64,000 nt of DNA from a virus. The notes beneath the pieces are model-generated. The model ran no database searches. It worked only from the letters and a program-made list of their open reading frames with translations, and had not been told where the DNA came from. A program made the position numbers and the translations under genes. This document shows, one piece after another, positions 1 through 64,000 of this stretch. Within the stretch, counting starts at the first letter, position 1, and every line of letters starts with the position of its first letter. Location: the IMG/VR virus record IMGVR_UViG_3300045988_144682; one strand, 5' to 3'.

Positions 1-15
1 AAATTAGAATTTTAT
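1..15. repeat. Left arm (window-truncated) of inverted repeat flanking the radical SAM 5' segment
   Basis: AAATTAGAATTTTAT is the exact reverse complement of 190-204. True length unknown because the window starts here. Confidence 0.6.
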
Positions 16-163
16 CATAATTGTGCAAATTGTTGTAATTTTGTTCAAGAACAACGTCATTTCCTAACATTTTGTGGTATGAAGATAGCTTCATACATGC
101 TAAGTTGGGGAATCTATGGTTCTTTCGCCCTATTAAATCGGCATCAACTATCGCAATTTTCAT
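1..163 (-). CDS. Detached, inverted 5' fragment of the radical SAM gene (start + first 54 codons; runs off window edge)
   Basis: ATG at 163 (GGAGG at 180-184 rc, long 16-nt spacing). Translates MKIAIVDADLIGRKNHRFPNLACMKLSSYHKMLGNDVVLEQNYNNLHNYDKILI. The last codons (DKILI) lie in the repeat whose partner is 190-204. Confidence 0.6.
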   Translation of the reverse strand, partial: MKIAIVDADLIGRKNHRFPNLACMKLSSYHKMLGNDVVLEQNYNNLHNYDKILI

Positions 164-189
164 TGTTTTTAGGTAAAATCCTCCACTTC

Positions 190-204
190 ATAAAATTCTA
201 ATTT
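190..204. repeat. Right arm of inverted repeat flanking the radical SAM 5' segment
   Basis: ATAAAATTCTAATTT; encodes (H)KILI in the frame of the downstream ORF. Confidence 0.6.
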
Positions 205-227
205 CTAAGGTTTTTACTGATACAGTA

Positions 228-1142
228 GTGCCAGAAGAAGTTTTGAATATGAAAAATGTGGAATACGGTGGAACAGGATTCTATTATGATAAAGCTCCAA
301 AGCTGCCTGATGACATTGAGCATATTTTCCCTGATTATCATTTATATGATGATTTTGTGAAAGAGCAGATTAAGAAAGGTGTAAAGCCGAAGGATTTAAA
401 GGAATACACCGATGTAAGCGTAGGTTTTACTACAAGAGGTTGTATACGACAATGTAAGTTTTGTGTGAATCAGAATTATAAGAAAGCAAGTGTTCATAGC
501 AGGATTGAAGAATTTTATGATCCGACACGAAAGTATATTTGTTTGCTTGATGACAATATATTCGCTTGCAAAGACTGGAAGCAAGTATTTGATGAACTGA
601 TTGCTACAGGTCACAAATTTTATTTCAAGCAAGGTATGGACGAAAGACTGTTGACAGATGAGAAGTGTGAGTATCTTTTCAATAAGGCAAATTGGTATGG
701 AGATTACACATTCGCATTTGACAATATTAAGGATAGAGAAATCATAGAAAAGAAACTGCAAATGATAAGGGAGCATACGGATAAGCAGTGTAGGTTTTAT
801 GTATTTTGTGGATTTAATCATAATGATCCAGGTATTTATTCAGATGAATTTTGGAAAAATGATATTGCAGATTTGTTTGAGAGAATAAGCATTTTGATGA
901 AATATAAGTGTTTACCATATATTATGCGATACATGGATTACGAGAAATCACCATTCAGAGGAATGTACATAGACATAGCCAGATGGTGTAATCAACCAAG
1001 TTTCTTTAAAAAGAAGACATTCAGAGAATTTTGCATAACGAATGGTAAAGAGTCATCATGTATGAAATACGCAAAATATTTTGAACAGCAATGCCCCGAT
1101 ATTGCAGAGAAATATTATGATTTAAGGTTTACAAATAAATGA
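228..1142 (+). CDS. Radical SAM domain protein, 3' body (no convincing own start; frame open from 177)
   Basis: CX3CX2C cluster motif in GFTTRGCIRQCKFCV. The in-frame upstream stretch KILISKVFTDTVVPEE has no ATG or RBS. The ORF-track start at 228 is GTG. Confidence 0.8.
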   Translation: MPEEVLNMKNVEYGGTGFYYDKAPKLPDDIEHIFPDYHLYDDFVKEQIKKGVKPKDLKEYTDVSVGFTTRGCIRQCKFCVNQNYKKASVHSRIEEFYDPTRKYICLLDDNIFACKDWKQVFDELIATGHKFYFKQGMDERLLTDEKCEYLFNKANWYGDYTFAFDNIKDREIIEKKLQMIREHTDKQCRFYVFCGFNHNDPGIYSDEFWKNDIADLFERISILMKYKCLPYIMRYMDYEKSPFRGMYIDIARWCNQPSFFKKKTFREFCITNGKESSCMKYAKYFEQQCPDIAEKYYDLRFTNK

Positions 1143-1198
1143 AAAATAAATTGTTTTTGTTTTTTAATAAACAAGCGGTAATAATGGAGGAAACGCAA

Positions 1199-1378
1199 AT
1201 GGTTCAAATGACAGGTGATAGAGTCAAGCGTGTGGCTCTTGAAACTATTGAATCCGAAATACCAGATGTTGACTATGGCTGCGACTACGAAAAAGATGTT
1301 GCTTTGGCTTTTATGCATAGAGTTGGAGGTATTGTTACTTTAGCCAATAGGTTAGCGGAAGAATGTGCTGATGGATAA
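1199..1378 (+). CDS. Hypothetical small protein
   Basis: GGAGG 8 nt upstream of ATG 1199; ORF track 1139..1378 in the same frame. Confidence 0.5.
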   Translation: MVQMTGDRVKRVALETIESEIPDVDYGCDYEKDVALAFMHRVGGIVTLANRLAEECADG

Positions 1379-1380
1379 AT

Positions 1381-1869
1381 ATGAAGACAGATAAAAGAAA
1401 GGAAATTACAAAAATTCTGTCTCTATCAATTCAAAAGCACATAAATCCACGCAATGACTCTAGGATATATTGGTCAAGAGAAGTCACGTTTGACTACAGA
1501 ACCAAGAATGCCAAAAGAGTTGATTATATGAGATTTAAGCCAGTAAATAACACGGTTGGAGGAATCGAAAAGGGAGATTTTTACTGTTATGAGGTCAAGT
1601 CTTCCGTAGCAGATTTCCATTCTAAAAATGGACATAACTTCATCGGAGATTGGAATTACTACGTGATGCCAAAAGAAGTATTCGATGAGGTCAAAAAAGA
1701 GATTCCGTATGGTGTTGGTGTATTAGTTCCCAGTGGTCGTTGCCACTCCGGGAGCTGGTACGACTTGAAATCCATAAAGAAAGCTAAAAGAATGAACAGA
1801 GAAAAGCCTATTTCAGAAATGCTGCTGATGATGTTTAGGTCGGCAGCAAGGGATAGGAATGTAGAGTAG
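1381..1869 (+). CDS. PD-(D/E)xK nuclease-like protein (MmcB-like)
   Basis: VDYM...YEVKSSVADF...YYVMPKEVF resembles the D...E-x-K core of MmcB-type nucleases. Confidence 0.55.
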   Translation: MKTDKRKEITKILSLSIQKHINPRNDSRIYWSREVTFDYRTKNAKRVDYMRFKPVNNTVGGIEKGDFYCYEVKSSVADFHSKNGHNFIGDWNYYVMPKEVFDEVKKEIPYGVGVLVPSGRCHSGSWYDLKSIKKAKRMNREKPISEMLLMMFRSAARDRNVE

Positions 1870-1878
1870 GAGAAGAAA

Positions 1879-2763
1879 ATGAAGAAAAAGATGATGGTGG
1901 GAATTTTTGCCATACTTTTATGTTTTTCTTTGGTTGGTTGTAAGGCAGGAGAAAGTAAATCTAAATATCCATATGTTACAGTAAAAAGAACAATGTGGAG
2001 AAATGATAATACAGATATAGATATTGGTGGTGAATATGAGCTTAATGATTTTAATAAAGAAACCACTGAAAATGGCTGTACCGTAACACTCAATTTTGAT
2101 TTAAAGAGTAAGAAAAAGAATAAATCTACATCTGAGACAACCAAAAAAGAAAATGATACTGTGCAAAAATCCAATTCACAATTCAAATTGGATGTTGAGC
2201 CAGTTCTACAATTACCAGAACTTCCTACAGGTTGCGAAATTACTTCACTTGCGACTGTACTCAATTACTATGGATATGATATTAGTAAAACTCAGTTAGC
2301 AGATGAATACCTGGAATGTGGCGAAGTTGGAGATACAGATCCGAATGAGAAATTTATAGGATCACCATATGATATTCATTCGTGTGGTTGTTTCTCTAAT
2401 GTGATTGCAGATGCAGCGAAGAGTTTCAGTGAGAAGAACGGCTGTAATTTCAAAGTATACAATTTATACGGATTGTCATTAGATGATTTATACAAATATG
2501 TAGAAGATGGCAAGCCGGTAGTAATTTGGTCAACTATTGACCTGAAAGAAACATACAGAAATATCACATGGAACGTTGATGGTAAAGAAATAGCATGGCG
2601 TGCAAATGAACATTGTATGGTGCTAATTGGATATGACAAGGACAATAATACTTGTATTGTTTCTGATCCGTTACAAGGTATTAAGGAATATCCGAGAGAT
2701 TTATTTAATCAGAGATATGAGGAACTTGGTAAACAAGCTGTAGTAGTAGAAAAAGGTATTTAA
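1879..2763 (+). CDS. Lipoprotein with C39-like cysteine peptidase domain
   Basis: Lipobox signal MKKKMMVGIFAILLCFSLVGC; LPTGCEITSLATVLNYYGY plus downstream EHCMVLIGYD is consistent with a Cys/His papain-like C39-type fold. Confidence 0.65.
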   Translation: MKKKMMVGIFAILLCFSLVGCKAGESKSKYPYVTVKRTMWRNDNTDIDIGGEYELNDFNKETTENGCTVTLNFDLKSKKKNKSTSETTKKENDTVQKSNSQFKLDVEPVLQLPELPTGCEITSLATVLNYYGYDISKTQLADEYLECGEVGDTDPNEKFIGSPYDIHSCGCFSNVIADAAKSFSEKNGCNFKVYNLYGLSLDDLYKYVEDGKPVVIWSTIDLKETYRNITWNVDGKEIAWRANEHCMVLIGYDKDNNTCIVSDPLQGIKEYPRDLFNQRYEELGKQAVVVEKGI

Positions 2764-2764
2764 T

Positions 2765-2920
2765 ATGTGGGATTTTGAAAAAGATTCAGACAAAACATGT
2801 TTCGACCATCTGGGTGATTATATCCCAGAAAGTATTGCAAACGAAGCGAAAAGAGAACTCAGAAGACGAGGATATTCTGAAGAGAAAATCCGTGAAGAAG
2901 AGTGGAAACGGACAAAATAA
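2765..2920 (+). CDS. Hypothetical 51-aa protein
   Basis: ATG overlaps the upstream stop (TAATATG); open for 51 codons, followed by a small hairpin at 2921-2938. Confidence 0.4.
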   Translation: MWDFEKDSDKTCFDHLGDYIPESIANEAKRELRRRGYSEEKIREEEWKRTK

Positions 2921-3053
2921 CTATTTTATTTGAAATAGCTTATTTAGCCGTTTTCAGACAAAATTATGAGTAAATAATAGAAGTCTTAGTTTCTGGAATT
3001 ACCTATATTACGGTGTTCCAGTATCATAGATAAAATAGTTATTAGGAGTAGTA

Positions 3054-3806
3054 ATGGAAGTCAACGAAATATATAAAGGTGACTGCCTGGAATTGATGAA
3101 AGATATTCCAACGAATAGTGTTGATATGATTTTATGTGATCTTCCGTTTGGGCAGACTGCCCGGAATAAATGGGATTCTGTTATACCGTTTGAACCATTA
3201 TGGCAGCAGTATAACAGAATTATTAAAGATAACGGTGCAATCGTACTATTCGCAAACGGAATGTTCACGGCTGACTTAATGCAAAGTAATAGAAAAATGT
3301 GGCGGTACAATCTTGTGTGGGAGAAAACACAACCGACAGGATTTTTGAATGCTAAGAAAATGCCACTTAGGGCGCATGAGGATATTTGCGTATTTTATAA
3401 GAAATTACCTACATACAATCCTCAGAAAACGACTGGACATATAAGAAAAGTAAGCAAAGCGGAACATAAGCAGAATTGTAAAGAGACTACGGATTATGAG
3501 AAATATGGACTGACTACATATGACAGTACAGAAAGATATCCTAGATCCGTGATTAAGTTCTCAAAAGACATTCAGAAATCAGCCATTCATCCGACACAAA
3601 AACCCGTTGGATTATTGGAGTATCTTATCAAGACTTATACAAATGAAGGTGAACTGGTACTTGATAATTGTGTTGGAAGTGGTAGTACATGTGTAGCTGC
3701 ACTTAATACAAACAGGCAGTATATTGGAATTGAAATGGACGATAAATATTTTGACATTGCTCAGAATAGGATTCGTGATTTCAAAGAATGCTTAAAACAA
3801 GCATAA
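3054..3806 (+). CDS. DNA N4/N6 methyltransferase (beta-class order)
   Basis: Catalytic DLPFG (DPPY-like) lies N-terminal to HPTQKP and the SAM motif DNCVGSGST. RBS AGGAG upstream. Confidence 0.85.
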   Translation: MEVNEIYKGDCLELMKDIPTNSVDMILCDLPFGQTARNKWDSVIPFEPLWQQYNRIIKDNGAIVLFANGMFTADLMQSNRKMWRYNLVWEKTQPTGFLNAKKMPLRAHEDICVFYKKLPTYNPQKTTGHIRKVSKAEHKQNCKETTDYEKYGLTTYDSTERYPRSVIKFSKDIQKSAIHPTQKPVGLLEYLIKTYTNEGELVLDNCVGSGSTCVAALNTNRQYIGIEMDDKYFDIAQNRIRDFKECLKQA

Positions 3807-3822
3807 ATAAAGGAGAAACAAT

Positions 3823-4134
3823 ATGTATGATGATATTGTGAAGTATATTCCATATGGTAGAGAGAACGCCATTAGTAGAGATGATTTGGCAATCAAGGTT
3901 GGATGTTCTGACAGAATTATGCGAGATTTAATAAGTAAGGCAAGAAAGAAAACTGTCATCATCAATATTCAGAATGGTAGTGGATATTACAGACCAACAG
4001 AAGATGATATGGAAGATGTATTGAAATACAAGCATCAGGAAGAAAATCGTGCTACAGAGGTGTTTGGCAATCTGCAGCCGGTAAGAGAATTCATCAGGAA
4101 ATATGGTAAGGGTAAGAAAAATGCGAAAGTGTGA
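3823..4134 (+). CDS. Hypothetical protein
   Basis: AAGGAG RBS; 103-aa ORF in the operon. Confidence 0.6.
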   Translation: MYDDIVKYIPYGRENAISRDDLAIKVGCSDRIMRDLISKARKKTVIINIQNGSGYYRPTEDDMEDVLKYKHQEENRATEVFGNLQPVREFIRKYGKGKKNAKV

Positions 4135-4378
4135 TAGCTGTCTTTATGGTGAAAAACTCTACGATGGTACATTGATTTGCCAACACATCGTATCTATGCA
4201 AGGAAAAGAAACCACACAAGACTATGTGATTTGTAATAGGGTTGCTAAGTGTGATTTCTTTTTAGAAACAAATGTTAAATGTAGTGACTGCCAGGGTAGT
4301 TGCTATGCAATTCAAAGAAGACTTAATTGTAAGAAAATGGAGGTTTTGAAGAATGAAAAGAGTATTGATTGTCATTGA
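4103..4378 (+). CDS. Cys-rich hypothetical protein
   Basis: Several CxxC-like pairs; start uncertain (4103 or 4121). Confidence 0.45.
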   Translation: MVRVRKMRKCDSCLYGEKLYDGTLICQHIVSMQGKETTQDYVICNRVAKCDFFLETNVKCSDCQGSCYAIQRRLNCKKMEVLKNEKSIDCH

Positions 4379-4898
4379 TATGCAGGAGGACTTTGTGCGT
4401 GGTTCTCTGGGATCAAAAGATGCAGAAGCCATTGTAAGTAAAGTTAAAGCTAAAATTACCGAATACATGGAGCGTGGCGATAAGATCATCTTCACTAGAG
4501 ATACACACAGAGAAAATTATTTGGAAACACTGGAAGGTAAGAATCTGCCAGTTGAACATTGTATCTATGGCACAGAGGGATGGCGAATTATTCCAGAGCT
4601 AGTTGATGACTGCAAAGAATATCCAGACTGCTCATTTATTGACAAAGTAACATTTGGGTATGAGAACTGGAAAGATATTTTCGGCACTGTAGATGAATAC
4701 GGTATTGAGTTGGTGGGACTTTGCACTGATATTTGTGTAGTGTCAAATGCACTTGCATTACGAATGTTCTACCCGTCCTGGAACATTTCAGTTGATGAAA
4801 GTTGTTGTGCTGGTGTAACTACTAAGAAGCATAAAGCAGCACTTGAAGTCATGAAATCATGCCAGATTGAGGTTACAAACAGCCAGAAAACTAAATAA
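4353..4898 (+). CDS. pncA: Isochorismatase-family hydrolase, nicotinamidase-like
   Basis: VLIVIDMQEDF (Asp), TRDTHRENY (metal D/H), IDKVTF (Lys) and GLCTDICV (Cys) match the PncA-type triad and metal site. Confidence 0.7.
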   Translation: MKRVLIVIDMQEDFVRGSLGSKDAEAIVSKVKAKITEYMERGDKIIFTRDTHRENYLETLEGKNLPVEHCIYGTEGWRIIPELVDDCKEYPDCSFIDKVTFGYENWKDIFGTVDEYGIELVGLCTDICVVSNALALRMFYPSWNISVDESCCAGVTTKKHKAALEVMKSCQIEVTNSQKTK

Positions 4899-4900
4899 AA

Positions 4901-4909
4901 CTATGTTTT
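4901..4909. repeat. Left arm of short inverted repeat (C5-MTase switch)
   Basis: CTATGTTTT is the reverse complement of AAAACATAG at 5068-5076. Confidence 0.5.
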
Positions 4910-5009
4910 TATGTTGTCGGTCAAGTTCTATCGTGAAAGTCTCAAAACCCTTGATTTCAAAGGCTTTTGCGATACTACGTGTACCGCTAAATAAATCTAA
5001 ACACTTCAT
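4902..5009 (-). CDS. Detached, inverted 5' fragment of the C5 cytosine methyltransferase gene (RBS + first 36 codons)
   Basis: GAAAGGAAG RBS about 10 nt before ATG 5009. Encodes MKCLDLFSGTRSIAKAFEIKGFETFTIELDRQHKNI, i.e. SAM-binding motif I (FxGxG-like LFSGTRS). Confidence 0.7.
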
Positions 5010-5033
5010 TATAGTTTTACTTCCTTTCTCAAA

Positions 5034-5603
5034 TTGCGTATATTACGTGATTACAAACGACCAAATCAAAACATAGATTGGTATGCAGATATCATGGAAG
5101 TAACGGCAAAAGACATTATTGAGAGATTCGGTAGACCGGATGTAATCTGGGCAAGTCCACCATGTACAAGTTATTCTATCGCTGCAATATCACATCACAG
5201 AAAGAAGAATGTTGAAACCGGCAGTCTTGATCCTGTAAGTGATTTTGCAAAGCTATCTGATGAGCTTGTAAAACATACATTAGAGCTTATCAAAGAATTA
5301 AAGCCTAAGTATTGGTTCATCGAAAATCCTAGAGGTGGCATGAGAAAAATGGATTTCATGCAAGGATTGCCACGATACACAGTTACATACTGCCAGTATG
5401 GTGATACACGAATGAAACCTACGGACATATGGACTAACCACCCGAATCCTCAATTTAAGCCAATGTGCCATAATGGTGATCCATGTCATGAGAAAGCACC
5501 TAGAGGGAGTAAAACAGGCACACAAGGTTTAAAGGGTGCTGTACAGAGAAGTGTTATACCAGAGGAATTATGCTTGCATATTGCAGATATATGTAGACTG
5601 TAG
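5034..5603 (+). CDS. C5 cytosine DNA methyltransferase, 3' body lacking motif I
   Basis: WASPPCTSYS (motif IV PC), IENPRGG (motif VI ENV-like), YCQYGDTRMKPT. No FxGxG motif and no RBS; the ORF-track start is TTG. Confidence 0.75.
   Translation: MRILRDYKRPNQNIDWYADIMEVTAKDIIERFGRPDVIWASPPCTSYSIAAISHHRKKNVETGSLDPVSDFAKLSDELVKHTLELIKELKPKYWFIENPRGGMRKMDFMQGLPRYTVTYCQYGDTRMKPTDIWTNHPNPQFKPMCHNGDPCHEKAPRGSKTGTQGLKGAVQRSVIPEELCLHIADICRL
5068..5076. repeat. Right arm of short inverted repeat (C5-MTase switch)
   Basis: AAAACATAG; codons N-I-D of the plus-strand ORF. Confidence 0.5.
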
Positions 5604-5606
5604 ATT

Positions 5607-6116
5607 GTGATTGTAAATGGAAACGAGGTAATTGAGATGGACATGTTAGATATTTGTATTAAACAAGGCTATGTACCGCCAGATTGTAAATTAGATGGTG
5701 CAATAGCTTTTATGATTGTCAGAGATGGAAAAAATCCGTGTGATGGATGCCATGCTGACTGCATACATAAAAAATCGTCATATTGTAGAGAAGTTTTTTA
5801 TGATGATAAATCAAAAAGAGTACAGCGTAGAAAGAAATTGGGAACAAATTCAGAACCAACTATTTATGTAGACACGGCACGTAGTGGTACAACAATTACG
5901 GCTATTTTACCAAATTCTGAGATAGGATATATAAGGCATGTAACAGATGGGATTGAATGTACAGCAGATTATATTGAGAATATGTGCATAAAATATGGCG
6001 CAAAACAAGTTATTATTGATACAAGTGGATTTGGAATAGCTGTATGTGATTCGTTGTTTAACAAAAAATTGCCCTGGTTAGATATAGTTCCTGTTCATTG
6101 TATTTCAGATAGATAA
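5607..6116 (+). CDS. Hypothetical protein
   Basis: 169-aa ORF; start ambiguous (5607 GTG or 5637 ATG). Confidence 0.55.
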   Translation: MIVNGNEVIEMDMLDICIKQGYVPPDCKLDGAIAFMIVRDGKNPCDGCHADCIHKKSSYCREVFYDDKSKRVQRRKKLGTNSEPTIYVDTARSGTTITAILPNSEIGYIRHVTDGIECTADYIENMCIKYGAKQVIIDTSGFGIAVCDSLFNKKLPWLDIVPVHCISDR

Positions 6117-6137
6117 ATGTTTACAAAGGAGATTAAA

Positions 6138-6548
6138 ATGAAAGTATTTTTAGGTGGTACATGTGCCGGTTGGAAATGGCGAGATGAGTTGCAGCCATTG
6201 CTTAAATGCGACTATTACAATCCAATTGTGAAGAATTGGAACGAAGAAGACAGACTGAGAGAAGTCCATGAGAGAGAAACTTCTGATTATGTTTTATATG
6301 GTATTACTAACGGAATTAAAGGCGTATATTCAATTGCAGAAGTTGTTGATGATTCAAACAAACGACCAGAGAAAACAATATTCCTTAATTTATATAAAAC
6401 ATATGAGAGAAGTGGAGAATCTAAGCAGATGGCGCATAGCTTAAAAGCCGTTGAAAATATGTTGAAAGCGAATGGAGTTATAGTATTCAGTGGCGAAAAA
6501 GCACTTCTGGAAGTTGCAGATTATTTGAATAAAGCAGTTTCAATATAA
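6138..6548 (+). CDS. Nucleoside 2-deoxyribosyltransferase-like protein
   Basis: AAGGAG RBS; N-terminal KVFLGGTCAGWKWRDE and the later SIAEVV Glu resemble this Rossmann-like family. Weak assignment. Confidence 0.45.
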   Translation: MKVFLGGTCAGWKWRDELQPLLKCDYYNPIVKNWNEEDRLREVHERETSDYVLYGITNGIKGVYSIAEVVDDSNKRPEKTIFLNLYKTYERSGESKQMAHSLKAVENMLKANGVIVFSGEKALLEVADYLNKAVSI

Positions 6549-6563
6549 GGAGAATGATTACAA

Positions 6564-7322
6564 ATGGGAGAATTTGTAAAACCAAAGAGAGTCATCGTTT
6601 CCGATAAAGAATATATTCAAAAACTTGTTAATGCTAATTTGGTAAAAGACTTACATGACAATGAGGAAATCTGCCCTTATTGTCATGGCACTGGTATGGT
6701 GATAAGAGATAACCAGTATGGATTGTCTGATGATCCAGACAGAAAAGTATGGTTTCCATATAAACATCAAGCGATTACTTTTTGTCAACATTGTTTTAAT
6801 GGTGTGATTCTCAGATGTAAATTGTGTGGAGAAGTAATTCAGCGTGGATATACAAAGCATGATTGTAAACAGCAAAGAGCTATAGACGAGAAATTACGAG
6901 AACAGAAAAAGCGAGAAGAATTTGAGAAAGCACCACTTTTACCAAAGAAAAAACAGAAAGATTATGAATATTTCTTTTCAGAAGAATACACACATGATAA
7001 TGGTTATTTTAATGACTGGGAAGAGTTTTTCGATGACTGGGAAAATGAACACGAAGAGTATGGAGATGTTCGCCCGAAATATGTGTGGGTAACTGAGCCA
7101 GTAGAAATGAGTATAAATGCAGAGAGTATTGCAGAACAGGCAACCGAAGATTTATACGAAGATGCATATGATGATATCTCTGATGGAGAAATAAAAAGAT
7201 TACAGGAAATTCTTGACCACTGGGCGAAAACATGTGGTGTAAGCACAACATACTATGAGAGTCATAAATACAAAGTAAGAATACCGTGGGAAGACTACAA
7301 TAAGAGAAAGGGAAAAGAATAA
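6564..7322 (+). CDS. Zinc-finger protein with acidic C-terminal half
   Basis: CPYCHGTG (DnaJ-type CxxCxGxG), CQHC, CKLCG; D/E-rich tail. Confidence 0.6.
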   Translation: MGEFVKPKRVIVSDKEYIQKLVNANLVKDLHDNEEICPYCHGTGMVIRDNQYGLSDDPDRKVWFPYKHQAITFCQHCFNGVILRCKLCGEVIQRGYTKHDCKQQRAIDEKLREQKKREEFEKAPLLPKKKQKDYEYFFSEEYTHDNGYFNDWEEFFDDWENEHEEYGDVRPKYVWVTEPVEMSINAESIAEQATEDLYEDAYDDISDGEIKRLQEILDHWAKTCGVSTTYYESHKYKVRIPWEDYNKRKGKE

Positions 7323-7324
7323 AA

Positions 7325-7528
7325 ATGGGATTTTGTCAGAGATGTGGTGGATATTGCGCCGATAACTATACATATTGTAAGCCGTGTTACATTGCACTTG
7401 GCACACCATATGGCACATCAATTTCAAAGGGGCATCAATGCAGAAAGTGTGGAAGAATAATTTATGGTAGATACAATTATTGCCTAGATTGCGCACGAAA
7501 GAAAGGATTTTTTAAGGAGGACTATTAA
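7325..7528 (+). CDS. Small zinc-ribbon protein
   Basis: CQRCGG...CKPC...CRKCG...CLDC in 67 aa. Confidence 0.55.
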   Translation: MGFCQRCGGYCADNYTYCKPCYIALGTPYGTSISKGHQCRKCGRIIYGRYNYCLDCARKKGFFKEDY

Positions 7529-7536
7529 GCTAGATT

Positions 7537-8103
7537 ATGAGTAATTTTTACATTGCAGATTTGCATTTAGGACATGAAAATGCAATGAGAAGGTTTGACC
7601 ACAGACCTTTTGAATCATTAGAAGAACAGGACAGAGCGATTATCGCAAATATCAATAACAGAGTATCGCCACAGGATAATCTTTATTTGTTGGGTGATGT
7701 GTCATGGTATAAGCCAGATAAGACTGCAGAACTGATTAAACAGATTAAATGTAAGAACCGATATCTGATTGTTGGAAACCATGATAGTTGGATTAAAGAT
7801 GGAAAATGTAAGAAATTGTTTCAGGGAATCTATGATTTAAAAAGAATCAATGATGAAGGAAGAATTGTTGTACTTTGCCACTATCCATTAGCAGTGTGGG
7901 ATCAGTCACATAGAGGCAGCTATCATTTATACGGTCATGTACATAATAATTTGAGTGAAGACGGAAAAACGCCGACACACAATATCTTGCATAATGAAGA
8001 GATGAAGAATGCATATAATGTAGGATGTATGTTGCCATATATGATGTATACACCAAGAACACTTGATTATATTCTGAAGAAAACCGGGAGGACTTCTAAG
8101 TGA
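7537..8103 (+). CDS. Calcineurin-like metallophosphoesterase
   Basis: Motifs ADLHLGH, LGDV, GNHD, HYP, GHVH. Confidence 0.85.
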   Translation: MSNFYIADLHLGHENAMRRFDHRPFESLEEQDRAIIANINNRVSPQDNLYLLGDVSWYKPDKTAELIKQIKCKNRYLIVGNHDSWIKDGKCKKLFQGIYDLKRINDEGRIVVLCHYPLAVWDQSHRGSYHLYGHVHNNLSEDGKTPTHNILHNEEMKNAYNVGCMLPYMMYTPRTLDYILKKTGRTSK

Positions 8104-8324
8104 ATCTAGTTGAGCATTATATACGAAGAATTATCAGTGCAACGGATATCTCTGACCGATATGAAGAAGAAATGAAAAAGTATAATCCGAACTATGAGTT
8201 AAAAGAACCGATGTATGAAGTAAAACTTGAATATGATTGTTATGGTCATATAGGCGAGTGTACTGAATGGTGGAAGAAATCATACTATATTGAAGTATTG
8301 GAAAAAGGGTATTTTTTAGCATAA
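8100..8324 (+). CDS. Hypothetical protein
   Basis: 74-aa ORF overlapping the upstream stop by 4 nt. Confidence 0.5.
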   Translation: MNLVEHYIRRIISATDISDRYEEEMKKYNPNYELKEPMYEVKLEYDCYGHIGECTEWWKKSYYIEVLEKGYFLA

Positions 8325-8341
8325 ACAAACCAAAATAAATG

Positions 8342-8369
8342 TTGACATTATATAAAAATATGATATACT
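8342..8369 (+). promoter_or_regulatory. Sigma-A-type promoter (TTGACA, 16-nt spacer, TGaTATACT)
   Basis: Perfect -35 at 8342-8347 and extended -10 TGaTATACT at 8361-8369, in the gap before the RNA ligase gene. Confidence 0.65.
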
Positions 8370-8385
8370 AAGAAAGGAGTTAGCA

Positions 8386-9690
8386 ATGTTTGAATGGAAT
8401 CCAGTTTTTAATTTTGCAATGAACATCAAACATAATTATTTGAAAAAGTTCGGCAAAGTTGAATACAGAAAATATGAGATTGAAGAGAATGATACTACCA
8501 AAACGGTATCATGCTTAGAATACTGGATTAAAACACTTAACGATGAAACAGCCAAAGAAAAAATCAAATATCTTGAAATAAATCAGGAGGGGGATCTTAT
8601 CCTTATCCGATATGGTAAATTCAGTTCAGCCGGTGATGGTCAATACGAAATTACTGTTGAAGACCTCTGGAATGCAGATAATGGATTTTTCTTGGAATGC
8701 CGAAGTGTGGTAATCAATCTCAAAACAGAGGAAATTGTCATTGCACCATTTAAGAAGTTCCGAAATTTGAATGAATGTCCCGAAAATGATATAAAAGTCG
8801 TGACAGAAGAAATCAAGAATGCAAAAACTGTTGAAATCACAAATAAACTTGATGGAAGTATGCAGTGTGTACGTTGGTATAACGGCGAAATCTTCATGTC
8901 TGGCAGTCAGGCGATTAACCCTGATATGTCGTGGAGATTAGCCGATGGAATTTTACGACTAACAGACAATAATAAATGCATGGCAAAAGAAAATCCAAGT
9001 CTTACATTTATCTACGAATATATTTCATTGCCAGATGCCCACGTTGTCAAATACACGAAAGAGCAAGAAGGATTGTATCTGATTGGTATTAGAGATGTGA
9101 ATACCGGCAGACAGTATTCTTATAAAGAAGTTGCGGAGTATGCTGCTAAATATCATGTGCCGATGACAGAGATTTTTGACAAAACTTTTGATGAAGTATT
9201 GGAAGAAGTCAAGACAATCAAGTCGGATGAAATGGAAGGATTTGTAATTAACATTGATGGTCACATGATTAAAGTGAAAGGCGATGATTATACACAGATT
9301 CATAGAGTATTATCAAAAATTTCTTCAATCAATCTGATTATTCAGAGTGTGGCAGAAGATAAGGTCGATGATTTATACAGCAAAGTTCCGGCAGCATACA
9401 AACCAAGAGTACGGATAGTTGAGAAAATTGTTCGAGGATATATTTCAGACATGGAATCAGAAACTTCTAAATGGTACTCAAAAGCTCCAAAATCTGACAG
9501 AAAGACCTTTATGATTTGGGTACATGAAAATGTCCCACCGAAATTTAAGTCATATGTCAGAAACAAGTATTTTGGTATAGAAAACAATTATATCAAATAT
9601 GGAAGTGATAAATGCCCAGGTTATAGAAAACTTAACGAAATGGGTGTAACAGACTATAAGAAAATTTTTGAAGAGAGTGAGGAAGAGTAA
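8386..9690 (+). CDS. RNA ligase (T4 Rnl1-like nucleotidyltransferase)
   Basis: Motif I NKLDGS (KxDG), motif IV MEGFVIN, motif V IKVKG. Confidence 0.75.
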   Translation: MFEWNPVFNFAMNIKHNYLKKFGKVEYRKYEIEENDTTKTVSCLEYWIKTLNDETAKEKIKYLEINQEGDLILIRYGKFSSAGDGQYEITVEDLWNADNGFFLECRSVVINLKTEEIVIAPFKKFRNLNECPENDIKVVTEEIKNAKTVEITNKLDGSMQCVRWYNGEIFMSGSQAINPDMSWRLADGILRLTDNNKCMAKENPSLTFIYEYISLPDAHVVKYTKEQEGLYLIGIRDVNTGRQYSYKEVAEYAAKYHVPMTEIFDKTFDEVLEEVKTIKSDEMEGFVINIDGHMIKVKGDDYTQIHRVLSKISSINLIIQSVAEDKVDDLYSKVPAAYKPRVRIVEKIVRGYISDMESETSKWYSKAPKSDRKTFMIWVHENVPPKFKSYVRNKYFGIENNYIKYGSDKCPGYRKLNEMGVTDYKKIFEESEEE

Positions 9691-10640
9691 TGGAAAAACC
9701 AACTTTCGTGATGATGGTCGGTTTGCCTGGAAGTGGAAAATCTACTTTGGCGAAAGATATAAAGGACACGTATCATGGTACAATTTTTTCGTCAGATAGT
9801 ATCAGAGAAGAACTTACTGGTTCAGAAGAGTGTATGGATCAGGATAAAGAAGTATTTCAAACGCTTCATAGAAGAATTAAGGAATATCTGATAGAGCATC
9901 AGGGGACAGACGGTTGTGCAATTTATGATGCATGTAATATCAGTTATAAAAAGAGAATGGCATTCTTGCGTGAACTTAAAAAGATTGATTGCAGAAAAGT
10001 TTGCTATTTTGTATGGACTCCATATAAAATGTGTCTTGAACAGAACAAAAAGAGAGACAGAGTTGTACCGGAATATGCGATTGCACGAATGTACAAAAAC
10101 ATTTACATACCACAGTATTATGAAGGTTGGGATTCTATTATTTTTAATTTAAAACACGCAATAATAAATGGAAACAGCTTAACAAAATTGTTCTATGAGA
10201 TGCCAAATGGACTTTGTAGTATTGACCATGACAATCCACATCATCAGTTATCCATCGGAAATCATTGCATCGCATGTTATCTGAACGCTCTCACGATGAC
10301 AATGGATTCGCCGGATTTCAATTTATGTACGGCAGCATTGCTTCATGATATTGGAAAGTCTTTTACAAAAGGGTATAAAGACAGTAAAGGCAATTCTTGT
10401 GAATACGCACATTACTACCAGCATCACCTTGTATCTGCATATGATGCGGTTAGATATCTCAGATTTGTAGAAGAAAATGATAGGCTTGAAATTCTTGCAT
10501 TGATCCAGTGGCATATGTTCCCGTACTTCTGGGAGAAAGATAATAACACAAAGATGCAGAGCAAATACAAGAAATTATGGGGAGATGAGCTGTACGACAA
10601 AATCATGCTTCTCCATAAAGCAGATATGGAGGCACACTGA
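9690..10640 (+). CDS. P-loop polynucleotide-kinase-like domain fused to an HD phosphohydrolase domain
   Basis: Walker A GLPGSGKST; C-terminal LLHDIGK HD motif and downstream His residues. Confidence 0.8.
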   Translation: MEKPTFVMMVGLPGSGKSTLAKDIKDTYHGTIFSSDSIREELTGSEECMDQDKEVFQTLHRRIKEYLIEHQGTDGCAIYDACNISYKKRMAFLRELKKIDCRKVCYFVWTPYKMCLEQNKKRDRVVPEYAIARMYKNIYIPQYYEGWDSIIFNLKHAIINGNSLTKLFYEMPNGLCSIDHDNPHHQLSIGNHCIACYLNALTMTMDSPDFNLCTAALLHDIGKSFTKGYKDSKGNSCEYAHYYQHHLVSAYDAVRYLRFVEENDRLEILALIQWHMFPYFWEKDNNTKMQSKYKKLWGDELYDKIMLLHKADMEAH

Positions 10641-10855
10641 TGAAAAGTAAGAAACAGTTTGCCCGTGAAACAAATGGAGAAGTATACACAAGAAATGAAT
10701 TTGCGAAACTTGTAGACGCAGGAGCGTTTATTCCATATGACGGGATTGGATATTTCCATGATGGTACAAATAGAACAGATATAAGTGTATGGAATAATAG
10801 TCTTACAGCAAAAGATGTTGAAAAATACCCCTATGTATGTTGGTACAACAGATAA
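10640..10855 (+). CDS. Hypothetical protein
   Basis: 71-aa ORF; ATGA overlap with the upstream gene. Confidence 0.55.
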   Translation: MKSKKQFARETNGEVYTRNEFAKLVDAGAFIPYDGIGYFHDGTNRTDISVWNNSLTAKDVEKYPYVCWYNR

Positions 10856-11298
10856 ATAAAATTCATGTTTTGTCTATTATGAAATCCTATCCGTTGGTCG
10901 AAACTGAGTATTTGTATTCCATTTTTGAAATATTTATATCTAGTTTTTCCCTGTAAAGTATTCAGTGGTAGCAAAACTGCAAATGGTTTATTGAGATTAT
11001 ATAATCTTTCGAGAATTTGGTCTTTGATATTGAATGGTGGGTTTGAGATTATCACATCATAGTCATCAGGTTCATATAAGAAGAAATCTTTCCCTTCATC
11101 TATATGGGATCTGATGACATCAAATCCATTTTCCCTAAATGTTTGATAGAACGAAGACCATTCAGCATCAAACGGACACCATATTCTATAACTTTTCGGT
11201 ATATATTTTACGATTGGTTCAACCGCATAATATGGTGTATATAATTCCTGGTGTTCAGGCGTTTTACTACTGGTTAAATAACCAATGTTGTTTGCCAA
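10831..11298 (-). CDS. N6-adenine-type methyltransferase, flipped orientation with aberrant C-terminus
   Basis: IISNPPF catalytic motif; AAGGAG RBS plus TTG start at 11298. It is the only full-length minus-strand gene in the plus-strand arm. It ends 9 codons after crossing the repeat. Confidence 0.8.
   Translation of the reverse strand: MANNIGYLTSSKTPEHQELYTPYYAVEPIVKYIPKSYRIWCPFDAEWSSFYQTFRENGFDVIRSHIDEGKDFFLYEPDDYDVIISNPPFNIKDQILERLYNLNKPFAVLLPLNTLQGKTRYKYFKNGIQILSFDQRIGFHNRQNMNFIYLLYQHT
10860..10871. repeat. Left arm of 12-bp perfect inverted repeat (N6-MTase switch)
   Basis: AATTCATGTTTT; reverse complement of 11318-11329. Confidence 0.7.
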
Positions 11299-11317
11299 TT
11301 TATCACACTCCTTCGTT

Positions 11318-11329
11318 AAAACATGAATT
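11318..11329. repeat. Right arm of 12-bp perfect inverted repeat (N6-MTase switch)
   Basis: AAAACATGAATT. Confidence 0.7.
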
Positions 11330-11439
11330 CTACAATAGAGGGAAGTCCATTTGCAACTGCATATTTTTGTAAAGATTTTCTACCAAACGACTTAATTGTT
11401 GAGAAACTAGAAAAATATGAAAAAGGATTATTGAATTGA
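11330..11439 (+). CDS. Orphan 3' end of the N6-MTase gene (36 codons, no start of its own)
   Basis: The frame entering from the right repeat arm stays open: STIEGSPFATAYFCKDFLPNDLIVEKLEKYEKGLLN*. It stops 13 nt before the next ATG. Confidence 0.55.
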
Positions 11440-11452
11440 TTGGAGAAATTAT

Positions 11453-12094
11453 ATGAAAGTGATTTTTCTTGATGTTGACGGTGTGTTGAACTCAGAAAAA
11501 GATTTGTTAGAAGCAAAAGGAAAAAGTGAGCTGTTTGACAGACCGTTGGCATTATTAAAAGAGTTAGTCGAATCAACCAAAGCAAAAATAGTTGTATCAT
11601 CAACATGGCGAATTGGTTGTTCAAAAAGTGGTCGTAATTCGTGGTATGGAGAGGGAATCTTCAAAACACTTACAGATAGATTGGCAGAATATCAGATGGA
11701 AGTATATGATATTACACCAGTCATAAATAAGCCGGGAGTACAGCGTGGAGATGAGATAAGAGCGTGGCTTGAAAATGCAAAAGAAGAAATTGATGCATTT
11801 GTTATTTTAGATGACGATGCAGATATGTGTGAATTTACAGGAACGAATCTTGTACAGACTTCCATGAAAACTGGGCTACTGGAATATCATGTAGAAATTG
11901 CTAAAAGTATACTGAATGGCGAAAATATCACACATGATGTTGTCCTTGATGCAGTCCGTAAAGTGTGGGACAAATTACCTGAATTACGGTTTGGTCAGCT
12001 TATTGTAAATGTTTTGGGTTCAGATCCATTTTATGAATTAGACAAAAACGTAGTAACAAAAATGAGAAAATACGAAAGGAAAATAGGTGAATGA
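11453..12094 (+). CDS. HAD-superfamily phosphatase-like protein (type seen in RNA-repair loci)
   Basis: N-terminal FLDVDGVLN (DxD nucleophile motif); later ILDDD. Confidence 0.7.
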   Translation: MKVIFLDVDGVLNSEKDLLEAKGKSELFDRPLALLKELVESTKAKIVVSSTWRIGCSKSGRNSWYGEGIFKTLTDRLAEYQMEVYDITPVINKPGVQRGDEIRAWLENAKEEIDAFVILDDDADMCEFTGTNLVQTSMKTGLLEYHVEIAKSILNGENITHDVVLDAVRKVWDKLPELRFGQLIVNVLGSDPFYELDKNVVTKMRKYERKIGE

Positions 12095-12360
12095 TACAGC
12101 CAGTAATCGCACGAAAGCCTAAATTCGTGATAAATCCGCAAAGATCTCCAACATTAGGTTTTGGATTAGATACACCAGTTCATTATGCAACAAGGGTGTT
12201 TCTTCCAGGAAGTCAAAAAATAATTAACCTACCTATTTGTGGAGCAAATTGCGTATGTCCGTTATTACTTACGGACGATATTAAAAAGTGTACCTGTCAT
12301 GATTGTATTATTAAAGTAATGCAGCGAATGATAGGGATAAAACAAAAAAGGAGAAAATGA
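12091..12360 (+). CDS. Hypothetical protein
   Basis: 89-aa ORF; 4-nt overlaps on both sides. Confidence 0.5.
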   Translation: MIQPVIARKPKFVINPQRSPTLGFGLDTPVHYATRVFLPGSQKIINLPICGANCVCPLLLTDDIKKCTCHDCIIKVMQRMIGIKQKRRK

Positions 12361-13022
12361 AGATGAAGAAAAATCTGACACAGATGGTATTCGTTCTTGA
12401 TATGAGCGGATCAATGAAATGGCTTGCGCCGGAAACAATTGGTGGTTACAATACAATGCTTGCCGACCAGAAGAAAGAAGATGGCGATGCACTTGTAACT
12501 ACAGTTCTTTTCGACAATAGATATATCATGGTTCACGATGGCGTTGATATCAAAAAGGTTCAGAATTTAACTGACAAAGAATACAGACCAGAAGGTATGA
12601 CAGCCATGCTTGATGCCGTTGGAAGAACAATCAACCATGTCGGAAACAGACTTGCAGATATGCCGGAAGAAGAACGACCTGAAAAAGTTGTATTTACAAT
12701 TATCACTGATGGTTATGAGAATGCAAGCCATGAATTTGACTGGAATACAGTAAAAGAAATGATTAAGCATCAGCGTGAAAAATACAGTTGGGTATTTACA
12801 TTCTTAGGTGCGAATATTGATACCATGCAGGTTAGCAATGATCTGGGAATCAGTAGTATGTTGTCAAAAACATACAAAGCAAGTAAGAGTGGCACAGAAA
12901 AAGTATTTTCTGCAGCATCAAAATCTGTATCAGTCGCAAGAGGTGTAAGTGCCGATGCATTAAATAGTGCCCAGACTATGTGCTTCATGTCATCCGCACT
13001 GGATGAAGCGGAGGAAAAATAA
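12357..13022 (+). CDS. von Willebrand factor A (vWA) domain protein
   Basis: MIDAS motif VLDMSGSM with downstream T and D positions. Confidence 0.8.
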   Translation: MKMKKNLTQMVFVLDMSGSMKWLAPETIGGYNTMLADQKKEDGDALVTTVLFDNRYIMVHDGVDIKKVQNLTDKEYRPEGMTAMLDAVGRTINHVGNRLADMPEEERPEKVVFTIITDGYENASHEFDWNTVKEMIKHQREKYSWVFTFLGANIDTMQVSNDLGISSMLSKTYKASKSGTEKVFSAASKSVSVARGVSADALNSAQTMCFMSSALDEAEEK

Positions 13023-13888
13023 TGAAATGTTTCTATCATAACGATATGGACGGTAAGTGTGCTGGTTCAATCGTTGCAAGAGTAACAGGAAATTACAACG
13101 CAAAAGATTACATCATGTACAACTATGATGGTGAAATTCCAACAGAGCTTATTGAAGACGGTGAAACAGTCTATTTTGTAGATTTGTCATTCTCGGTAAA
13201 TACAGTAGATAAGCTGAAAGAAATCGTTGAAACAAAGCATTGTGATTTAATTTGGTGCGATCACCATTCATCAAGTATGGATATTCTTGCTAAATATCCA
13301 GAATTCAGCAGTATTAAAGGAATCCGAAAGGAAGGAATTAGCGGAGCTGGATTAACATGGATGTACCTTATGGGATGTGATTTTGATGATATCCCCCTCT
13401 TCGTAAAATATGTTAGTGATTTTGATTGCTGGCAGTTTAAATATGGAGAATCACTGTTTTTCAAGTATGCACTCGAATCTACGGATTATGATGCACTAGA
13501 TATTATCTGGAATAAACTTGTAAAAGATTCAAACAGTAAGGATAATCCTTTACTTGCTGAAATGGTACATAACGGTACTGTCATTTCTAAATATGTAGAG
13601 AAAGAGTATGAAGCATACAGAAATGCCTATGCATATGAATCAAGAATTGACGGTATTAAATGCCTGGTTGTAAATAGAAGCTGCAACAGCTTAGTATTCG
13701 GGGAAGTAATCAAAGATTATCCGATTGTTGCAATTTGGGCATTCAATGGAGAAAAATACAAATACTCCATTTATTCAGAAAAGTCGGATGTTGATTGCTC
13801 AAAAATTGCCGAAAGATATGGCGGTGGAGGTCATAAAGGTGCATCTGGTTTCGTATCAAACAAAATGATTTTAAACAAAGCGAATTAA
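13022..13888 (+). CDS. DHH/DHHA1-family phosphoesterase
   Basis: HNDMDG, CDHHSS (DHH) and GGGHKGASGF (DHHA1 GGGH). Confidence 0.85.
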   Translation: MKCFYHNDMDGKCAGSIVARVTGNYNAKDYIMYNYDGEIPTELIEDGETVYFVDLSFSVNTVDKLKEIVETKHCDLIWCDHHSSSMDILAKYPEFSSIKGIRKEGISGAGLTWMYLMGCDFDDIPLFVKYVSDFDCWQFKYGESLFFKYALESTDYDALDIIWNKLVKDSNSKDNPLLAEMVHNGTVISKYVEKEYEAYRNAYAYESRIDGIKCLVVNRSCNSLVFGEVIKDYPIVAIWAFNGEKYKYSIYSEKSDVDCSKIAERYGGGGHKGASGFVSNKMILNKAN

Positions 13889-13902
13889 GAAGGAGAAAGA
13901 TT

Positions 13903-14253
13903 ATGTGTAAATGTGAATGTAAAAAAGATGAAAATGTAGAAGTAACTGATGAAATGATGGCAGCAATGCTTGGTTGCGTATTCGGAGAAATTATTTCCGA
14001 TATTATTGATGACATTGCAGAGGAAGAAGCAGATGTTAGCATCTCTCAGAGTATCGACCTGGAAAAAGAGATTGAAAATGTCGTATTTAATGATCCAGCA
14101 ACTATCGTGTTCTGGAAAGATGGTACTAAGACAGTGACTAAATGCCATGCTGGTGATACGTTCAATAAAGAAACTGGGCTTGCAATGTGCATTATCCGTA
14201 AGCTGTGCAACAACAAGCATTTTAACAATGTGTTTGAAAAATACTGTAACTAA
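13903..14253 (+). CDS. Hypothetical protein
   Basis: AAGGAG RBS; 116 aa. Confidence 0.55.
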   Translation: MCKCECKKDENVEVTDEMMAAMLGCVFGEIISDIIDDIAEEEADVSISQSIDLEKEIENVVFNDPATIVFWKDGTKTVTKCHAGDTFNKETGLAMCIIRKLCNNKHFNNVFEKYCN

Positions 14254-14282
14254 TAACAGATAAACAAACTATAATAAATGCG

Positions 14283-14310
14283 TTGACAAATTTGGAAAAC
14301 GTGATACAAT
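14283..14310 (+). promoter_or_regulatory. Sigma-A-type promoter (TTGACA, 16-nt spacer, TGaTACAAT)
   Basis: Same architecture as the 8342 promoter; lies in an 85-bp gap. Confidence 0.6.
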
Positions 14311-14338
14311 AAACAAGAACTAAGAAAGTGAGAGAATT

Positions 14339-14830
14339 ATGTTGAGGATAATTATTGCAGGATCAAGATTTTTTGAGGATTACAATTTATTTGAATCCAC
14401 AATGTTTAAAGTGTTGTTTCATCTCAATAAAGAATATCCTCAATATAATATTCTCGTTATCAATAAAGAAGAGAGATTATTCAAAATAAACCCATGTAGT
14501 CTGGAAATTATTAGTGGAATGGCAAAAGGAGCAGATACATTGGCAGTGAGATTCACCAATAAATATAATCTTGCACTTAAAGAATTTCCGGCTGACTGGA
14601 ATAATTTGAATGTATCACCATGTAGAGTTATTACAAATTCGTATGGAAGCTATAATGCATTAGCAGGGCACAAAAGGAACAGAGACATGGCAGTATATGC
14701 TTCTTCAGACGATGCTTTTGGAGTTCTTGTTTTATTTTGGGACGGAAAAAGTAAAGGTAGTAAAAATATGAAAAGTCAAGCCGTAGCTTTTGGTCTTGAA
14801 ATTTATGAAAACATCATAAACAGACAATAA
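14339..14830 (+). CDS. SLOG/DUF2493-like Rossmann protein
   Basis: IIIAGSR...ISGMAKGADTLA...AGHKRNRDM...WDGKSKGSKNM pattern. Confidence 0.5.
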   Translation: MLRIIIAGSRFFEDYNLFESTMFKVLFHLNKEYPQYNILVINKEERLFKINPCSLEIISGMAKGADTLAVRFTNKYNLALKEFPADWNNLNVSPCRVITNSYGSYNALAGHKRNRDMAVYASSDDAFGVLVLFWDGKSKGSKNMKSQAVAFGLEIYENIINRQ

Positions 14831-14839
14831 TAAAGGAGA

Positions 14840-15073
14840 ATGATAAACATGTGTTCAATATGTTTACAGAACCCTTGCCACCCAAGATGTCCTAATGCTG
14901 TTAGGAGAGTTCGTGGAACTTGTGATGAATGCGGAGAAGAATTATACGAAGATGAGTATTATGTTACAGATGATATGAACGGAACATATTGCTCAGAAGA
15001 ATGTGCGAAAAAAGCAAACGGCATACATGAGACAGAATGGGAAGAAGAATACACTGATTGGAGAGAAGAATGA
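14840..15073 (+). CDS. Small zinc-ribbon protein
   Basis: CSICLQNPCHPRC...CDECG...CSEEC. Confidence 0.5.
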   Translation: MINMCSICLQNPCHPRCPNAVRRVRGTCDECGEELYEDEYYVTDDMNGTYCSEECAKKANGIHETEWEEEYTDWREE

Positions 15074-15315
15074 TTAACGAATTTAAAATTAGTCTTTGTA
15101 CTATAGATAGAGTTAAAGATTTCTGCCGGATTACATCTGCTATTAAGCCGGATATGGATATTATTGTTGGCAGATATATCATTGATGCAAAATCAATCAT
15201 GGGAATTTTTAGTGTTGATCTTTCAAGGGAATTAGTGCTGAAAATTTCATCAGATGATGTTGAAGAATGCAAAGAAATCAGAGAAAAACTGAAAGCGTTC
15301 ATTGTGGAGGATTAG
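15058..15315 (+). CDS. HPr-fold-like small protein (no canonical His15 motif seen)
   Basis: IIDAKSIMGIFSVDLSRELVLKISSDD resembles the HPr C-terminal half. Tentative. Confidence 0.4.
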   Translation: MERRMINEFKISLCTIDRVKDFCRITSAIKPDMDIIVGRYIIDAKSIMGIFSVDLSRELVLKISSDDVEECKEIREKLKAFIVED

Positions 15316-15316
15316 C

Positions 15317-16162
15317 ATGAACAAAGCAGATCAGTATATGGAAAGAGACATCAAGAATATCCTTGAAAATGGATATATTGATGAGAACCCACGACCTAAG
15401 TATGCAGACGGAGTACCGGCACATACATATTCAGTGAACCATGTTTGCCGAACCTACGATTTATCAAAAGGCGAATTTCCTATTTGCTCTTTAAGAAGAA
15501 TCGCATGGAAAACTGGTATCAAAGAAATTTTCACTATCTATCAAAGACCGACAAATAGCATCTCAGAAATGGAAAAAATGGGAGTTACCTGGTGGAAAGA
15601 CTGGGATATCGGAGATGGAACTATTGGGCAGAGATACGGCGCAACCGTGAAAAGATATGATTTAATCAATAAGCTCATTGATGATATCAAGAAAGATCCA
15701 TACGGCAGGAGAAAAGTCGTTTCCTTATGGCAAGAAAATGATTTAAGAGAAACAGCCGGTCTTGCACCATGCGCTTACAACACAATATGGAATGTGCGTG
15801 GCAAATATCTTGACATGGTATTGATTCAGAGAAGTGGAGATATGCTTACGGCTTCTGGTGCTGGTGGGGTTAATGAAGTTCAATATGCAGCATTACTTAT
15901 GATGATTGCACGCTATACTGGTTATAAACCAGGTGTATTCACACATTTTGTAGCAAATGAGCAGATTTATGACAGGCACATCAATCAAGCAAAAGAGATG
16001 CTTAAACGTGTAGAAAATCTGAAAAATTCTGATACTCAGAGTAAGCCAATGCTCAAACTCAATCCAGAGAAAACTAATTTCTATGATATGACAATCGAAG
16101 ATTTTTCTATGGAAAATTATGATCCGATTGTTCCTCAGTTGAAGTTAGAACTCGGAATTTAG
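15317..16162 (+). CDS. thyA: Thymidylate synthase (ThyA family, divergent active-site context)
   Basis: GRRKVVSLWQ, catalytic Cys in LAPCAY, IQRSGDM, GGVNEVQYAAL (Asn implies dUMP specificity). GGAGG RBS. Confidence 0.8.
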   Translation: MNKADQYMERDIKNILENGYIDENPRPKYADGVPAHTYSVNHVCRTYDLSKGEFPICSLRRIAWKTGIKEIFTIYQRPTNSISEMEKMGVTWWKDWDIGDGTIGQRYGATVKRYDLINKLIDDIKKDPYGRRKVVSLWQENDLRETAGLAPCAYNTIWNVRGKYLDMVLIQRSGDMLTASGAGGVNEVQYAALLMMIARYTGYKPGVFTHFVANEQIYDRHINQAKEMLKRVENLKNSDTQSKPMLKLNPEKTNFYDMTIEDFSMENYDPIVPQLKLELGI

Positions 16163-16170
16163 GTGATGAT

Positions 16171-16491
16171 ATGGCAAGAGTAAAATATGTTAAATGTGAT
16201 ATATGTGGAAGACACATAACAGAAAATTCATTTGATAGTGCTATCAGATTCTTTGCCGGAATAATTCATAAAGGCAAAATAGATATTTGCACATCATGTT
16301 TGAACAAGATAGATAAGGTTTATGAAGACATACGAACGGAAGAAGAACTTGTTGAATATGCAATGAACAGCAAAAATGCAGAAGATTTCAAAGAAAATCC
16401 AGATTTATATTCAGCTTATTTGACTGGTGTTCAAGATGCAGCAGAGTATTTAAGCCAACATCAAGTAACAAGGGTGAGATTTGAATGTTAG
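16171..16491 (+). CDS. Hypothetical protein
   Basis: 106-aa ORF with CxxC pairs. Confidence 0.55.
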   Translation: MARVKYVKCDICGRHITENSFDSAIRFFAGIIHKGKIDICTSCLNKIDKVYEDIRTEEELVEYAMNSKNAEDFKENPDLYSAYLTGVQDAAEYLSQHQVTRVRFEC

Positions 16492-16982
16492 CAGCAATAG
16501 TAGCAGTAGATGAAAACTGGGGTATTGGTAGAAACGGAGATTTGCTTATCAATATCCCAGAAGACAAAAAATTTTTCAAAGCAAAAACAAATGGTTCAAT
16601 CGTAATTATGGGAAGAAAAACATGGGATTCTCTTCCAAAAAAGCCACTACCAAATAGAAAAAACTATGTAATCAGCAAAAGCCAGAAACATGTTAATGGC
16701 GTAGATTTTATATCAATGGATTCAGCGTTAGAGCTTATCCAAAATGAAGACAGTGATATTTTCATCATTGGTGGCGGTCAAATCTATGAGAAATTGCTTC
16801 CGTATTGTGAAAAAGTATTCGTGACAAAGATTTATAAGTCTTTTGAATCTGATACGTTCTTTCCTAATATAGAGGAAGATAACACATGGAAATGTGTGGA
16901 AAGTGGTGATATTCAGTATTATCAATCTATCCCATACGAATTTCTTACATATAAGAACCGTAAAAAGCAGGAGGACTTTTAA
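16485..16982 (+). CDS. folA: Dihydrofolate reductase
   Basis: AAIVAVDENWGIGRNGDLLINIPEDKKFFK...IVIMGRKTWDSLP...IIGGGQIY. Confidence 0.85.
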   Translation: MLAAIVAVDENWGIGRNGDLLINIPEDKKFFKAKTNGSIVIMGRKTWDSLPKKPLPNRKNYVISKSQKHVNGVDFISMDSALELIQNEDSDIFIIGGGQIYEKLLPYCEKVFVTKIYKSFESDTFFPNIEEDNTWKCVESGDIQYYQSIPYEFLTYKNRKKQEDF

Positions 16983-18091
16983 TGCTTATACTTGTTGGAG
17001 GAAGTGCAAGCGGTAAGTCAACTATTGAAAAGATTTTATGCGAAAAATATGGGTACAACAAAATAGTATCTTATACCACTAGAAGCCCAAGAGAAGGAGA
17101 AATTGATGGCGTAGATTACCATTATATTTCAAAAGAAGAATTTTTGAAGAAAGCTCAAAGTGGATTTTTCGCAGAAATCGGAGTCTATAATGGTTGGTAC
17201 TATGGAAGTGCAGTAGAAGACTGTACAAACGACAAAGTAGCTGTTCTTACACCACACGGAATGAGACAGCTCAAAACGAAATCTGATATAGATGTTACAA
17301 GCATTTATATAAAAGTTCCCAGAAGAGATCGTCTGATAAAGATTCTTCAAAGAAAAGATGACATTGAAGAAGCCAAAAGAAGAGATGCTTCAGATGTCGG
17401 TCAGTTTGACGGAATCGAAGATGAGGTAACATATGTTATTGAAAACCCTGAGTATAAATTTACACCACAGGACATGGCAGAATTTGTACATCAGAAATAT
17501 ACTTCAACACGAAAAACAAGCATAAATAAATGCAAAACGATATTATGTGATGTGGACGAAGTGATAAATAACTTAGTTGAAAAGATCCTTGTCGAATATA
17601 ACAAGCAATACAATGACAGTCTCACTCTGAATGACATAACAGACTGGGAAGTTAAAAAATTCATCAAACCAGAATGTGAAAATATATTCACGGAATTTGG
17701 TACTGATGAATTCCTATCTTCTTTAGAGCTACAGCCAAAAGCAAAAGAAGTAATCGGAAAATTGATGGCAAAATACAATTTCTATTTTGTTACATCAACT
17801 TATCCTGACCATGTAAGAGTCAAAGATGAATGGCTCAAACGGAACATTCCGCAATACGATAGTGGAATGCTTGTTGTGTGCCGGGACAAACACTTGGTAC
17901 ATGGAGATATCCTTATTGATGACTGTATAGGGAATTTTACGCTGGATCATACGAAAGATTCACCAGTTAAATATAATTTCATATTTGATAAACCCTGGAA
18001 CAGATCAGTACAGGAGGACAACACAAAGAACTTTAGGGTTCATGGTTGGGATGAGATTTATGAACTTATTGATAAATTGGAGGATTTTTAA
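16982..18091 (+). CDS. Fusion: guanylate-kinase-like (d)NMP kinase + 5'(3')-deoxyribonucleotidase (HAD)
   Basis: GGSASGKST P-loop, YTTRSPREGEIDGVDYHYISKEEF; C-terminal half has CDVDEV (DxDxV). Confidence 0.7.
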   Translation: MLILVGGSASGKSTIEKILCEKYGYNKIVSYTTRSPREGEIDGVDYHYISKEEFLKKAQSGFFAEIGVYNGWYYGSAVEDCTNDKVAVLTPHGMRQLKTKSDIDVTSIYIKVPRRDRLIKILQRKDDIEEAKRRDASDVGQFDGIEDEVTYVIENPEYKFTPQDMAEFVHQKYTSTRKTSINKCKTILCDVDEVINNLVEKILVEYNKQYNDSLTLNDITDWEVKKFIKPECENIFTEFGTDEFLSSLELQPKAKEVIGKLMAKYNFYFVTSTYPDHVRVKDEWLKRNIPQYDSGMLVVCRDKHLVHGDILIDDCIGNFTLDHTKDSPVKYNFIFDKPWNRSVQEDNTKNFRVHGWDEIYELIDKLEDF

Positions 18092-20445
18092 TGGTCTACA
18101 AACGTGATGGACAGATTCAGGAATTCAGACCTGAAAAAATCGAGAATGCTGTTTTAAAGGCATTCTATGATGTTGAAAAAGAAGAAACAGAATATGCAAA
18201 ATCAAGAGCCAAAGAGATTGCAGAAAATATCAGTGCGCTTGATAAAGATATGGAAGTTGAGGAAATACAGGATATTGTAGAATCTCAGCTTGCTAAAAAA
18301 GATATGAAAGTCGCAAGAAAGTACATCATCTATAGAAATGATAGAACCAGAGACAGAAGACGCAAAAGTGAACTCATGAAACAGTTTTCAGAGAAATTGA
18401 AAGCTAAAGATGTTGAGAATCAGAATGCAAATGTTGATGAAAAATCATTTGGTGGAATGATTGGTGCTGCAAGTGATGTTATGCTGAAACAGTATGCTCT
18501 TGATGAGTGTATGTCCGAATTGGCAAGAAACAACCATATTCTTAACAGAATCTATACGCACGACTTAAATAGTTATGCGGTTGGTATGCACAATTGTCTC
18601 AGCATTCCATTTGATAAACTACTTGCAAATGGGTTTAATGTACGACAGACGGATGTTCGCCCGGCACAATCTGTCAATACAGCCGGACAATTGATTGCTG
18701 TAATATTCCAGTTACAGTCGTTGCAGCAGTTCGGTGGTGTTTCTGCAACACACATTGATTGGACACTTATGCCATATGTGCGAAAGTCATTCAGAAAACA
18801 TTATATTGTGGCATATTTAAAAAATACAGCAGCGTTCTTATACTTAGACCTTATGGGAATGCTGTTTGATAACTACGAAGACGAAATTGGCATTGTCAGA
18901 AACCGATTCGATGACTGGATTGATGAGAATAAAGAAAACTTTTACAAAGAGACAGGACTGAAAGAAGAGGACTTTTTCTTTGCAAATAAAGAAAAACTTG
19001 ATCCTATTTTCTATCAATCTGCTTTATACGATACAATCATTGAAACAAAACAGGCAATTGAAGCATTATATCACAATCTGAATACGCTTCAGTCAAGATC
19101 TGGAAATCAGTTACCATTTACCTCTATCAACTATGGTACATGTACCGAACCAGAAGGAAGAATGGTAATTAAAGCATTACTTGATGTTTCTATCGCTGGA
19201 ATCGGAAAATTACATAAGACAAGTATTTTCCCATGTGGTATTTTTCAGTTGAAGAAAGGTATCAACAGAAAGCCAGGAGAACCGAACTATGATTTATATA
19301 GATTGGCACTCCGTTCAACTGCACAGAGGCTTTACCCGAATTACGCTAACTGTGATTGGTCAGGAAATGAAGGGTATGATCCAGATGATCCGAAAACATA
19401 CTTCTCAACAATGGGCTGTAGAACAGCTAACGGTTGGGATATCAACGGATTTGGTCAGACAAAAGACGGTAGGGGTAATATTTGCCCGGTAACTATCATC
19501 ATGCCAACACTTGCTATGGAAACAAAAGTTTCACTTGAAGAGAACAATTGTTTTACTGGCGGAAAAGAATACGATGAGAAATTATTGGTTGACAGCTTCA
19601 TGGAATATCTTGATAAGAAGATTGATGAAGCTAAAGACATGCTTATCGAAAGATATTTATGGATTTGCAAACAGTCACCAGACTCAGCGAAATTCATGTA
19701 CGAAAATTTTGTAATGGAAGGTTTCGATGGAAAAAATATCGAATCTGCCATGAAACACGGAACATTAGCAGTTGGTCAGATTGGTCTTGCAGAAACTTTA
19801 CAGATTTTAGTTGGCTGTAATCATACAACTAAAAAAGGTATGGAAATCGCAAAGAGAATTGAGCAGCTTTTCAAAGATAGATGTGCCGAATACAAAAAAG
19901 AGTATAGTTTAAACTTTGGAGTATATTATACCCCAGCAGAGAACTTATGCTTTACAGCAATGTCAAAATTCAGAAATAAGTACGGAGAAATCCCGAATGT
20001 TTCTGATAAGAAATTCTTCACAAATTCAATGCACGTTCCAGTTTGGGAAGAAATGAGTCCTTTTGAAAAAATTGACATAGAGGCAGAACTTACAGGATAT
20101 AGTTCAGCCGGTTGCATTACATATGTCGAATTGCCATCAAGCGTAAAACAAAATATTGATGCGCTTGAAGAAATTGTAAACTATGCAATGGATAAGGATA
20201 TTCCTTATTTTGCAGTCAATGTACCGAATGACATGTGTACCGAATGTGGTTATACAGATGAAATCGGAGATGAATGCCCGATTTGCGGTTGTCGAAAAAT
20301 CAGAAGATTAAGACGAGTAACGGGATATCTCACTGGTGATTACATTGAAGCATTCAATGAAGGAAAACGCCAGGAAGTTGACTACCGTGTGAAACATTTT
20401 AACAATGCCTTAAAAGCCAAAACGGAGAAAAATGAATCTCATTAA
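18091..20445 (+). CDS. nrdD: Anaerobic ribonucleoside-triphosphate reductase
   Basis: N-terminal ATP-cone; C-terminal CTECG...CPICG Zn site and glycyl-radical RRVTGYL. Confidence 0.93.
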   Translation: MVYKRDGQIQEFRPEKIENAVLKAFYDVEKEETEYAKSRAKEIAENISALDKDMEVEEIQDIVESQLAKKDMKVARKYIIYRNDRTRDRRRKSELMKQFSEKLKAKDVENQNANVDEKSFGGMIGAASDVMLKQYALDECMSELARNNHILNRIYTHDLNSYAVGMHNCLSIPFDKLLANGFNVRQTDVRPAQSVNTAGQLIAVIFQLQSLQQFGGVSATHIDWTLMPYVRKSFRKHYIVAYLKNTAAFLYLDLMGMLFDNYEDEIGIVRNRFDDWIDENKENFYKETGLKEEDFFFANKEKLDPIFYQSALYDTIIETKQAIEALYHNLNTLQSRSGNQLPFTSINYGTCTEPEGRMVIKALLDVSIAGIGKLHKTSIFPCGIFQLKKGINRKPGEPNYDLYRLALRSTAQRLYPNYANCDWSGNEGYDPDDPKTYFSTMGCRTANGWDINGFGQTKDGRGNICPVTIIMPTLAMETKVSLEENNCFTGGKEYDEKLLVDSFMEYLDKKIDEAKDMLIERYLWICKQSPDSAKFMYENFVMEGFDGKNIESAMKHGTLAVGQIGLAETLQILVGCNHTTKKGMEIAKRIEQLFKDRCAEYKKEYSLNFGVYYTPAENLCFTAMSKFRNKYGEIPNVSDKKFFTNSMHVPVWEEMSPFEKIDIEAELTGYSSAGCITYVELPSSVKQNIDALEEIVNYAMDKDIPYFAVNVPNDMCTECGYTDEIGDECPICGCRKIRRLRRVTGYLTGDYIEAFNEGKRQEVDYRVKHFNNALKAKTEKNESH

Positions 20446-20971
20446 CGGCATTGAAACTGATTTCAGATTTGCCGGAATTGATAAATTCGATGTAAATAAT
20501 GGTAATGGAGTTGGAGCAACTTTGTTTGTGCAAGGTTGTTCCCACCATTGCAAAGGTTGCCACAACCAATCTACATGGGATAAGTCAAAAGGAATTCCAT
20601 TCACACAAAGCATTTATGATGAACTATTTAATGAGTTATCAAAAAAGCATATTTCTAGGCTTACTCTTTCTGGTGGTGATCCATTAGATAATATGGAACT
20701 TTCATATTTTGTAAGTAAGAATTTCAAAAACCTCCATCCAGAAAAAGAACTATGGATTTATACAGGATATAAATATGAAGAAATAATTCATCAAGAGAAG
20801 TATAGAAAACTATTGAAGTTATGTGATGTTTTAGTGGATGGAGAATTCAGAATAGAAGAAAAAGATCTTCGATTACAATTTCGTGGCAGTAGAAATCAGA
20901 GAATCATTGATGTGCAAAAAAGCATAGTGGCGAATAAAATAATACTTTGGAAAAGAAAGGAAATGTTATAA
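20432..20971 (+). CDS. nrdG: Anaerobic RNR activating radical SAM protein
   Basis: GCSHHCKGCHN cluster; adjacent to and overlapping nrdD. Confidence 0.9.
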   Translation: MNLINGIETDFRFAGIDKFDVNNGNGVGATLFVQGCSHHCKGCHNQSTWDKSKGIPFTQSIYDELFNELSKKHISRLTLSGGDPLDNMELSYFVSKNFKNLHPEKELWIYTGYKYEEIIHQEKYRKLLKLCDVLVDGEFRIEEKDLRLQFRGSRNQRIIDVQKSIVANKIILWKRKEML

Positions 20972-21486
20972 TGGCAAAAGTAGTAGCAAAATTTGAAAAG
21001 GTAAGTTATGAGCAGTTCAAGAAGGACTGGGGAGATACATTTAACGCAAGTGATGAGGAAATTATTAGAAAGATTTATGACGGAATCAAATTACCGAAAC
21101 GTGCAACGGTTGGTTCTGCCGGATATGATTTCTTCACACCAATCGGGCTGAAAATTAAACCTGGTAAAACAGTAAAAGTACCTACCGGAATCAGATGCAG
21201 AATTGACAATGACTGGGTATTGAAATGTTATCCTAGAAGTGGTCTGGGATTCAAATTCAGATTACAGCTCAATAATACAGTCGGAATCATTGACAGTGAT
21301 TACTATAATTCTGACAATGAGGGACACATTTTTGCAAAAATTACAAACGACACTAACGAAGAAAAAGTTATAGGTCTTAAATCTGGCGAAGGATTTATGC
21401 AGGGAATTTTTGTTGAATATGGCATCACAGAAGATGATGATGCAACTGGAATTAGAAATGGTGGTTTTGGAAGTACAACAGAATAA
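20971..21486 (+). CDS. dut: dUTP diphosphatase
   Basis: GSAGYDFF, GIIDSDY, C-terminal GGFGSTT. Confidence 0.85.
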   Translation: MAKVVAKFEKVSYEQFKKDWGDTFNASDEEIIRKIYDGIKLPKRATVGSAGYDFFTPIGLKIKPGKTVKVPTGIRCRIDNDWVLKCYPRSGLGFKFRLQLNNTVGIIDSDYYNSDNEGHIFAKITNDTNEEKVIGLKSGEGFMQGIFVEYGITEDDDATGIRNGGFGSTTE

Positions 21487-21501
21487 TATTAAAAAATAAA
21501 G

Positions 21502-21530
21502 TTGAAATATAATCACAAAGCAGATATAAT
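21502..21530 (+). promoter_or_regulatory. Sigma-A-type promoter (TTGAAA, 17-nt spacer, TATAAT)
   Basis: -35 at 21502-21507 and -10 at 21525-21530, directly after dut. Confidence 0.5.
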
Positions 21531-21623
21531 ATAATTGCCTTGTAATACTATATACAGAAGTAACTAGCATTTTTCTATAATTTGTAAAAACAATTATTCT
21601 GTAGCAAACCAACCAACAAAACG

Positions 21624-21660
21624 AAGCGTATTACTGGCAAAACCGGTGATACGCTTTTTT
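21624..21660 (+). terminator. Rho-independent terminator
   Basis: 11-bp stem AAGCGTATTAC/GTGATACGCTT (one G-U pair) followed by TTTTTT. Confidence 0.7.
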
Positions 21661-21672
21661 AATGGAGGCAAA

Positions 21673-21819
21673 ATGAAAAAATTTAAAGCTAAAATCTACC
21701 TAAAAAACAAAAAAGAATTAAATGAATACCTAAAAAATCTCGTAAAAATAAAGAAAAACCCTACTTTAGAAGATGTGAAATTTTCATTCAAGTGGGGAAC
21801 AATCCCTTGTGACCAATAA
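21673..21819 (+). CDS. Hypothetical 48-aa Lys-rich protein
   Basis: GGAGG 5 nt upstream of the ATG. Below the ORF-track length cutoff. Confidence 0.35.
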   Translation: MKKFKAKIYLKNKKELNEYLKNLVKIKKNPTLEDVKFSFKWGTIPCDQ

Positions 21820-21923
21820 CTACCATTTGGAAATATCAGGGAAAAAGAAGATGTGGAGGAAATATAATTATAAATAACGAAATACCTAAAACAATTCCGG
21901 TCGCAGACTATGCCGGATATATT

Positions 21924-22601
21924 ATGAAAAATTTTAAACCGGATGTCATAAAATTCAAAAAGCCTGAATCGGAATGGACAGAAGAAGAACATACAGAATA
22001 TACAAAATGGAGTCTTAAACTGTCTATGGCACATAGATTCAAGCAACAAATACAGGAGAATAAACCCTTAACAAATAGGGACAAAAGGATTATAGAGCGT
22101 TTTAGAAGTGGCGCAGATTTCTTTGGCGAAAAAATATGTGGCAAAGAAACATCAAGACTATTCGAACAACCATATACTTTTGATCTATTTAATGAGTGGC
22201 AGGAAAAGCACTTTAAAGAACACCCGGAAGACAAAGATAAAACAATCGAAGAGTTATTTGACATACGGCTTTCTGAACAGAAGCTATATCATTACAAAGA
22301 AGTAAACGGCAAATATTATGGTGCAGAAATCCCAAAAGAAATACATTACACAGAATATTTCCGATATCTATATTTCAATGTAAAGTATGAATTTAGTGAG
22401 AAAACATATTACAGATCTATCCCATATACAGACAAGGATAAGCAAGAAAGTATATGGGATAGGGAACGCTGCTTCGTTGCACAAGAGATTAGTGAATGGA
22501 GAGTGGACGAACTAGAAGATTGGCAGCGAGATCTTATCGAAAAAATAAGAGTCGGTGTTGAGCTAAAAGACGATGATATTGTTAAAGCAATGGGTTATTA
22601 A
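21924..22601 (+). CDS. Hypothetical protein
   Basis: 225-aa ORF. No recognisable RBS; the frame is open upstream to 21813. Confidence 0.55.
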   Translation: MKNFKPDVIKFKKPESEWTEEEHTEYTKWSLKLSMAHRFKQQIQENKPLTNRDKRIIERFRSGADFFGEKICGKETSRLFEQPYTFDLFNEWQEKHFKEHPEDKDKTIEELFDIRLSEQKLYHYKEVNGKYYGAEIPKEIHYTEYFRYLYFNVKYEFSEKTYYRSIPYTDKDKQESIWDRERCFVAQEISEWRVDELEDWQRDLIEKIRVGVELKDDDIVKAMGY

Positions 22602-22806
22602 AATCTAAATCATGAGCCTCTTTAATCGAGGAATTCAACGATTTATGATAGCAACAACAAGTTCCAAACTAAATAAAATTCTGATTTTATTTAGACTACT
22701 AATCGTCTGAAGCAAGCAAATATTGCTTAAAACAGAGGATAACGATTTTTACGAAAAACAGAAAAATCATGTTTGCGAAAGGATATATAGTATTTTTGTT
22801 TTACGT

Positions 22807-22937
22807 TTCTGGGAATATATCTTTTTGGGGAAAATGGCTTAAATCTCACATAATCGGCACTTTCGCCCCAATTTTCCCAAAAACAAAACACGTTTTTGGC
22901 AATTACTTCTGATTTTGGGAAATATTTTTGGGAAGGA
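22807..22937. repeat. Cluster of five TTTTGGGAA(A/T)AT-like motifs (4 direct, 1 inverted) upstream of tnsA-like gene
   Basis: Copies at 22807-22818, 22822-22835, 22871-22883 (inverted), 22911-22925 and 22925-22936. Confidence 0.6.
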
Positions 22938-22944
22938 GATTCAT

Positions 22945-23283
22945 ATGCGAAAAAAGAATTTCAAAGGGCGATGTGAAAAAATCACAGTCACAAAATCAAA
23001 ATCAATCTGTAAAACCTACGATGATCTACAAAGAAGCTATCTCGAAAAATTAGAAGCAAATTCCGACATTCAAGAAATCCGTATGAATATCGTTTTAGAC
23101 AGCTTGCCAGATTATATGTCAGACTTTGTTTGTGTTAAGAATGATGGTGGTTTAATGGTGCGAGAATGCGTATATCGGAAATTTCTCACTAAACCAATGA
23201 CAGTAAAGTTATTGGACGATTCAAGGAACTATTGGCGAAATCATGGTGTAGAAGATTGGGGGTTAGTTATAGATGCAGAATAA
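22945..23283 (+). CDS. TnsA-endonuclease-like small protein
   Basis: GGAAGGAG RBS. YMSDFVCV...VRECVYRK...SRNYWRNHGVEDWGLVIDAE resembles the TnsA N-terminal restriction-like fold. Catalytic Lys position unclear. Confidence 0.5.
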   Translation: MRKKNFKGRCEKITVTKSKSICKTYDDLQRSYLEKLEANSDIQEIRMNIVLDSLPDYMSDFVCVKNDGGLMVRECVYRKFLTKPMTVKLLDDSRNYWRNHGVEDWGLVIDAE

Positions 23284-25099
23284 TCTTATCAAAATTCAAG
23301 ATGGCACGATTTACCGTATATTACAAGAACGTGACTCAGAATGGCTTGTAATTGATTGTATTAAGCGTACTATGCCGAAATGGATAGAAAGTTTGGCTGA
23401 ATTTGAAAGCGTGCCTGAAAGCGTTTTATGGGTGACTACTGGCATTTATCCGACTGACACAAACACTTTATCAACCAAAGAGAAGAAGTATATGAATGAG
23501 CATTACAGCTTGTTTGCTAGTGTTCTGGGCGTTATTGATGATGAGAAAACGAGAAGCTATATTATCCGTGAGATTGCTGAATTATATAAAGTTACTAAGC
23601 AGACAATACGCAACAATTTATGTTTATATTTAGTTTATCAAGATATTACAGTCCTGCTGCCACACAAAAAAGAAAAACGAAACTTGACCAATGATGAAAA
23701 AAATATGAGGTGGGCATTAAACAAATATTACTACACCACAAAGAAACACAGTATTTCCGATGTTTATACAATGATGCTGAAAGAGAAATACTGTGATGAA
23801 ACTGGTCATCTCAAAGAAGATCATCCTTCTATTCATCAATTCCGCTATTACTTTCAGAAGACCAAGAAGCTGCAAAATTTATATATCAGTCGTGGCGGTT
23901 TAAAGGATTATCAGAAAAATCATAGACCGTTGCTTGGTGATGGTGTACAGGAATTTGCCCCAAATGTAGGTTTTGGCATGTTGGATTCTACAATTTGCGA
24001 TATCTACCTTGTGAATGATGCAAGGGAAGTTGTAGGAAGACCGATATTGACGGCTTGTGTAGATGGGTATAGTGGTATGTGTTTAGGTTATTCGCTTGGT
24101 TGGAAAGGTGGAATATATAGTGTTAAGGGACTAATGCTTAATATCGTTGCAGATAAAAAGGAACACTGTAAAAAATTTGGTATTGATATTGCTGATAATG
24201 TGTGGGATTGCCACCAAATGCCAGGGGTAATGATAACAGATAAAGGATCAGAATATATATCTGAAAACTTTGAACAAATCACAGAACTGGGAATAAGGTT
24301 GATTGATTTACCATCGTACCGACCAGAACTAAAAGGATCAGTCGAAAAATTCTTTGACCTTATACAGAATTCTTTCAAAACCGTGTTAAAAGGAAAAGGT
24401 GTAATAGAGCCGGATTTTCAAGAAAGGGGCGCACACGACTATCGAAAAGATGCTTGTATCACATTGGAAATATTCGAAAAAGTCTTGTTACATTGCATCA
24501 TTTATTATAATAGTGGACGCATACTGGAAAATTACCCATTCACTGAAGAGATGCTTTCCGCTAACATAAAACCATTTGCTTGTGAAGTTTGGAATTATGG
24601 CAGAAACCGTAATAATGCAAACTTGATAGATGTATCTGCAGAGCAAGTTATTATGACACTGCTGCCTAGATGCATCGGCAAATTTGCCCGAAACGGCTTA
24701 AAGGTGAACGGATTACGATATAAGCACCCTAACTATACAGAAATGTATCTGAAAGGTGGGGAGGTTACTGTTGCTTATAATCCGGATTCTGTTTCTGATG
24801 TTTGGCTTATTGATAATGGTGAATATGTAAAATTTGAACTGATTGAAAGTCGATATGAACACATGAATGTGGCGAATGTTGCCTCAATAAACGATGTGAA
24901 AAAAGAAGTTATCAAACAAGCGGAAAATGAAAACAAGCAAGCAAAAATAAATTTGCTAAAAACGATTGAAGTCATAACGGCTGGATCAGTGCCAAAATCT
25001 GTCCCTATAAAGAAAATACGTGAAAACCGTACAAAGGAAGAAACTCGTACACATATTGATTTTACGAAGGGAGTAAAGAAATATGCTACAAGAAAATAA
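23273..25099 (+). CDS. tnsB: DDE transposase, TnsB/MuA family
   Basis: rve-like core with MLDSTICDIYL (D), MITDKGSEY (D), RPELKGSVEKFF (E); long C-terminal domain. Confidence 0.8.
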   Translation: MQNNLIKIQDGTIYRILQERDSEWLVIDCIKRTMPKWIESLAEFESVPESVLWVTTGIYPTDTNTLSTKEKKYMNEHYSLFASVLGVIDDEKTRSYIIREIAELYKVTKQTIRNNLCLYLVYQDITVLLPHKKEKRNLTNDEKNMRWALNKYYYTTKKHSISDVYTMMLKEKYCDETGHLKEDHPSIHQFRYYFQKTKKLQNLYISRGGLKDYQKNHRPLLGDGVQEFAPNVGFGMLDSTICDIYLVNDAREVVGRPILTACVDGYSGMCLGYSLGWKGGIYSVKGLMLNIVADKKEHCKKFGIDIADNVWDCHQMPGVMITDKGSEYISENFEQITELGIRLIDLPSYRPELKGSVEKFFDLIQNSFKTVLKGKGVIEPDFQERGAHDYRKDACITLEIFEKVLLHCIIYYNSGRILENYPFTEEMLSANIKPFACEVWNYGRNRNNANLIDVSAEQVIMTLLPRCIGKFARNGLKVNGLRYKHPNYTEMYLKGGEVTVAYNPDSVSDVWLIDNGEYVKFELIESRYEHMNVANVASINDVKKEVIKQAENENKQAKINLLKTIEVITAGSVPKSVPIKKIRENRTKEETRTHIDFTKGVKKYATRK

Positions 25100-26333
25100 G
25101 ATTATCGAATTATTACCACAAGTGTTATCGGGAGATCGTTTAATTGAAGAACTTGGGTATCTTCCAGCGTATAATGAAACAATAATAGAACAAAGTCAGG
25201 CAAGCAGATTACTGGCATTGTCGGATATATATAGGGTGTATGTGCCATCTGAAATGAGTATTGAAATATATAATAAATTATATTTGGCACTATTACTATC
25301 TATAAAAAAGAAATTCACGGCAGCAGCAGTAAAACAAAGATATGAGAATGCAAAAATGATAAAACGAATGGATTCTGTGGGAATAATCGGTGGTTCGGAT
25401 TCATTCACTATTATTGGTTCATCTGGTATTGGAAAGAGTAGTGCTATAGAAAAATCCATTGGACTCTTAACGGAAAACGCCATTATACAGGATGATGAAC
25501 TGATAGGGAATGTTATTCCTTGCCTGGTTGTACAGTGTCCTTTTGACAGCTCAGTAAAAAGTTTGCTTCTGGAAATTCTCAGAAAAACAGATGAGGTGCT
25601 TGAAACGAATTATTATGAGTCAGCTAAAAAATCAAGATATACGACAACAGATGTTTTAATTGGTTCGGTCAGTACGATTGCATTAAATCACATAGGACTT
25701 TTGATCGTGGACGAAATACAAAATGTGGTTAATTCTAAGAATGGGAAAAGCCTCATTGGATCACTAACACAGTTAATCAATAATAGCGGTATATCTATCT
25801 GCATGGTGGGAACACCAGAAAGTGTGCCATTCTTTGAACAGGCTATGCAGTTGGCACGTAGAAGTGTAGGGTTAAGATATGAAGCAATGGAATATGGCGA
25901 TTACTTCAAATTTTTATGTCAAGTATTATGGCAGTATCAATATGTAAAAGAGTGCGTAGAACTTACAGAAGAAGTCACGTACTGGCTGTATGAGCATTGT
26001 GGGGGTGTTGTTTCTATTCTTATAACATTGCTGCATGATAGTCAGGAAATGGCAATTATGAGTGGCTATGACACCTTAGATTTGACGATATTGGAAGAAA
26101 CATATAAAAGCCGGTTATCTATGTTACACGGATATATTAAGCCAAATATGGGAGCAAAAGCCAGCCAGAAAAGAAAGAAAAGGATGCCAGAAATCAGCAG
26201 TGAAATTCTTTGCATCGAAAACGAGTCCCTAATTTCAGACCTAAGTACAATCGTAAAACAGGGGGCAATGGATATTGATGAAATGATAAATAGAATGAAT
26301 GTGGCATTTATGGTAGAGGTGATTGCATGTTAG
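25083..26333 (+). CDS. tnsC: AAA+ ATPase, TnsC/TniB family
   Basis: Walker A GSSGIGKSS and Walker B LLIVDEIQN; positioned between transposase and TniQ. Confidence 0.8.
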   Translation: MLQENKIIELLPQVLSGDRLIEELGYLPAYNETIIEQSQASRLLALSDIYRVYVPSEMSIEIYNKLYLALLLSIKKKFTAAAVKQRYENAKMIKRMDSVGIIGGSDSFTIIGSSGIGKSSAIEKSIGLLTENAIIQDDELIGNVIPCLVVQCPFDSSVKSLLLEILRKTDEVLETNYYESAKKSRYTTTDVLIGSVSTIALNHIGLLIVDEIQNVVNSKNGKSLIGSLTQLINNSGISICMVGTPESVPFFEQAMQLARRSVGLRYEAMEYGDYFKFLCQVLWQYQYVKECVELTEEVTYWLYEHCGGVVSILITLLHDSQEMAIMSGYDTLDLTILEETYKSRLSMLHGYIKPNMGAKASQKRKKRMPEISSEILCIENESLISDLSTIVKQGAMDIDEMINRMNVAFMVEVIAC

Positions 26334-27700
26334 GGATTGTACCAAAGTTATACGAAGATGAGCTTTTTTATTCATGGCTGTGCCGGTATTATGTGGCAAA
26401 AGGTTTTACGTCCAATTCTCATTTTATAGAGGAAGTAACCGGGAACAACAGATTGTATTTGAATAAAGAGTTTGTGCCACCATTCAAAGCAGAGTTTCGC
26501 CATGACATTGAAAAAATATTTGGTTTTGAGAATGTTATAAGAAATCATACTCTATACGGACAAGAAGCACGTTTCTATACTGAGGAAGAAATAAATAATG
26601 TGTGGGAGCTTTTTCAGACAGATTCCTTTGATATTAGAACATTATTTAGAATGCAGAAATCAAAAGAGGGGCATTCTCTTAGTTATTGCCCTTTGTGTGT
26701 TAAAGAAGAACGGGAATCTATCGGTGAATGCTACTGGCATAAATCCCACCAAATACAAGGTATAGATATCTGTTTGAAACACAGGTGTAAGCTAAAAGAA
26801 TCCGAAATAAGAGTTGGTTCAAAACATAATGATATGATATCTCCGGCAGAATGGTGGTGTAATGATTCGGAAATAGAAATGGTAGAAAACACGCATTGCT
26901 TGAAATATTATAATTATGTGTGGGAAATTGCCAATGCCCCTTGTAACGGGATGGATGCAAAAAAGATTATAGCTCTGTTATACAAGAAGCTGAAAGAAAA
27001 AGGCTACCGGACACTAGGACAACGGCTTTTAGGGATTATGTCAGAAGATATGGAGCAGTATTATGAGGAAATGGGCGTATCTTATGAAATGTGTTATTCA
27101 ACATTACAGACAATATTTGCAAAGTATAATTATCCGTTTATTGCCATTATCCAAACAGCGTACTTTTTAGGTGTGACAGCAGAAGAGTTACTGAATCCAG
27201 TTGTTAGTGATTTTGATATTGCAGATGAGGAATGTAGCCACTATGTCAGTGACCGTAATAATACAAATATCAATCGTGATCTGATGGATCGAAATTATCT
27301 GAAATCTGTTAAAAGAGAATGTGAGTTGATATATAGTGGTCATTATCATGCAAAAGGAAGACCGATGAAAGTGTCTGCACTTAAAGTATGCAAGAGAGTT
27401 GGAATTACACATACTTTGATTAAGTTTATGCCACTTTGCAAGGCTTGTATTGATGAATATGCAGAAACGGATGACGAATATCATGCGAGGATTATTGTGT
27501 GGGCTTATAGAAAATTGAAAGCGGAAAAAACGGACGGTGAAATAATTCGTGTGTCAGAAATTCATAAACTTACAAGTGAATGGAAGGAAAATATCATAAG
27601 AGCATTGCCATATATGGCGAAATTTGCGGATCAAGAAATGATAAATGAGATAGATGCATTAGCGAGAGAGAAGCATTGGCATAGAAATTTAGTGGACTAA
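26327..27700 (+). CDS. tniQ: TniQ/TnsD-family target selector
   Basis: N-terminal LYEDELFYSWLCRY; zinc module CPLC...HKSH...CLKHRC. Confidence 0.75.
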   Translation: MLGIVPKLYEDELFYSWLCRYYVAKGFTSNSHFIEEVTGNNRLYLNKEFVPPFKAEFRHDIEKIFGFENVIRNHTLYGQEARFYTEEEINNVWELFQTDSFDIRTLFRMQKSKEGHSLSYCPLCVKEERESIGECYWHKSHQIQGIDICLKHRCKLKESEIRVGSKHNDMISPAEWWCNDSEIEMVENTHCLKYYNYVWEIANAPCNGMDAKKIIALLYKKLKEKGYRTLGQRLLGIMSEDMEQYYEEMGVSYEMCYSTLQTIFAKYNYPFIAIIQTAYFLGVTAEELLNPVVSDFDIADEECSHYVSDRNNTNINRDLMDRNYLKSVKRECELIYSGHYHAKGRPMKVSALKVCKRVGITHTLIKFMPLCKACIDEYAETDDEYHARIIVWAYRKLKAEKTDGEIIRVSEIHKLTSEWKENIIRALPYMAKFADQEMINEIDALAREKHWHRNLVD

Positions 27701-27713
27701 AGCGTAAAAAAAT

Positions 27714-27737
27714 AGGCTGTAGAATAATCTACAGCCT
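27714..27737. terminator. Bidirectional terminator at the convergence of the two arms
   Basis: 9-bp stem AGGCTGTAG/CTACAGCCT. An A-run precedes it (T-run for the minus strand) and a weak T-rich stretch follows. Confidence 0.65.
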
Positions 27738-27765
27738 TAAAATTTATTCACAACTTTCTCTTTTA

Positions 27766-27858
27766 TTATTCCGACCAAATAGAAAAAAGTGATGGCAAAA
27801 TAATCACCAATGCAATAACCGCAACAGCTATCACATATTTCTTCTTGAACTTTTTCAT
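27766..27858 (-). CDS. 30-aa membrane peptide
   Basis: GGAG RBS; MKKFKKKYVIAVAVIALVIILPSLFSIWSE, a single TM segment. Confidence 0.4.
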   Translation of the reverse strand: MKKFKKKYVIAVAVIALVIILPSLFSIWSE

Positions 27859-27868
27859 TTACTTTCTC

Positions 27869-28324
27869 CTACTTTTCTTTGAATTGTATGATTGTACGTC
27901 CGAACAGTTTATAGTATGGTGCTGGTTCTTCATCAAAGACATAGTAGTTTATTGAATCAGCAACGATTATTGCCAAAAAAGAAAGAACTATCCATAGCAG
28001 CATAAACGGCACACAGATAATTCCTTTATAATTGAGTGGCAAATTTGAATAGTCCCACATTACAGGCAACAAATCAGTATTCAAGAAAATGTTCCCTATA
28101 ATCAATTCAAGTGCCGTAATCATTGACATGCCTATCATGCACTGTAATAGAATATCAATATCCCATGATATATGATCGTTGATTTTATCCAACACAACAA
28201 CTACTAAACCGGCACAAACACCCATGAGAGGATATGAATATCCTCTAAACAATACTTCTATAGTGATATACAGGCAGAAGCCAACAATAAATAAAATTAC
28301 ATTTTTATATACTTTTTTACTCAT
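27869..28324 (-). CDS. Multi-pass membrane protein (lysis-cassette associated)
   Basis: About 4 predicted hydrophobic helices; AAGGAG RBS. Confidence 0.65.
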   Translation of the reverse strand: MSKKVYKNVILFIVGFCLYITIEVLFRGYSYPLMGVCAGLVVVVLDKINDHISWDIDILLQCMIGMSMITALELIIGNIFLNTDLLPVMWDYSNLPLNYKGIICVPFMLLWIVLSFLAIIVADSINYYVFDEEPAPYYKLFGRTIIQFKEK

Positions 28325-28343
28325 TTATACTTCTCCTTATTAA

Positions 28344-28381
28344 GATAAAAAAATAGAGCGGATGTCAAATTTCCGCTCTAT
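28344..28381 (-). terminator. Rho-independent terminator
   Basis: 10-bp stem ATAGAGCGGA/TCCGCTCTAT followed by a T-run on the minus strand. Confidence 0.7.
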
Positions 28382-28396
28382 TAAACAGATATGCAA

Positions 28397-29020
28397 TTAA
28401 ATATTATATCCACGCACATCTTCAACAAATGAGTGATTTTTCATATGGGTTTCATAAGCATCCATAATGATATGATATGCAATATCAATCTCACCATTTG
28501 TAAGATTATTGTCTTTGATAATATCCTCATACTCTTTGTACAGCTTGAATACACGGGTAAATTCCTCTCTCGTAACAGAACTGTTTTCGTCAACAACTTT
28601 CGATGCAAAAGCAATAACAGTATTTCGCTTATTCTCTATGAGTAGAGACAGAGTATCGGCATTATTTTTATCTAGTTTCTTATCAAATTCCTTAATCCAT
28701 TTATCATTTTCTTTCAGACTCTCATTTACACTTTTAATCCAATTATCTCTCATACGAATATTATCCGTATCGTAATGAGATTTGAATTCATTGAGTGACT
28801 GCTGAACTTCCCTTAATGTTTCAGGAACTTGACGTAGGATTTCCCTTTCTTGCTTTTTGCGAGAAAAGTATTTACGAATTTTCACAAACTCAGGAACAAC
28901 CTTTCCTTGCACTTCCATCAATTCACCGACAACTTGCGTTATCAAGAACAATGCAACAATGGAGAGTGCAACCTTTGTTGGAACATTCAAATATTCTATA
29001 TATTCAATCAATTTCTTCAC
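28397..29020 (-). CDS. Membrane-anchored coiled-coil protein
   Basis: N-terminal TM segment VALSIVALFLITQVVG, then a charged helical region. Start codon uncertain. Confidence 0.6.
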   Translation of the reverse strand: MKKLIEYIEYLNVPTKVALSIVALFLITQVVGELMEVQGKVVPEFVKIRKYFSRKKQEREILRQVPETLREVQQSLNEFKSHYDTDNIRMRDNWIKSVNESLKENDKWIKEFDKKLDKNNADTLSLLIENKRNTVIAFASKVVDENSSVTREEFTRVFKLYKEYEDIIKDNNLTNGEIDIAYHIIMDAYETHMKNHSFVEDVRGYNI

Positions 29021-29065
29021 TCCATACTAGATGGTGGCAGAAAACCCACCACCATCATAGCTTTC

Positions 29066-30712
29066 TTATTGTTTTTTCAAATACTGGCTTGAAACATATC
29101 CAGTGTATGTCTTGTAGGCAACATAGTACCATTTCACACCACCAGATACATTGTAATAGCCATAGCACTTCACTGTACCACCACTAGGAATAGCAAGGAT
29201 TTTACCTTTTGAAGTTCCTGCACCAAGTCTCAGATTCAGACCATCACTTGAAGTTACTTTGTAAGTTCCGGCGATTGCTTTATTGAAGTTCTGTGCCCCC
29301 TCAACCTTTGAGCTTGATGTAGCTGGTGAACTAGCGGAAGCAGAAGTGCTTCTTACATATGAACTATGTACGAAACCATATTTTCCGTTATACTTAATAT
29401 AATACCAAGTAGATCCGTCTTTCGCTTTTACAGAATCACACACATCAACAGAAACATTCGCTTTAAGCGGACTAAATGAACATGTAGCATTTTCTGTACC
29501 AGCCCATTTTCTTACATTCAGTTCTGTGATAGTAGTACCTTTCCATTTAACTGTACTATTCAATTTTGTTGAAGTAGAAGTTGTAGGTTTGGAAGGGGTG
29601 GAAGGTGTAGACGGAGTAGAAGATGTTGCTTTTGAAGAATATTTCGGTGCGATAAAGCCACGAATATATCTCTGATTAACAACAAGGTTTCTTTTCTTTA
29701 CTGTGTTAGAATAATTTCCTTCAATTACTACAAATGAATTGCCGGAAACACTGTACACAATACCAACATGATCGGCAGAACCCATATTGTCACCAACACC
29801 ATTATCATGCCAGTCGTAGAGAATAACATCTCCGACCTTTGGAATATAGGCATCATTCTCAATCCAGATTCCGGCGTTTTTCGCTTTTGTAATCATGTTG
29901 TTACATGAGCATTCAACACATGGGAAAATACTTGTCAAACCACATGCGATAAATGCAGCAGAAACAGCAGTAGCACACCAAGCATCGTTTACTGTCATGG
30001 TATATCGTGTGCAAAGTCTACTGTTATTGAAGATAGAAAGAATTTCTCTATGTTTAGCAGAGCCTTCAGCACAACCAAGATAGCTGTCAAGCCAAGTAGC
30101 AACTTTACGTCTTAATTCGCTTTCAGTCATAGTGTTACCTCCTAATGATGATACGCCATTTATTTTGGCGTATTTATTGTAATAATTTTGTCCGTAACTA
30201 GCACGTTTCTCCTGAACAGAAGTACCCATGTTTGCTGGTACTTCAAATTTCTTCAATACAATGTCAGATGCTTCACGGACAGATTTTGCATTTTTCAAAA
30301 CGGACATTACAGATTTATAAGAACCATTCAACTCTGTTAATAAAAATTCCAAACAGTTTTCTTCGTCTGCAATGGAAACGCCTTTAGCTTTTGCGGAATC
30401 ATATAATCCGGCTTTTCTATTGGTACTTGTCCATTGAGCAATTGAATAGCCGTATACTTTGCCTGGAAGTGGATTTAAGAATTCAGCTCTGCTAATCTTT
30501 CCACTGTCAACATCAGCAGTATAAGTGGCATCCGTATAGGTTTTTCCGTTCTCTTTTAATCGCTTCAAACAAAGCATTTCTACACGATTAAAAATGAGTC
30601 CAGATTCAGCGTAGAGATTACCCATTAAACCAGCCACGCCAAATTTGTTCCCGATTTTTTCATAAAGATAATTCCATATTCTTTCCTCTACAGAATTTCC
30701 ATGTAAACTCAT
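29066..30712 (-). CDS. Multidomain endolysin (lysozyme-like N-terminus, CHAP/NlpC-P60, two SH3b-like repeats)
   Basis: GLMGNLYAESG; NDAWCATAV...ADHVGIV (Cys/His); S/T/P linker; LNVRKWAG and LNLRLGAG SH3b-type repeats. Confidence 0.85.
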   Translation of the reverse strand: MSLHGNSVEERIWNYLYEKIGNKFGVAGLMGNLYAESGLIFNRVEMLCLKRLKENGKTYTDATYTADVDSGKISRAEFLNPLPGKVYGYSIAQWTSTNRKAGLYDSAKAKGVSIADEENCLEFLLTELNGSYKSVMSVLKNAKSVREASDIVLKKFEVPANMGTSVQEKRASYGQNYYNKYAKINGVSSLGGNTMTESELRRKVATWLDSYLGCAEGSAKHREILSIFNNSRLCTRYTMTVNDAWCATAVSAAFIACGLTSIFPCVECSCNNMITKAKNAGIWIENDAYIPKVGDVILYDWHDNGVGDNMGSADHVGIVYSVSGNSFVVIEGNYSNTVKKRNLVVNQRYIRGFIAPKYSSKATSSTPSTPSTPSKPTTSTSTKLNSTVKWKGTTITELNVRKWAGTENATCSFSPLKANVSVDVCDSVKAKDGSTWYYIKYNGKYGFVHSSYVRSTSASASSPATSSSKVEGAQNFNKAIAGTYKVTSSDGLNLRLGAGTSKGKILAIPSGGTVKCYGYYNVSGGVKWYYVAYKTYTGYVSSQYLKKQ

Positions 30713-30726
30713 AATTTACTCCTTAT

Positions 30727-30755
30727 AAAAAAGAGAGTGGTTATCAGCCACCCTC
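30727..30755 (-). terminator. Rho-independent terminator upstream of endolysin
   Basis: GAGGGTGG/CCACTCTC stem (one G-U pair) plus T6 on the minus strand. Confidence 0.6.
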
Positions 30756-30767
30756 AATCAACAGTTC

Positions 30768-31157
30768 TTATTCAGTTTTAGAATCTTCTGTGTTTGTCGC
30801 AACGATTTCTCTCAATGTTTTAAGAGATTCTTTGATTTGATTATCAATCCATTCTGTCAAAGCAGTTTGATCCTTAACCTTTGAAAGAATAGGATATTTT
30901 CTATAAATCTCTTCGATAACCTGTGAACGTTTAATAGAACCAGCAGCATTCCAATCTTCCCATTCACATTCTGCATCAGAAATCATTTTCAAGATTGTTT
31001 CCTGAATCTGAGATTTTGCGATTTTTATTTTTTCGTCATCTGACTTAGAGAAAAAATCAACAGTTTTTCTCACAATTCCGGCAACACAACCAAGACAAAC
31101 AAGAATTGTAATCCAGTTGTCATTTAACAACTGCAAAAAGTTCTGTACTCCCTGCAT
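30768..31157 (-). CDS. Membrane-anchored hypothetical protein
   Basis: N-terminal TM segment WITILVCLGCVAGIV; AGGAGG RBS. Confidence 0.6.
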   Translation of the reverse strand: MQGVQNFLQLLNDNWITILVCLGCVAGIVRKTVDFFSKSDDEKIKIAKSQIQETILKMISDAECEWEDWNAAGSIKRSQVIEEIYRKYPILSKVKDQTALTEWIDNQIKESLKTLREIVATNTEDSKTE

Positions 31158-31168
31158 AACACTTCCTC

Positions 31169-31573
31169 CTAACCTTGTGCAGAACTATCAGATGCACCAG
31201 CGCCATTATTTACGTCTGATAATCCATGCTCCAACATCGCCATGTCGTATGTAATGCCACCTTTGGTATTCTGAGCTGTGGCTTTTTTTGCATATATATA
31301 ATAGGTAATTACTTGACCAGCAATATCAGTAATTAAAACACCCAGGCAAGATAAATCTGCAAAATTCCACATGCTTATCATAGAATACACAAGGATTACA
31401 TTTAATATAATGAACAGATAAATTGCGATTAACTTATCTGTTGTTGGTTTTTTTATATTGATAGACACTTTTTTCTTTTCATCTTTTAATTTGTTATATC
31501 TATCAATTGATTCATTCCTACGTTGAATCACTCTCATTTTTGAGTTAAATTCTCGTTCACTTATATATTTCAT
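31169..31573 (-). CDS. Putative holin
   Basis: Two TM segments, charged termini, and position next to the endolysin cassette. Confidence 0.5.
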   Translation of the reverse strand: MKYISEREFNSKMRVIQRRNESIDRYNKLKDEKKKVSINIKKPTTDKLIAIYLFIILNVILVYSMISMWNFADLSCLGVLITDIAGQVITYYIYAKKATAQNTKGGITYDMAMLEHGLSDVNNGAGASDSSAQG

Positions 31574-31599
31574 AACGAACACCTTGTTACTCGTTTATT

Positions 31600-32145
31600 T
31601 TAGCTTGTTTGTGCATATAATGCTTTTAATACTTCAGATTGATATTCCTCTGGTATGACCATGCCATATTCAACATTACATACGCTATTTAGATCAGTCA
31701 TACTTTGAATATAATCCCTTAAAGAATTAAAATAAGTTACTTGAAATTCTATGCAATTCTCCATTTTAGTATTGATTGTCACAATATCGTCCTTTGAATA
31801 AAATTTACAAGGTTCACCATCTGCATGATAAGGAAGAACAGTAACACCAGCATTTGCCCTATCATTAAGTTTAGAAATCTTTAATTGATCGGAAACTTCT
31901 AAACTAAAATGGTGCTTTTGATTATCAGATAGTGTTATGTCAAATCCTTGCACAATTATTTCATTACAAACAATACTCATTTCAGCAATTTTTGCTTCTT
32001 TTACAGCATCAATGTTTTCATCTGTTATTATTCCAAGTTTAATAAGTTCATTGACAACAGAACTTTTTATTTTATCAGGAACATCATCTAAATTTTTTTC
32101 TCCATTTTTAACAAGGTTAGTCCAAAAATTTGTTAATTGAATCAT
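31600..32145 (-). CDS. Tail-fibre-associated protein (DUF4376-like)
   Basis: IVQGFDITLSDNQKHHFSLEVSDQLKI pattern; position after the fibre/DGR genes. Confidence 0.5.
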   Translation of the reverse strand: MIQLTNFWTNLVKNGEKNLDDVPDKIKSSVVNELIKLGIITDENIDAVKEAKIAEMSIVCNEIIVQGFDITLSDNQKHHFSLEVSDQLKISKLNDRANAGVTVLPYHADGEPCKFYSKDDIVTINTKMENCIEFQVTYFNSLRDYIQSMTDLNSVCNVEYGMVIPEEYQSEVLKALYAQTS

Positions 32146-32155
32146 ATAATCCCTC

Positions 32156-32428
32156 CTATAATAAAGAACTCATTTCGATAATGCAGCGTTTCATTTTTTC
32201 CATTTCTGTCATTTCCCGAATGATAAATCTTGTATGACCGTCTTCTTGCCAAATATTTGTACATATCATATCGGCATAGTCAACGCCACCTATATTAACT
32301 GTTGTTAAATTGTTATCAGACAAAAGTTCCATATTAACCACATCGTCTGTTATATAATTGTTTCCATTCATTGTGGCGTGAATCTCTGTTTTGTCTGCGA
32401 GGATAATATTGTAAATAGTATTTTCCAT
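32156..32428 (-). CDS. Hypothetical protein
   Basis: GGAGG RBS; the start lies inside the last 95 nt of the RT ORF. Confidence 0.5.
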   Translation of the reverse strand: MENTIYNIILADKTEIHATMNGNNYITDDVVNMELLSDNNLTTVNIGGVDYADMICTNIWQEDGHTRFIIREMTEMEKMKRCIIEMSSLL

Positions 32429-33602
32429 CTATAAAACCTCCAAATAAATCAAAATAAAGAAGATTCAAATTATCTCGTTGTATTTTACTCATTAAATGAG
32501 CATGACCGCCCATCCATGCACGAAACATATTCTCAACTTCTTCTTGTGTACGTTCTCCACGTATAACTTTTAGACTAAGTTTCTTTAATTTTCGCCTCAT
32601 ATCAACAATTCTTCTTGGATTTATTTTTCTAATAACCCTACCAGTATCGGTAAGAGAATAGGTGATTTGCAGAAATTTATAGTAATCTGATAATTTTACG
32701 ATTCTTGTCTTTTTGCGATTGAGAGTCATACCTAATTCTTTTGCTTTTTCTGCAATTTCTATTTCAAGCTGTACTAAAAATTCTCTGTCACGGTGGATAA
32801 CATAACTGTCATCCATATACCTTCCATAAAATTTCTGACTTTTTACAATTTTTACAAAATTATCTACAGGTGTTGGATAAAAGATACCTATAATTTGAGA
32901 ACATTGATCCCCAATATTTACAGATTTGCGCATATACTTTTCGCCAGTATGAGCAGATTTAGGAATTTTCAATCTATATTCAGTTGAATTAAATGGAACA
33001 TTCATACAATTTGAAAATTCTTCATCATTCATATACGAAACATCAATTTTAAAATTATCAAAAATCTGTTGTAACAACCAAAGAGAAAATTCATCATTCA
33101 CATGCTTGGCAATTTCTCGATAAGCTATATCATGTGGAATATTATCGTAAAACTTACTATAATCCATCAATAAAATATATCCGTCATTACCATACATTCG
33201 ATAATATTTATGTAAATGTTCTTCAAAGCGTTTTCGACTAAAATCAATGCCTTTGCCCTTAAGAGAAGCACCATTATCATAGATAAGATAATCTATGAGA
33301 GATGGAGATAAAACGTTATCACAAAGAGAATGACGAATTACTCTGTCAGACATTTGTAGTCCTGTAATTGGTCGAACTTTACCACGTTCATTGATAATAA
33401 ATTCAGAAGATGGTTTTGAATGATATTCTCTATTCTTTAACAAATCCTTGGTTGATACAATATTAGGCAAAAAGTCAATTCCATACTTTTGTACTTGTGG
33501 TTTCCAATCAGAATCTTTCTTGGCTGCGAGAAATGCAGAATATAATGAGTTCAAATCATATACAATATTATCTACATTGTCTTGAGCATTTTCTTTATTC
33601 AT
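32334..33602 (-). CDS. DGR reverse transcriptase
   Basis: LLMDYSKFYDNI, DGR-type IGDQCSQ motif and catalytic YMDD; lies immediately 3' of the template repeat. Confidence 0.9.
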   Translation of the reverse strand: MNKENAQDNVDNIVYDLNSLYSAFLAAKKDSDWKPQVQKYGIDFLPNIVSTKDLLKNREYHSKPSSEFIINERGKVRPITGLQMSDRVIRHSLCDNVLSPSLIDYLIYDNGASLKGKGIDFSRKRFEEHLHKYYRMYGNDGYILLMDYSKFYDNIPHDIAYREIAKHVNDEFSLWLLQQIFDNFKIDVSYMNDEEFSNCMNVPFNSTEYRLKIPKSAHTGEKYMRKSVNIGDQCSQIIGIFYPTPVDNFVKIVKSQKFYGRYMDDSYVIHRDREFLVQLEIEIAEKAKELGMTLNRKKTRIVKLSDYYKFLQITYSLTDTGRVIRKINPRRIVDMRRKLKKLSLKVIRGERTQEEVENMFRAWMGGHAHLMSKIQRDNLNLLYFDLFGGFIDGKYYLQYYPRRQNRDSRHNEWKQLYNRRCG

Positions 33603-33778
33603 TTCATAATCTTTTCTTTCATAATCATATTTATTTATATTTGACGTATATAGCAATCAGTCGTAACGAATTGCATCGTCTTTATCTTTTTGCGTATTAT
33701 ATAACACACGCAAGGACAACTTCTCCTTTCTTCGTTTCCTGTATCTGCATATAGCATAGTTAAACAGGCAGAAGAAAT

Positions 33779-33891
33779 CGGGCGAACACCATTAGAATTA
33801 GAGGCGTTGTTGTTGTTCGCATTACCGTTGTTGTTCACATTAGCGAAGTTAGTCGCACTCCTCACACCACGAAGCCAATAGTTGAAGCGAC
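33779..33891 (-). repeat. DGR template repeat (TR)
   Basis: 113 nt, 99/113 identical to 34671-34783. Asn(AAC)-rich when translated. The ORF-track entry 33635..33865 is just its translation. Confidence 0.9.
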
Positions 33892-33935
33892 AAAACAGTA
33901 CATAAACATGTAGAAGTAGCCCTAATAAAACAGAA

Positions 33936-34565
33936 TTATGAGGTTGATAAATCAGGTGTTATGATAGTCACCCATAATTCTTTTAACAAATTATAAGATT
34001 TACGCAACTTACTTTCAGTAAGCTGCCCAGTTAATTCTTTCTCAAGAATCTTCTTACGAACCTTATTATCAGATTTACGCCATCCTTTAATAAGTTGTTG
34101 TTCATGAACAATCATTTTTGTGATTGTCTCATATTTTTCTATATTTACATGAAGAGTAGTAATAACATACTGCAATTCCTGGATCAAATTTTCACAATAT
34201 CCAATTGCTAAATCTTGGTGAAGTCTACGTTCATCGCATTCACAAAGATGTTGCGGATATATTTCATTTGCAAGAAATATTTCATGAATCATATTTCTGC
34301 ACAAATTTAATATTGATTTTTGTTCATCTGGTATGAACCATTCAATGAACGCTTCATAGCGTTCCTTATTCTTTGCTACAGATTTATCATAACCATCCTT
34401 TTGTTGTTGACTCCATTTACTGTATGTTTCTGGTTTAGGCTTTTCAACGTATTCTTTTAATCCAAATTTACGAAGTGCTAAATCAGTTATTACAGTTCTA
34501 ATTTTATATGCATAATGTTCAACTTCAAAAGGAGAGGGCTTTTGATTAGCTTTTAGTACAGACAT
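33936..34565 (-). CDS. avd: Accessory variability determinant (Avd)-like helical protein
   Basis: Position between target gene and TR; basic, helical, 209 aa (longer than BPP-1 Avd). Confidence 0.55.
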   Translation of the reverse strand: MSVLKANQKPSPFEVEHYAYKIRTVITDLALRKFGLKEYVEKPKPETYSKWSQQQKDGYDKSVAKNKERYEAFIEWFIPDEQKSILNLCRNMIHEIFLANEIYPQHLCECDERRLHQDLAIGYCENLIQELQYVITTLHVNIEKYETITKMIVHEQQLIKGWRKSDNKVRKKILEKELTGQLTESKLRKSYNLLKELWVTIITPDLSTS

Positions 34566-34595
34566 TTTAATCTCCTTCGATTTGTAGCTGTAACA

Positions 34596-34617
34596 CCACC
34601 CACCTAAAGGTGGATGG
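34596..34617 (-). promoter_or_regulatory. Hairpin downstream of VR (DGR target-recognition-type stem-loop)
   Basis: 9-bp GC-rich stem (one G-T pair) with a 4-nt loop, 36 nt after the target-gene stop. Confidence 0.45.
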
Positions 34618-34652
34618 GATTACAGATATTGTTTTATATTTCCGTCAACATC

Positions 34653-35585
34653 TTAATTAACGAAGAAGAGCGGGCGAACACCAAAAGAATGAGAGGCGTA
34701 GCTGTCGTCCGCATCACCGTCGCTGTTCACATCAGCGAAGGCAGTCGCACTCCCCACACCACGAAGCCAATAGTTGAAGCGACGGTGAATGTATTCTGGT
34801 GCTAATGCAAACAATGGAAGCTGAGAGTTGATACATCCAACTTCATAGCCACTATCAGCCCATACTTTAGTTCCATATACCATTACTTCTGACATCAGTT
34901 CAACTTTGCAGTCATACCACGCCCAACCCGAAGATTGTCCGTCAGCAGTAGCATTCGGTAAAATATCTCTGTATGATATAACATGAGAAGATCCAAAATC
35001 ATTTACAATTTTCTGAGTAGCTTGTGCAAGGTTAGATGTTCTCATATCTGAGTTTGCATATGCACCAGTTGTATTATTTGCTGTGCTTCCAGATTCATAC
35101 TGTCCGCTATCTGTATTATGCATTTGTGCGTTATATAAAGCAGAATCAGGAACAAGGCACATATTATTACCAATTGACACATTATCACCACAGTTTTTAA
35201 TAATGTTAAAACCAGCAATTCGGTAAACAGTACCATTGATCGTCAGATAATCTCCAACATATAAATCATCAAAAGTTCCATCTTGAATAGCTTTTGACAT
35301 AGCTGAAGTATAAGAAGTCCCAAGATTCTTGCCTCTAAAAATAGAGTTGTGACCAGCAGCACTGTTTCTTACAGAACTTTTATAAAGTTCATTGACAGCC
35401 GTTGGTAACGTTTTTGTACCTTGATCGAGTCCATAAGTTTTTGAAGATAATTTGTTTAAAATTGTTGTTGCGAGATTCGCCAAAGTGATACCTTTAGTTC
35501 CGTTTGCGCCATCGACAGCAATGACATCAGAATCGGAAGGAGTGGTAACACTAGAAAGATCTTTTATTCGAGTCGTATTTGCCAT
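34653..35585 (-). CDS. DGR target: tail-fibre/receptor-binding protein with C-terminal variable region
   Basis: C-terminus YWLRGVGSATAFADVNSDGDADDSYASHSFGVRP carries the VR; the N-terminus is fibre-like. Confidence 0.85.
   Translation of the reverse strand: MANTTRIKDLSSVTTPSDSDVIAVDGANGTKGITLANLATTILNKLSSKTYGLDQGTKTLPTAVNELYKSSVRNSAAGHNSIFRGKNLGTSYTSAMSKAIQDGTFDDLYVGDYLTINGTVYRIAGFNIIKNCGDNVSIGNNMCLVPDSALYNAQMHNTDSGQYESGSTANNTTGAYANSDMRTSNLAQATQKIVNDFGSSHVISYRDILPNATADGQSSGWAWYDCKVELMSEVMVYGTKVWADSGYEVGCINSQLPLFALAPEYIHRRFNYWLRGVGSATAFADVNSDGDADDSYASHSFGVRPLFFVN
34671..34783 (-). repeat. DGR variable repeat (VR)
   Basis: The 3' end of the target ORF. All 14 differences from the TR fall at TR adenines (T on the + strand). 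Confidence 0.9.
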
Positions 35586-35603
35586 AGTATATTTCCTCCA
35601 TTT

Positions 35604-37520
35604 TTATATACCAAGTATCTTTTCGATATTTTTTAAGCGTTCATCATACGCTTGCAATTTCATCTCATCGTAAAGCAATCTGACAATTAAAAAATGAGTA
35701 TACTCAATACAGTAATACTCATCTTCATCATCAGGATTAAGTTTTCTTGTATCTAACATAAGTAACTTATCGGCTACTCCATGTTTTTGAAATGATCGTT
35801 GTAGATCTTGTGCCAAAATACCGACATAAAGTACCTCATGGTCATAATCTGGTGCAGACATTCTAAATTGTTTGAACGGCACTTCTCCTACTGCGTCTAT
35901 GATATTTTGTACAATTGGTTCAATATCACGTTTCATTCTTCTATCTGAAAGTGAACCACTCCATGTTCCATCAAGAAATCCCTTTCCATTTTCTGCTTTG
36001 ATATGTATACCATCAGAATTTGCGTAGATACGCCCACGTTTTCCTTGAGTTCCATTATTATTATAGTACCAATCAGACCATCCATATCCACCGGGTGTAT
36101 TTTCATTCATTAGATTTACACCTTTAAAAATACGCATCAGCATAGCACAATCAAAACCAGAGCGATTAGCGGTTTTTCCAAACGCAATACCATCACCACC
36201 AGCTTTATAATCCATAGTTGCGAAGCCGTTTGATAATGTCATTGTGGCTGTGGCTTCACGACCTGCTTTATCTCGAATGACAATTCTGATATCGTATGCT
36301 TCAGTGTCCGAAACAGCGATAACACGAATATCATTAAGAGATAAGGAACTTGTACTGATATCTAGGTTTGTCCAAGCGGATTGCCCTGCAATTCTGTATT
36401 GTAGGACAGGAGTGAGCGTGTTGCCGGATATACTGCTTACAGAACCTTTGGCAACGATTTTAGCATGATCTCCAGTATCGTCTGATACGAAATTACTGGT
36501 AGTTGTTCCAGTACCACGAGATGCTGTGATAGAAGCGGATGGGAGACTATAATCAACTACCGTAACATCTAATGCAACAAATGCAGAACGACCTCTACTA
36601 TCGGTAGCAGATACTTTGACAACTTTTGTTCCTGTCTTTGTAAACGCATCGAATGTATATTCCGTTCCGCTTGATGCTGTTTTATCTGACATATCAGTAA
36701 CGGATATCTTCAGTGTTTTTATGGATGACCCGTACACACCAGAAGCAGTAGGTTTTACCTTAACTCCAGAAAGCAACTTCGCATAACATCCAAACGTATT
36801 ATTCGTATTGGAAAGCGATGCAATATTGCATGTAGGAACTACGGATGCCGGGAGATAAGCAGTAACTGACACAGTTTTCGTACCAATCTTTGTGCTTCCA
36901 TTCATCGTATCAACAGTGAATGTTAATGTTCCGCTTGTCGCATTCGGTATCTGACCAGCATATTTTGCTATCGTAAATCCATTCCATACGACATTATCCA
37001 CACAAGAGTTCGTTACTACTTCTGACTTATTTCCGAATGTAGCTGTTACCTTATGTGTAAAGTTCGCTTTCTTGTTCATATGTATGGTTATTTGATCGCC
37101 AATGTTTACCGAAGATACGCTTGAAGGCCAGTTGTTTACAGAGGGCTGCGATGCTCTTGGTATGGTGTCAAGAGACCAGCTACCACTTCCGTTTCCAGTA
37201 CCATCTGCGTAATAGTAAATAGCACTAGAAATACTTGCTGAAAAAGATTGCGTACCATTACTGTTATGACTAACAGTAACAGATCCACTACACAGCTTTC
37301 CTTTATATTGTTTCCATCGACCAGTGTTGTTATAAACTATGTTCCCGGCAACAACTACCTTACATGGTCCAGTCATATACCATCCAGCACTACCTCCTAT
37401 AGCTTCGACAGTATAAGAGATTGTAGATGTATTTGCGCCAACATTTTGTGAAGCAGTCCAGCTGAATTTCCAGCATCTTCCTTCGTATCCACTGGTCGTA
37501 AAACTTCCGCTTAAAGCCAT
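35604..37520 (-). CDS. Tail fibre protein with C-terminal S74-type intramolecular chaperone domain
   Basis: LSDRRMKRDIEPI...GILAQDLQ pattern at the C-terminus; N-terminal siphovirus fibre-like region. Confidence 0.75.
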   Translation of the reverse strand: MALSGSFTTSGYEGRCWKFSWTASQNVGANTSTISYTVEAIGGSAGWYMTGPCKVVVAGNIVYNNTGRWKQYKGKLCSGSVTVSHNSNGTQSFSASISSAIYYYADGTGNGSGSWSLDTIPRASQPSVNNWPSSVSSVNIGDQITIHMNKKANFTHKVTATFGNKSEVVTNSCVDNVVWNGFTIAKYAGQIPNATSGTLTFTVDTMNGSTKIGTKTVSVTAYLPASVVPTCNIASLSNTNNTFGCYAKLLSGVKVKPTASGVYGSSIKTLKISVTDMSDKTASSGTEYTFDAFTKTGTKVVKVSATDSRGRSAFVALDVTVVDYSLPSASITASRGTGTTTSNFVSDDTGDHAKIVAKGSVSSISGNTLTPVLQYRIAGQSAWTNLDISTSSLSLNDIRVIAVSDTEAYDIRIVIRDKAGREATATMTLSNGFATMDYKAGGDGIAFGKTANRSGFDCAMLMRIFKGVNLMNENTPGGYGWSDWYYNNNGTQGKRGRIYANSDGIHIKAENGKGFLDGTWSGSLSDRRMKRDIEPIVQNIIDAVGEVPFKQFRMSAPDYDHEVLYVGILAQDLQRSFQKHGVADKLLMLDTRKLNPDDEDEYYCIEYTHFLIVRLLYDEMKLQAYDERLKNIEKILGI

Positions 37521-37541
37521 ACAATACCACCTCCTTTATGG

Positions 37542-40500
37542 CTAAGAATTTATTGCCCCCCCCAAGTACCTAAATGACAGGTTGCCATTTGAACGTGGGA
37601 TAAAAGCAAATTTTCCAAGTTGCAATCTATCTAAGATTTCAGCATCCGTTACATACAGCTTATTGTTACTGAAATAAGCAACTTCATCTGTTCCTTGGTA
37701 GAAACTTAACTTTTGCTCGCTCAACAGCATTGATAACTGCATAGACGGATCTTGGCTAGAAATCTTTCTTGTAATACGCAGTCCGGCATCTTCCATAGAG
37801 AAACATTCAGTCGTTTGCTCTATACTTTCAACTCTTCCGTTTATGGCATCAACACGAACAATGTATGTATTGACATCAGTTTGTACCTTATCAACTTGTT
37901 GTTGTGTCGTGACATTACTTTTCCGGATTTCTTCTATACGCCCATCTTCGCCGACCAAATCATCAAAGTCTTTTCTATTTGAAACAACATCATTGATTAC
38001 ATCAGAGATAATCTTCTTCAATTCGTCAGACATATCACCAGTAATCTTATCTGCGTAATCTGTTAAATCCTCTGGAGCAGGGTAGTAGTCTGTAGGACGG
38101 TTTCCTTTTTCCAACTGGATATAATCAATTGCATAATAGTCATTACTGTTCATGTTATCTGTAATTCTAAGCACATTTGATGTCACCCCAACATTGCCAG
38201 TAGAAATCAACTGACCTGAAGATGTAACAAACATGTCACGATTGTCAGATACAATATCAAACTCTGTATCTTCTAAAGTCAGGACGGTGTAAACCTTGTT
38301 CCATCCAGATGTAAGCTGTATCTGTTGCATATCAGTTGTCTGCATTACACCATTCGTATTTGCAAGGCAAACATTGAGTGTCATATTTTGACGAGAATAT
38401 ACATTCATTGATACCGTCAGTTTCGTTCCAAGTTCCGTAGCAACCAAATTGTCCGTATATACTTCGTAGTACACAGCCTTGGCAGCATTTGAGCCAGTTC
38501 CAGGCTGTACCTTGATTACACGCTTTGCATCAATTTCAGCTTCAGAAATAGAATATACTTTGTCAGTTCCATAATAATGACAACCTTCAAGCTGGTTCGA
38601 TTTCTTCAACAGGTTTCTTGCTCCGATAAGCATGTTTGAACTATCAACTAAGATAGGAACTGTCTGAATATCAAGTAGATTATCTTCAGTTGGAATTTGA
38701 TTAGCTTTGTGCATTTCTATAGTGTAAAAAGCTGGCATGTTAGCCTCACCATAAATAGTAAATATTTGTTCGGAAATATTATTTGATGAACTTATAATTT
38801 CTTCTGTACGATTATCACTATAAGTTTTTGATATAATAAAACGGCATGGGTAAACAACTCGATCACCATCCCCATCTCTATAATATCCTTTTGCTTTTAT
38901 CGTATCTGGTGTGATAATATTATTTCCGTCAATTTTTACAGCACTTGTATCAAGTTCTAAGAAATAAGTTCTTCCGGCATCACCAACATCACCTTGTTTT
39001 GCATTAGTATATGAGACAGTAGAGTTGCCATCTGAATATTGAACGGTTGTTCTTGTCCAAAGGTACATGCCATCTACTAAATCAGGGATTTCATCTGACC
39101 ATTTATTCGTTACGAATAAATTAGAAGAATTATCAATCAATGATTTTCCATCATTTGTAACAAGCTCAACTGATTCTGGAGGAACAGAAGAATTTTCTGT
39201 TGTGGTGATATATTCTACTTTAGTAGAAGTGATAGTAACATCATCACCCTTGATTTTTGACCAAGTGTAATCTGTGGGATTTTTACTATCTGTCTCAATA
39301 TTGTCAGTATATTGTCCGATATATTTTTTATTTGTTCCATTAACTGTATCAAAACCAGTTTTACCGTCAGAGGAATCGGCATAAGCTATATGAATATATC
39401 CGTTTTCACCAGGAACGCCATTTTCACCTACATATTTAGACCACTTATATTCGCTTGATTTTGTTGGTGCGATTGAAGTGGTAGTTGATGCTATACCAAC
39501 ATATTTTGTCGTTGATGATGGAGTTGCAGTCATTCCAGTACCATTTGCATCAGTAGCATAACGTACCCAAAGGTAAGAAGATGTACCATCGAAATAATCT
39601 ACACCCTTAATAGGTGTCTTTCCGTCCGTTCCTTTAATTAAAGTCCACGTATATTTTGTCGAATCATCACTATCGGCTTCAATATTATCGGTATATTGAC
39701 CAATGTATTTTTTACCCATTCCAACTGTTTTACTAAATCCAGTTTTGCCATCGGCAGAGTCAGCATAAGCAATATGAACATATCCATTCTTTCCAGGAGT
39801 TCCGTTTTCGCCTACATATTTCGACCATTTATAATTGCTTATTGTAGTTGGCGCAGTGTTTGTTGTGGTAGTCGCAGTACCTATATATTTTGTATCTGCA
39901 CTTGGAGTCGTAGTCATACCACTTCCATCAGAATTAGCGGAGTAACGAATCCATAAATATGAAGATGTACCGTCAAAATAGTCAACACCTTTTACTGGTG
40001 TTTTACCATCATCACCCTTGATTTTTGACCAAGTGTAATCCTTATAATTTCCACTGTCTGCTTGTGTATTGTCGGAATATACTCCAATATAAATTGCACC
40101 AGTAAATTCGGATTTAGAGAATCCTTCCTTACCATCAGCACTCATGGCGTAAGCAAAATGGACATAACCATTTTTACCTGGAATACCATCTTCACCATCT
40201 TTACCAGCGAACTTAGACCATACATAAGAATTTGCAGAGTCAGGATCTTTTATTACATCGTTGACACAAATACCTATATAATCAGAAGGAATTTCTGAAA
40301 TTTGGTCATCTGTAGGATTTGGATAAGCAGAATATTTTATATGGACATAATTACTTGAACCATCTCTACCATCACGTCCATTGATACCGTCTTTACCGTC
40401 AGTTCCATCAATACCTTGTCTCGATACACTGTATGTGACGGTCGAATTTCCGTCTGAATAATTTACAGTAGTTCTCGTCCAAAGATAAGAACCTTCAATT

Positions 40501-43500
40501 ACATATGGAATAGAAGATAACCATTTATTCGTTGCAATTTCATTTCCATTACTATCAACAATATTTTTGCCATCACTGGTAGCAAGAGAATTTGCTTGCG
40601 GTGGTGTAATTCCGTTATCGCTAGGAATATATACAACTTCCGTAGAAGTAATATATATACTATCTCCGTCTTTACCATCATCGCCCTTAAATTTTGACCA
40701 TGCATATTTTTTATAATCTGTACTGTCTGCTTTGATATTGTCAGTATATACGCCTATATAGGTTGCACCTTCATACTCACAAACGTTAAAGTTTACACTT
40801 CCATCGGCAGATTGAGCATATGCGAAATGCACAAAAGAATCTTCACCATCTTTTCCATCTAAACCAGGTGTTCCATCAGCACCGTCCTTACCTGAAAAAC
40901 GACTCCAAGTATAAGAACTTGCAGTAATAGGATCGTTTAAATTTGTATCAACACAAATACCAATGTACGCAGCCGGAACTTCTGTCAACATATCATCAGT
41001 AGGATTTGCTACAGAACTATATTTAATATGAATATAAGTGCTAATACCATCCTTACCATCTTTTCCTGGAATACCTTGTATTCCTTGTCCACCAGTTGCA
41101 CCAGCTTTAAGTTTTGCAATACGCAGCTTTTTACTTATGGCAATTTTACCCATATAAATGAGATCAAATACTACTTCTCCACGGTCGGTAGACAGTCCCT
41201 TTAAGGTGTAGCGATATTTAGTTTTATCCCATTCACCAGTAACACCACTTGTTGCAGTGATTGTCCAAGATAAGTCTGATGACTTTGTGATATCAGTGCT
41301 TCCAGAAAATACAGTTACATTTGTATAGCAATCCGTAAAATTACCACCATTACCATTGGAATCAGTCGTAATGCCTATATATTCATTGTCAAGTTGAACC
41401 ACAAGAGCAGATGCTTCTTGCTTGATTGTTTTATCAATATAAGAGCCAAGATCATCACTGGTTGTCATCTGAATATGTTTGCCGTTAATTTTGATATTTC
41501 CATCATCATCGACATATACATATTTAGTGTAAGATCCATCTTCGTTCTTTCGTTGCAAAGTAAACAAATCTTTATTTGTATCGTTTGCGTCCGAAGTAAC
41601 AGTAAAACCATTTTCGTCAATTTTTACTGAACCAGAAGTGTTATAGATTCCAACTTTATTTCCGAGAATAATGTTACCGACAATTTTATGAGCGATAATT
41701 CCATAGTCCTCTTTGTATGTACCAGATTCAGGATCAAAGTAAATATACTTACCAAGTCCAGTTTGAACAGTCTTCCAACCATCGTTTGTATAGTAAAAGC
41801 CATGATTGATTATTTTTGTTTGCTCAGAACTGTAATCATCACCAAACTCATTTTTTTCACGCATGAGCAAACCAGTCTCATCCACAACCATATTTTGATT
41901 GTCTGCAGCATTTACAATTTTCTTGTTAGTAAGGTTTAATCCATTTTCAACCATATCCATGATTTGTTTGTTGGCATTATTACCCTTATTCGCTTGATGC
42001 TGCACCATTGAATATGATGTTGACATAGACTGAGCTTGTGATAAGATACTCTGGATATCAGAAGCAGAATTTAATCCATAGGTTACATCAGAAAATTCTA
42101 CATTCAAAGAATCAAGATTATCATAATCAATCTTATATGAAGTCAAACGCAATTTATAAATTGTTTCATCAATCTCTATACGAACCCAATTACCAACATC
42201 AAAATTTACTAAGAGTGGAGAAAATGTTGCATCACCTTTCACGAAATATAATTGATCGTGTGACACAATATTTACACCAGCCAAAGTAACAATTGGAACA
42301 GGAGATGATTCAACATCTTGTTCTTTTACGAGTAAAAAGTTACTCAAATTACAACTAATGGTGTGTTGCAAAGTAGCAGATTTTACAATTTCACGTTCCG
42401 CATTTTTGATAAATTCTTTGGCTTGCATAATAAGTTCTTTGTCTGACAATCCATCAGAAATGAAATTATCATTCTTATATGTGTCATCACGTCTAAATGA
42501 ACAAAACTCAGTCCAAAGTGAATTCCCAAGATAAGTATGCAAATCCAAATTATTCGCAATAACCTGACGCTGCTTTTCGATATAATCAAGAACACCTTCT
42601 GGATTACTTTTAGAACCACGCAATTTCAGAATTTCAGATTCACGTTCCCTCAACTCATCTTCAATCCATATGCTTTTACTGTAATATGGATAATACATTG
42701 ATTCATACATATCATTTTCTGGATCAGCAATACCTTGTTGAATTAGAATGTCTAAACAACCTCTTACAATACTTGCAAGAATATTCAAATTATCGACACT
42801 ATAAAAGGACAAAGCCTTTTTGAATTCAGCCTCGTCCTTTTTAAATAAAGCAACTGTTCCAGTAGCATCAACATCATTTTTTTTCATTGCTTTTTCAAGC
42901 TGACATTTAATAAAATCCGATGTAGCATCTGATACATATATTGTTATAATTGATGTGGTTGCCTTATCATTCTCATCTGCATAACTTGATAGAGTGATAG
43001 TTCCTTTCCAAACATTCCCACTGTATGAATCATTTGTTGCTGTAATTCTATACAATGATGTGTCTACAAAAACTTTCGCATAATTTTGTAGAGCCAAAGT
43101 AACCGTAGATACAGACGCTTTATTGGCATTTTGAATACCAAGAGGTGAAAGCGTATTGGTAGTCAATTTCTTGATTTCTTGTGCAGCCGTTGTTTTCGTC
43201 CCACGTTCTGAGACTGGTGCAAGAGTAGTTTTTAATAAACTGTAAAAATTTAAAGCAGAATAATATAAATCTGTTAAAGAAGAATACCCTACAATTGGAT
43301 ATTTCACATTCATTAAAGAACTATCGTACAACTTATATTTATTGATTAGTGTATTGTAATCACTAATAACAGTAGATGGAATATCAATTTTTTTATCTGA
43401 TGAATATGAAGCATATTCTTTTTCGTAAGTAGATAATTTGTCACGTAATGTTTTTGACATATCGGCACGAACAGAATCACTAAAATACCAAATATATTGA

Positions 43501-44420
43501 CTTCCGCTTGGATTTATATTTCTAATTGTGGCTGTCATTAAATCATCACCAGCGACCAAACGAAAACAGTTTTTTACTTCATCCTTATTTGAAGAATACG
43601 AAATATTTCCGGCGAAATTTTCATGGCTTAAAAAGATACCACTATCTGAACCATATCCAAATTTAATATTAGCAGAGTTACATTTGGTACACATTTTGTT
43701 TGTGAATGTTCCACGTTCTCCACATTCCATACAAACATCGTTTAAATCATAAACAGAAATTGTCCTGTGGATTTTTCCATCATTATTGACAGATTCGCCA
43801 TAAACAAACAAACATTCTACTTCATTTGCGATATCATCAAATGCGCCTTTTATAGTAGAACCATCCCATGAAAATGTTCTTTGCAAATTAGCGATAGAGG
43901 AATCTACATGAACAATTGTATAATGGGATGCTTTATCTTTTAAAATTCTATCTAATGCAGATCCTTCTGGATTAGTTGGATCATATATAATAGTAGGGGT
44001 GTAATCGTCCCTTGCAATATCATCCTCTGTGTTGATTTCAATATCATTTAAACTAAGCTGTCCAAGTTCAGCTTCTTGTAAATGAACACCTTGACAGTGT
44101 TTTATAGTAGCATCATCCTCATCTGTTTCAACGGAAAGTTCATACCACGGATTAAAAGATGCTGTGTCAAGATGTGGGATATAGATCAATCTAAAGTCTC
44201 TAATGTCGTTCCATAATTCACATGTAACATTATCAACCTTTTTATAAACATCAAAAGTAATTTCAGCAGCTTGTGCAAGATCATTTTTATTGGTAAGTGA
44301 TTGAACATTATGAATAATTCCTTGTTTTGTCCCACCACGATAAGCCAATACGAGATCAGGTGCAATAGGCTGTCCATCTGGACTTATTTCTATAAGACCA
44401 CCATATAAAGAAGTATTCAT
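37542..44420 (-). CDS. Giant tail-tip/minor structural protein (2292 aa) with collagen-like triplets and repeated modules
   Basis: Follows the Dit-like gene; GIQGIPGKDGKDG triplets; about 6 YVHFAYA..ADG...YIG.Y.DN..ADS...Y.WSK.KG modules. Confidence 0.8.
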   Translation of the reverse strand: MNTSLYGGLIEISPDGQPIAPDLVLAYRGGTKQGIIHNVQSLTNKNDLAQAAEITFDVYKKVDNVTCELWNDIRDFRLIYIPHLDTASFNPWYELSVETDEDDATIKHCQGVHLQEAELGQLSLNDIEINTEDDIARDDYTPTIIYDPTNPEGSALDRILKDKASHYTIVHVDSSIANLQRTFSWDGSTIKGAFDDIANEVECLFVYGESVNNDGKIHRTISVYDLNDVCMECGERGTFTNKMCTKCNSANIKFGYGSDSGIFLSHENFAGNISYSSNKDEVKNCFRLVAGDDLMTATIRNINPSGSQYIWYFSDSVRADMSKTLRDKLSTYEKEYASYSSDKKIDIPSTVISDYNTLINKYKLYDSSLMNVKYPIVGYSSLTDLYYSALNFYSLLKTTLAPVSERGTKTTAAQEIKKLTTNTLSPLGIQNANKASVSTVTLALQNYAKVFVDTSLYRITATNDSYSGNVWKGTITLSSYADENDKATTSIITIYVSDATSDFIKCQLEKAMKKNDVDATGTVALFKKDEAEFKKALSFYSVDNLNILASIVRGCLDILIQQGIADPENDMYESMYYPYYSKSIWIEDELRERESEILKLRGSKSNPEGVLDYIEKQRQVIANNLDLHTYLGNSLWTEFCSFRRDDTYKNDNFISDGLSDKELIMQAKEFIKNAEREIVKSATLQHTISCNLSNFLLVKEQDVESSPVPIVTLAGVNIVSHDQLYFVKGDATFSPLLVNFDVGNWVRIEIDETIYKLRLTSYKIDYDNLDSLNVEFSDVTYGLNSASDIQSILSQAQSMSTSYSMVQHQANKGNNANKQIMDMVENGLNLTNKKIVNAADNQNMVVDETGLLMREKNEFGDDYSSEQTKIINHGFYYTNDGWKTVQTGLGKYIYFDPESGTYKEDYGIIAHKIVGNIILGNKVGIYNTSGSVKIDENGFTVTSDANDTNKDLFTLQRKNEDGSYTKYVYVDDDGNIKINGKHIQMTTSDDLGSYIDKTIKQEASALVVQLDNEYIGITTDSNGNGGNFTDCYTNVTVFSGSTDITKSSDLSWTITATSGVTGEWDKTKYRYTLKGLSTDRGEVVFDLIYMGKIAISKKLRIAKLKAGATGGQGIQGIPGKDGKDGISTYIHIKYSSVANPTDDMLTEVPAAYIGICVDTNLNDPITASSYTWSRFSGKDGADGTPGLDGKDGEDSFVHFAYAQSADGSVNFNVCEYEGATYIGVYTDNIKADSTDYKKYAWSKFKGDDGKDGDSIYITSTEVVYIPSDNGITPPQANSLATSDGKNIVDSNGNEIATNKWLSSIPYVIEGSYLWTRTTVNYSDGNSTVTYSVSRQGIDGTDGKDGINGRDGRDGSSNYVHIKYSAYPNPTDDQISEIPSDYIGICVNDVIKDPDSANSYVWSKFAGKDGEDGIPGKNGYVHFAYAMSADGKEGFSKSEFTGAIYIGVYSDNTQADSGNYKDYTWSKIKGDDGKTPVKGVDYFDGTSSYLWIRYSANSDGSGMTTTPSADTKYIGTATTTTNTAPTTISNYKWSKYVGENGTPGKNGYVHIAYADSADGKTGFSKTVGMGKKYIGQYTDNIEADSDDSTKYTWTLIKGTDGKTPIKGVDYFDGTSSYLWVRYATDANGTGMTATPSSTTKYVGIASTTTSIAPTKSSEYKWSKYVGENGVPGENGYIHIAYADSSDGKTGFDTVNGTNKKYIGQYTDNIETDSKNPTDYTWSKIKGDDVTITSTKVEYITTTENSSVPPESVELVTNDGKSLIDNSSNLFVTNKWSDEIPDLVDGMYLWTRTTVQYSDGNSTVSYTNAKQGDVGDAGRTYFLELDTSAVKIDGNNIITPDTIKAKGYYRDGDGDRVVYPCRFIISKTYSDNRTEEIISSSNNISEQIFTIYGEANMPAFYTIEMHKANQIPTEDNLLDIQTVPILVDSSNMLIGARNLLKKSNQLEGCHYYGTDKVYSISEAEIDAKRVIKVQPGTGSNAAKAVYYEVYTDNLVATELGTKLTVSMNVYSRQNMTLNVCLANTNGVMQTTDMQQIQLTSGWNKVYTVLTLEDTEFDIVSDNRDMFVTSSGQLISTGNVGVTSNVLRITDNMNSNDYYAIDYIQLEKGNRPTDYYPAPEDLTDYADKITGDMSDELKKIISDVINDVVSNRKDFDDLVGEDGRIEEIRKSNVTTQQQVDKVQTDVNTYIVRVDAINGRVESIEQTTECFSMEDAGLRITRKISSQDPSMQLSMLLSEQKLSFYQGTDEVAYFSNNKLYVTDAEILDRLQLGKFAFIPRSNGNLSFRYLGGAINS

Positions 44421-45220
44421 TATGCAATCACCACCTTCGCTATTGGGTTATATGAAATTGAGTATGTACAAGGTAAGTTAAATGTCAGTTTATTAACTGT
44501 TTTGCCATACTCATTGTTAATTCGTATAAACTTATAATTAAAATCATCACCCAACTCATGAGAATTATTACTTGACATAATTTGCAAAAGATGAGTGAAA
44601 GTCAAAGTTTCACCAGATGAGCAACCACGCACAACAGTTGTCCGTTTATCGTACTCATTAGTGATTTTTAAATCACCAGCAGATTTAAGCGTTATTGTAA
44701 TATCAGGATACAGATAACCTTCTTCATCGCTTGTGTCATTGATACTAATTGATCCGTCCTTGTCAACAGATCCACTAAAATTCAATTTATCCTTATAGCC
44801 GAACGGGGCAGTGGCAGTAAATGTTAGATGAAAGCCTATACAGCCAAAAGCATAATGAATTTCTTCTATATTAAATGTACCATTCCAAAAGTAACCATCA
44901 TATTCATCACTACATAACCGCAGCTCAGATGCATTTGGAGATCCAAGCCATCTTTTTATAACTGCACATTCAGTTGGAGAAATTAAATTTTTATTGTTTT
45001 TATCGCCTATTTTACATATTGAGAATTCCATAACTAATTGGCTGTTATATGTATAATATAAAATAGGAAAATATTTACTTCCAAACATTGAAATAGAAGT
45101 AAAATCTCTTTGAGAGTCAGTAGTCGCAGTATTTGCAGACGAAGCATCATCAAAATCGCATACCATATATCCATGACTACTTAATTTTTCATCACGAAAA
45201 ATAAAATCATAACCATACAT
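44420..45220 (-). CDS. Distal tail protein (Dit)-like
   Basis: Position between the tape-measure region and the tail-tip protein; size 266 aa. Confidence 0.55.
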   Translation of the reverse strand: MYGYDFIFRDEKLSSHGYMVCDFDDASSANTATTDSQRDFTSISMFGSKYFPILYYTYNSQLVMEFSICKIGDKNNKNLISPTECAVIKRWLGSPNASELRLCSDEYDGYFWNGTFNIEEIHYAFGCIGFHLTFTATAPFGYKDKLNFSGSVDKDGSISINDTSDEEGYLYPDITITLKSAGDLKITNEYDKRTTVVRGCSSGETLTFTHLLQIMSSNNSHELGDDFNYKFIRINNEYGKTVNKLTFNLPCTYSISYNPIAKVVIA

Positions 45221-45258
45221 AATAATTCCTCCATTAGTTTATTGTGAAAAATAACTGT

Positions 45259-45561
45259 TTACTTTTGACGTTTCATATTTTTTACTAAGTCATCCATTTC
45301 TTTTTTATATTTTTTCTTCATAGAATTAACAGACATAATTGCCTGAGAATATTTTTCTTTTAGTTCCTTTATATCCGCTATACCGTCACGATAGATTTGC
45401 TCGGATTCTTGTATGTCAGATATAACTTTTTCAAGAGAGGATATCTTCTGTTTCAATATAGTATTTTCTTCGATAAGTTCTTTATTTTTGAGTATTAAAG
45501 AATCATTCGATTTCAGAAGTCGTTGAATTTTTCTTTTTTGCATTTCTTTTTCTAAAATCAT
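45259..45561 (-). CDS. Coiled-coil hypothetical protein
   Basis: Heptad-rich 100-aa ORF with an RBS. Confidence 0.55.
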   Translation of the reverse strand: MILEKEMQKRKIQRLLKSNDSLILKNKELIEENTILKQKISSLEKVISDIQESEQIYRDGIADIKELKEKYSQAIMSVNSMKKKYKKEMDDLVKNMKRQK

Positions 45562-45605
45562 GTTTTACTCCTAATAAAAATGAAGGGCGTATTACAGCCC
45601 CTCAT

Positions 45606-48600
45606 TTACCACTTATATTTATTTTTGGCTAATGTGCTTTTACCAGCAACAACACCAATCGTCATAGCTTGAATCATATCTTCAAACTTTTCATCCTTTT
45701 TTGCACGATTCATAAATTCCTCATAGTTTGTTACATTTGGCAGATTAAATGTAACTTCACCTATGCTGTTATTATTTACACGCATATAAGGTTCAAGACC
45801 AGAAAGAATACCATTATTAAACAAGTTCCCACTAATAAATCCAGACGGATCGCTTGCCATATCCCATATGTTTCGTGTGGCATCGGCGGTAAGCACACTG
45901 TCACCTTTTGCGATATGAGTTACAATAGCGTTCTCAGATGGCTTGACAATAGATTCACTACCAAGCTCATTTACCCACGCATTTTCAGCTTTCGGAGCAT
46001 TTTTCAGACCGACAGCATATTTATTGTAATGATATGGTGAAAGATCACGGATTCCCTGGTATCTACCAACCCACGCACCAGAACGTACATAACCTTCTCT
46101 GCCCATCTGATTTACGATACTTTGAACTCTATTGGCATCAAAACCTTTAGCTTGCAAACGGCTAACTCTGGTATTTCCAGTTCCCCAACCATAGTTACCG
46201 TTCCAAATAGCAAGAGCAACACCATAGTAATCCTTATCGGTTCGTGCCGGTTTTAATGGTGTAGAAGGAGTATTGTTTGACGGTTTTGAAGGTTGACTTG
46301 CTGGTTTACTTGCTTCCGTCTGTTTCTTTGTGGCTTCCGCTTTAGCTTTCGCCTCTGCATCTGCCTTTGCAATCAAAGCATCAGTATAAGCCTTAATACC
46401 AAGAATCGCATTCAATGTAGAAGTATTCTGTGTTAAGAACTGATCGCCATATTTAGAAATAACAGTGAAAGCACCACCATCATTCGTCCAGATAGAATTC
46501 ATGGTTTCTGACAATGTATAGCCAACATTTGCACATTCTTGTTGAATTGTATCGCTAATAGAAGATGAATTTGCATTGATTGAATCAATCATGTCAGATA
46601 AAAAAGCATCAACGTTATCCAATCTTGCATTAAGAGATAACTCATATTCATTATACAAATCATCTAATAATTTTTTCTGGTCTGTGATGTATCTGTCATA
46701 CTCTGTTTCTTGCAATTCTTCCATAGCTTTTGATAAATCAACCTGAATTTTCTGAATTGTAGCTTTAGTTTCCTCTGAATTATCTCCGGCATAAGCTGAT
46801 AACTGTTTCTGCAAAGAAGCAATTTCATCAGATTGTTCTTTTACCTTTTTCTGATAATCATAGAGGTCTTTTGCACTATCCAATGAATCTGTATAAGCAT
46901 CTATCAAATCTTTGAGAGAATCAAGCTGCGCTTCAATTCCGTCTTTTACCAAATCAATCATAGCCTGTTTTTCATCTTCGGCAGCAAGAATAGATTTTCT
47001 CTGTAATTCGAGAAGTTCCTGTCTACGTTCAATGAGGTCAGTGTTATATGGATCTTTAGCAATTTCCGCATTTAACTCTTTGATAGCTTTGGCATATTGG
47101 TCAGCTTGTGCCATATCGACATTGTAATTCTGTCCATGTAATCCCATAGTTGCCATGCCGGTATCTGTCATTTGACCTTTATCATCAAATAACTTTCCAT
47201 TTGCCATTAAGTCAATGAGAAAATCTGCTTCATCGGTAATATTTGATATACGGTCTTCCATATAATCAAAATATTCCCAATCAAGCTCACGCATTGTTTT
47301 CTGATATTCAAGCAGCGAGAGATTAGATTCATCAATTGCCTCTTTGACATCATTGATGCTTTTCTGCATCTCATACCATTGCTCAGAACCCTTTTCGATT
47401 TCACCAGAAGCCATTGCCTGATTGAAAGATTCCGTTAAATCAACTAATTCTTTTTGGAGAATTGCCTGATTTTCTTTTTCAGCTTTTTGGAGAGCTTGAT
47501 AATAAACCTTGCTTCCTTTTAAGCCTTTTGCTTCCAGTGTATCAAGCCCAGTGTTATATGTATCAGTCAAATGTTGTACAAGAGCTAACTGGTTATCAAA
47601 ATCAGTGGAAATGTTACTGAATCTGTCAGCATATAACTGGGCGATTTCTTCATGCAAATCGGCTACAGCGTCTTTTGCTTCAATCGCTTTTTCATAAAAG
47701 TCTTGAAAATCCTTAATCTTATCAGACAAGTCTTCATCAGTAATCGTGGATATATCAATCGTGCCATTCTTTACCTTGTCCATCCAGTCAGATGATAAAC
47801 CGACAGAATTAGCCTGTTGCATATATCTGGTGTATGCTTGATTCTGAGTATTGATTTGCTGAGTGATTAAAGAGATTTCATCGGCAGCAGTACTATTACG
47901 TTTTACCAACGTTTTGAATGCACTTTCTGCTTTTACTTTTACTCTGTCAATCGCTTCACTGATTCGATTTATGGCAATTTCAATCCAGTCAAATGTTTCT
48001 TCAAAATCTTTTTCTGTTGAAGAACTGCTTGAACTAGAACTTGATTTACTAGAAGAAGATGATCTTCCACTAGAACCGCTTGATTTTCCAGAAGACTTAC
48101 TACTTGATTTTCCAGAAGACTTACTACTTGATTTTGATGAAGAACCGCCACTTGTAGAAGGAAACCTCCAACCACTAGCATAAGCAGTACCACCAAGATA
48201 AGAACGTCCCCTAGAGTTAATCTTGCCACTTGATAAAAGTTGGCGTGATTGCTCTGCATCGAATACAATAGAACCTTCTGGAATATGGGCAAATTCAGCA
48301 CCACGATCTCCGACAGTCCACCATTGATTACCATTGACAACAATTTCTTGTCCTTTTTCACCGGTTAAAGCATCTTCAGATACTTTTGTCTTCCAACTGT
48401 CTTTAAGCCAACTTGTATCAAACAATGTTCCAGAAGCTCTTGCCGTACCACCATAACGAGCAGTACCAAGTAATTTACCCTTTCCAGTAGAAGAATATGT
48501 ATCTATATGATGCGTATAGATATACATATTTGAGGTTTTGCCATTTACACCATTCAAAGCAGAAGCAGCACTACTAGCAACAGAAGTTGCATTTTCTGTA

Positions 48601-51341
48601 GCTGTAATATTTGCCTTTGGTGATAATTTCGGTTGCAAAGAATTTAAAGCATTGTCTACAGTCTGGATTTCGCCAGTTGCAGTATCAGTAATGGAAATTT
48701 CACCATTCAAATATGCTTCTTTTTGTTCTGGTGTAAGAGAATTCCAAGTATTGATAACCCATGTTGCTTGATCTTCGGCAGACAATGATGCAAATTTTGG
48801 ATTTGCACTTGCATCATTCCATAACTGAATCAACTGAGTTGCATAATCTTCTGAGTATAAAGCACAAGTTTTAGAAATTAACTCACGTTTATTAACATCC
48901 TCGATTACAGGTGTTGCTTGATCTTCCGCAAGAATATTAAATGTGAGTGTATTATCTTCACCTTGTAAAACCTCTATTTTTTTCTGAACACCATCAATTT
49001 CGGCGGTATAAGTAATCGTACCGTCTTGATTTTTAAGAGCCTTTACTTCATCCTCAATGCCATCGCCATCAACGTCAGCATTAAATGTAATAGAACTTCC
49101 AGAAGCAAGTTGCTCAAGTTGTGATTGAATTTCATCAGTTGAAAGTTCCGCATTAACATGAAGCTCTTGAGGTTTGCTAAAGAAATCTTCCCATGCACTT
49201 TGTACTTCTTCTATAGAACTGTCAGTATTGATTTCTGGGTGAGTTTCAGAAAAAGCATTGAGTATGGATTTTTGTAATTCTTGAGTATTCTGGATTTTCG
49301 CTTGAATCTCAATAAATTTATTACTACCATATTCCTCTTTTGAAAGCTGGTCGTATAAGTCATTGATTGTATTTTCATTGACTTTTATCTTAGCTTGTAC
49401 TTCTGCAGAAACATTATCAACTTGTAAACCTTGTTTGGCAGTAGTGAGATATTTTTGATTGGCAGCCAATACCTCTGCATTCGTATCTGCATTTTTACCA
49501 CCTTGTCCAGATTGTTTTGCTGTCAGTTCATCAATCTGAGCCTGAATAGTAGAAAGGTCATATACAAATTCGATATGTACAATCTGGTCTTCCGTGAGTT
49601 CTGTCATATCATCTTGATATTTTTGATACTCGTCATCCCAGTTTTCAATAAGACTTCCAAGATGTTTTTTAAGCTGTCCGTCTTCCATATCTTTGTAAAC
49701 AGAATGAATTCCATCAAGTGCAGTCTTATATCTGTTTAATCCTTCAGCACTGAATACAACATCGTCAAATTCAGCACCATAAGATTCAAGACTATGCATA
49801 AGAGACTCAGTAGCCTCAACACTAATTCCAAGTTCTTTAGCAGCAGCAGCACTATTCTTGAATTTCTTTGTCCAAGAAAATTCGCCATTATCTTTTGTGG
49901 CAAATCCGCTCTTAACCAAATCATCGGCAAAATTAGTTACACTCTGAAGTGGGTTATCACTATCAAAGTATCGTTTTATTTTCTGCTGTGCTTTCTCCCA
50001 ATATTCAACATAAGCATCAGCATCATATTTATAATCATCTGGATTTATTTTTCCATATGTCATAAATTGGGCAGCAGTTTGGAAATCATCTGTGCCAACT
50101 TTGCCTTTCTTGTAAAGCTCTTGTGCTTTACTCAAAGCATCTGCCATATCAGTCCAATCTTGATCCTTATTTTTAGAATCCATTGCAGCTTTTACGCCAG
50201 CGATAGAACCATCTACACCAATAATTGCTTCTGAAGCTTCATCGGCACTTGCAGCTAAATCATTGAAATACTTCGCAATATCGGAAGCGTCCACACCATC
50301 AATGGCAATTCCCATACGCTTAATATCATCCGCTGTAAGTTCTGCCTGTTTTGCAGCTTCAAGGAGATTATCTTTAATGAAGTTTTTGCCGGTACTTCCA
50401 TCAAAGAAAGAATTGATTTTATTTAATTTCTTCTCTGCTTCTGATAAATCAACATTATTGTAAGCATCAAATAAATCATTTATACGATTTACAGTGTCTT
50501 CATATCCTGGAAGTACACTACCGTCTGTAGAGAAAAGAGAAGAGTAGTTTGAGTTAATTGTCTCAACATCTTCACTAACTTCTTTTTCCAAGTCACTAAC
50601 ATCTGATTTGAGATTTTTAAGCTGCTTTGTCTTCTGCTCATACTCAGTATCAGCTTGCCAGAAATGCTTATGATATTCCGGCTCCATGTTAGCAATTTCT
50701 TCTTCAAGTTTTACTTGCTCTGCTTTCTTCTCATTAAGTTTTTCTTGTTTAGATGTAGCACGATCAATGATATCACCAGACATATATTCCATGATTGGCA
50801 TACCATTGGTATCAGTCATCATATATCCATTTTTATCTTTAAGGAAATCGCCAGTTTGCCATGTTAAATCTTTCGTCAAAACATGGTTCGCATCTTCGGC
50901 AGCTACACCTTGTTGATAATTAGCAAGTTTCTGTTTGATTGCTAACTGTCTTTCAAGCTGGTCGTTTTCAGCCTGTAACTTTTGTAATTCAGCCTCTTCG
51001 GTTATGGTAAGAGAATCCATAGAGTTTAACTCATTGATTCTGTCCTTTACCTCTGAAAGCCGAGACTCTAAAGATTCTACTTCACTTGCTGTCTGTTCAT
51101 AAGCACTACGAGACTTATCGGCTTTTTCTACGGCTTCATCAAATGATTCTGTGACAAGATCGACTATGGCAACAACAGCAACGATGCCAGCAGCAATAGC
51201 AAGAAAGCCACCTAAAGCAGCAGTAGATATACCTATCGCACTAGCAAGACCTTCAAAACCTAATGATGCTGCAGCAGCAACATCACCTAAAGAAGTTAAG
51301 CCACCAGCAGCGGACATAGCACCAATAAGATCTTTTATCGC
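45606..51341 (-). CDS. Tape measure protein, downstream part (proposed exon 2)
   Basis: Gly/Ala hydrophobic segment, long coiled coils, Ser/Lys tract, Cpl-7-like repeat. No RBS or start. The ORF-track extension 51342-51488 is antisense to another gene. Confidence 0.7.
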   Translation of the reverse strand, partial: AIKDLIGAMSAAGGLTSLGDVAAAASLGFEGLASAIGISTAALGGFLAIAAGIVAVVAIVDLVTESFDEAVEKADKSRSAYEQTASEVESLESRLSEVKDRINELNSMDSLTITEEAELQKLQAENDQLERQLAIKQKLANYQQGVAAEDANHVLTKDLTWQTGDFLKDKNGYMMTDTNGMPIMEYMSGDIIDRATSKQEKLNEKKAEQVKLEEEIANMEPEYHKHFWQADTEYEQKTKQLKNLKSDVSDLEKEVSEDVETINSNYSSLFSTDGSVLPGYEDTVNRINDLFDAYNNVDLSEAEKKLNKINSFFDGSTGKNFIKDNLLEAAKQAELTADDIKRMGIAIDGVDASDIAKYFNDLAASADEASEAIIGVDGSIAGVKAAMDSKNKDQDWTDMADALSKAQELYKKGKVGTDDFQTAAQFMTYGKINPDDYKYDADAYVEYWEKAQQKIKRYFDSDNPLQSVTNFADDLVKSGFATKDNGEFSWTKKFKNSAAAAKELGISVEATESLMHSLESYGAEFDDVVFSAEGLNRYKTALDGIHSVYKDMEDGQLKKHLGSLIENWDDEYQKYQDDMTELTEDQIVHIEFVYDLSTIQAQIDELTAKQSGQGGKNADTNAEVLAANQKYLTTAKQGLQVDNVSAEVQAKIKVNENTINDLYDQLSKEEYGSNKFIEIQAKIQNTQELQKSILNAFSETHPEINTDSSIEEVQSAWEDFFSKPQELHVNAELSTDEIQSQLEQLASGSSITFNADVDGDGIEDEVKALKNQDGTITYTAEIDGVQKKIEVLQGEDNTLTFNILAEDQATPVIEDVNKRELISKTCALYSEDYATQLIQLWNDASANPKFASLSAEDQATWVINTWNSLTPEQKEAYLNGEISITDTATGEIQTVDNALNSLQPKLSPKANITATENATSVASSAASALNGVNGKTSNMYIYTHHIDTYSSTGKGKLLGTARYGGTARASGTLFDTSWLKDSWKTKVSEDALTGEKGQEIVVNGNQWWTVGDRGAEFAHIPEGSIVFDAEQSRQLLSSGKINSRGRSYLGGTAYASGWRFPSTSGGSSSKSSSKSSGKSSSKSSGKSSGSSGRSSSSSKSSSSSSSSSTEKDFEETFDWIEIAINRISEAIDRVKVKAESAFKTLVKRNSTAADEISLITQQINTQNQAYTRYMQQANSVGLSSDWMDKVKNGTIDISTITDEDLSDKIKDFQDFYEKAIEAKDAVADLHEEIAQLYADRFSNISTDFDNQLALVQHLTDTYNTGLDTLEAKGLKGSKVYYQALQKAEKENQAILQKELVDLTESFNQAMASGEIEKGSEQWYEMQKSINDVKEAIDESNLSLLEYQKTMRELDWEYFDYMEDRISNITDEADFLIDLMANGKLFDDKGQMTDTGMATMGLHGQNYNVDMAQADQYAKAIKELNAEIAKDPYNTDLIERRQELLELQRKSILAAEDEKQAMIDLVKDGIEAQLDSLKDLIDAYTDSLDSAKDLYDYQKKVKEQSDEIASLQKQLSAYAGDNSEETKATIQKIQVDLSKAMEELQETEYDRYITDQKKLLDDLYNEYELSLNARLDNVDAFLSDMIDSINANSSSISDTIQQECANVGYTLSETMNSIWTNDGGAFTVISKYGDQFLTQNTSTLNAILGIKAYTDALIAKADAEAKAKAEATKKQTEASKPASQPSKPSNNTPSTPLKPARTDKDYYGVALAIWNGNYGWGTGNTRVSRLQAKGFDANRVQSIVNQMGREGYVRSGAWVGRYQGIRDLSPYHYNKYAVGLKNAPKAENAWVNELGSESIVKPSENAIVTHIAKGDSVLTADATRNIWDMASDPSGFISGNLFNNGILSGLEPYMRVNNNSIGEVTFNLPNVTNYEEFMNRAKKDEKFEDMIQAMTIGVVAGKSTLAKNKYKW

Positions 51342-51347
51342 CAATAA

Positions 51348-51375
51348 TAATCTTGCAAATAATAATAGTAATAAA
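51348..51375. repeat. 28-bp inverted repeat, left arm
   Basis: TAATCTTGCAAATAATAATAGTAATAAA; 26/28 complementary to 51961-51988. Confidence 0.85.
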
Positions 51376-51385
51376 CAGATTTTTG

Positions 51386-51394
51386 TGATATAAT
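51386..51394 (+). promoter_or_regulatory. Extended -10 promoter element (TGaTATAAT) for the antisense ORF
   Basis: Same TGa-TAnAAT form as the promoters at 8361 and 14302; about 30 nt before the RBS AAGGAG (51415-51420). Confidence 0.4.
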
Positions 51395-51426
51395 TATAAA
51401 TAATATCAAACAATAAGGAGAAAAAT

Positions 51427-51960
51427 ATGGCACTTATTAAATGTCCTGAGTGCGGAAAAGAAATTTCCGACAAATCAAAACATTGCATTCATTGTGGATA
51501 TCCACTTGATGAATTAAAAATAAATAATACCAACCAACTCTACAAAATTGTATTAACAGATCATGGCAAAAACAAAGTTCAAACAATTGCCAAAATCCGT
51601 GAATTTACCGGCATGGGATTAGCCGAAGCAAAGAAATTTTCTGAATCTTTACCACAAGTAATTCAATCTGGTATCAACATGGATGAATGTAATTTGATAC
51701 AGTCACACTTTTTATCAGTCGGTGCAACCGTAGAAATTCAGCCAGATAATGAATCTGTTTCAAAAAACACAGTTTTAGAGAATAAACCAATAGCAAAAGC
51801 TATAGTTAAAGACAAAAATGTAATTACTTGTCCGAAATGTGGATCTACTGCTATCGTAACCACAAATAGAGGATTCTCTATAATGACTGGATTTATTGGC
51901 TCTGGCAGTCCACGTAATGTATGTCAAAATTGTGGATTCAAATGGAAACCAAGAGCATAA
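51427..51960 (+). CDS. Zinc-ribbon / ribosomal L7/L12 C-terminal-domain-like / zinc-ribbon protein
   Basis: CPECG...CIHCG; AKIREFTGMGLAEAKKFSESLP resembles the L7/L12 CTD; CPKCG...CQNCG. It is the only convincing plus-strand gene in the late arm. Confidence 0.75.
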   Translation: MALIKCPECGKEISDKSKHCIHCGYPLDELKINNTNQLYKIVLTDHGKNKVQTIAKIREFTGMGLAEAKKFSESLPQVIQSGINMDECNLIQSHFLSVGATVEIQPDNESVSKNTVLENKPIAKAIVKDKNVITCPKCGSTAIVTTNRGFSIMTGFIGSGSPRNVCQNCGFKWKPRA

Positions 51961-51988
51961 ATTATTACCATTATTATTTGCAAGATTA
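51961..51988. repeat. 28-bp inverted repeat, right arm
   Basis: ATTATTACCATTATTATTTGCAAGATTA, starting right after the stop of the 51427 ORF. Confidence 0.85.
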
Positions 51989-52363
51989 GATATGCTACTT
52001 CGTGTATTGGACTACAATGACAGTTTGGTTACTGACGAGCATATCAACATGACTATGATATAATCATGTTTTATCCGACTGTCTATCACACTTGCCTATG
52101 GCAAGCGAACTCCCTTACAGTCTGTGAACCTTCCCGTTTATCACAAATTCCAACGTGATACAAACCTATAAAATAGGAGAGGGGATTGGATGCTGACTAT
52201 CCATTGTCCTATACAGTATACTTAGCATTATTTTTTAGCATATATACATTTTGACGTATAGTGTAAATTCAAACTTTTTTCTGCATTTCTGCGACTATCA
52301 CGCCTATCCGTTAGGATTACGTTGTAGCGTTGAATTGTTAGGATTTCCCAGCAGTTTGAAAGT

Positions 52364-54541
52364 TTATGCATCTATGGACTCGCACCCATAGAGGGCAAAT
52401 TCTTTACCAAAATTTTTAATTAGTGCTACGATTCCAACACCAGCACCTATTGTTCCCAAAGTACCAATGTGGTCGATTACTGTAGTAATTGCTTCCGCAA
52501 TTTCTGTCAGACCAGAAACTACGCCTTTTACGAAACCAGAATCTAAGAAAGAATTTGAAAGTCCTTCCCATGCAGCTTTGAGCTGATTTACTCTTGCTTC
52601 GATAGAATCCATGTATTTTTCGTGTTCTTGCATTGCAGAACCTTCAGAATTCATGGATACATCAAGGGCTTGTCTTGCAATATCAAAGTTCTCCATAAGA
52701 GATGCCATTACATTACCTTGATGTTTTCCGGCAAGCAATTCAGTAATACTTGCCTGTTGAATATCCGTTAAGTCTTTCCATTTCTGAGATAACTCGTCCA
52801 TGATTTGATATGTAGACTTAAAGGTATTTTTATCAAGCATAATATCTACACCTGATAATGCTTTTATTTCTGCTTGAAGTTTAGCGGTAGATTCTGCCAT
52901 ACCATCTGTTTCTAAACCAGCTTCTTCAAGCTCAGTTGTTGCGCCACGTATACGCATTGAGATCGTCTTAAACGCATTACCGACTCTTGGAGCATCCTGA
53001 ACTACTGTATTAGCAGCAGTAATTAACGCTATGGTTTCATCAAGAGTATTATTTGCAGCAGCCATTGAAGATGCGGATCTTGTTAAGGCATCACCAATAC
53101 CGCCGGAACTGATAGCAAATCTGTTACCTACTTCATTGAATTTATCAACAATAGAAATAGCATCATTGGCTTGTATACCGAATGCTTGCATTGTTGAAAT
53201 TACACTGGAACTTGCTTCATCAATGCCAGAAATTTCGTCACCAACAACACTATAGATATTGGCAACTTCTGAAAGCTGTGTAGCGTCAGCCATTGAGTAA
53301 CCAAGTCGTGCAAAGTTAGCTGTTGAATTTACATAGTCGGTAATAGTCGTGCCAAGTTCTACAGAACGCTTTGAAGCATTTGTAAGAAAGCTAGAATAAG
53401 CGGAGTCCGTTTCATCTGTAACTTTCTTCAATTCTGTCATGGCACTATCAATATTTACTACATTTGAATACATATCTTTCAATCCACGAATGGCGGTGTT
53501 AATCATAGCCCCCATACCAAACAAAGGACTAAGACTTGTCATATTGTCTTTTAATGTAGCAAATACGCCCTTGCCGAGACTTCCAGACGCAGCAGCAGTA
53601 GTTTTTAATTCTGTAAATTGTCTATTTACATCTTTAAGTGCGCTACCAGTAGTGGCATTAGCCAAAGCTGTTTGTATATCTTTCAGTTCATTCTTGTACT
53701 TTCTAGCAGCTATCGTATTTTTGTTCATCCAGGTTTCAATTTGATTACCCAAAACTGTTCTCTGAGATAACAATTGCTGTGATGCTGCAAGAGAATCATT
53801 TTCTGCCTTTGCTTCTTTATAAGCAAGTTTAAGTTTTCCAACTTCTTGTGTTATTCTGTCAAATTCAGCTTGTTGTTTATCTAGTCCAGATATATTACCA
53901 ATACCAGCTAATTCAGATTTTAATTTTGACAGTTCTGCAGAATAACTATTTGTATCACCTTTCAGCTTTACAAACCCAGCATTAAGTGATGCAATATCGG
54001 AGTTTAATTTTGACACATCCGCACCAGTAAACATCTGCCTAAAAGATTCACGTACTCTGGAAGACGTATTTATCAAATCACCAGTTTGTGCGCTGAATGA
54101 TTGCATAGCTGTTACTGCACGACCTAAATCATCCACACCAGTTACAGTAACATTTAAGCGATCACCGTTTAATTCGTGACTTATGCCAGTTACAGTAACT
54201 TTTAAATTATCCAATTCCTTTGTAATATTGGATATGGAACTTTTATTAAAACCAAAATTCTGCAATGAATTTTGTAGATTTTTTATTTCTGTTTTCGTTC
54301 TACTTAAATCAATACTGTTTAAAGACGCATTAGCATTTCTGGCGAAATTATTGCCAGCAACATTACCAGCCTGACCAAATTGTGATTTTATCTGATTCAA
54401 ATAGCCGTTTATATTTCCATTTTTGGACACCAAATTTACATCAACATCAATTTTGTGCTTTGCATTTGTGAAAGCATTCATTTGTTGCTGTGCCTTGGCG
54501 GTATCAAGCTCCGCTATAACGTGAGCAATAAAATCTGACAT
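52364..54541 (-). CDS. Tape measure protein, upstream part (proposed exon 1; stop lies in the intron)
   Basis: TP901-type TMP core (ELKKVTDETDSAYSSFL...ANFARLGYS...); strong RBS GGGGAGG. Confidence 0.85.
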   Translation of the reverse strand: MSDFIAHVIAELDTAKAQQQMNAFTNAKHKIDVDVNLVSKNGNINGYLNQIKSQFGQAGNVAGNNFARNANASLNSIDLSRTKTEIKNLQNSLQNFGFNKSSISNITKELDNLKVTVTGISHELNGDRLNVTVTGVDDLGRAVTAMQSFSAQTGDLINTSSRVRESFRQMFTGADVSKLNSDIASLNAGFVKLKGDTNSYSAELSKLKSELAGIGNISGLDKQQAEFDRITQEVGKLKLAYKEAKAENDSLAASQQLLSQRTVLGNQIETWMNKNTIAARKYKNELKDIQTALANATTGSALKDVNRQFTELKTTAAASGSLGKGVFATLKDNMTSLSPLFGMGAMINTAIRGLKDMYSNVVNIDSAMTELKKVTDETDSAYSSFLTNASKRSVELGTTITDYVNSTANFARLGYSMADATQLSEVANIYSVVGDEISGIDEASSSVISTMQAFGIQANDAISIVDKFNEVGNRFAISSGGIGDALTRSASSMAAANNTLDETIALITAANTVVQDAPRVGNAFKTISMRIRGATTELEEAGLETDGMAESTAKLQAEIKALSGVDIMLDKNTFKSTYQIMDELSQKWKDLTDIQQASITELLAGKHQGNVMASLMENFDIARQALDVSMNSEGSAMQEHEKYMDSIEARVNQLKAAWEGLSNSFLDSGFVKGVVSGLTEIAEAITTVIDHIGTLGTIGAGVGIVALIKNFGKEFALYGCESIDA

Positions 54542-54555
54542 AACTTCACCTCCCC

Positions 54556-54984
54556 TTATCTAAAGAAACTACTAAATGTACTGTCTAAGTCAGATTGAAT
54601 TTTCTGTTCTGATCTTGCCCAGAAACCAGAACGACCTTTGATATTTGCTGTACCAGCTTCGGCAGCATCAAATACCATAGGGGTTGAAAAATAACTTGAA
54701 AATCCTTTTTCTATAAAGTCTGGATTTGGAACTACATAACTGTAAGTTCTATCCAACCAAATATAGAAATGAACATTTTTTCCGTATTTAGAAACACCAT
54801 AGTTCCTAACACTTTTTCCAAGTTTTCCAGTTCTTTTATAAATACTAGGAGAACCCTGCGAATAGAAAGACTGGACTTCGTTCTCTGTATCTTTGAGAGA
54901 TTTTGAATGTACAACCGTCATGGCTTTTTGCATCTCATTCAAGATCAACTGTTCAAGTTCTGCCATGCTATTTGCTTTTTTCAT
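54556..54984 (-). CDS. Tail-associated hypothetical protein
   Basis: AAAGGAGG RBS; immediately upstream of the TMP. Confidence 0.55.
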   Translation of the reverse strand: MKKANSMAELEQLILNEMQKAMTVVHSKSLKDTENEVQSFYSQGSPSIYKRTGKLGKSVRNYGVSKYGKNVHFYIWLDRTYSYVVPNPDFIEKGFSSYFSTPMVFDAAEAGTANIKGRSGFWARSEQKIQSDLDSTFSSFFR

Positions 54985-55010
54985 GGTAGTCCTCCTTTAT
55001 TATTGCTTAT

Positions 55011-56045
55011 TTATAGATCACTTAAAGACGAACTCTTACCTTCCACAATTCCATCTTTTGTGAAATACTTACTGAATTCTTCGGAAACCTCACTATCGTT
55101 GTAGAGATTAACCATGTCCGAACTACTCCATCCGAAAAATTCCTGAACAACATTTGCCGGGATATTCAGCTTCAATAATTTTGTGTTGAGATAATGTCTC
55201 ATGCAGTGCCAGTAAAAATCCACACCTAATTCATTTGAGAAGATGTTCGCCCAACTATCAAGAGTACTGACTTTCATTTGTGCATAAGAACCATCACCAC
55301 ATCTATGTACAAAAAGCCATTCGCTCTCAATGCCTTGTTTCTTACGTTGTTCCATCCATAAATCAAGGTATTTCTTAAACTCATAAAGCACATATTTATT
55401 GAGCTGTTTACCTGTTTTACCAGCTCCCTTAGTTTTGATCTTAGGAGTCTTATATAAACCACCATAAACAATATTGTTCTCATCGAAGTATTCAACTTTG
55501 AATCTCAACAATTCTGATTTTCTAGCACCACTCATTGCAGCCAAAGCAAAAGCACATGCCTGTTGGTATCGTTCTTCACTAACCAATTTATCTAAGAATT
55601 TATCTACGTCATCATCTGGGATAATGGTTTTCTCACGAACAGCTTCGTTCTTCGGGGATTCAATCTTTCCAATAATGGATCGGAAATTCTCAAAATCTTC
55701 GTCTTCGTCCTGTAAAATATTTTCAATATAATTTGACATGCTACTGATAGCAGATTTTACCCTACGAATTCTTTTCGGACTCCAACCCCATTCATTGATT
55801 GCATATCCCTGGAATCGTGCAAGCTCACGTTTCTTGATATCAACAAAAAATTTATTGTTGTTGTACTCTAAGTTCCAGCAGAAGAAAATTTCTAGGTCGT
55901 TTCTGTACCCGTTAATTGTAGAAGGGGCACGATCAATAGACGCAAGATATTCAAGAAAATCTTCACAAAGTTGTTTATTGTTTGGATTGATTTTCTTGAT
56001 AGATTCTTCGTTTGTAATTTTGTTATAAATTGTTGTTCTACCCAT
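55011..56045 (-). CDS. Tyrosine recombinase (phage integrase family)
   Basis: N-terminal SAM-like core-binding domain; SGARKSEL (Arg), HCMRHY (HxxR), NLYND (Tyr). Confidence 0.85.
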   Translation of the reverse strand: MGRTTIYNKITNEESIKKINPNNKQLCEDFLEYLASIDRAPSTINGYRNDLEIFFCWNLEYNNNKFFVDIKKRELARFQGYAINEWGWSPKRIRRVKSAISSMSNYIENILQDEDEDFENFRSIIGKIESPKNEAVREKTIIPDDDVDKFLDKLVSEERYQQACAFALAAMSGARKSELLRFKVEYFDENNIVYGGLYKTPKIKTKGAGKTGKQLNKYVLYEFKKYLDLWMEQRKKQGIESEWLFVHRCGDGSYAQMKVSTLDSWANIFSNELGVDFYWHCMRHYLNTKLLKLNIPANVVQEFFGWSSSDMVNLYNDSEVSEEFSKYFTKDGIVEGKSSSLSDL

Positions 56046-56072
56046 GTTACTAACCCTCTTTCTTAAAAGCGT

Positions 56073-56103
56073 AAAAAATAGAAGAGGGGAGTAACCCTCT
56101 TCT
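56073..56103 (-). terminator. Rho-independent terminator preceding the recombinase gene
   Basis: 9-bp stem AGAAGAGGG/CCCTCTTCT plus a T-run on the minus strand. Confidence 0.65.
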
Positions 56104-56657
56104 TATTCGACTTTAGTATTGTCTTGTTCTTTTTGAGAATTCTCATACGCTAAAATTCCACGAACTACATCATCTTGTGGCATTTTTGCAAGCTCTGCTA
56201 CATTCTGTAGTTTATTCATGAAATCATCAGTGTTTAAATTCTCTAATGTGGAAGAATATTTATTGGCGATAGAAATTAACACCTCAAATAATTCGTCCAG
56301 TTTTGATGTATTGACAAGTTTGCTCCGCTCAAAATCAATTTTTCTTTCAGCAGCATCAATAACATCTTTTATATTAACTGTTTCTTTGATAACCTGTCCA
56401 ATGCGTGTTTTCTCGATGAAATCCGCACTTTCAGTAAAAGACTCTGGCAATGCAATATCAGTCAGATTATTTACAAGAGAAACAGCTACAAAATAATCAA
56501 ACAGAATAGGCTCATACCCTACGGTATCATTGATAACACCGTGAACGATATCATCAACAATGTCCATTTTCTGTGAAAGAGTAGGAGAGGACACATATCT
56601 AAAAACTATGTGTTTTCCGTTTAATTCAAATGTTGATTCATCAGTATATTTTCTCAT
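56103..56657 (-). CDS. Hypothetical protein (tail-assembly-chaperone position)
   Basis: 184 aa, acidic; between the major tail region and the TMP. Confidence 0.5.
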   Translation of the reverse strand: MRKYTDESTFELNGKHIVFRYVSSPTLSQKMDIVDDIVHGVINDTVGYEPILFDYFVAVSLVNNLTDIALPESFTESADFIEKTRIGQVIKETVNIKDVIDAAERKIDFERSKLVNTSKLDELFEVLISIANKYSSTLENLNTDDFMNKLQNVAELAKMPQDDVVRGILAYENSQKEQDNTKVE

Positions 56658-56660
56658 AAA

Positions 56661-56957
56661 TTACACCTCTGTACTTTCTTTAGCAAACTGTGAATAGTTG
56701 TTTTCCAGGAATCTACGGCTCTTATCGGAAAGAGTTTTAGAAACACTATAAATTTCTTTGTTTTCTTTCTTGCCAATAGTATATGTACATGTAGGACACG
56801 CACAAATATTCGTACCCTCTACCCAGTTCATCGGCTGTTTACATTTCGGGCACATCAGGATTTTTTCCATGATTTCTTTAGCCTTACGTTTATTCTTCAT
56901 TGCTCTACTTTTCTCTGTATTCACATTGAACATTTTTGCTACTTCTTTAATAGTCAT
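56661..56957 (-). CDS. Zinc-ribbon hypothetical protein
   Basis: CPKCKQ...CPTC; AAGGAG RBS. Confidence 0.55.
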   Translation of the reverse strand: MTIKEVAKMFNVNTEKSRAMKNKRKAKEIMEKILMCPKCKQPMNWVEGTNICACPTCTYTIGKKENKEIYSVSKTLSDKSRRFLENNYSQFAKESTEV

Positions 56958-57122
56958 AATTTAGATCTCCTTTTGTAAACGAACTTTTTAATAATTATGG
57001 TGGATAAACATTTGTATAATTTGCGATAAAAAATGATACCCATTAAAAAAGCCAAAACAGTTTTTAACCTCTTTAATAGGTATCATACACAAGTGCAGTG
57101 CTTAATAAAAACACCACACTTG

Positions 57123-57305
57123 CTAACAATCCTCGTAATATTTACAATGCATTTTATCTTGATTATGTGGGATATAACAAGATTTGTCTTTACAATATCT
57201 TTGGCAGATACATAAACCTTCTGAGTTTATCTTCACACCACCAGAACAATAAATCATATTCTGCTTAGTTTTTTCATTAAGCTGAATGTATGCATATTTA
57301 CACAT
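57123..57305 (-). CDS. Cys-rich 60-aa protein
   Basis: TAATG coupling to the upstream gene; 8 Cys. Confidence 0.4.
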   Translation of the reverse strand: MCKYAYIQLNEKTKQNMIYCSGGVKINSEGLCICQRYCKDKSCYIPHNQDKMHCKYYEDC

Positions 57306-57574
57306 TATTTCTTCTCAACTTTAAAATTCGGAGAATGAATATCTCCCGAATATTTGACAGAAATTTTATTACCAGGATTTTTTGATATACCAGTTAATTC
57401 ATACCCGAAACCATCAAAAGAAATGATAGCGGTATTAGTACGCTCATTGTATACTAATACGTCACACTCTTTGGTAAGAGATGCTTTTCGTTTCGGTGTA
57501 CTTGATTTTGTTTCAACTTTATTTTTTCCTTTATCTTGAACAATCTCAGTTGTATTTTCTTTTACATCTGTCAT
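57305..57574 (-). CDS. Hypothetical protein
   Basis: AAGGAG RBS; 89 aa. Confidence 0.5.
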   Translation of the reverse strand: MTDVKENTTEIVQDKGKNKVETKSSTPKRKASLTKECDVLVYNERTNTAIISFDGFGYELTGISKNPGNKISVKYSGDIHSPNFKVEKK

Positions 57575-57594
57575 AATCTCAGCTCCTTCTTCCT

Positions 57595-57629
57595 AATAAA
57601 AATGTAGGCAGGTATAAACCCACCTACAT
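57595..57629 (-). terminator. Terminator after the major tail gene
   Basis: Imperfect stem TGTAGG..CCTACA followed by a T-run on the minus strand. Confidence 0.5.
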
Positions 57630-57642
57630 ATAGTTACTGAAA

Positions 57643-58668
57643 TTATTTTGTTACAGTGATCTCAATTGTATCTTCGAGTCCATTGTAAACGGCTTTGACT
57701 GTTGCTGTACCAGATGCAGTTGCACCACTCACAACACCCGTTTTTACACCTACAGTCAATGCAGTGTTTCCGGCATCTACGATTGAGAATGTACAATCCT
57801 TTGGATCAAGCTCTGTAGGTTTATACATAACTCCGATAATACCAAGAACTGAAAGTGTCATGTTTGCACCAGTCTTAATTGTTGTAGCCGGTGCAGAGAT
57901 AGCGATTTCAGAAACAGCCATATCTGTATTATCATCATCAATTTCAGAGATGTATGCATATACGGCACTACCATCTTCACAAGCGTCACCTTCGACAGCA
58001 AGGGCACTACCAGATAACTTTGTACTTACTACACCATCAGGTGTGAATGAGATATCAAAGTTACCGTCAAGTGAGTAAGACGGAATTACGATTTCAACGA
58101 CACCAACTTTACCTTTCTTACTGTTATGCTTGTCTGCCTGAAGAACAAGTTTTCCAATGTAAGGTGTTGATTCCGCATCAATAGTAATACGTTTTGAAAT
58201 AGCATTGTACTGATATGTACATTTTACTTTTTCAGTTGTAAGACCATATGATGTCAAGTCAATTGAAGTACCATCGGCAGTAACTTCTACGAATGTACCG
58301 TTTGGAAGTTCTACACCAACTTTTGCACCAGTCAGAGGTGTATGGTCAATTGTACCTTTTCCAGCTACAAGTGTTACGCACTCATTAAGACTATATGAAT
58401 CTTTGAGTCCTTTAGAAATTTGAGAACCAGCCTGTAAAGCAATGTACTCAAGTTTCCAGTCAGCAGCTTCAAGTTCTGCTGTAAGTTCTCTACCATATTT
58501 GTATGAGAATACTTTCTTATTACCTTTACCAGCATTTACAGCCTGTTCCTGCATAGATACAGAAATAGAAGAACTAAGGTTAGTCACTCCTGTACAAGCT
58601 AATACACCATTGATGTAAAATGCAAAGTCGGCAACTGAAACAACGAATTCTTTTCCCTTTGTATTCAT
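57643..58668 (-). CDS. Major tail protein with C-terminal Ig-like (Big_2-type) domain
   Basis: AGGAGG RBS; C-terminal ISAPATTIKTGANMTLSV...TVKAVYNGLEDTIEITV; terminator after the gene. Confidence 0.65.
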   Translation of the reverse strand: MNTKGKEFVVSVADFAFYINGVLACTGVTNLSSSISVSMQEQAVNAGKGNKKVFSYKYGRELTAELEAADWKLEYIALQAGSQISKGLKDSYSLNECVTLVAGKGTIDHTPLTGAKVGVELPNGTFVEVTADGTSIDLTSYGLTTEKVKCTYQYNAISKRITIDAESTPYIGKLVLQADKHNSKKGKVGVVEIVIPSYSLDGNFDISFTPDGVVSTKLSGSALAVEGDACEDGSAVYAYISEIDDDNTDMAVSEIAISAPATTIKTGANMTLSVLGIIGVMYKPTELDPKDCTFSIVDAGNTALTVGVKTGVVSGATASGTATVKAVYNGLEDTIEITVTK

Positions 58669-58695
58669 TGCAAATTCCTCCTGATTTATAAATCA

Positions 58696-59463
58696 TCAGC
58701 CACTAATCATTTTCTTTAATGACATGGCATCTGTTTTCACATCTTTGAACTTATCGCTCTCATCAAGTTCAGTCATCCAATACTGGACGGGTTCTTTGAA
58801 TTTTACAAATCCCGTACTTTCAGCAGATTTCATAACATTGAAAATATCACGCTTATTTATTCGTTTAACATATCGCCAGAACTTACGAATAGTTAGCCCC
58901 TTAACTTTTTCTTCAGTTAAGTCCATTCCAACACAAACAGAATCAATATAATCTTCAAGAGAGGCTTTATCTTTGCCAGATATAGCATCCTGGGCTTTCT
59001 TTAATTCCTGTTCAGTGTCGTAGTGAATGAATTCATCAATGTCAAAATCAATACCATTTTGTAGGATAATAATTCTCCGAATATCATCGAACTGATCGGC
59101 GGTTATAACATTGCCATTTATTCTGAATCCCCCTTGTGTAGAACTAGCCAATACCTCTTGATCCTTAAATACAAGCTGTAAAAGACGAAGTGCAAAAGAA
59201 TAGTAGTAAGGGAGAAATGGCATGTTAAATTCTTTTGCTAATTCTACGTTGTTATGACAGTAAAATAAAAAATCAAGATATGGCATCTTGATGATTTTCT
59301 TTACTGGAAATATACTGTTTTTGCGAACAATAATACTTGACTTATATAAATTGAAATCAAGCACATTACCCATTTTTACAGGGTATAAAACTAAATCTTC
59401 GGTATAATAAATTGGTGAGCTATATATAAGGTACTGATATAAAGATTCGTTACTGATGTCCAT
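58696..59463 (-). CDS. Hypothetical structural protein
   Basis: Start chosen at MDISNES (GAAGGA RBS). The ORF track extends to 59541, overlapping the upstream gene. Confidence 0.5.
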   Translation of the reverse strand: MDISNESLYQYLIYSSPIYYTEDLVLYPVKMGNVLDFNLYKSSIIVRKNSIFPVKKIIKMPYLDFLFYCHNNVELAKEFNMPFLPYYYSFALRLLQLVFKDQEVLASSTQGGFRINGNVITADQFDDIRRIIILQNGIDFDIDEFIHYDTEQELKKAQDAISGKDKASLEDYIDSVCVGMDLTEEKVKGLTIRKFWRYVKRINKRDIFNVMKSAESTGFVKFKEPVQYWMTELDESDKFKDVKTDAMSLKKMISG

Positions 59464-59935
59464 ATGATTCCTTCTTTGCAGTAAACGTAAGTATTCTGCA
59501 TGGGTATTCATAGTACAATACTTCCTCAGTATTGCTTGCACATGTCAATTCACCAATCCAATTTGTTTCCATTCCAGATAAAGTTTTTTTCAATTCTTCA
59601 CCCAAAATATCAATAACTGTACCCGATAGATATTCCTTTGTTTTATAGCTCTGCACTCTTTGTGCCATTGCCTTTTCATGGCAGACAATATATATGACCA
59701 CTTTTATCTCTTCCAAAAAATATTGTTGGTTTCTCACATGATCGACCTTGAAACAGATGAATGGAGAGGTTTTCTCAATGGTCTTTGGATTCTGCAAATA
59801 AGGGAAAATTTTCTTATAAAGCAGACCACCACCGGCATCTATATATTCCTTATCGAGATTAAAAATAATCTCGTTATTTTCGACAATTGTATTTATTACC
59901 GCAGATTTAAAAGAGTTAATGTCAAAATCTTCCAT
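59450..59935 (-). CDS. Hypothetical structural protein (neck/tail completion position)
   Basis: GAGG RBS before MEDFDIN. Confidence 0.5.
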   Translation of the reverse strand: MEDFDINSFKSAVINTIVENNEIIFNLDKEYIDAGGGLLYKKIFPYLQNPKTIEKTSPFICFKVDHVRNQQYFLEEIKVVIYIVCHEKAMAQRVQSYKTKEYLSGTVIDILGEELKKTLSGMETNWIGELTCASNTEEVLYYEYPCRILTFTAKKESYGHQ

Positions 59936-59947
59936 AATAAACCTCAT

Positions 59948-60979
59948 TTACCATAAAGCGGTAATCGTAATAACAACAGATGCCAATATTGTATCTACCG
60001 ATGAAAGAACATTTAAGTGGAATTGCTTTCCAACCAAATCACGATTGTTTTTTACAGTAACTTTTACAAAATTGTCACCAGTAGTTAATACCAAATCTTT
60101 CTCATCGAAATCATTATCAGAAATTCCCCAATGATATTCGATATCATCTACCACATTATGTTCATTGTCATAAAATGTAGCAGAGTATTTTTCAAACGAT
60201 GATAAACTGATAGTGTCAGCTTTATATGTAAGTTCGCAAGTATAACCGTACTTTTCAGTAGGCTCAACATTATTTTGTTTATAATCTGCAAGCATCATAT
60301 CAACACTGTCTGTATTTTCATCGTATACAGTTTGAGTCAATGACAAATTTAACAACTTTACATTTTTATTGTTGTTTGTTAAACCATTGAATTTTGTGAG
60401 TTTATATACCAACGGTACATCGTTGGACATTTCCAACATAAATCGCATACCGTCATGAAGCCTTCTTGTATTTTTATCCATTGGCAGTAAAAGGCTATAC
60501 TGCTTATCATAAGTGATAACAATATTTCCTTTGAAGACACCAGAACTATACCGTGTCACATCTTCACACCAATACCAATATTCAAATATTTTCTTGGTTT
60601 CTGGATCTTGCCATCGTAACTGATTGTGACAAACTTTAAGAACTGCCTTTTCATAAAATTTATTATTACTTGGTTCAGAAGCAATAATCCAAATTTCATC
60701 TTCAAAACGAATGTAAGAGTATGTTTGTAAAGTTCCAATCGGCACTAAAATTTGTCTGTCTTCAGCTTTCAATTGTGTGTCTGGCGTAACACTCTGTATA
60801 ATTGCCTTGCCGGGAGTAATAACAGAAAAATCACTGTTTATAAACTCAACATTATCGCACAACATAGTGGTATCAAGCATTTCCTTAAAACCATCTTGTG
60901 CATAAGCGAAAAATTCTTCGCCCTCAAAACCACCATTATAAATAGGTGGTTGATCCATTAAATACCAATCCACAGCCAT
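59948..60979 (-). CDS. Hypothetical structural protein
   Basis: 343 aa; start ATG 60979 (GTG 60988 also possible). Confidence 0.55.
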   Translation of the reverse strand: MAVDWYLMDQPPIYNGGFEGEEFFAYAQDGFKEMLDTTMLCDNVEFINSDFSVITPGKAIIQSVTPDTQLKAEDRQILVPIGTLQTYSYIRFEDEIWIIASEPSNNKFYEKAVLKVCHNQLRWQDPETKKIFEYWYWCEDVTRYSSGVFKGNIVITYDKQYSLLLPMDKNTRRLHDGMRFMLEMSNDVPLVYKLTKFNGLTNNNKNVKLLNLSLTQTVYDENTDSVDMMLADYKQNNVEPTEKYGYTCELTYKADTISLSSFEKYSATFYDNEHNVVDDIEYHWGISDNDFDEKDLVLTTGDNFVKVTVKNNRDLVGKQFHLNVLSSVDTILASVVITITALW

Positions 60980-60991
60980 AAATATCACCGC

Positions 60992-61414
60992 CTATGTATA
61001 AGCTGGACATTTTTGCTTTGTGTAAAGGTCTGCAATTTTTGAATCTATTGCATCAGCTTCCGCTCTTGTGTATTTCTTTGTATCACCAGTTCCGTTAAGA
61101 CTGATATCTTTACCGATGATATTATTTAACTGATTTACACGCCTTACCTCTTGTTGCATATAGTAAGACTTCATAATCTCAGCTAGACTCAAAATGACAT
61201 AGTTTTTCAAATCACCATTATCATCGAAAGAATCTGAATCAGAAGAGGGTGGGGTAAATACTAAATCTTGTTTATCGAATCCTAAAGAATCAATATTTAG
61301 TTCATATTCACCTAATGCATTCAAGAACCATTGACGAACTAATCCGTCTGCAAGTACATACTTACATTTAATGATTGATTCAAATGCAGATACAACGTCT
61401 GTATATGATGTCAT
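60992..61414 (-). CDS. Hypothetical head-tail joining protein
   Basis: GGAGGTG RBS before MTSYTD. Confidence 0.5.
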   Translation of the reverse strand: MTSYTDVVSAFESIIKCKYVLADGLVRQWFLNALGEYELNIDSLGFDKQDLVFTPPSSDSDSFDDNGDLKNYVILSLAEIMKSYYMQQEVRRVNQLNNIIGKDISLNGTGDTKKYTRAEADAIDSKIADLYTKQKCPAYT

Positions 61415-61435
61415 TGAATGCACCTCCAATTATTT

Positions 61436-62011
61436 TTAATCGAGATTTAATCCACTGACTGCCTCAATTTCAGCAAGCATATAAGACGGAACTTCATCAG
61501 TGTTGACAGAAGGGTATAAGTCCTTATCTGAACACATAATTGCAATCATTTTCTTTTCTGATTCTGTTACAACCAAAGAAGAAAGTTTATCATGGAATTC
61601 TTTCTTACTCTTAGATGCGAACAAATCATTCACTGCATCCACTGTTAATTGAACCGGCGAAATATCTTCTCCGAAAACATATTCTCTTACGAGTGGATCA
61701 TTGATTTTAAAAGCAGCATGAGAGCCAAGTCCATCAACTCCGCAAAATGCAACATTTCCGACTTTAACTTGTGAATCAATCTCAGCAAGTGTTAATCTTT
61801 TATAATCTTTGATGTTCGGATCAATCTGAATTGATTTTCCATTTTCCTCAGAAACAAATCCGATAGTCCATCCACAAAGATTGTCAATAGAAACTCTATC
61901 GCTTAAAGAGAGATTGTCTACTGTACGTGTCTTTGCTTTTGTACGTGGTGTTTTTGCTTTCGTTGTCTTAGTTACAACATTTTCGCTTTTTTCAATAACT
62001 TTTTCGTCCAT
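61436..62011 (-). CDS. Hypothetical protein
   Basis: AAGGAG RBS before MDEKVIEK; the ORF-track upstream extension lacks an RBS. Confidence 0.55.
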   Translation of the reverse strand: MDEKVIEKSENVVTKTTKAKTPRTKAKTRTVDNLSLSDRVSIDNLCGWTIGFVSEENGKSIQIDPNIKDYKRLTLAEIDSQVKVGNVAFCGVDGLGSHAAFKINDPLVREYVFGEDISPVQLTVDAVNDLFASKSKKEFHDKLSSLVVTESEKKMIAIMCSDKDLYPSVNTDEVPSYMLAEIEAVSGLNLD

Positions 62012-62088
62012 TGATGTATAACTCCTTTTATAATAAAAGCATGGAGAAAAACAGATTTCCCCATGCTTATACATTTATTTTCGTTTAA

Positions 62089-63201
62089 TTAAGACTGTTT
62101 AGCAAGTAAACCAATCTCAAATTCACGACCTTTTACAACGTCAGCACCAAGTTCAACATCAAAACGAGTTTTGATTGTACCTGTTTCAACGTCTGTACCG
62201 CTCATTGTTGTGATACCACCACGTCTGAAGATATTCAGCGGAGATTTATTACCAGCAGCAGTAAAGTACAGCTCATCATCTGCGTAATAAGTCTCGAATC
62301 CAGACTTGTCAGCAAGCGGTTTTGTATAGTTGAACGGATTTTCAAGTTCTACAAGTGTGCTTCCTTTATAGAATCCGTTTACACCAGCTTTGGCGATTTC
62401 ATCTACCTGTGATGGGCTATAGAATGGAATCTTAGTATCACCAACAGTTTTATATCCGTTCCATCCACTGATTTCCTGGATTAAGCTGTAGTCACCTAAG
62501 ATAGCAACTTTACCCATTTTACGAGTAAATGCAACTCTCTTAGCAACGTCTGCCTCTGTAGGGAGATCACCTGTATATGTGCTATAGTTCTTCACATATT
62601 TAGTGTTGTTTGCAAGAGATTTCTTCAGAACACCAAGAACGTATGCTACACCTTTGTTGTTCATATCAACCTGAACCTGAGCCATTTCCTCTGCAATTGT
62701 TCCATCGAAGTTACCAGAAGCAAGTTCACGGTAATCAATAGCCATACCAGCAGAAATGGTTCTTGTAGCAACAGGATATTCCATCCAGTTTCTTCCAGCA
62801 AAACTTACATCAGAATTTGCAGCTTGCATACGAGCGTCAATTCCTTCGTAGTTGTAAGTTTTAACCTTCGGCTGTTCATGATAAGCAAGTTCATGATAGT
62901 TTCCTAAGAAATCATAAATCTTCATAGCCTCAAGCAGTTTCGGCTCAATAATGAACTTAACGATTGTATTGATTTCAGCTCTAGCTTTGAAATCGCCCAT
63001 AGCTGCAGCTTCTCCAAGTGCAGAAAGTTTCTTTGCTACAGCATCTTTCTGTGTTCCATATTTACCGGCATCTGTACCAGTGAACAGGGCAGAACAGATT
63101 TCAACCATCTGTTTGAATTTAGCCTGATCCTTGATAGTTACATCATCTTTTACTGGATTTGCTAATTCAAAAGAAGTATTTAATTCAACGATATTTCTCA
63201 T
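62089..63201 (-). CDS. Major capsid protein (by position and size)
   Basis: 370 aa, GGAGG RBS. Order scaffold-like / 154-aa protein / this gene mirrors lambda Nu3-D-E. Confidence 0.65.
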   Translation of the reverse strand: MRNIVELNTSFELANPVKDDVTIKDQAKFKQMVEICSALFTGTDAGKYGTQKDAVAKKLSALGEAAAMGDFKARAEINTIVKFIIEPKLLEAMKIYDFLGNYHELAYHEQPKVKTYNYEGIDARMQAANSDVSFAGRNWMEYPVATRTISAGMAIDYRELASGNFDGTIAEEMAQVQVDMNNKGVAYVLGVLKKSLANNTKYVKNYSTYTGDLPTEADVAKRVAFTRKMGKVAILGDYSLIQEISGWNGYKTVGDTKIPFYSPSQVDEIAKAGVNGFYKGSTLVELENPFNYTKPLADKSGFETYYADDELYFTAAGNKSPLNIFRRGGITTMSGTDVETGTIKTRFDVELGADVVKGREFEIGLLAKQS

Positions 63202-63236
63202 TGTTTCGTTCCTCCAATTAGTGTATTAAGTTACAA

Positions 63237-63701
63237 TTAGGCAATAACAACCTCAACAGCAAGTCCTTCACCGTTGAAACTTGTTTTCTCGCTTACTACA
63301 AAATATTCTTTGTAGTCAGCTACTCCTGTGGCTTTCTTTACAGCTTTCAGTTTTCCACTGGCTTCTGCAACAAGGAAATCGCCAACAGCAATATCTGCGT
63401 ATGTGCCATCTACCTGATCCATATCCATGTCAATAATTCTTCCTTTCAGTGAAGTAAGAACAAATAAACGTGGATTCTCACCAACTTCGATTACATAATC
63501 GTTTGGTGTAAGAGTCTCAGGTTTGTCGATAGTGTTCATAACAATTGCAAGCCCTGTTTCTTTTCCATCAGTAGGAACAGCAGCTTTCTTTGTAGCTTTA
63601 TCGAAAGTTACAACATTACCGTTATGCAGCTCAACGTCTGCTGTGCAGTAACCAACATTAACGGCATTTTTGTATGTACCAATTTCTCTAAATTTTAACA
63701 T
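63237..63701 (-). CDS. Head decoration-like protein (by position)
   Basis: GGAGG 9 nt before ATG 63701; between the scaffold-like and capsid genes. Confidence 0.45.
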   Translation of the reverse strand: MLKFREIGTYKNAVNVGYCTADVELHNGNVVTFDKATKKAAVPTDGKETGLAIVMNTIDKPETLTPNDYVIEVGENPRLFVLTSLKGRIIDMDMDQVDGTYADIAVGDFLVAEASGKLKAVKKATGVADYKEYFVVSEKTSFNGEGLAVEVVIA

Positions 63702-63730
63702 GGTCACGTTCCTCCATTATTTTTGTTTGA

Positions 63731-64000
63731 TTAAGCAAAACAATCAAAATCGTCAACGGAATTATCATCTTTGACGATAGGATCAATTGCTGACATAATG
63801 CCATCAAATTCGTCTTTCATTGAGTTCATTTCAAGAGATTTCTTTGCATTTTCCTCACGAATTTTCTTATATGCAGTTGCATCAATCTTTGTTACGATTG
63901 AATTGATCTCTACAGAGAACGGATCAGCATTGAATGCTTCGATTTCTTCTTTGGCAAAATCTTTCTGCTCATCTGTATAGTCTGCAAGGGCACTATTTAA
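63731..64000 (-). CDS. Partial CDS, scaffold-like acidic helical protein (5' end outside the window)
   Basis: The minus strand is open for all 89 codons to stop 63731-63733 (...KDEFDGIMSAIDPIVKDDNSVDDFDCFA*). Not in the ORF track because no start lies in the window. Confidence 0.5.
   Translation of the reverse strand, partial: LNSALADYTDEQKDFAKEEIEAFNADPFSVEINSIVTKIDATAYKKIREENAKKSLEMNSMKDEFDGIMSAIDPIVKDDNSVDDFDCFA

Follow-up and report, generated by a model that had tools for sequence, protein, structure and literature searches.

A very probable group I intron with opposite-strand, non-nuclease cargo in the tape measure gene of an SPbeta-like phage

We analysed a 64,000-nt stretch of viral DNA (IMG/VR record IMGVR_UViG_3300045988_144682; hereafter the window), in which the minus-strand reading frame of the tape measure protein (TMP) is broken by a 1064-nt insertion, 52405..51342. 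Judged from its sequence, the insertion is very probably a group I intron in the TMP gene of a large phage that resembles SPbeta and infects gut Clostridia. A preliminary description had already proposed a group I intron in this gene, and the proposal was upheld by a sub-threshold, full-length covariance-model match, by covariation in all of the variable core helices and by uninterrupted homologues. The features are listed in Table 1.

Table 1 Features of the split TMP gene, the predicted intron and its opposite-strand ORF. Compensatory pairs are those changed on both sides.
Feature	Position	Strand	Remarks
TMP exon 1	52406..54541	(-)	712 codons; end ...ALIKNFG; last codon GGU 52408-52406
TMP exon 2	45606..51341	(-)	1911 codons plus stop; start AIKDLIGAMSAAGG...
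Predicted group I intron	51342..52405	(-)	1064 nt; 5' splice site after U52406; last base omega-G 51342
In-frame UAA	52364..52366	(-)	ends unspliced translation 13 codons into the intron; overlaps the start of P3
P1 GGUAAA-GAA-UUUGCC	52394..52408	(-)	U52406-G52396 wobble at the cleavage site; read from sequence
P2 UCUAUGG-GUGCGAG-CCAUAGA	52371..52392	(-)	arms 52392-86 / 52377-71; between P1 and P3
P3 AACUUUC / GGGAGUU	52108..52364	(-)	52364-58 / 52114-08; long-range, crosses P7
P4 UGCUGG / UCAGCA	within 52191..52353	(-)	52353-48 / 52196-91
P5	52344-41 / 52202-199	(-)	1 compensatory pair
P5a (P5 extension)	52336-30 / 52272-66	(-)	4 compensatory pairs
P5-extension motif ACAACGUAAU-N12-GCGUGA	52325-52298	(-)	
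GAAA-capped hairpin (P5 extension)	52292-83	(-)	1 compensatory pair
P5c (P5 extension)	52264-56 / 52221-13	(-)	
P6	52185-82 / 52135-32	(-)	
P6a	52177-65	(-)	
P6b	52160-55 / 52144-39	(-)	3 compensatory pairs
P7 C(A)GACUG / CAGUCG	52076..52124	(-)	52124-18 / 52081-76; from R-like UCACAGACUG and S-like GACAGUCGG
P8 CGCUUGCC/GGCAAGUG	52107-52089	(-)	between the P7 strands; kept, 1 compensatory pair
P9 AACAUGA/UCAUGUU	52070-64 / 52052-46	(-)	
P9.1 GAUAUGCU/AGCAUAUC	52045-38 / 51996-89	(-)	
P9.1a	52036-19	(-)	
ORF-closing stem	51988-62 / 51374-48	(-)	27 bp; closes the 587-nt loop with the ORF
Extended -10 TGATATAAT	51386-94	(+)	promoter-like; read from sequence
RBS AAGGAG	51415-20	(+)	6 nt before ATG 51427
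ORF, 177 aa	51427..51960	(+)	Zn-ribbon, bL12 C-terminal domain (~39-105), C-terminal Zn-ribbon

The exon-1 ORF as read extends from 54541 to 52364 (725 aa) and matches Pfam PhageMin_Tail (E 1.5e-23), and homologous TMPs continue unbroken past the end of exon 1. The frame reopens at GCG 51341 without an ATG, and exon 2 carries a Pfam CW_7 match near its C-terminus. The in-frame TTG at 51344-51342 has no Shine-Dalgarno sequence in front of it, and neither an RBS nor an ATG was found upstream of exon 2; the stop at 52364 and the reopening at 51341 without RBS or start had been reported in the preliminary description, and both are present in the sequence. An unspliced message would give only the 725-aa product, ending ...KEFALYGCESIDA / ...EFALYGCESIDA. 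The sequence supports splicing after U52406 and G51342, which would give a 2623-aa TMP with the junction ...ALIKNFG/AIKDLIG... (slash at the join), close to the length of about 2600 aa expected earlier from another junction. The predicted ligated nucleotides are AAAAAUUUUGGU/GCGAUAAAAGAU. This junction falls on a codon boundary and restores one frame, collinear with the uninterrupted homologues.

The 5' border had been placed at 52388 and is here corrected to 52405, and the canonical U-G pair that had been sought in vain is U52406-G52396, in the P1 hairpin. Against a profile of 41 uninterrupted TMPs, NFG/AIK was the best of five joins tested (68.6 bits), which is weak evidence. The exon side of P1 comprises only three pairs (GGU/GCC) and is invariant within intron type A (see below), so the evidence for the 5' site is a 1-nt indel in the relative L013, the parallel with types B and C, and a profile-score difference of 2-4 bits. 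Neither IMG/VR nor the JGI metagenomes yielded an allele that lacks the intron and has the predicted junction, and because no relative above 70% identity lacks the intron, no natural empty site pins the junction. P10 pairing with the first exon-2 bases is poor in the window.

The Rfam model RF00028 (Intron_gpI) matched 52415..52055 on the minus strand over model positions 1-253 with 35.9 bits (E 4.7e-7 in a 1.8-kb search and 1.7e-5 for the whole 64-kb window). The search with this model that had been proposed earlier thus gave a full-length, significant match, but one that did not reach the gathering score of 50 bits, which is why a default Rfam scan is empty; the score is lowered by a 170-nt insertion in P5 and by the distance of P1. 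In L005, a distant phage, the model matched the homologous insertion as well; the sister types B and C it did not detect at all. Without the ORF loop, the intron had a fold z of -6.6.

Covariation was assessed in a MAFFT alignment of the window, L014, L015 and L005, which represent only about two independent lineages. The 107 pairs were paired in 95.7% of 419 cells across the four sequences, and 19 of them had changed on both sides, including pairs of the long-range P3, against 0-2 in six slid controls; shuffles averaged 5.3 two-sided changes, and none of 500 reached 19. Types B and C, read by eye, add covariation in P3, P4, P8 and P1. The P5 motif occurs once in the window, against 0.06 occurrences expected, and IMG/VR has it in at least 120 stretches, almost always in a group-I-like context.

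The helix set from P1 to P9 is complete and ordered, with P3-P4-P5-P6-P7-P3'-P8-P7' all located and P3 and P7 crossing. Each core element listed in the preliminary description (P3, the AAA of J3/4, P4, P8, the R- and S-like strands of P7, P9 and P9.1) was present. The hairpin UCUAUGG/CCAUAGA, taken there for P1, is P2; it lies between the true P1 and P3, at the place where Rfam puts P2, and is kept in L005, L013, L014 and L015. The GGU/GCC of P1 is identical in all type A copies, and L005 has a longer hairpin loop. All seven pairs of P3 are kept (100%), with two two-sided compensatory changes in L005. P7, the presumed guanosine-binding helix, is invariant, has a bulged A and fits the Rfam consensus around UCAcAGACU ... 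AGUC. The P5 extension also holds an A-rich stretch. Across the P9, P9.1 and P9.1a region (51989..52070) there are four compensatory pairs, and an energy fold gives the same helices. The stem that closes the ORF loop was recovered by a repeat search as 27 nt with 96% complementarity, and it puts the 3' splice site, and with it the omega-G, within 6 nt of the folded core. In L015 this stem is 28 bp, with a compensatory C-G to U-A change, and in L005 a 16-bp stem of different sequence occupies the same place. P7.1/P7.2 hairpins between P7 and P3' mark subgroups IA1/IA2, the usual phage type in the Michel-Westhof classification. The window intron has only UAA (52117-52115) between these strands, with no room for P7.1/P7.2, and so lacks the mark of IA1/IA2; many other phage introns with the same P5 motif do carry insertions there.

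At the insertion site, 71 of 80 IMG/VR relatives are continuous, as are most GTDB relatives, and since most related TMPs are unbroken there, the insertion is the derived state. All relatives above 70% identity are split. Three intron sequence types share this one TMP site: type A (the window, L005 and L013-15), type B (L008 and relatives) and type C (L010 and L216). In all three, exon 1 ends on a U paired to G, the intron ends in UG, both exons are kept in one frame and exon 2 lacks an RBS; the UG lies directly before the exon-2 homology in the window, L005, L006, L007, L008, L010 and L216. The introns of types B and C open with the stop codon as their first triplet, and their exon-guide pairing puts the U-G at the last exon base; in type C this pairing covaries (AUUGCU/GGCGGU in L010 vs UAUCU/GGAUA in L216). 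The L013 intron is 83% identical to that of the window and has its 1-nt indel just after GGUAAA, giving the tail KLLPSMGVNP before a stop, so the read-through tail is not under coding constraint.

The loop of P9 holds an opposite-strand ORF of 177 aa, bracketed by the 27-bp inverted repeat (51348-74, 51962-88). Neither the ORF nor the repeat appears in the preliminary description. Pfam matched Ribosomal_L12 (E 2.4e-17) and Zn_Ribbon_1 (E 2.7e-9), the C-terminal Zn-ribbon reads CPxCGS..RGFS..GFIGS..CxxCGxKWKP, and the ORF belongs to phrog_2546, of unknown function. An AlphaFold model (pLDDT 81) matched in Foldseek only the bL12 C-terminal domain (CTD; rmsd ~0.9 A), followed by ClpS. Full-length bL12 comprises an N-terminal uL10-binding and dimerisation domain and a hinge as well; the ORF has the C-terminal domain only (Pfam 2-67 of 67, residues 40-105), and TIGR00855 scored 53.3 bits, with a cut-off of 84.4, over only profile positions 59-124. 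No nuclease signature was found with Pfam, PHROGs, NCBIfam, a PDB sequence profile or Foldseek, and the ORF matched none of the LAGLIDADG, GIY-YIG, HNH, His-Cys and PD-(D/E)xK families. It appears, from the promoter-like extended -10 and the RBS, to be expressed independently of the TMP; this -10 is absent from the output of a consensus promoter scan that requires a -35 hexamer.

All three intron types carry a member of this ORF family in antisense orientation, 50-90 nt away from exon 2, and the phages concerned include some whose TMPs are only ~38% identical. In L015, an unrelated middle domain replaces the bL12 CTD inside a 96%-identical intron. In bacterial contigs, a gene 93% identical in nucleotides adjoins a resolvase and does not lie in a TMP gene, and phage phiC2 has a free-standing homologue, so the family is not tied to introns. 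Going by these comparisons, the protein is a member of a large phage and Clostridia family (2825 homologues) with an exchangeable middle domain. In some phages the same loop is 2.5-3.6 kb long and holds several genes. We read the ORF as accessory cargo in a dispensable loop, and not as a splicing or mobility factor.

An improbable alternative is that the insertion is a decayed relic that does not splice and that the TMP is made of two polypeptides (725 and ~1911 aa), the second initiated from the TTG at 51344. A two-piece TMP, if working, would be viable clade-wide, as the split in every relative above 70% identity would require; gene finders do assign starts to the second piece in relatives (TTG, GTG or ATG, all without RBS), the Rfam score is sub-threshold, and there are related TMPs with breaks elsewhere. 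However, the nineteen compensatory changes show selection on the RNA fold, and a relic should lose the exact U...G borders and the shared frame, both of which three diverged types keep. The called start is always NUG and sits exactly where homology to continuous TMPs resumes, and a Shine-Dalgarno sequence precedes exon 2 in none of six variants, whereas the neighbouring ORF in this Firmicute-type genome has AAGGAG. We regard as highly improbable a working group I intron with the borders first proposed, that is, splicing after UAU 52388 with UCUAUGG/CCAUAGA as P1 and the junction ...KEFALY/AIKDLIG.... That join is in frame and uses a perfect 7-bp stem kept in relatives, but the U at its proposed cleavage site is paired to A and not to G. 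The true U-G is found 18 nt further upstream, as part of another hairpin, and the 7-bp stem is P2 in the Rfam alignment. In L013 the indel puts this stretch out of frame, in L005 there are 6 extra nt on its upstream side, and the join scored 64.9 bits on the same 41-TMP profile, 3.7 below NFG/AIK.

A further reading, in which the opposite-strand protein is a new homing endonuclease or maturase and the intron is actively homing, seems quite improbable: a nuclease motif or fold is absent and the sole fold match is the bL12 CTD, the middle domain is swapped within the near-identical L015 intron, and homologues stand beside the bacterial resolvase and free in phiC2. It could account for the antisense position near exon 2 in all three types, and lateral transfer would fit the L005 intron, which shares 64-72% identity with that of the window, as against ~38% for the aligned part of TMP exon 2, and is preceded by the same 15 exon bases as the window's. 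Chance resemblance of an AT-rich spacer between two tail genes to a group I core, which the empty default Rfam scan might suggest, has a negligible probability and is already contradicted by the covariation, far above controls, and by the window-scale E-value; the fold z and the hallmark P5 motif, common to at least 120 phage introns, also speak against it.

For the group I intron with the borders in Table 1, the anatomy and conservation described above, combined with established group I intron chemistry, suggest how splicing would proceed. The late transcript would fold, P1 would present U52406-G52396, and a free guanosine held in P7 would attack after U52406. With the 587-nt ORF region looped out by the 27-bp stem, G51342 would enter the guanosine site and the freed 3'-OH of exon 1 would attack after G51342, leaving a ligated message that would code for one continuous TMP.

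The td intron of phage T4 is one of the IA2 introns of phage genes and has a same-strand GIY-YIG homing endonuclease ORF and a P1 of GGGU/GCCU. The window intron resembles it as a phage protein-gene intron with a very short exon part of P1, an early in-frame stop and an ORF looped out of a peripheral helix; it differs in its peripheral domains and in its opposite-strand, non-nuclease cargo. IStrons of Clostridioides difficile combine a group I ribozyme with IS200/IS605-type transposase cargo. They share with the window intron the Clostridia setting, non-endonuclease cargo in the 3' part and the need to splice from a coding gene, whereas the window intron has no transposase by Pfam and is fixed at one TMP site.

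The rarity of TMP introns was overstated in the preliminary description: the TMP-intron section of Tourasse and Kolsto (2008; PMC2504315) describes group I introns TMP-IVS1, -IVS2 and -IVS3 at three TMP sites in Bacillus cereus-group prophages, classed as IA1/IA2. According to that section, different introns can occupy one TMP site and related introns different sites, at least one of them, TMP-IVS3b, lacks a complete homing endonuclease gene, and the introns target conserved stretches of the host gene. Those introns share with ours the group, the gene and the Firmicute (pro)phage setting; the window intron has a large P5 extension and no room for P7.1/P7.2, sits in another TMP at another site, and has an opposite-strand ORF, which the TMP-intron section does not mention. 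Antisense endonuclease genes are described in Didymium nuclear rDNA group I introns (Johansen et al. 2006, via PMC3073962; PMC9223047), and in those accounts, as predicted for the window, a protein gene opposite the ribozyme is expressed independently of the host transcript. The Didymium case concerns eukaryotic rDNA and a His-Cys box homing endonuclease, whereas the window has a phage protein gene, putative promoter and RBS signals of bacterial type, and a bL12 CTD. Mizuno et al. (2019; PMC6375957) found bL12 domains embedded in phage proteins of varied architecture, including homologues that keep the flanks without the bL12 domain, as in the window vs L015; their cultivated-phage examples are Proteobacteria phages, outside introns, and zinc-ribbon flanks are not described (the paper has no instance of the word 'zinc').

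Group I introns in TMP genes have been known since 2008, and the unusual part here is the backwards-facing Zn-ribbon/bL12-like cargo without a homing nuclease. For annotation, two "hypothetical proteins" and a "ribosomal protein L7/L12" would become one 2623-aa TMP gene and an intron passenger, and the same error stands in hundreds of public contigs; P0049 is indexed in 119 collection blocks and is split in every place retrieved. The Rfam threshold misses this intron class, whereas a search of IMG/VR with the motif ACAACGUARU-N12-GCGUGA gave at least 120 stretches, almost all intron-like. Since tail length is set by the length of the TMP, tail formation presumably depends on correct splicing, and the intron would sit in an essential gene of an abundant gut phage group. 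Non-nuclease, opposite-strand cargo with an exchangeable middle domain departs from the standard phage intron ORF. We tentatively suggest, as a possibility on the unlikely side, that in gut Clostridia phages the TMP-site intron has become a lasting home for accessory genes whose transcription runs opposite to the late operon, because an antisense Zn-ribbon ORF lies near the 3' splice site in three diverged types (with the bL12 CTD in most variants), the middle domain is swapped between near-identical introns, and some loops have grown to several genes. The ORF transcript, if made (e.g. in early infection or in the prophage), would be complementary to the TMP pre-mRNA and could couple expression to the timing of splicing, and the 177-aa protein could be a decoy, binding factors whose docking site on the ribosome is the bL12 stalk. 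The system may offer a tractable case for the role of bL12-domain phage proteins and for the question of whether intron loops are safe insertion sites for accessory genes.

The 1-kb gap in the tape measure protein (TMP) gene is a genuine group I intron, with borders at 52405..51342 on the minus strand. A Pfam PhageMin_Tail domain was found in a 725-codon minus-strand ORF (54541..52364; UAA stop at 52366-52364), and TMP-type protein sequence reopens at 51341 and continues for 1911 codons. No ATG and no Shine-Dalgarno sequence were found upstream of this reopening, where the TTG at 51344-51342 is the only start-like codon. The preliminary description had the TMP frame halting at 52364 and reopening around 51341 without RBS or start, and the ORFs and the sequence bear this out, that TTG aside. 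The spliced gene product would comprise 712 + 1911 = 2623 residues. Its exon 2 part carries a long Ser/Lys low-complexity tract (...SSSKSSSKSSGKSSSKSSGKSSGSSGRSSSSSKSSSSSSSSS...) and, near the C-terminus, a CW_7 repeat. The tail module also contains a tyrosine recombinase gene with a Pfam Phage_integrase match (E 1.8e-17) and a SAM-like N-domain. It lies two genes upstream of the TMP gene, an odd location for an integrase; the arrangement is also present in the distant phage L005, in L008 and L010, and in Brevibacillus phage Sundance.

Coordinates of the intron, its exons and other features in the window
Feature	Coordinates	Strand	Remark
TMP exon 1	54541..52406	-	
Group I intron	52405..51342	-	
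TMP exon 2	51341..45606	-	
P1 hairpin	52408-52394	-	
RF00028 alignment	52415..52055	-	
Opposite-strand ORF	51427..51960	+	177 codons; inside the 1-kb gap; absent from the preliminary description
Predicted extended -10	51386-94	+	TGATATAAT; read by eye; AAGGAG RBS and ATG downstream
Tyrosine recombinase gene	55011-56045 and 54556-54984	-	
ctRNA_pND324 (plasmid copy-control antisense RNA)	62026-62077	-	Sub-threshold Rfam match, 37.5 bits vs gathering 45; E 0.051 for the window

At the curated gathering threshold, Rfam gave no match in the whole window. In E-value mode, RF00028 (Intron_gpI) aligned over its full length (model 1-253) with 35.9 bits and an E-value of 4.7e-7 in a 1.8-kb search or 1.7e-5 in the whole 64-kb window; the Rfam check suggested in the preliminary description was thus positive in this mode only. 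All helices were located, namely P1, P2, P3, P4, P5, a large P5 extension, P6/6a/6b, P7, P8, P9 and P9.1, and the R-like, S-like, P3, P4, P8 and P9 elements noticed earlier each lie where they had been placed. With the ORF loop swapped for a tetraloop, the RNA had a folding energy of -144.5 kcal/mol (z = -6.6, 100 shuffles), and the minimum-energy or centroid fold recovered P2, P5a/b, P6a, P6b, P7, P8, P9, P9.1 and the long terminal stem.

Base-pair changes were counted in type A, one of three intron sequence types at this site, on a plain MAFFT alignment of four full-length copies (A3). Types A, B and C were also aligned together with MAFFT (A2), and this alignment was left out of the pair counts because its 3' half is misaligned. 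The window-derived structure was paired in 95.7% of 419 cells of A3. Two-sided changes occurred in 19 of the 107 pairs in this alignment, which represents only about two independent lineages; sliding the partners by 1-3 columns left 0-2 such pairs, and shuffling gave a mean of 5.3 (0/500 reached 19). The compensatory pairs were located in P3 (2), P5 (1), P5a (4), P5b (1), the GAAA hairpin (1), P5c (1), P6a (1), P6b (3), P8 (1), P9.1 (1) and P9.1a (3), and P4 and P7 were invariant. By eye, types B and C covary in P3 (AAGAA/UUCUU vs AAGGG/CCCUU), P4 (UACUGG/UCAGUA vs UGCUGG/UCAGCA) and P8.

Protein searches showed that close exon-1 relatives all stop at one place, K-N-[FLV]-[GSD], with differing short tails. 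Among 80 more distant IMG/VR relatives (<=70% identity), 71 are continuous across the site for at least 0.6 kb, and most of the continuous ones read on to the end of the fetched DNA (2.5-3 kb). Most GTDB-genome relatives are likewise continuous, and so are Enterocloster phage CB473P1, Brevibacillus phage Sundance and P0020; continuous TMPs read, for example, ...LKKFIGAKGLGG... and ...LFKNVGIFSSL.... Since distant relatives are continuous across the site, the uninterrupted gene is the normal state and the break a derived insertion. No intron-less allele turned up: the degenerate ligated junction IKNFG-AIKDLIG had 0 matches in viral_contigs and 0 in metagenome_contigs. At the nucleotide level, the only match of the region in the phage collection was a 52-nt piece of exon shared with Enterocloster phages. 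The RF00028 match, helices, covariation and uninterrupted relatives together support the earlier proposal that a group I intron-like ribozyme splits the TMP gene. Judging from its sequence, the intron is very probably splicing-competent.

In the window and in the compared L005, L006, L007, L008, L010 and L216, the last two intron bases are UG, and homology with continuous TMPs restarts immediately after them. The "start codons" called for exon 2 in these are TTG, GTG or ATG without RBS; G51342 was therefore taken as omega-G, the terminal intron G. At the 5' end, the hairpin UCUAUGG/CCAUAGA had been put forward as P1, with no canonical U-G pair found and the splice sites left unresolved. That hairpin indeed lacks a U-G and is placed as P2 in the Rfam alignment; the pair is present 18 bases upstream, in the 6-bp hairpin GGUAAA-GAA-UUUGCC, where U52406 pairs with G52396 and cleavage after U52406 falls at a codon boundary. 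Exon 1 likewise ends on a U in types B and C, where this U pairs with a G of the internal guide (UAAGU/GCUUA in L008, AUUGCU/GGCGGU in L010, UAUCU/GGAUA in L216). The L010 and L216 guide pairings covary at aligned positions, and a stop codon opens the intron in both types. For P10, the pairing of the 5' guide part with the first exon-2 bases, nothing convincing was found in the window, and L005 has 3 pairs.

The in-frame join proposed earlier, after 52388, would give a junction reading ...GCCCTCTAT joined to GCGATAAAAG. Scored against a profile of 41 uninterrupted TMPs, it reached 64.9 bits, within the range of three other joins (63.9-66.7), and NFG-AIK ranked top with 68.6; these scores lean slightly towards the NFG-AIK junction. 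The P1 hairpin of the earlier join is P2, and its tail is frame-shifted in L013, a close copy whose intron is 83% identical and has a 1-nt deletion directly after GGUAAA. The read-through tail ahead of the stop is KLLPSMGVNP in L013 vs KEFALYGCESIDA in the window. Because the deletion alters the tail, the stretch after GGUAAA is not coding, assuming that the L013 3' site keeps the reading frame, and the join after 52388 is unlikely. An alternative P1 (AAAUUU with GAAUUU, splicing after UUU or UUUU) was dropped: L013 has no GAAUUU strand, and the frame of one register could not be completed by any nearby terminal G. With the borders at 52405..51342, the ligated message would read ATTAAAAATTTTGGT joined to GCGATAAAAGATCTTATT, with NFGAIK as tryptic junction peptide of a ~290-kDa protein, and read-through of the unspliced message would give the peptides NFGK and EFALYGCESIDA.

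Type A comprises the introns of the window, its close copies L013, L014 and L015, and L005; type B those of L008 and relatives; and type C those of L010 and L216. Rfam E-value scans of L008, L010, L002, L004, L006 and L007 gave no group I match, and types B and C were assigned to group I from their helices, which were read by eye. The P5-extension motif ACAACGUARU-N12-GCGUGA, used alone as a 28-nt DNA pattern (ACAACGTART-N12-GCGTGA), retrieved at least 120 IMG/VR stretches (L094-L213), nearly all in group-I-like context. The flanks are almost all typical of group I P4-P6 domains, with two copies each in L112 and L197; an earlier pattern with wrong spacing gave zero matches. The window ribozyme is thus a member of a populous class in phages, and it has no P7.1/P7.2 hairpins, which many P5-motif introns have. 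The motif could be a cheap detector of phage introns that Rfam misses.

Other TMP genes are also interrupted. In the cultured Enterocloster phage CB457P1 (L002, OP172753.1), the gene is split at another site, at about exon-1 residue 609, by an insertion of ~1.17 kb (4400-5568), in which a 157-aa ORF weakly matches an HNH-endonuclease PHROG and Rfam finds no match. GenBank labels the pieces as three hypothetical proteins, and the TMP of the sister phage CB473P1 is intact; this insertion is probably another unannotated intron. In a human-faecal phage scaffold (L004, MT837120.1), TMP homology is lost from ~5064 at the same K-N-x-G site (...ITQLGEPK), followed by >2.5 kb of unrelated ORFs with no exon 2 in the contig and no group I signal; either another insertion or chimeric assembly could explain this. 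TMP relatives in GTDB Clostridia genomes or MAGs (L238, L239, L242, L244, L245) end early, at other positions near or before the site. Interruptions of the TMP gene may be frequent in this phage supergroup.

The opposite-strand ORF encodes a protein with an N-terminal zinc ribbon, a bL12 C-terminal domain (Pfam Ribosomal_L12, E 2.4e-17; predicted model with pLDDT 81; Foldseek match to the bL12 CTD at ~0.9 A) and a conserved C-terminal zinc ribbon. The idea of a homing endonuclease was rejected, as no nuclease family or fold appeared in any domain or fold search. A scan for consensus promoters and terminators near the ORF gave nothing above shuffled expectation. The ORF loop of the intron RNA is closed by a 27-bp stem, which a compensatory change maintains in L015; the L005 stem differs in sequence. 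Every intron type has an antisense ORF of the same family, at a distance of 50-150 nt from exon 2. The family (2825 homologues) is not intron-specific, since in bacterial contigs (L222-L224) one homologue adjoins a resolvase and an HTH repressor, and phage phiC2 has a free-standing one just upstream of its TMP gene; window 51426-51950 and L222-L224 4000-4524 share 93% nucleotide identity, with homology confined to the CDS. In L015 (ORF 4469-5005), the zinc-ribbon ends are kept and the middle domain is swapped for an unrelated one, within a surrounding intron that is 96% identical. On these sequences, this looks like exchange of the passenger cassette via recombination in the conserved termini; the same domain swapping was described for phage bL12-domain proteins by Mizuno et al. 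2019 (PMC6375957). In another phage group (L216-L219, ~3950-7540), the insertion at the same TMP site is 2.5-3.6 kb long. A type C core at its 5' end is followed by several genes, encoded on both strands (DUF2513, a proteasome-family protein, small ORFs), and 53 nt separate exon 2 from the bL12/Zn-ribbon ORF, which is antisense here as well. If spliced, this insertion would be a bacterial group I intron with unusually many genes.

TMP genes with introns are not new: Tourasse and Kolsto 2008 (PMC2504315) described group I introns at three TMP sites in Bacillus cereus-group prophages, and some of these introns lack a complete endonuclease gene. Within a limited literature, opposite-strand ORFs in group I introns were found only in nuclear rDNA, where they are endonucleases, whereas that of the window intron is a non-nuclease. 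The same limited literature contained no report of a phage intron whose opposite-strand gene combines promoter-like signals of its own with a non-nuclease product, which is not proof of absence. The intron itself is of a kind already known, and its conserved yet exchangeable opposite-strand cargo is a modest novelty.

Follow-up and report, generated by a model that had tools for sequence, protein, structure and literature searches.

Why does the tape-measure gene of a phage contain a complete gene on the opposite strand, framed by a long inverted repeat? The question arises from a stretch of viral DNA of 64,000 nucleotides (IMG/VR record IMGVR_UViG_3300045988_144682), called here the window. 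On its minus strand, the tape-measure gene is broken into two open reading frames, 54541..52364 and 51488..45606. The inverted repeat and the antisense gene lie in the interruption.

Group I intron and predicted splice sites

A permissive Rfam scan of the interruption found the group I intron family (Intron_gpI, RF00028) on the minus strand at 52415..52055, with 35.9 bits and an E value of 4.7e-7. The match takes in the full model (positions 1-253). As aligned by Rfam, the ribozyme core extends from P1 to P9, with P3-P9 and the region of the P7 guanosine site covered, and the first 10 nt of the match belong to the exon. The score is below the gathering score of the family, which is 50; consistently, the scan of the whole window in gathering mode gave no match. 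The core of a related sub-lineage, L015 (IMG/VR contig _148800), reached 38 bits with the same model. Rfam gave no intron match in the sister lineages L016, L040, L237, L240, L252, and L107. Because Rfam misses them, the cores of the sister lineages were located with an nhmmer profile made from four cores. Compensatory changes are present among these cores in 34 of the 57 predicted pairs.

The predicted intron has 1064 nt (51342..52405, minus strand). Its first base is A 52405 and its terminal base is G 51342. Exon 1 (52406..54541, minus strand) ends in IKNFG, with U 52406 as the last base, and the identical gene of L009 is recognized by Pfam as PhageMin_Tail. Exon 2 (45606..51341, minus strand) begins with GCG and encodes AIKDLIG at its start. 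The junctions are GGU|AAAG on the 5' side and UUAUUG|GCG on the 3' side; the 5' exon ends on U and the intron on G.

Three observations place the splice sites at 52406|51341. First, exon 1 ends on U in all the sister alleles, two codons past a conserved Lys-Asn (KN-x-x). Second, the homology of the window with L015 and L313 stops exactly after UUAUUAUUG, and the three sub-lineages that carry the repeat begin exon 2 with GCG AUA AAA, ACU UUA AAA, and GAA AUU AAA. Third, joining 52406 to 51341 restores a single reading frame of 2623 amino acids with no internal stops. The predicted spliced junction reads ...AAUUUUGGU|GCGAUAAAAG, and the spliced protein aligns as a single match across it with 37 uninterrupted tape-measure genes. 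The splice registers typical of IStrons (GG|U ... GG|) were also considered. With them the reading frame is lost or the 3' end is not G, and they were ruled out for this reason. These results support the view that the interruption of the tape-measure gene is a group I intron, and from them we infer its splicing.

The intron RNA has a simple order. After the ribozyme core (52055..52415, minus strand) comes a linker of 66 nt with small hairpins in the fold (51989..52054, minus strand), which is 95-97% conserved in comparison with L009 and L015. The linker is followed by the proximal arm of the inverted repeat, a cassette, the distal arm, the short tail UUAUUG (51342..51347, minus strand), and the 3' splice site. 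The tail ends in the terminal G and is kept in all the lineages that carry the arms. A blastn search of 51200-52500 against GenBank phages gave no match, and a 25-mer of the linker had no match in GTDB genomes. The same 25-mer was present in two near-identical contigs of the JGI metagenomes.

The inverted repeat and its predicted helix

The inverted repeat consists of 51348-51374 and 51962-51988. The two arms of 27 nt are 96% complementary and enclose 585-587 nt. Taken as arms of 28 nt, the distal (3') arm is 51348..51375 and the proximal (5') arm is 51961..51988, both on the minus strand in the pre-mRNA, and 26 of the 28 positions are complementary. Among the inverted repeats within 6 kb over the whole 64-kb window, this is the longest and the best. 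When up to three mismatches are allowed, the arm matches only two sites of the window, which are the two arms. None of 100 dinucleotide shuffles of the window had two such matches. Further copies of the arm were found neither in the window nor in about 300 fetched loci, and a search of IMG/VR for the arm pattern gave no sites beyond the same two phage contigs. The flanks of the arms, GCCAATAA and GATATGCT, show no target-site duplication. Likewise, no direct repeat of the arm is found beside the 3' arm in the window.

The stem formed by the arms would have 27-28 bp, 81% of them A-U, and a predicted duplex energy of -32.3 kcal/mol for the arms alone. When the pre-mRNA of 1.1 kb is folded, the minimum-free-energy structure contains the long helix, and so does the centroid. 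The helix begins 66 nt past the end of the Rfam core match (52055), and 6 nt separate the end of the distal arm from the 3' splice site.

We compared the three sub-lineages with arms (the window type, L015, and L313), the whole region being compared for the window and L015 only. Exon 1, the core, the linker, and the proximal arm are 97-99% identical between these two. In contrast, the DNA between the arms is unrelated, and the encoded proteins are 37% identical. The cassette of the window (51376..51960, 585 bp), with promoter-like element, ribosome-binding site, and open reading frame on the plus strand, antisense to the intron, is therefore replaced entirely in L015 between conserved arms. 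Past the cassette, the distal arm and UUAUUAUUG are conserved again, up to the G that closes the intron, and from the next base on exon 2 is diverged. In L313, too, the two arms and the UUAUUAUUG tail are retained, and its exon 2 begins differently. An island of 37 nt that stays conserved while the DNA on either side has diverged speaks for a constraint on the arm. Between the near-identical phages of the window and L009 the distal arm is 100% conserved, compared with 94.4% for the open reading frame and 98-99% for the flanks.

The substitutions within the arms were studied in five distinct versions (window, L009, L228, L015, and L313). Pairing is kept in 96.4% of the arm cells when they are read in the sense of the pre-mRNA; read from the other strand, the share is 92.1%. 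Both partners are substituted at two positions (C-G to U-A; U-A and A-U), and at three others the change gives G·U only. Position 13 has a C·A mismatch in the pre-mRNA sense, in L009, L014, and L228; among the five versions it appears in two. The observed pairing value was reached by 41 of 500 shuffles. The arm substitutions appear compensatory or compatible with G·U in the pre-mRNA sense, and with five sequences this is supportive rather than decisive.

The first-pass annotation had described inverted repeats around a segment of 585 bp. It had proposed that they form a helix directly after the ribozyme core and about 6 nt before the 3' splice site, closing a loop that bears the open reading frame. 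The repeat is as described. The folds, the substitutions, and the precedent of the IStrons agree with a closing helix near the 3' splice site, and the distance of about 6 nt stands. However, 66 nt separate the helix from the core.

In eight sister lineages, no helix flanking the cassette was better than the shuffled controls. Such introns thus do not generally need the long stem. It is a lineage-specific solution, found in the clade of the window only. Some sister lineages have a region just after P1 that is complementary to the 3' end of the intron or to the start of exon 2, with lengths at the level of chance. The 27-bp duplex could also be a target of RNase III.

The antisense gene of 177 amino acids

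The cassette carries the signals of an independent gene on the plus strand. An element resembling an extended -10 promoter, TGaTATAAT (TGATATAAT), is at 51386..51394, and a ribosome-binding site, AAGGAG, is at 51415..51420, 6 nt before the ATG. The open reading frame (51427..51960) encodes 177 amino acids. A scan for consensus -35/-10 promoters did not call the TGnTATAAT element, and the scan for a terminator after the open reading frame found none.

The protein has three parts. The N-terminal part is a zinc ribbon (Pfam Zn_Ribbon_1, PF13240, residues 5-27, 2.7e-9). The central part, at residues 40-105, is the C-terminal domain of ribosomal protein L12 (Ribosomal_L12, PF00542, 2.4e-17), with 63.5 bits against a cut-off of 25.9; residues 39-104 align to solved structures of bL12. 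The C-terminal part is a second zinc ribbon with four cysteines (C135, C138, C166, and C169) that are invariant in 48 homologues. The AlphaFold model of the protein has a pLDDT of 79, and Foldseek matched it to the L7/L12 C-terminal domain with a target TM-score of about 0.9 and an rmsd of about 1 Å. Nevertheless, the protein is not a complete bL12. The equivalog for the full-length protein (TIGR00855) scored 53.3 against a cut-off of 84.4, over model positions 59-124 only. The N-terminal domain of bL12 for dimerisation and uL10 binding is absent, as is the hinge, and a zinc ribbon takes the N terminus.

Apart from zinc-ribbon noise, neither Pfam nor PHROGs, NCBIfam, or PADLOC assigned the protein to a homing-endonuclease family, and the matches were to zinc ribbons and L12. 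More precisely, the LAGLIDADG, GIY-YIG, HNH, His-Cys, PD-(D/E)xK, and EDxHD classes are absent from the open reading frame. No transposase domain is present in it, and PADLOC assigned it to no defence family. The invariant residues of the 48 homologues are Cys, Gly, Pro, Ser, Leu, and one Arg, with no Asp, Glu, or His among them. The dN/dS of the gene is 0.15-0.22, which means purifying selection. The exact 177-aa protein occurs in 205 blocks of a public collection. A search of the GTDB genomes with the open reading frame gave no confirmed relative, and no second member of the family was found in the window.

These results bear out what the first reading of the locus had seen in it: the promoter-like element, the ribosome-binding site, and a plus-strand frame with three domains, antisense to the late operon and free of endonuclease motifs. 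The profile searches that it had proposed confirm the zinc ribbon and the bL12 C-terminal domain.

The interrupted site in related phages

The tape-measure gene is interrupted at the same codon position in about 10 of 80 related loci, with a sporadic presence. The interruption occurs in at least 11 lineages (window type, L015, L313, L016-21, L040, L116, L217, L237, L240, L242, L041, and L027), and L252 is also interrupted, by a cassette of three genes. Each interrupted lineage carries an antisense member of the same zinc-ribbon family, located downstream of the core. All 10 lineages examined have a strong ribosome-binding site and, 21-50 nt ahead of the ATG, a TGnTAnnnT element. At this site we did not find any version of the intron without an open reading frame (hairpin-only versions included) or with a recognizable homing endonuclease. 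In all the interrupted alleles found, the antisense placement of the frame is conserved; it is not an oddity of one phage.

The content of the gene is less stable than its place. Pfam recognizes the bL12 C-terminal domain in the window type only among the interrupted lineages, and the central domain varies. The cores of L116 and L240 are 92% identical, whereas their frames are 46% identical. In general, cores with 92-97% identity carry frames with only 37-48%. Near-identical cores with diverged frames, and a frame more diverged than its flanks, indicate that the intron slot is a hotspot of cargo replacement.

The zinc-ribbon family outside the intron

The family has 2138 matches at E < 1e-5, often misnamed as ribosomal protein L7/L12. 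Its members share a layout of zinc ribbon, variable domain, and zinc ribbon. Copies of the gene without arms are present in other prophages, with 93% DNA identity over 51403-51955 only, and without the promoter. They are located between an HTH repressor and a resolvase, behind another zinc-ribbon gene or an Mrr-type nuclease, and in some loci they form an operon with the Mrr-type nuclease. Other members of the family lie in the sense orientation just upstream of tape-measure genes that have no intron. The Clostridioides difficile phage phiC2 has a distant homologue upstream of its tape-measure gene. The gene moves between genomic contexts.

Proposed explanation and alternatives

The explanation that we prefer, and consider probable though far from certain, is a closing helix like that of the IStrons, with an accessory gene in its loop that is expressed on its own. 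The arms would be the two strands of a helix in the late pre-mRNA of the minus strand. This helix would loop out the cassette of 585 nt and bring the 3' splice site back next to the ribozyme, and splicing could then tolerate whatever cargo the loop holds. The cassette would be its own transcription unit on the plus strand, in which an extended -10 promoter and a strong ribosome-binding site serve the gene. It would be transcribed apart from the late operon, probably in the lysogen. The product of the gene may be an accessory protein of a large, fast-diversifying family in which a variable domain lies between two zinc ribbons. A free bL12 C-terminal domain, without the N-terminal domain that anchors it to the ribosome, might bind a partner of bL12, for example a translational GTPase. 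The same type of gene lies beside the repressor in other prophages, so it is best read as a moron-type gene. Within an essential gene, the intron would offer protected room to a cargo that is exchanged repeatedly.

A different view is that the arms act at the level of DNA, as recombination handles. The exchange of cassettes, from phage to phage or with paralogues at sites other than the intron slot, would then resolve inside the arms and account for their persistence, and the pairing of the RNA would be incidental. The breakpoints of homology between the window and L015 are the inner edges of both arms, which is what this view expects. The repeated replacement of the cassette among near-identical introns and the higher divergence of the frame relative to its flanks point the same way. 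Moreover, the first 100 nt or so of the frame are 77-87% conserved in nucleotides among otherwise different genes, and this suggests recombination. However, arms are absent from the nearest donor-like copies (L001-L013, L104, and L312), whose homology with the window extends from a point 28 nt inside the distal arm to one 5 nt short of the proximal arm. The arms are found nowhere else in IMG/VR, the sister lineages swap cassettes without arms, and 28 bp are short for homologous recombination. The strand asymmetry of the arm substitutions also favours RNA pairing over recombination handles. We regard this view as unlikely, with an appreciable chance all the same. It is compatible with the closing helix.

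Another possibility ties the gene to the intron. The intron and the zinc-ribbon gene could be a co-evolving mobile unit, or an antisense transcript that runs into the core could control the splicing of the tape-measure gene. The strict association in at least 11 lineages suggests such a tie with the spread or the splicing of the intron. If they are a unit, the zinc-ribbon family, with its hypervariable domain between two conserved ribbons, would be an intron-associated factor not recognized before and needed for the spread or the retention of the intron at the tape-measure site, and the 27-bp helix would keep the halves of the intron together when the loop is cut or occupied. Against the tie, the invariant residues are not of a catalytic type, and the gene also exists outside introns. 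The chance that we give to this possibility is rather small.

In a narrower form, the zinc-ribbon protein would be a factor of the intron itself, either a new mobility or targeting protein or a helper of splicing, and not a neutral or beneficial cargo. A family member in every interrupted allele would fit such a factor, and so would the sporadic presence of the intron among related phages, as for mobile introns. The position of family members immediately upstream of intron-less tape-measure genes, that of phiC2 included, also fits. Nevertheless, no invariant Asp, Glu, or His is available to form a nuclease site, and the central domain is variable or replaced. Near-identical copies function outside introns, in lysogeny modules. 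Finally, the antisense orientation and the sigma-A-like promoter decouple the gene from the transcription of the intron. A role as an intron factor is doubtful, and we assign it a slim chance.

The first-pass annotation had also offered an invertible segment, in the manner of an inverton or shufflon, where a recombinase would flip the frame between the arms into the sense orientation. A complete gene with its promoter is indeed flanked by an inverted repeat of 27-28 bp, and a tyrosine recombinase gene of the Phage_integrase family lies 3 kb away in the same operon (55011-56045), although nothing connects it with the arms. Nonetheless, only one orientation is seen in the roughly 32 assembled contigs. 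In 14 of them the relative orientation of arms, core, and frame was examined directly, and about 18 more have the identical protein and an unchanged gene order. The contigs come from many samples and three sub-lineages. The antisense orientation also occurs in at least eight sister lineages that have no flanking repeat. The promoter is part of the segment and would turn with the gene, so a flip could not act as a switch. Inversion is thus very improbable.

We give almost no credence to a small transposable element (MITE or IS-like) that inserted into the intron with the arms as its terminal inverted repeats. Such repeats do bound a discrete segment with a gene, and IStrons show that the fusion of intron and transposon is possible (PMC4227781). 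However, a transposase domain and a target-site duplication are both absent, the arm has no further copy in the window, in IMG/VR, or among the fetched loci, and the same gene exists elsewhere without arms.

Significance

If the closing helix works as proposed, a self-splicing intron in an essential structural gene can be a protected slot for a self-promoted accessory gene of the opposite strand. Such a slot would be a hotspot of cargo replacement across many lineages of gut phages. The principle of the IStron, a ribozyme with a foreign module enclosed by a stem, would widen from transposases to ordinary accessory genes. The intron would also explain the split annotation of the tape-measure gene, and the family would account for the recurrent misannotation as ribosomal protein L7/L12 in gut metagenomes. 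A further question is raised: how is an intron moved or maintained when no recognizable homing endonuclease is ever found in it? Finally, the design of stem plus loop could be a natural template for placing expression cassettes in essential genes without disruption.

Comparison with known systems

Full-text searches of the literature turned up no case of a conserved antisense gene that is not an endonuclease in a group I intron of a phage. Phage group I introns with homing-endonuclease genes in peripheral loops include those of T4 td (I-TevI) and SPO1 (I-HmuI). The intron of the window resembles them in that it occupies an essential gene, is sporadic at one site, and has its frame looped out of the core. 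It differs in that it has no endonuclease fold or motif. Its frame is read from the opposite strand, with a promoter-like element of its own, and is a member of an accessory family that also exists outside introns. The location itself has precedents, since group I introns are known in tape-measure and other structural genes (PMC3706429, PMC4299906).

Antisense genes are known in the group I introns of nuclear rDNA, where they encode His-Cys homing endonucleases (PMC9548176). Like ours, these introns contain a protein gene that is antisense to their own RNA. However, they are eukaryotic, their products are homing endonucleases, and they need spliceosomal introns and polyadenylation, whereas the window belongs to a bacterial virus and its product is not a nuclease.

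Proteins with a bL12 domain are also encoded by other phages, which have homologues with the same flanks but without the domain, in varying contexts (Mizuno et al. 2019, PMC6375957). As in the window, a domain of the bL12 C-terminal type is embedded in a phage protein. Those phages have hosts among Proteobacteria, and the flanking domains are different; none was reported in an intron or between zinc ribbons. With the morons and immunity-region genes of prophages, our gene shares a promoter of its own, the orientation against the late genes, copies beside the repressor, and a rapid turnover. Unlike the morons, it lies inside a self-splicing intron of a structural gene and not between genes.

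The closest comparison is with the group B IStrons, which include BcISt1 of Bacillus cereus and CbISt1-4 of Clostridium botulinum and phage c-st (PMC4227781). Their inverted-repeat stem has 15-34 bp, is more than 80% AU, and encloses the module of the open reading frame near the 3' end of the intron (PMC4227781). The stem of the window, with 27-28 bp, 81% A-U, and 6 nt to the 3' splice site, is within these limits. In both, a group I ribozyme at the 5' side and an AU-rich stem around a gene module would allow the whole insert to be spliced out, and the group B IStrons likewise occur in Firmicutes and their phages. They differ in several respects. The frames of IStrons are transposases of IS607 or IS200/IS605 (TnpA/TnpB), while the cargo of the window is not a transposase, lies on the opposite strand, and has its own promoter-like element. 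Group B IStrons have a target that ends in GG, a 3' end of CGG, and a 3' direct repeat beside the 3' arm; the intron of the window has the canonical U and G ends and lacks this repeat. IStrons are present in multiple copies at different sites, in contrast to the intron of the window, which has a single conserved insertion site in one gene.

Divergence of the antisense gene

The window and the near-identical phage L009 share 98.6% identity across 12.5 kb. However, the 177-aa ORF between the arms (51427-51960, plus strand; 6001-6534 in L009) is only 94.4% identical. This divergence nearly equals that of the ORF copies located in the lysogeny modules of other prophages (92.7-93.6%). This suggests gene conversion or a quicker turnover inside the arms.

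The beginning of the ORF is also shared with other genes. The segment 51415-51528 runs from the ribosome-binding site through roughly the first 100 nt of coding sequence, which encode the N-terminal zinc ribbon. It presents 85-87% DNA identity to positions 5184-5297 of the armless prophages L001-L008. There, it is the start of a different gene, encoding a 260-aa zinc-ribbon protein. The same segment shows 77-80% DNA identity to the starts of the other intron ORFs. This common 5' module may act as a recombination handle.

At the 3' end, the arm-bearing sub-lineage L015 has a GC-containing hairpin (5238-5276, GAGCCT...AGGCTC) that separates the ORF stop from the arm, and it resembles a terminator of the antisense gene. 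The window has no such hairpin, and its stop codon directly adjoins the arm. For this reason, the antisense transcript of the window may continue into the region complementary to the ribozyme core.

The intron and an identical 177-aa gene are retained in L099 (ENA ERZ28658484 scaffold_2, 689 kb). In this locus, only 407 aa remain of tape-measure exon 2, and the genes that come after it are unrelated and include an RsfS-like one. The truncation and the genes after it suggest a decayed prophage, in which the intron and its gene are still kept.

Possible pairings around the splice sites

The window intron could form alternative pairings on its minus strand. The sequence CCAAUA, 5' of the proximal arm (within 51989-52012), can pair beyond an internal loop with UAUUGG (within 51336-51347), which straddles the 3' splice site. 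The proximal arm, at its inner end, can also pair with AGAUUAUUAUUG in a second register. These pairings could mask the splice site.

In some of the sister lineages, which lack the long stem, the stretch right after P1 is complementary to the 3' end of the intron or to the start of exon 2 over 11-15 nt, lengths that do not exceed the range of shuffled controls, so their significance is unproven. The complementary segment differs in sequence from lineage to lineage. It would pair intron positions +20..+33 with the first 14 nt of exon 2 in L116 and L242, and 4811-4825 with 5842-5856 in L016; L217 also presents it.

A more distant tape-measure intron, L252 (IMG/VR contig _157199), carries an antisense cassette of three genes (187, 278, and 100 aa). 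Both the core and the cassette lie within its inverted repeat (3430-3450 and 5776-5796; 21 nt, 86%). One arm lies ~30 nt into the intron, and the other forms the final bases before exon 2.

The intron family

The P5 extension of the window intron (52296-52325, minus strand) contains the motif CTACAACGTAAT-N4-A-N2-GATA-N2-CGTGA, also present in the IMG/VR loci L109-L226. A scan found it in at least 119 IMG/VR stretches. The motif is a marker of a phage group I intron family of large size. Six sister introns (L016, L040, L237, L240, L252, and L107) were tested with the Rfam Intron_gpI model, and it detected none of them.

Other genes of the window

A tyrosine recombinase of 344 aa (55011-56045, minus strand; Pfam Phage_integrase on the identical gene of L009) lies within the tail operon. 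Small tail genes are on one side and the tape-measure gene on the other, an unusual location for an integrase-type gene.

Two further ORFs, of 608 and 416 aa, occupy 23273-26333 (plus strand). The region of the 608-aa ORF, with the adjoining upstream stretch, has 63-66% DNA identity to genes of L001. Since the L001 counterparts carry Pfam HTH_TnsB (608-aa gene) and TniB/AAA_22 (its neighbour), this region suggests a module of the transposition or Mu-like type, here in a phage that has a YomU-like (SPbeta-type) tail tube.
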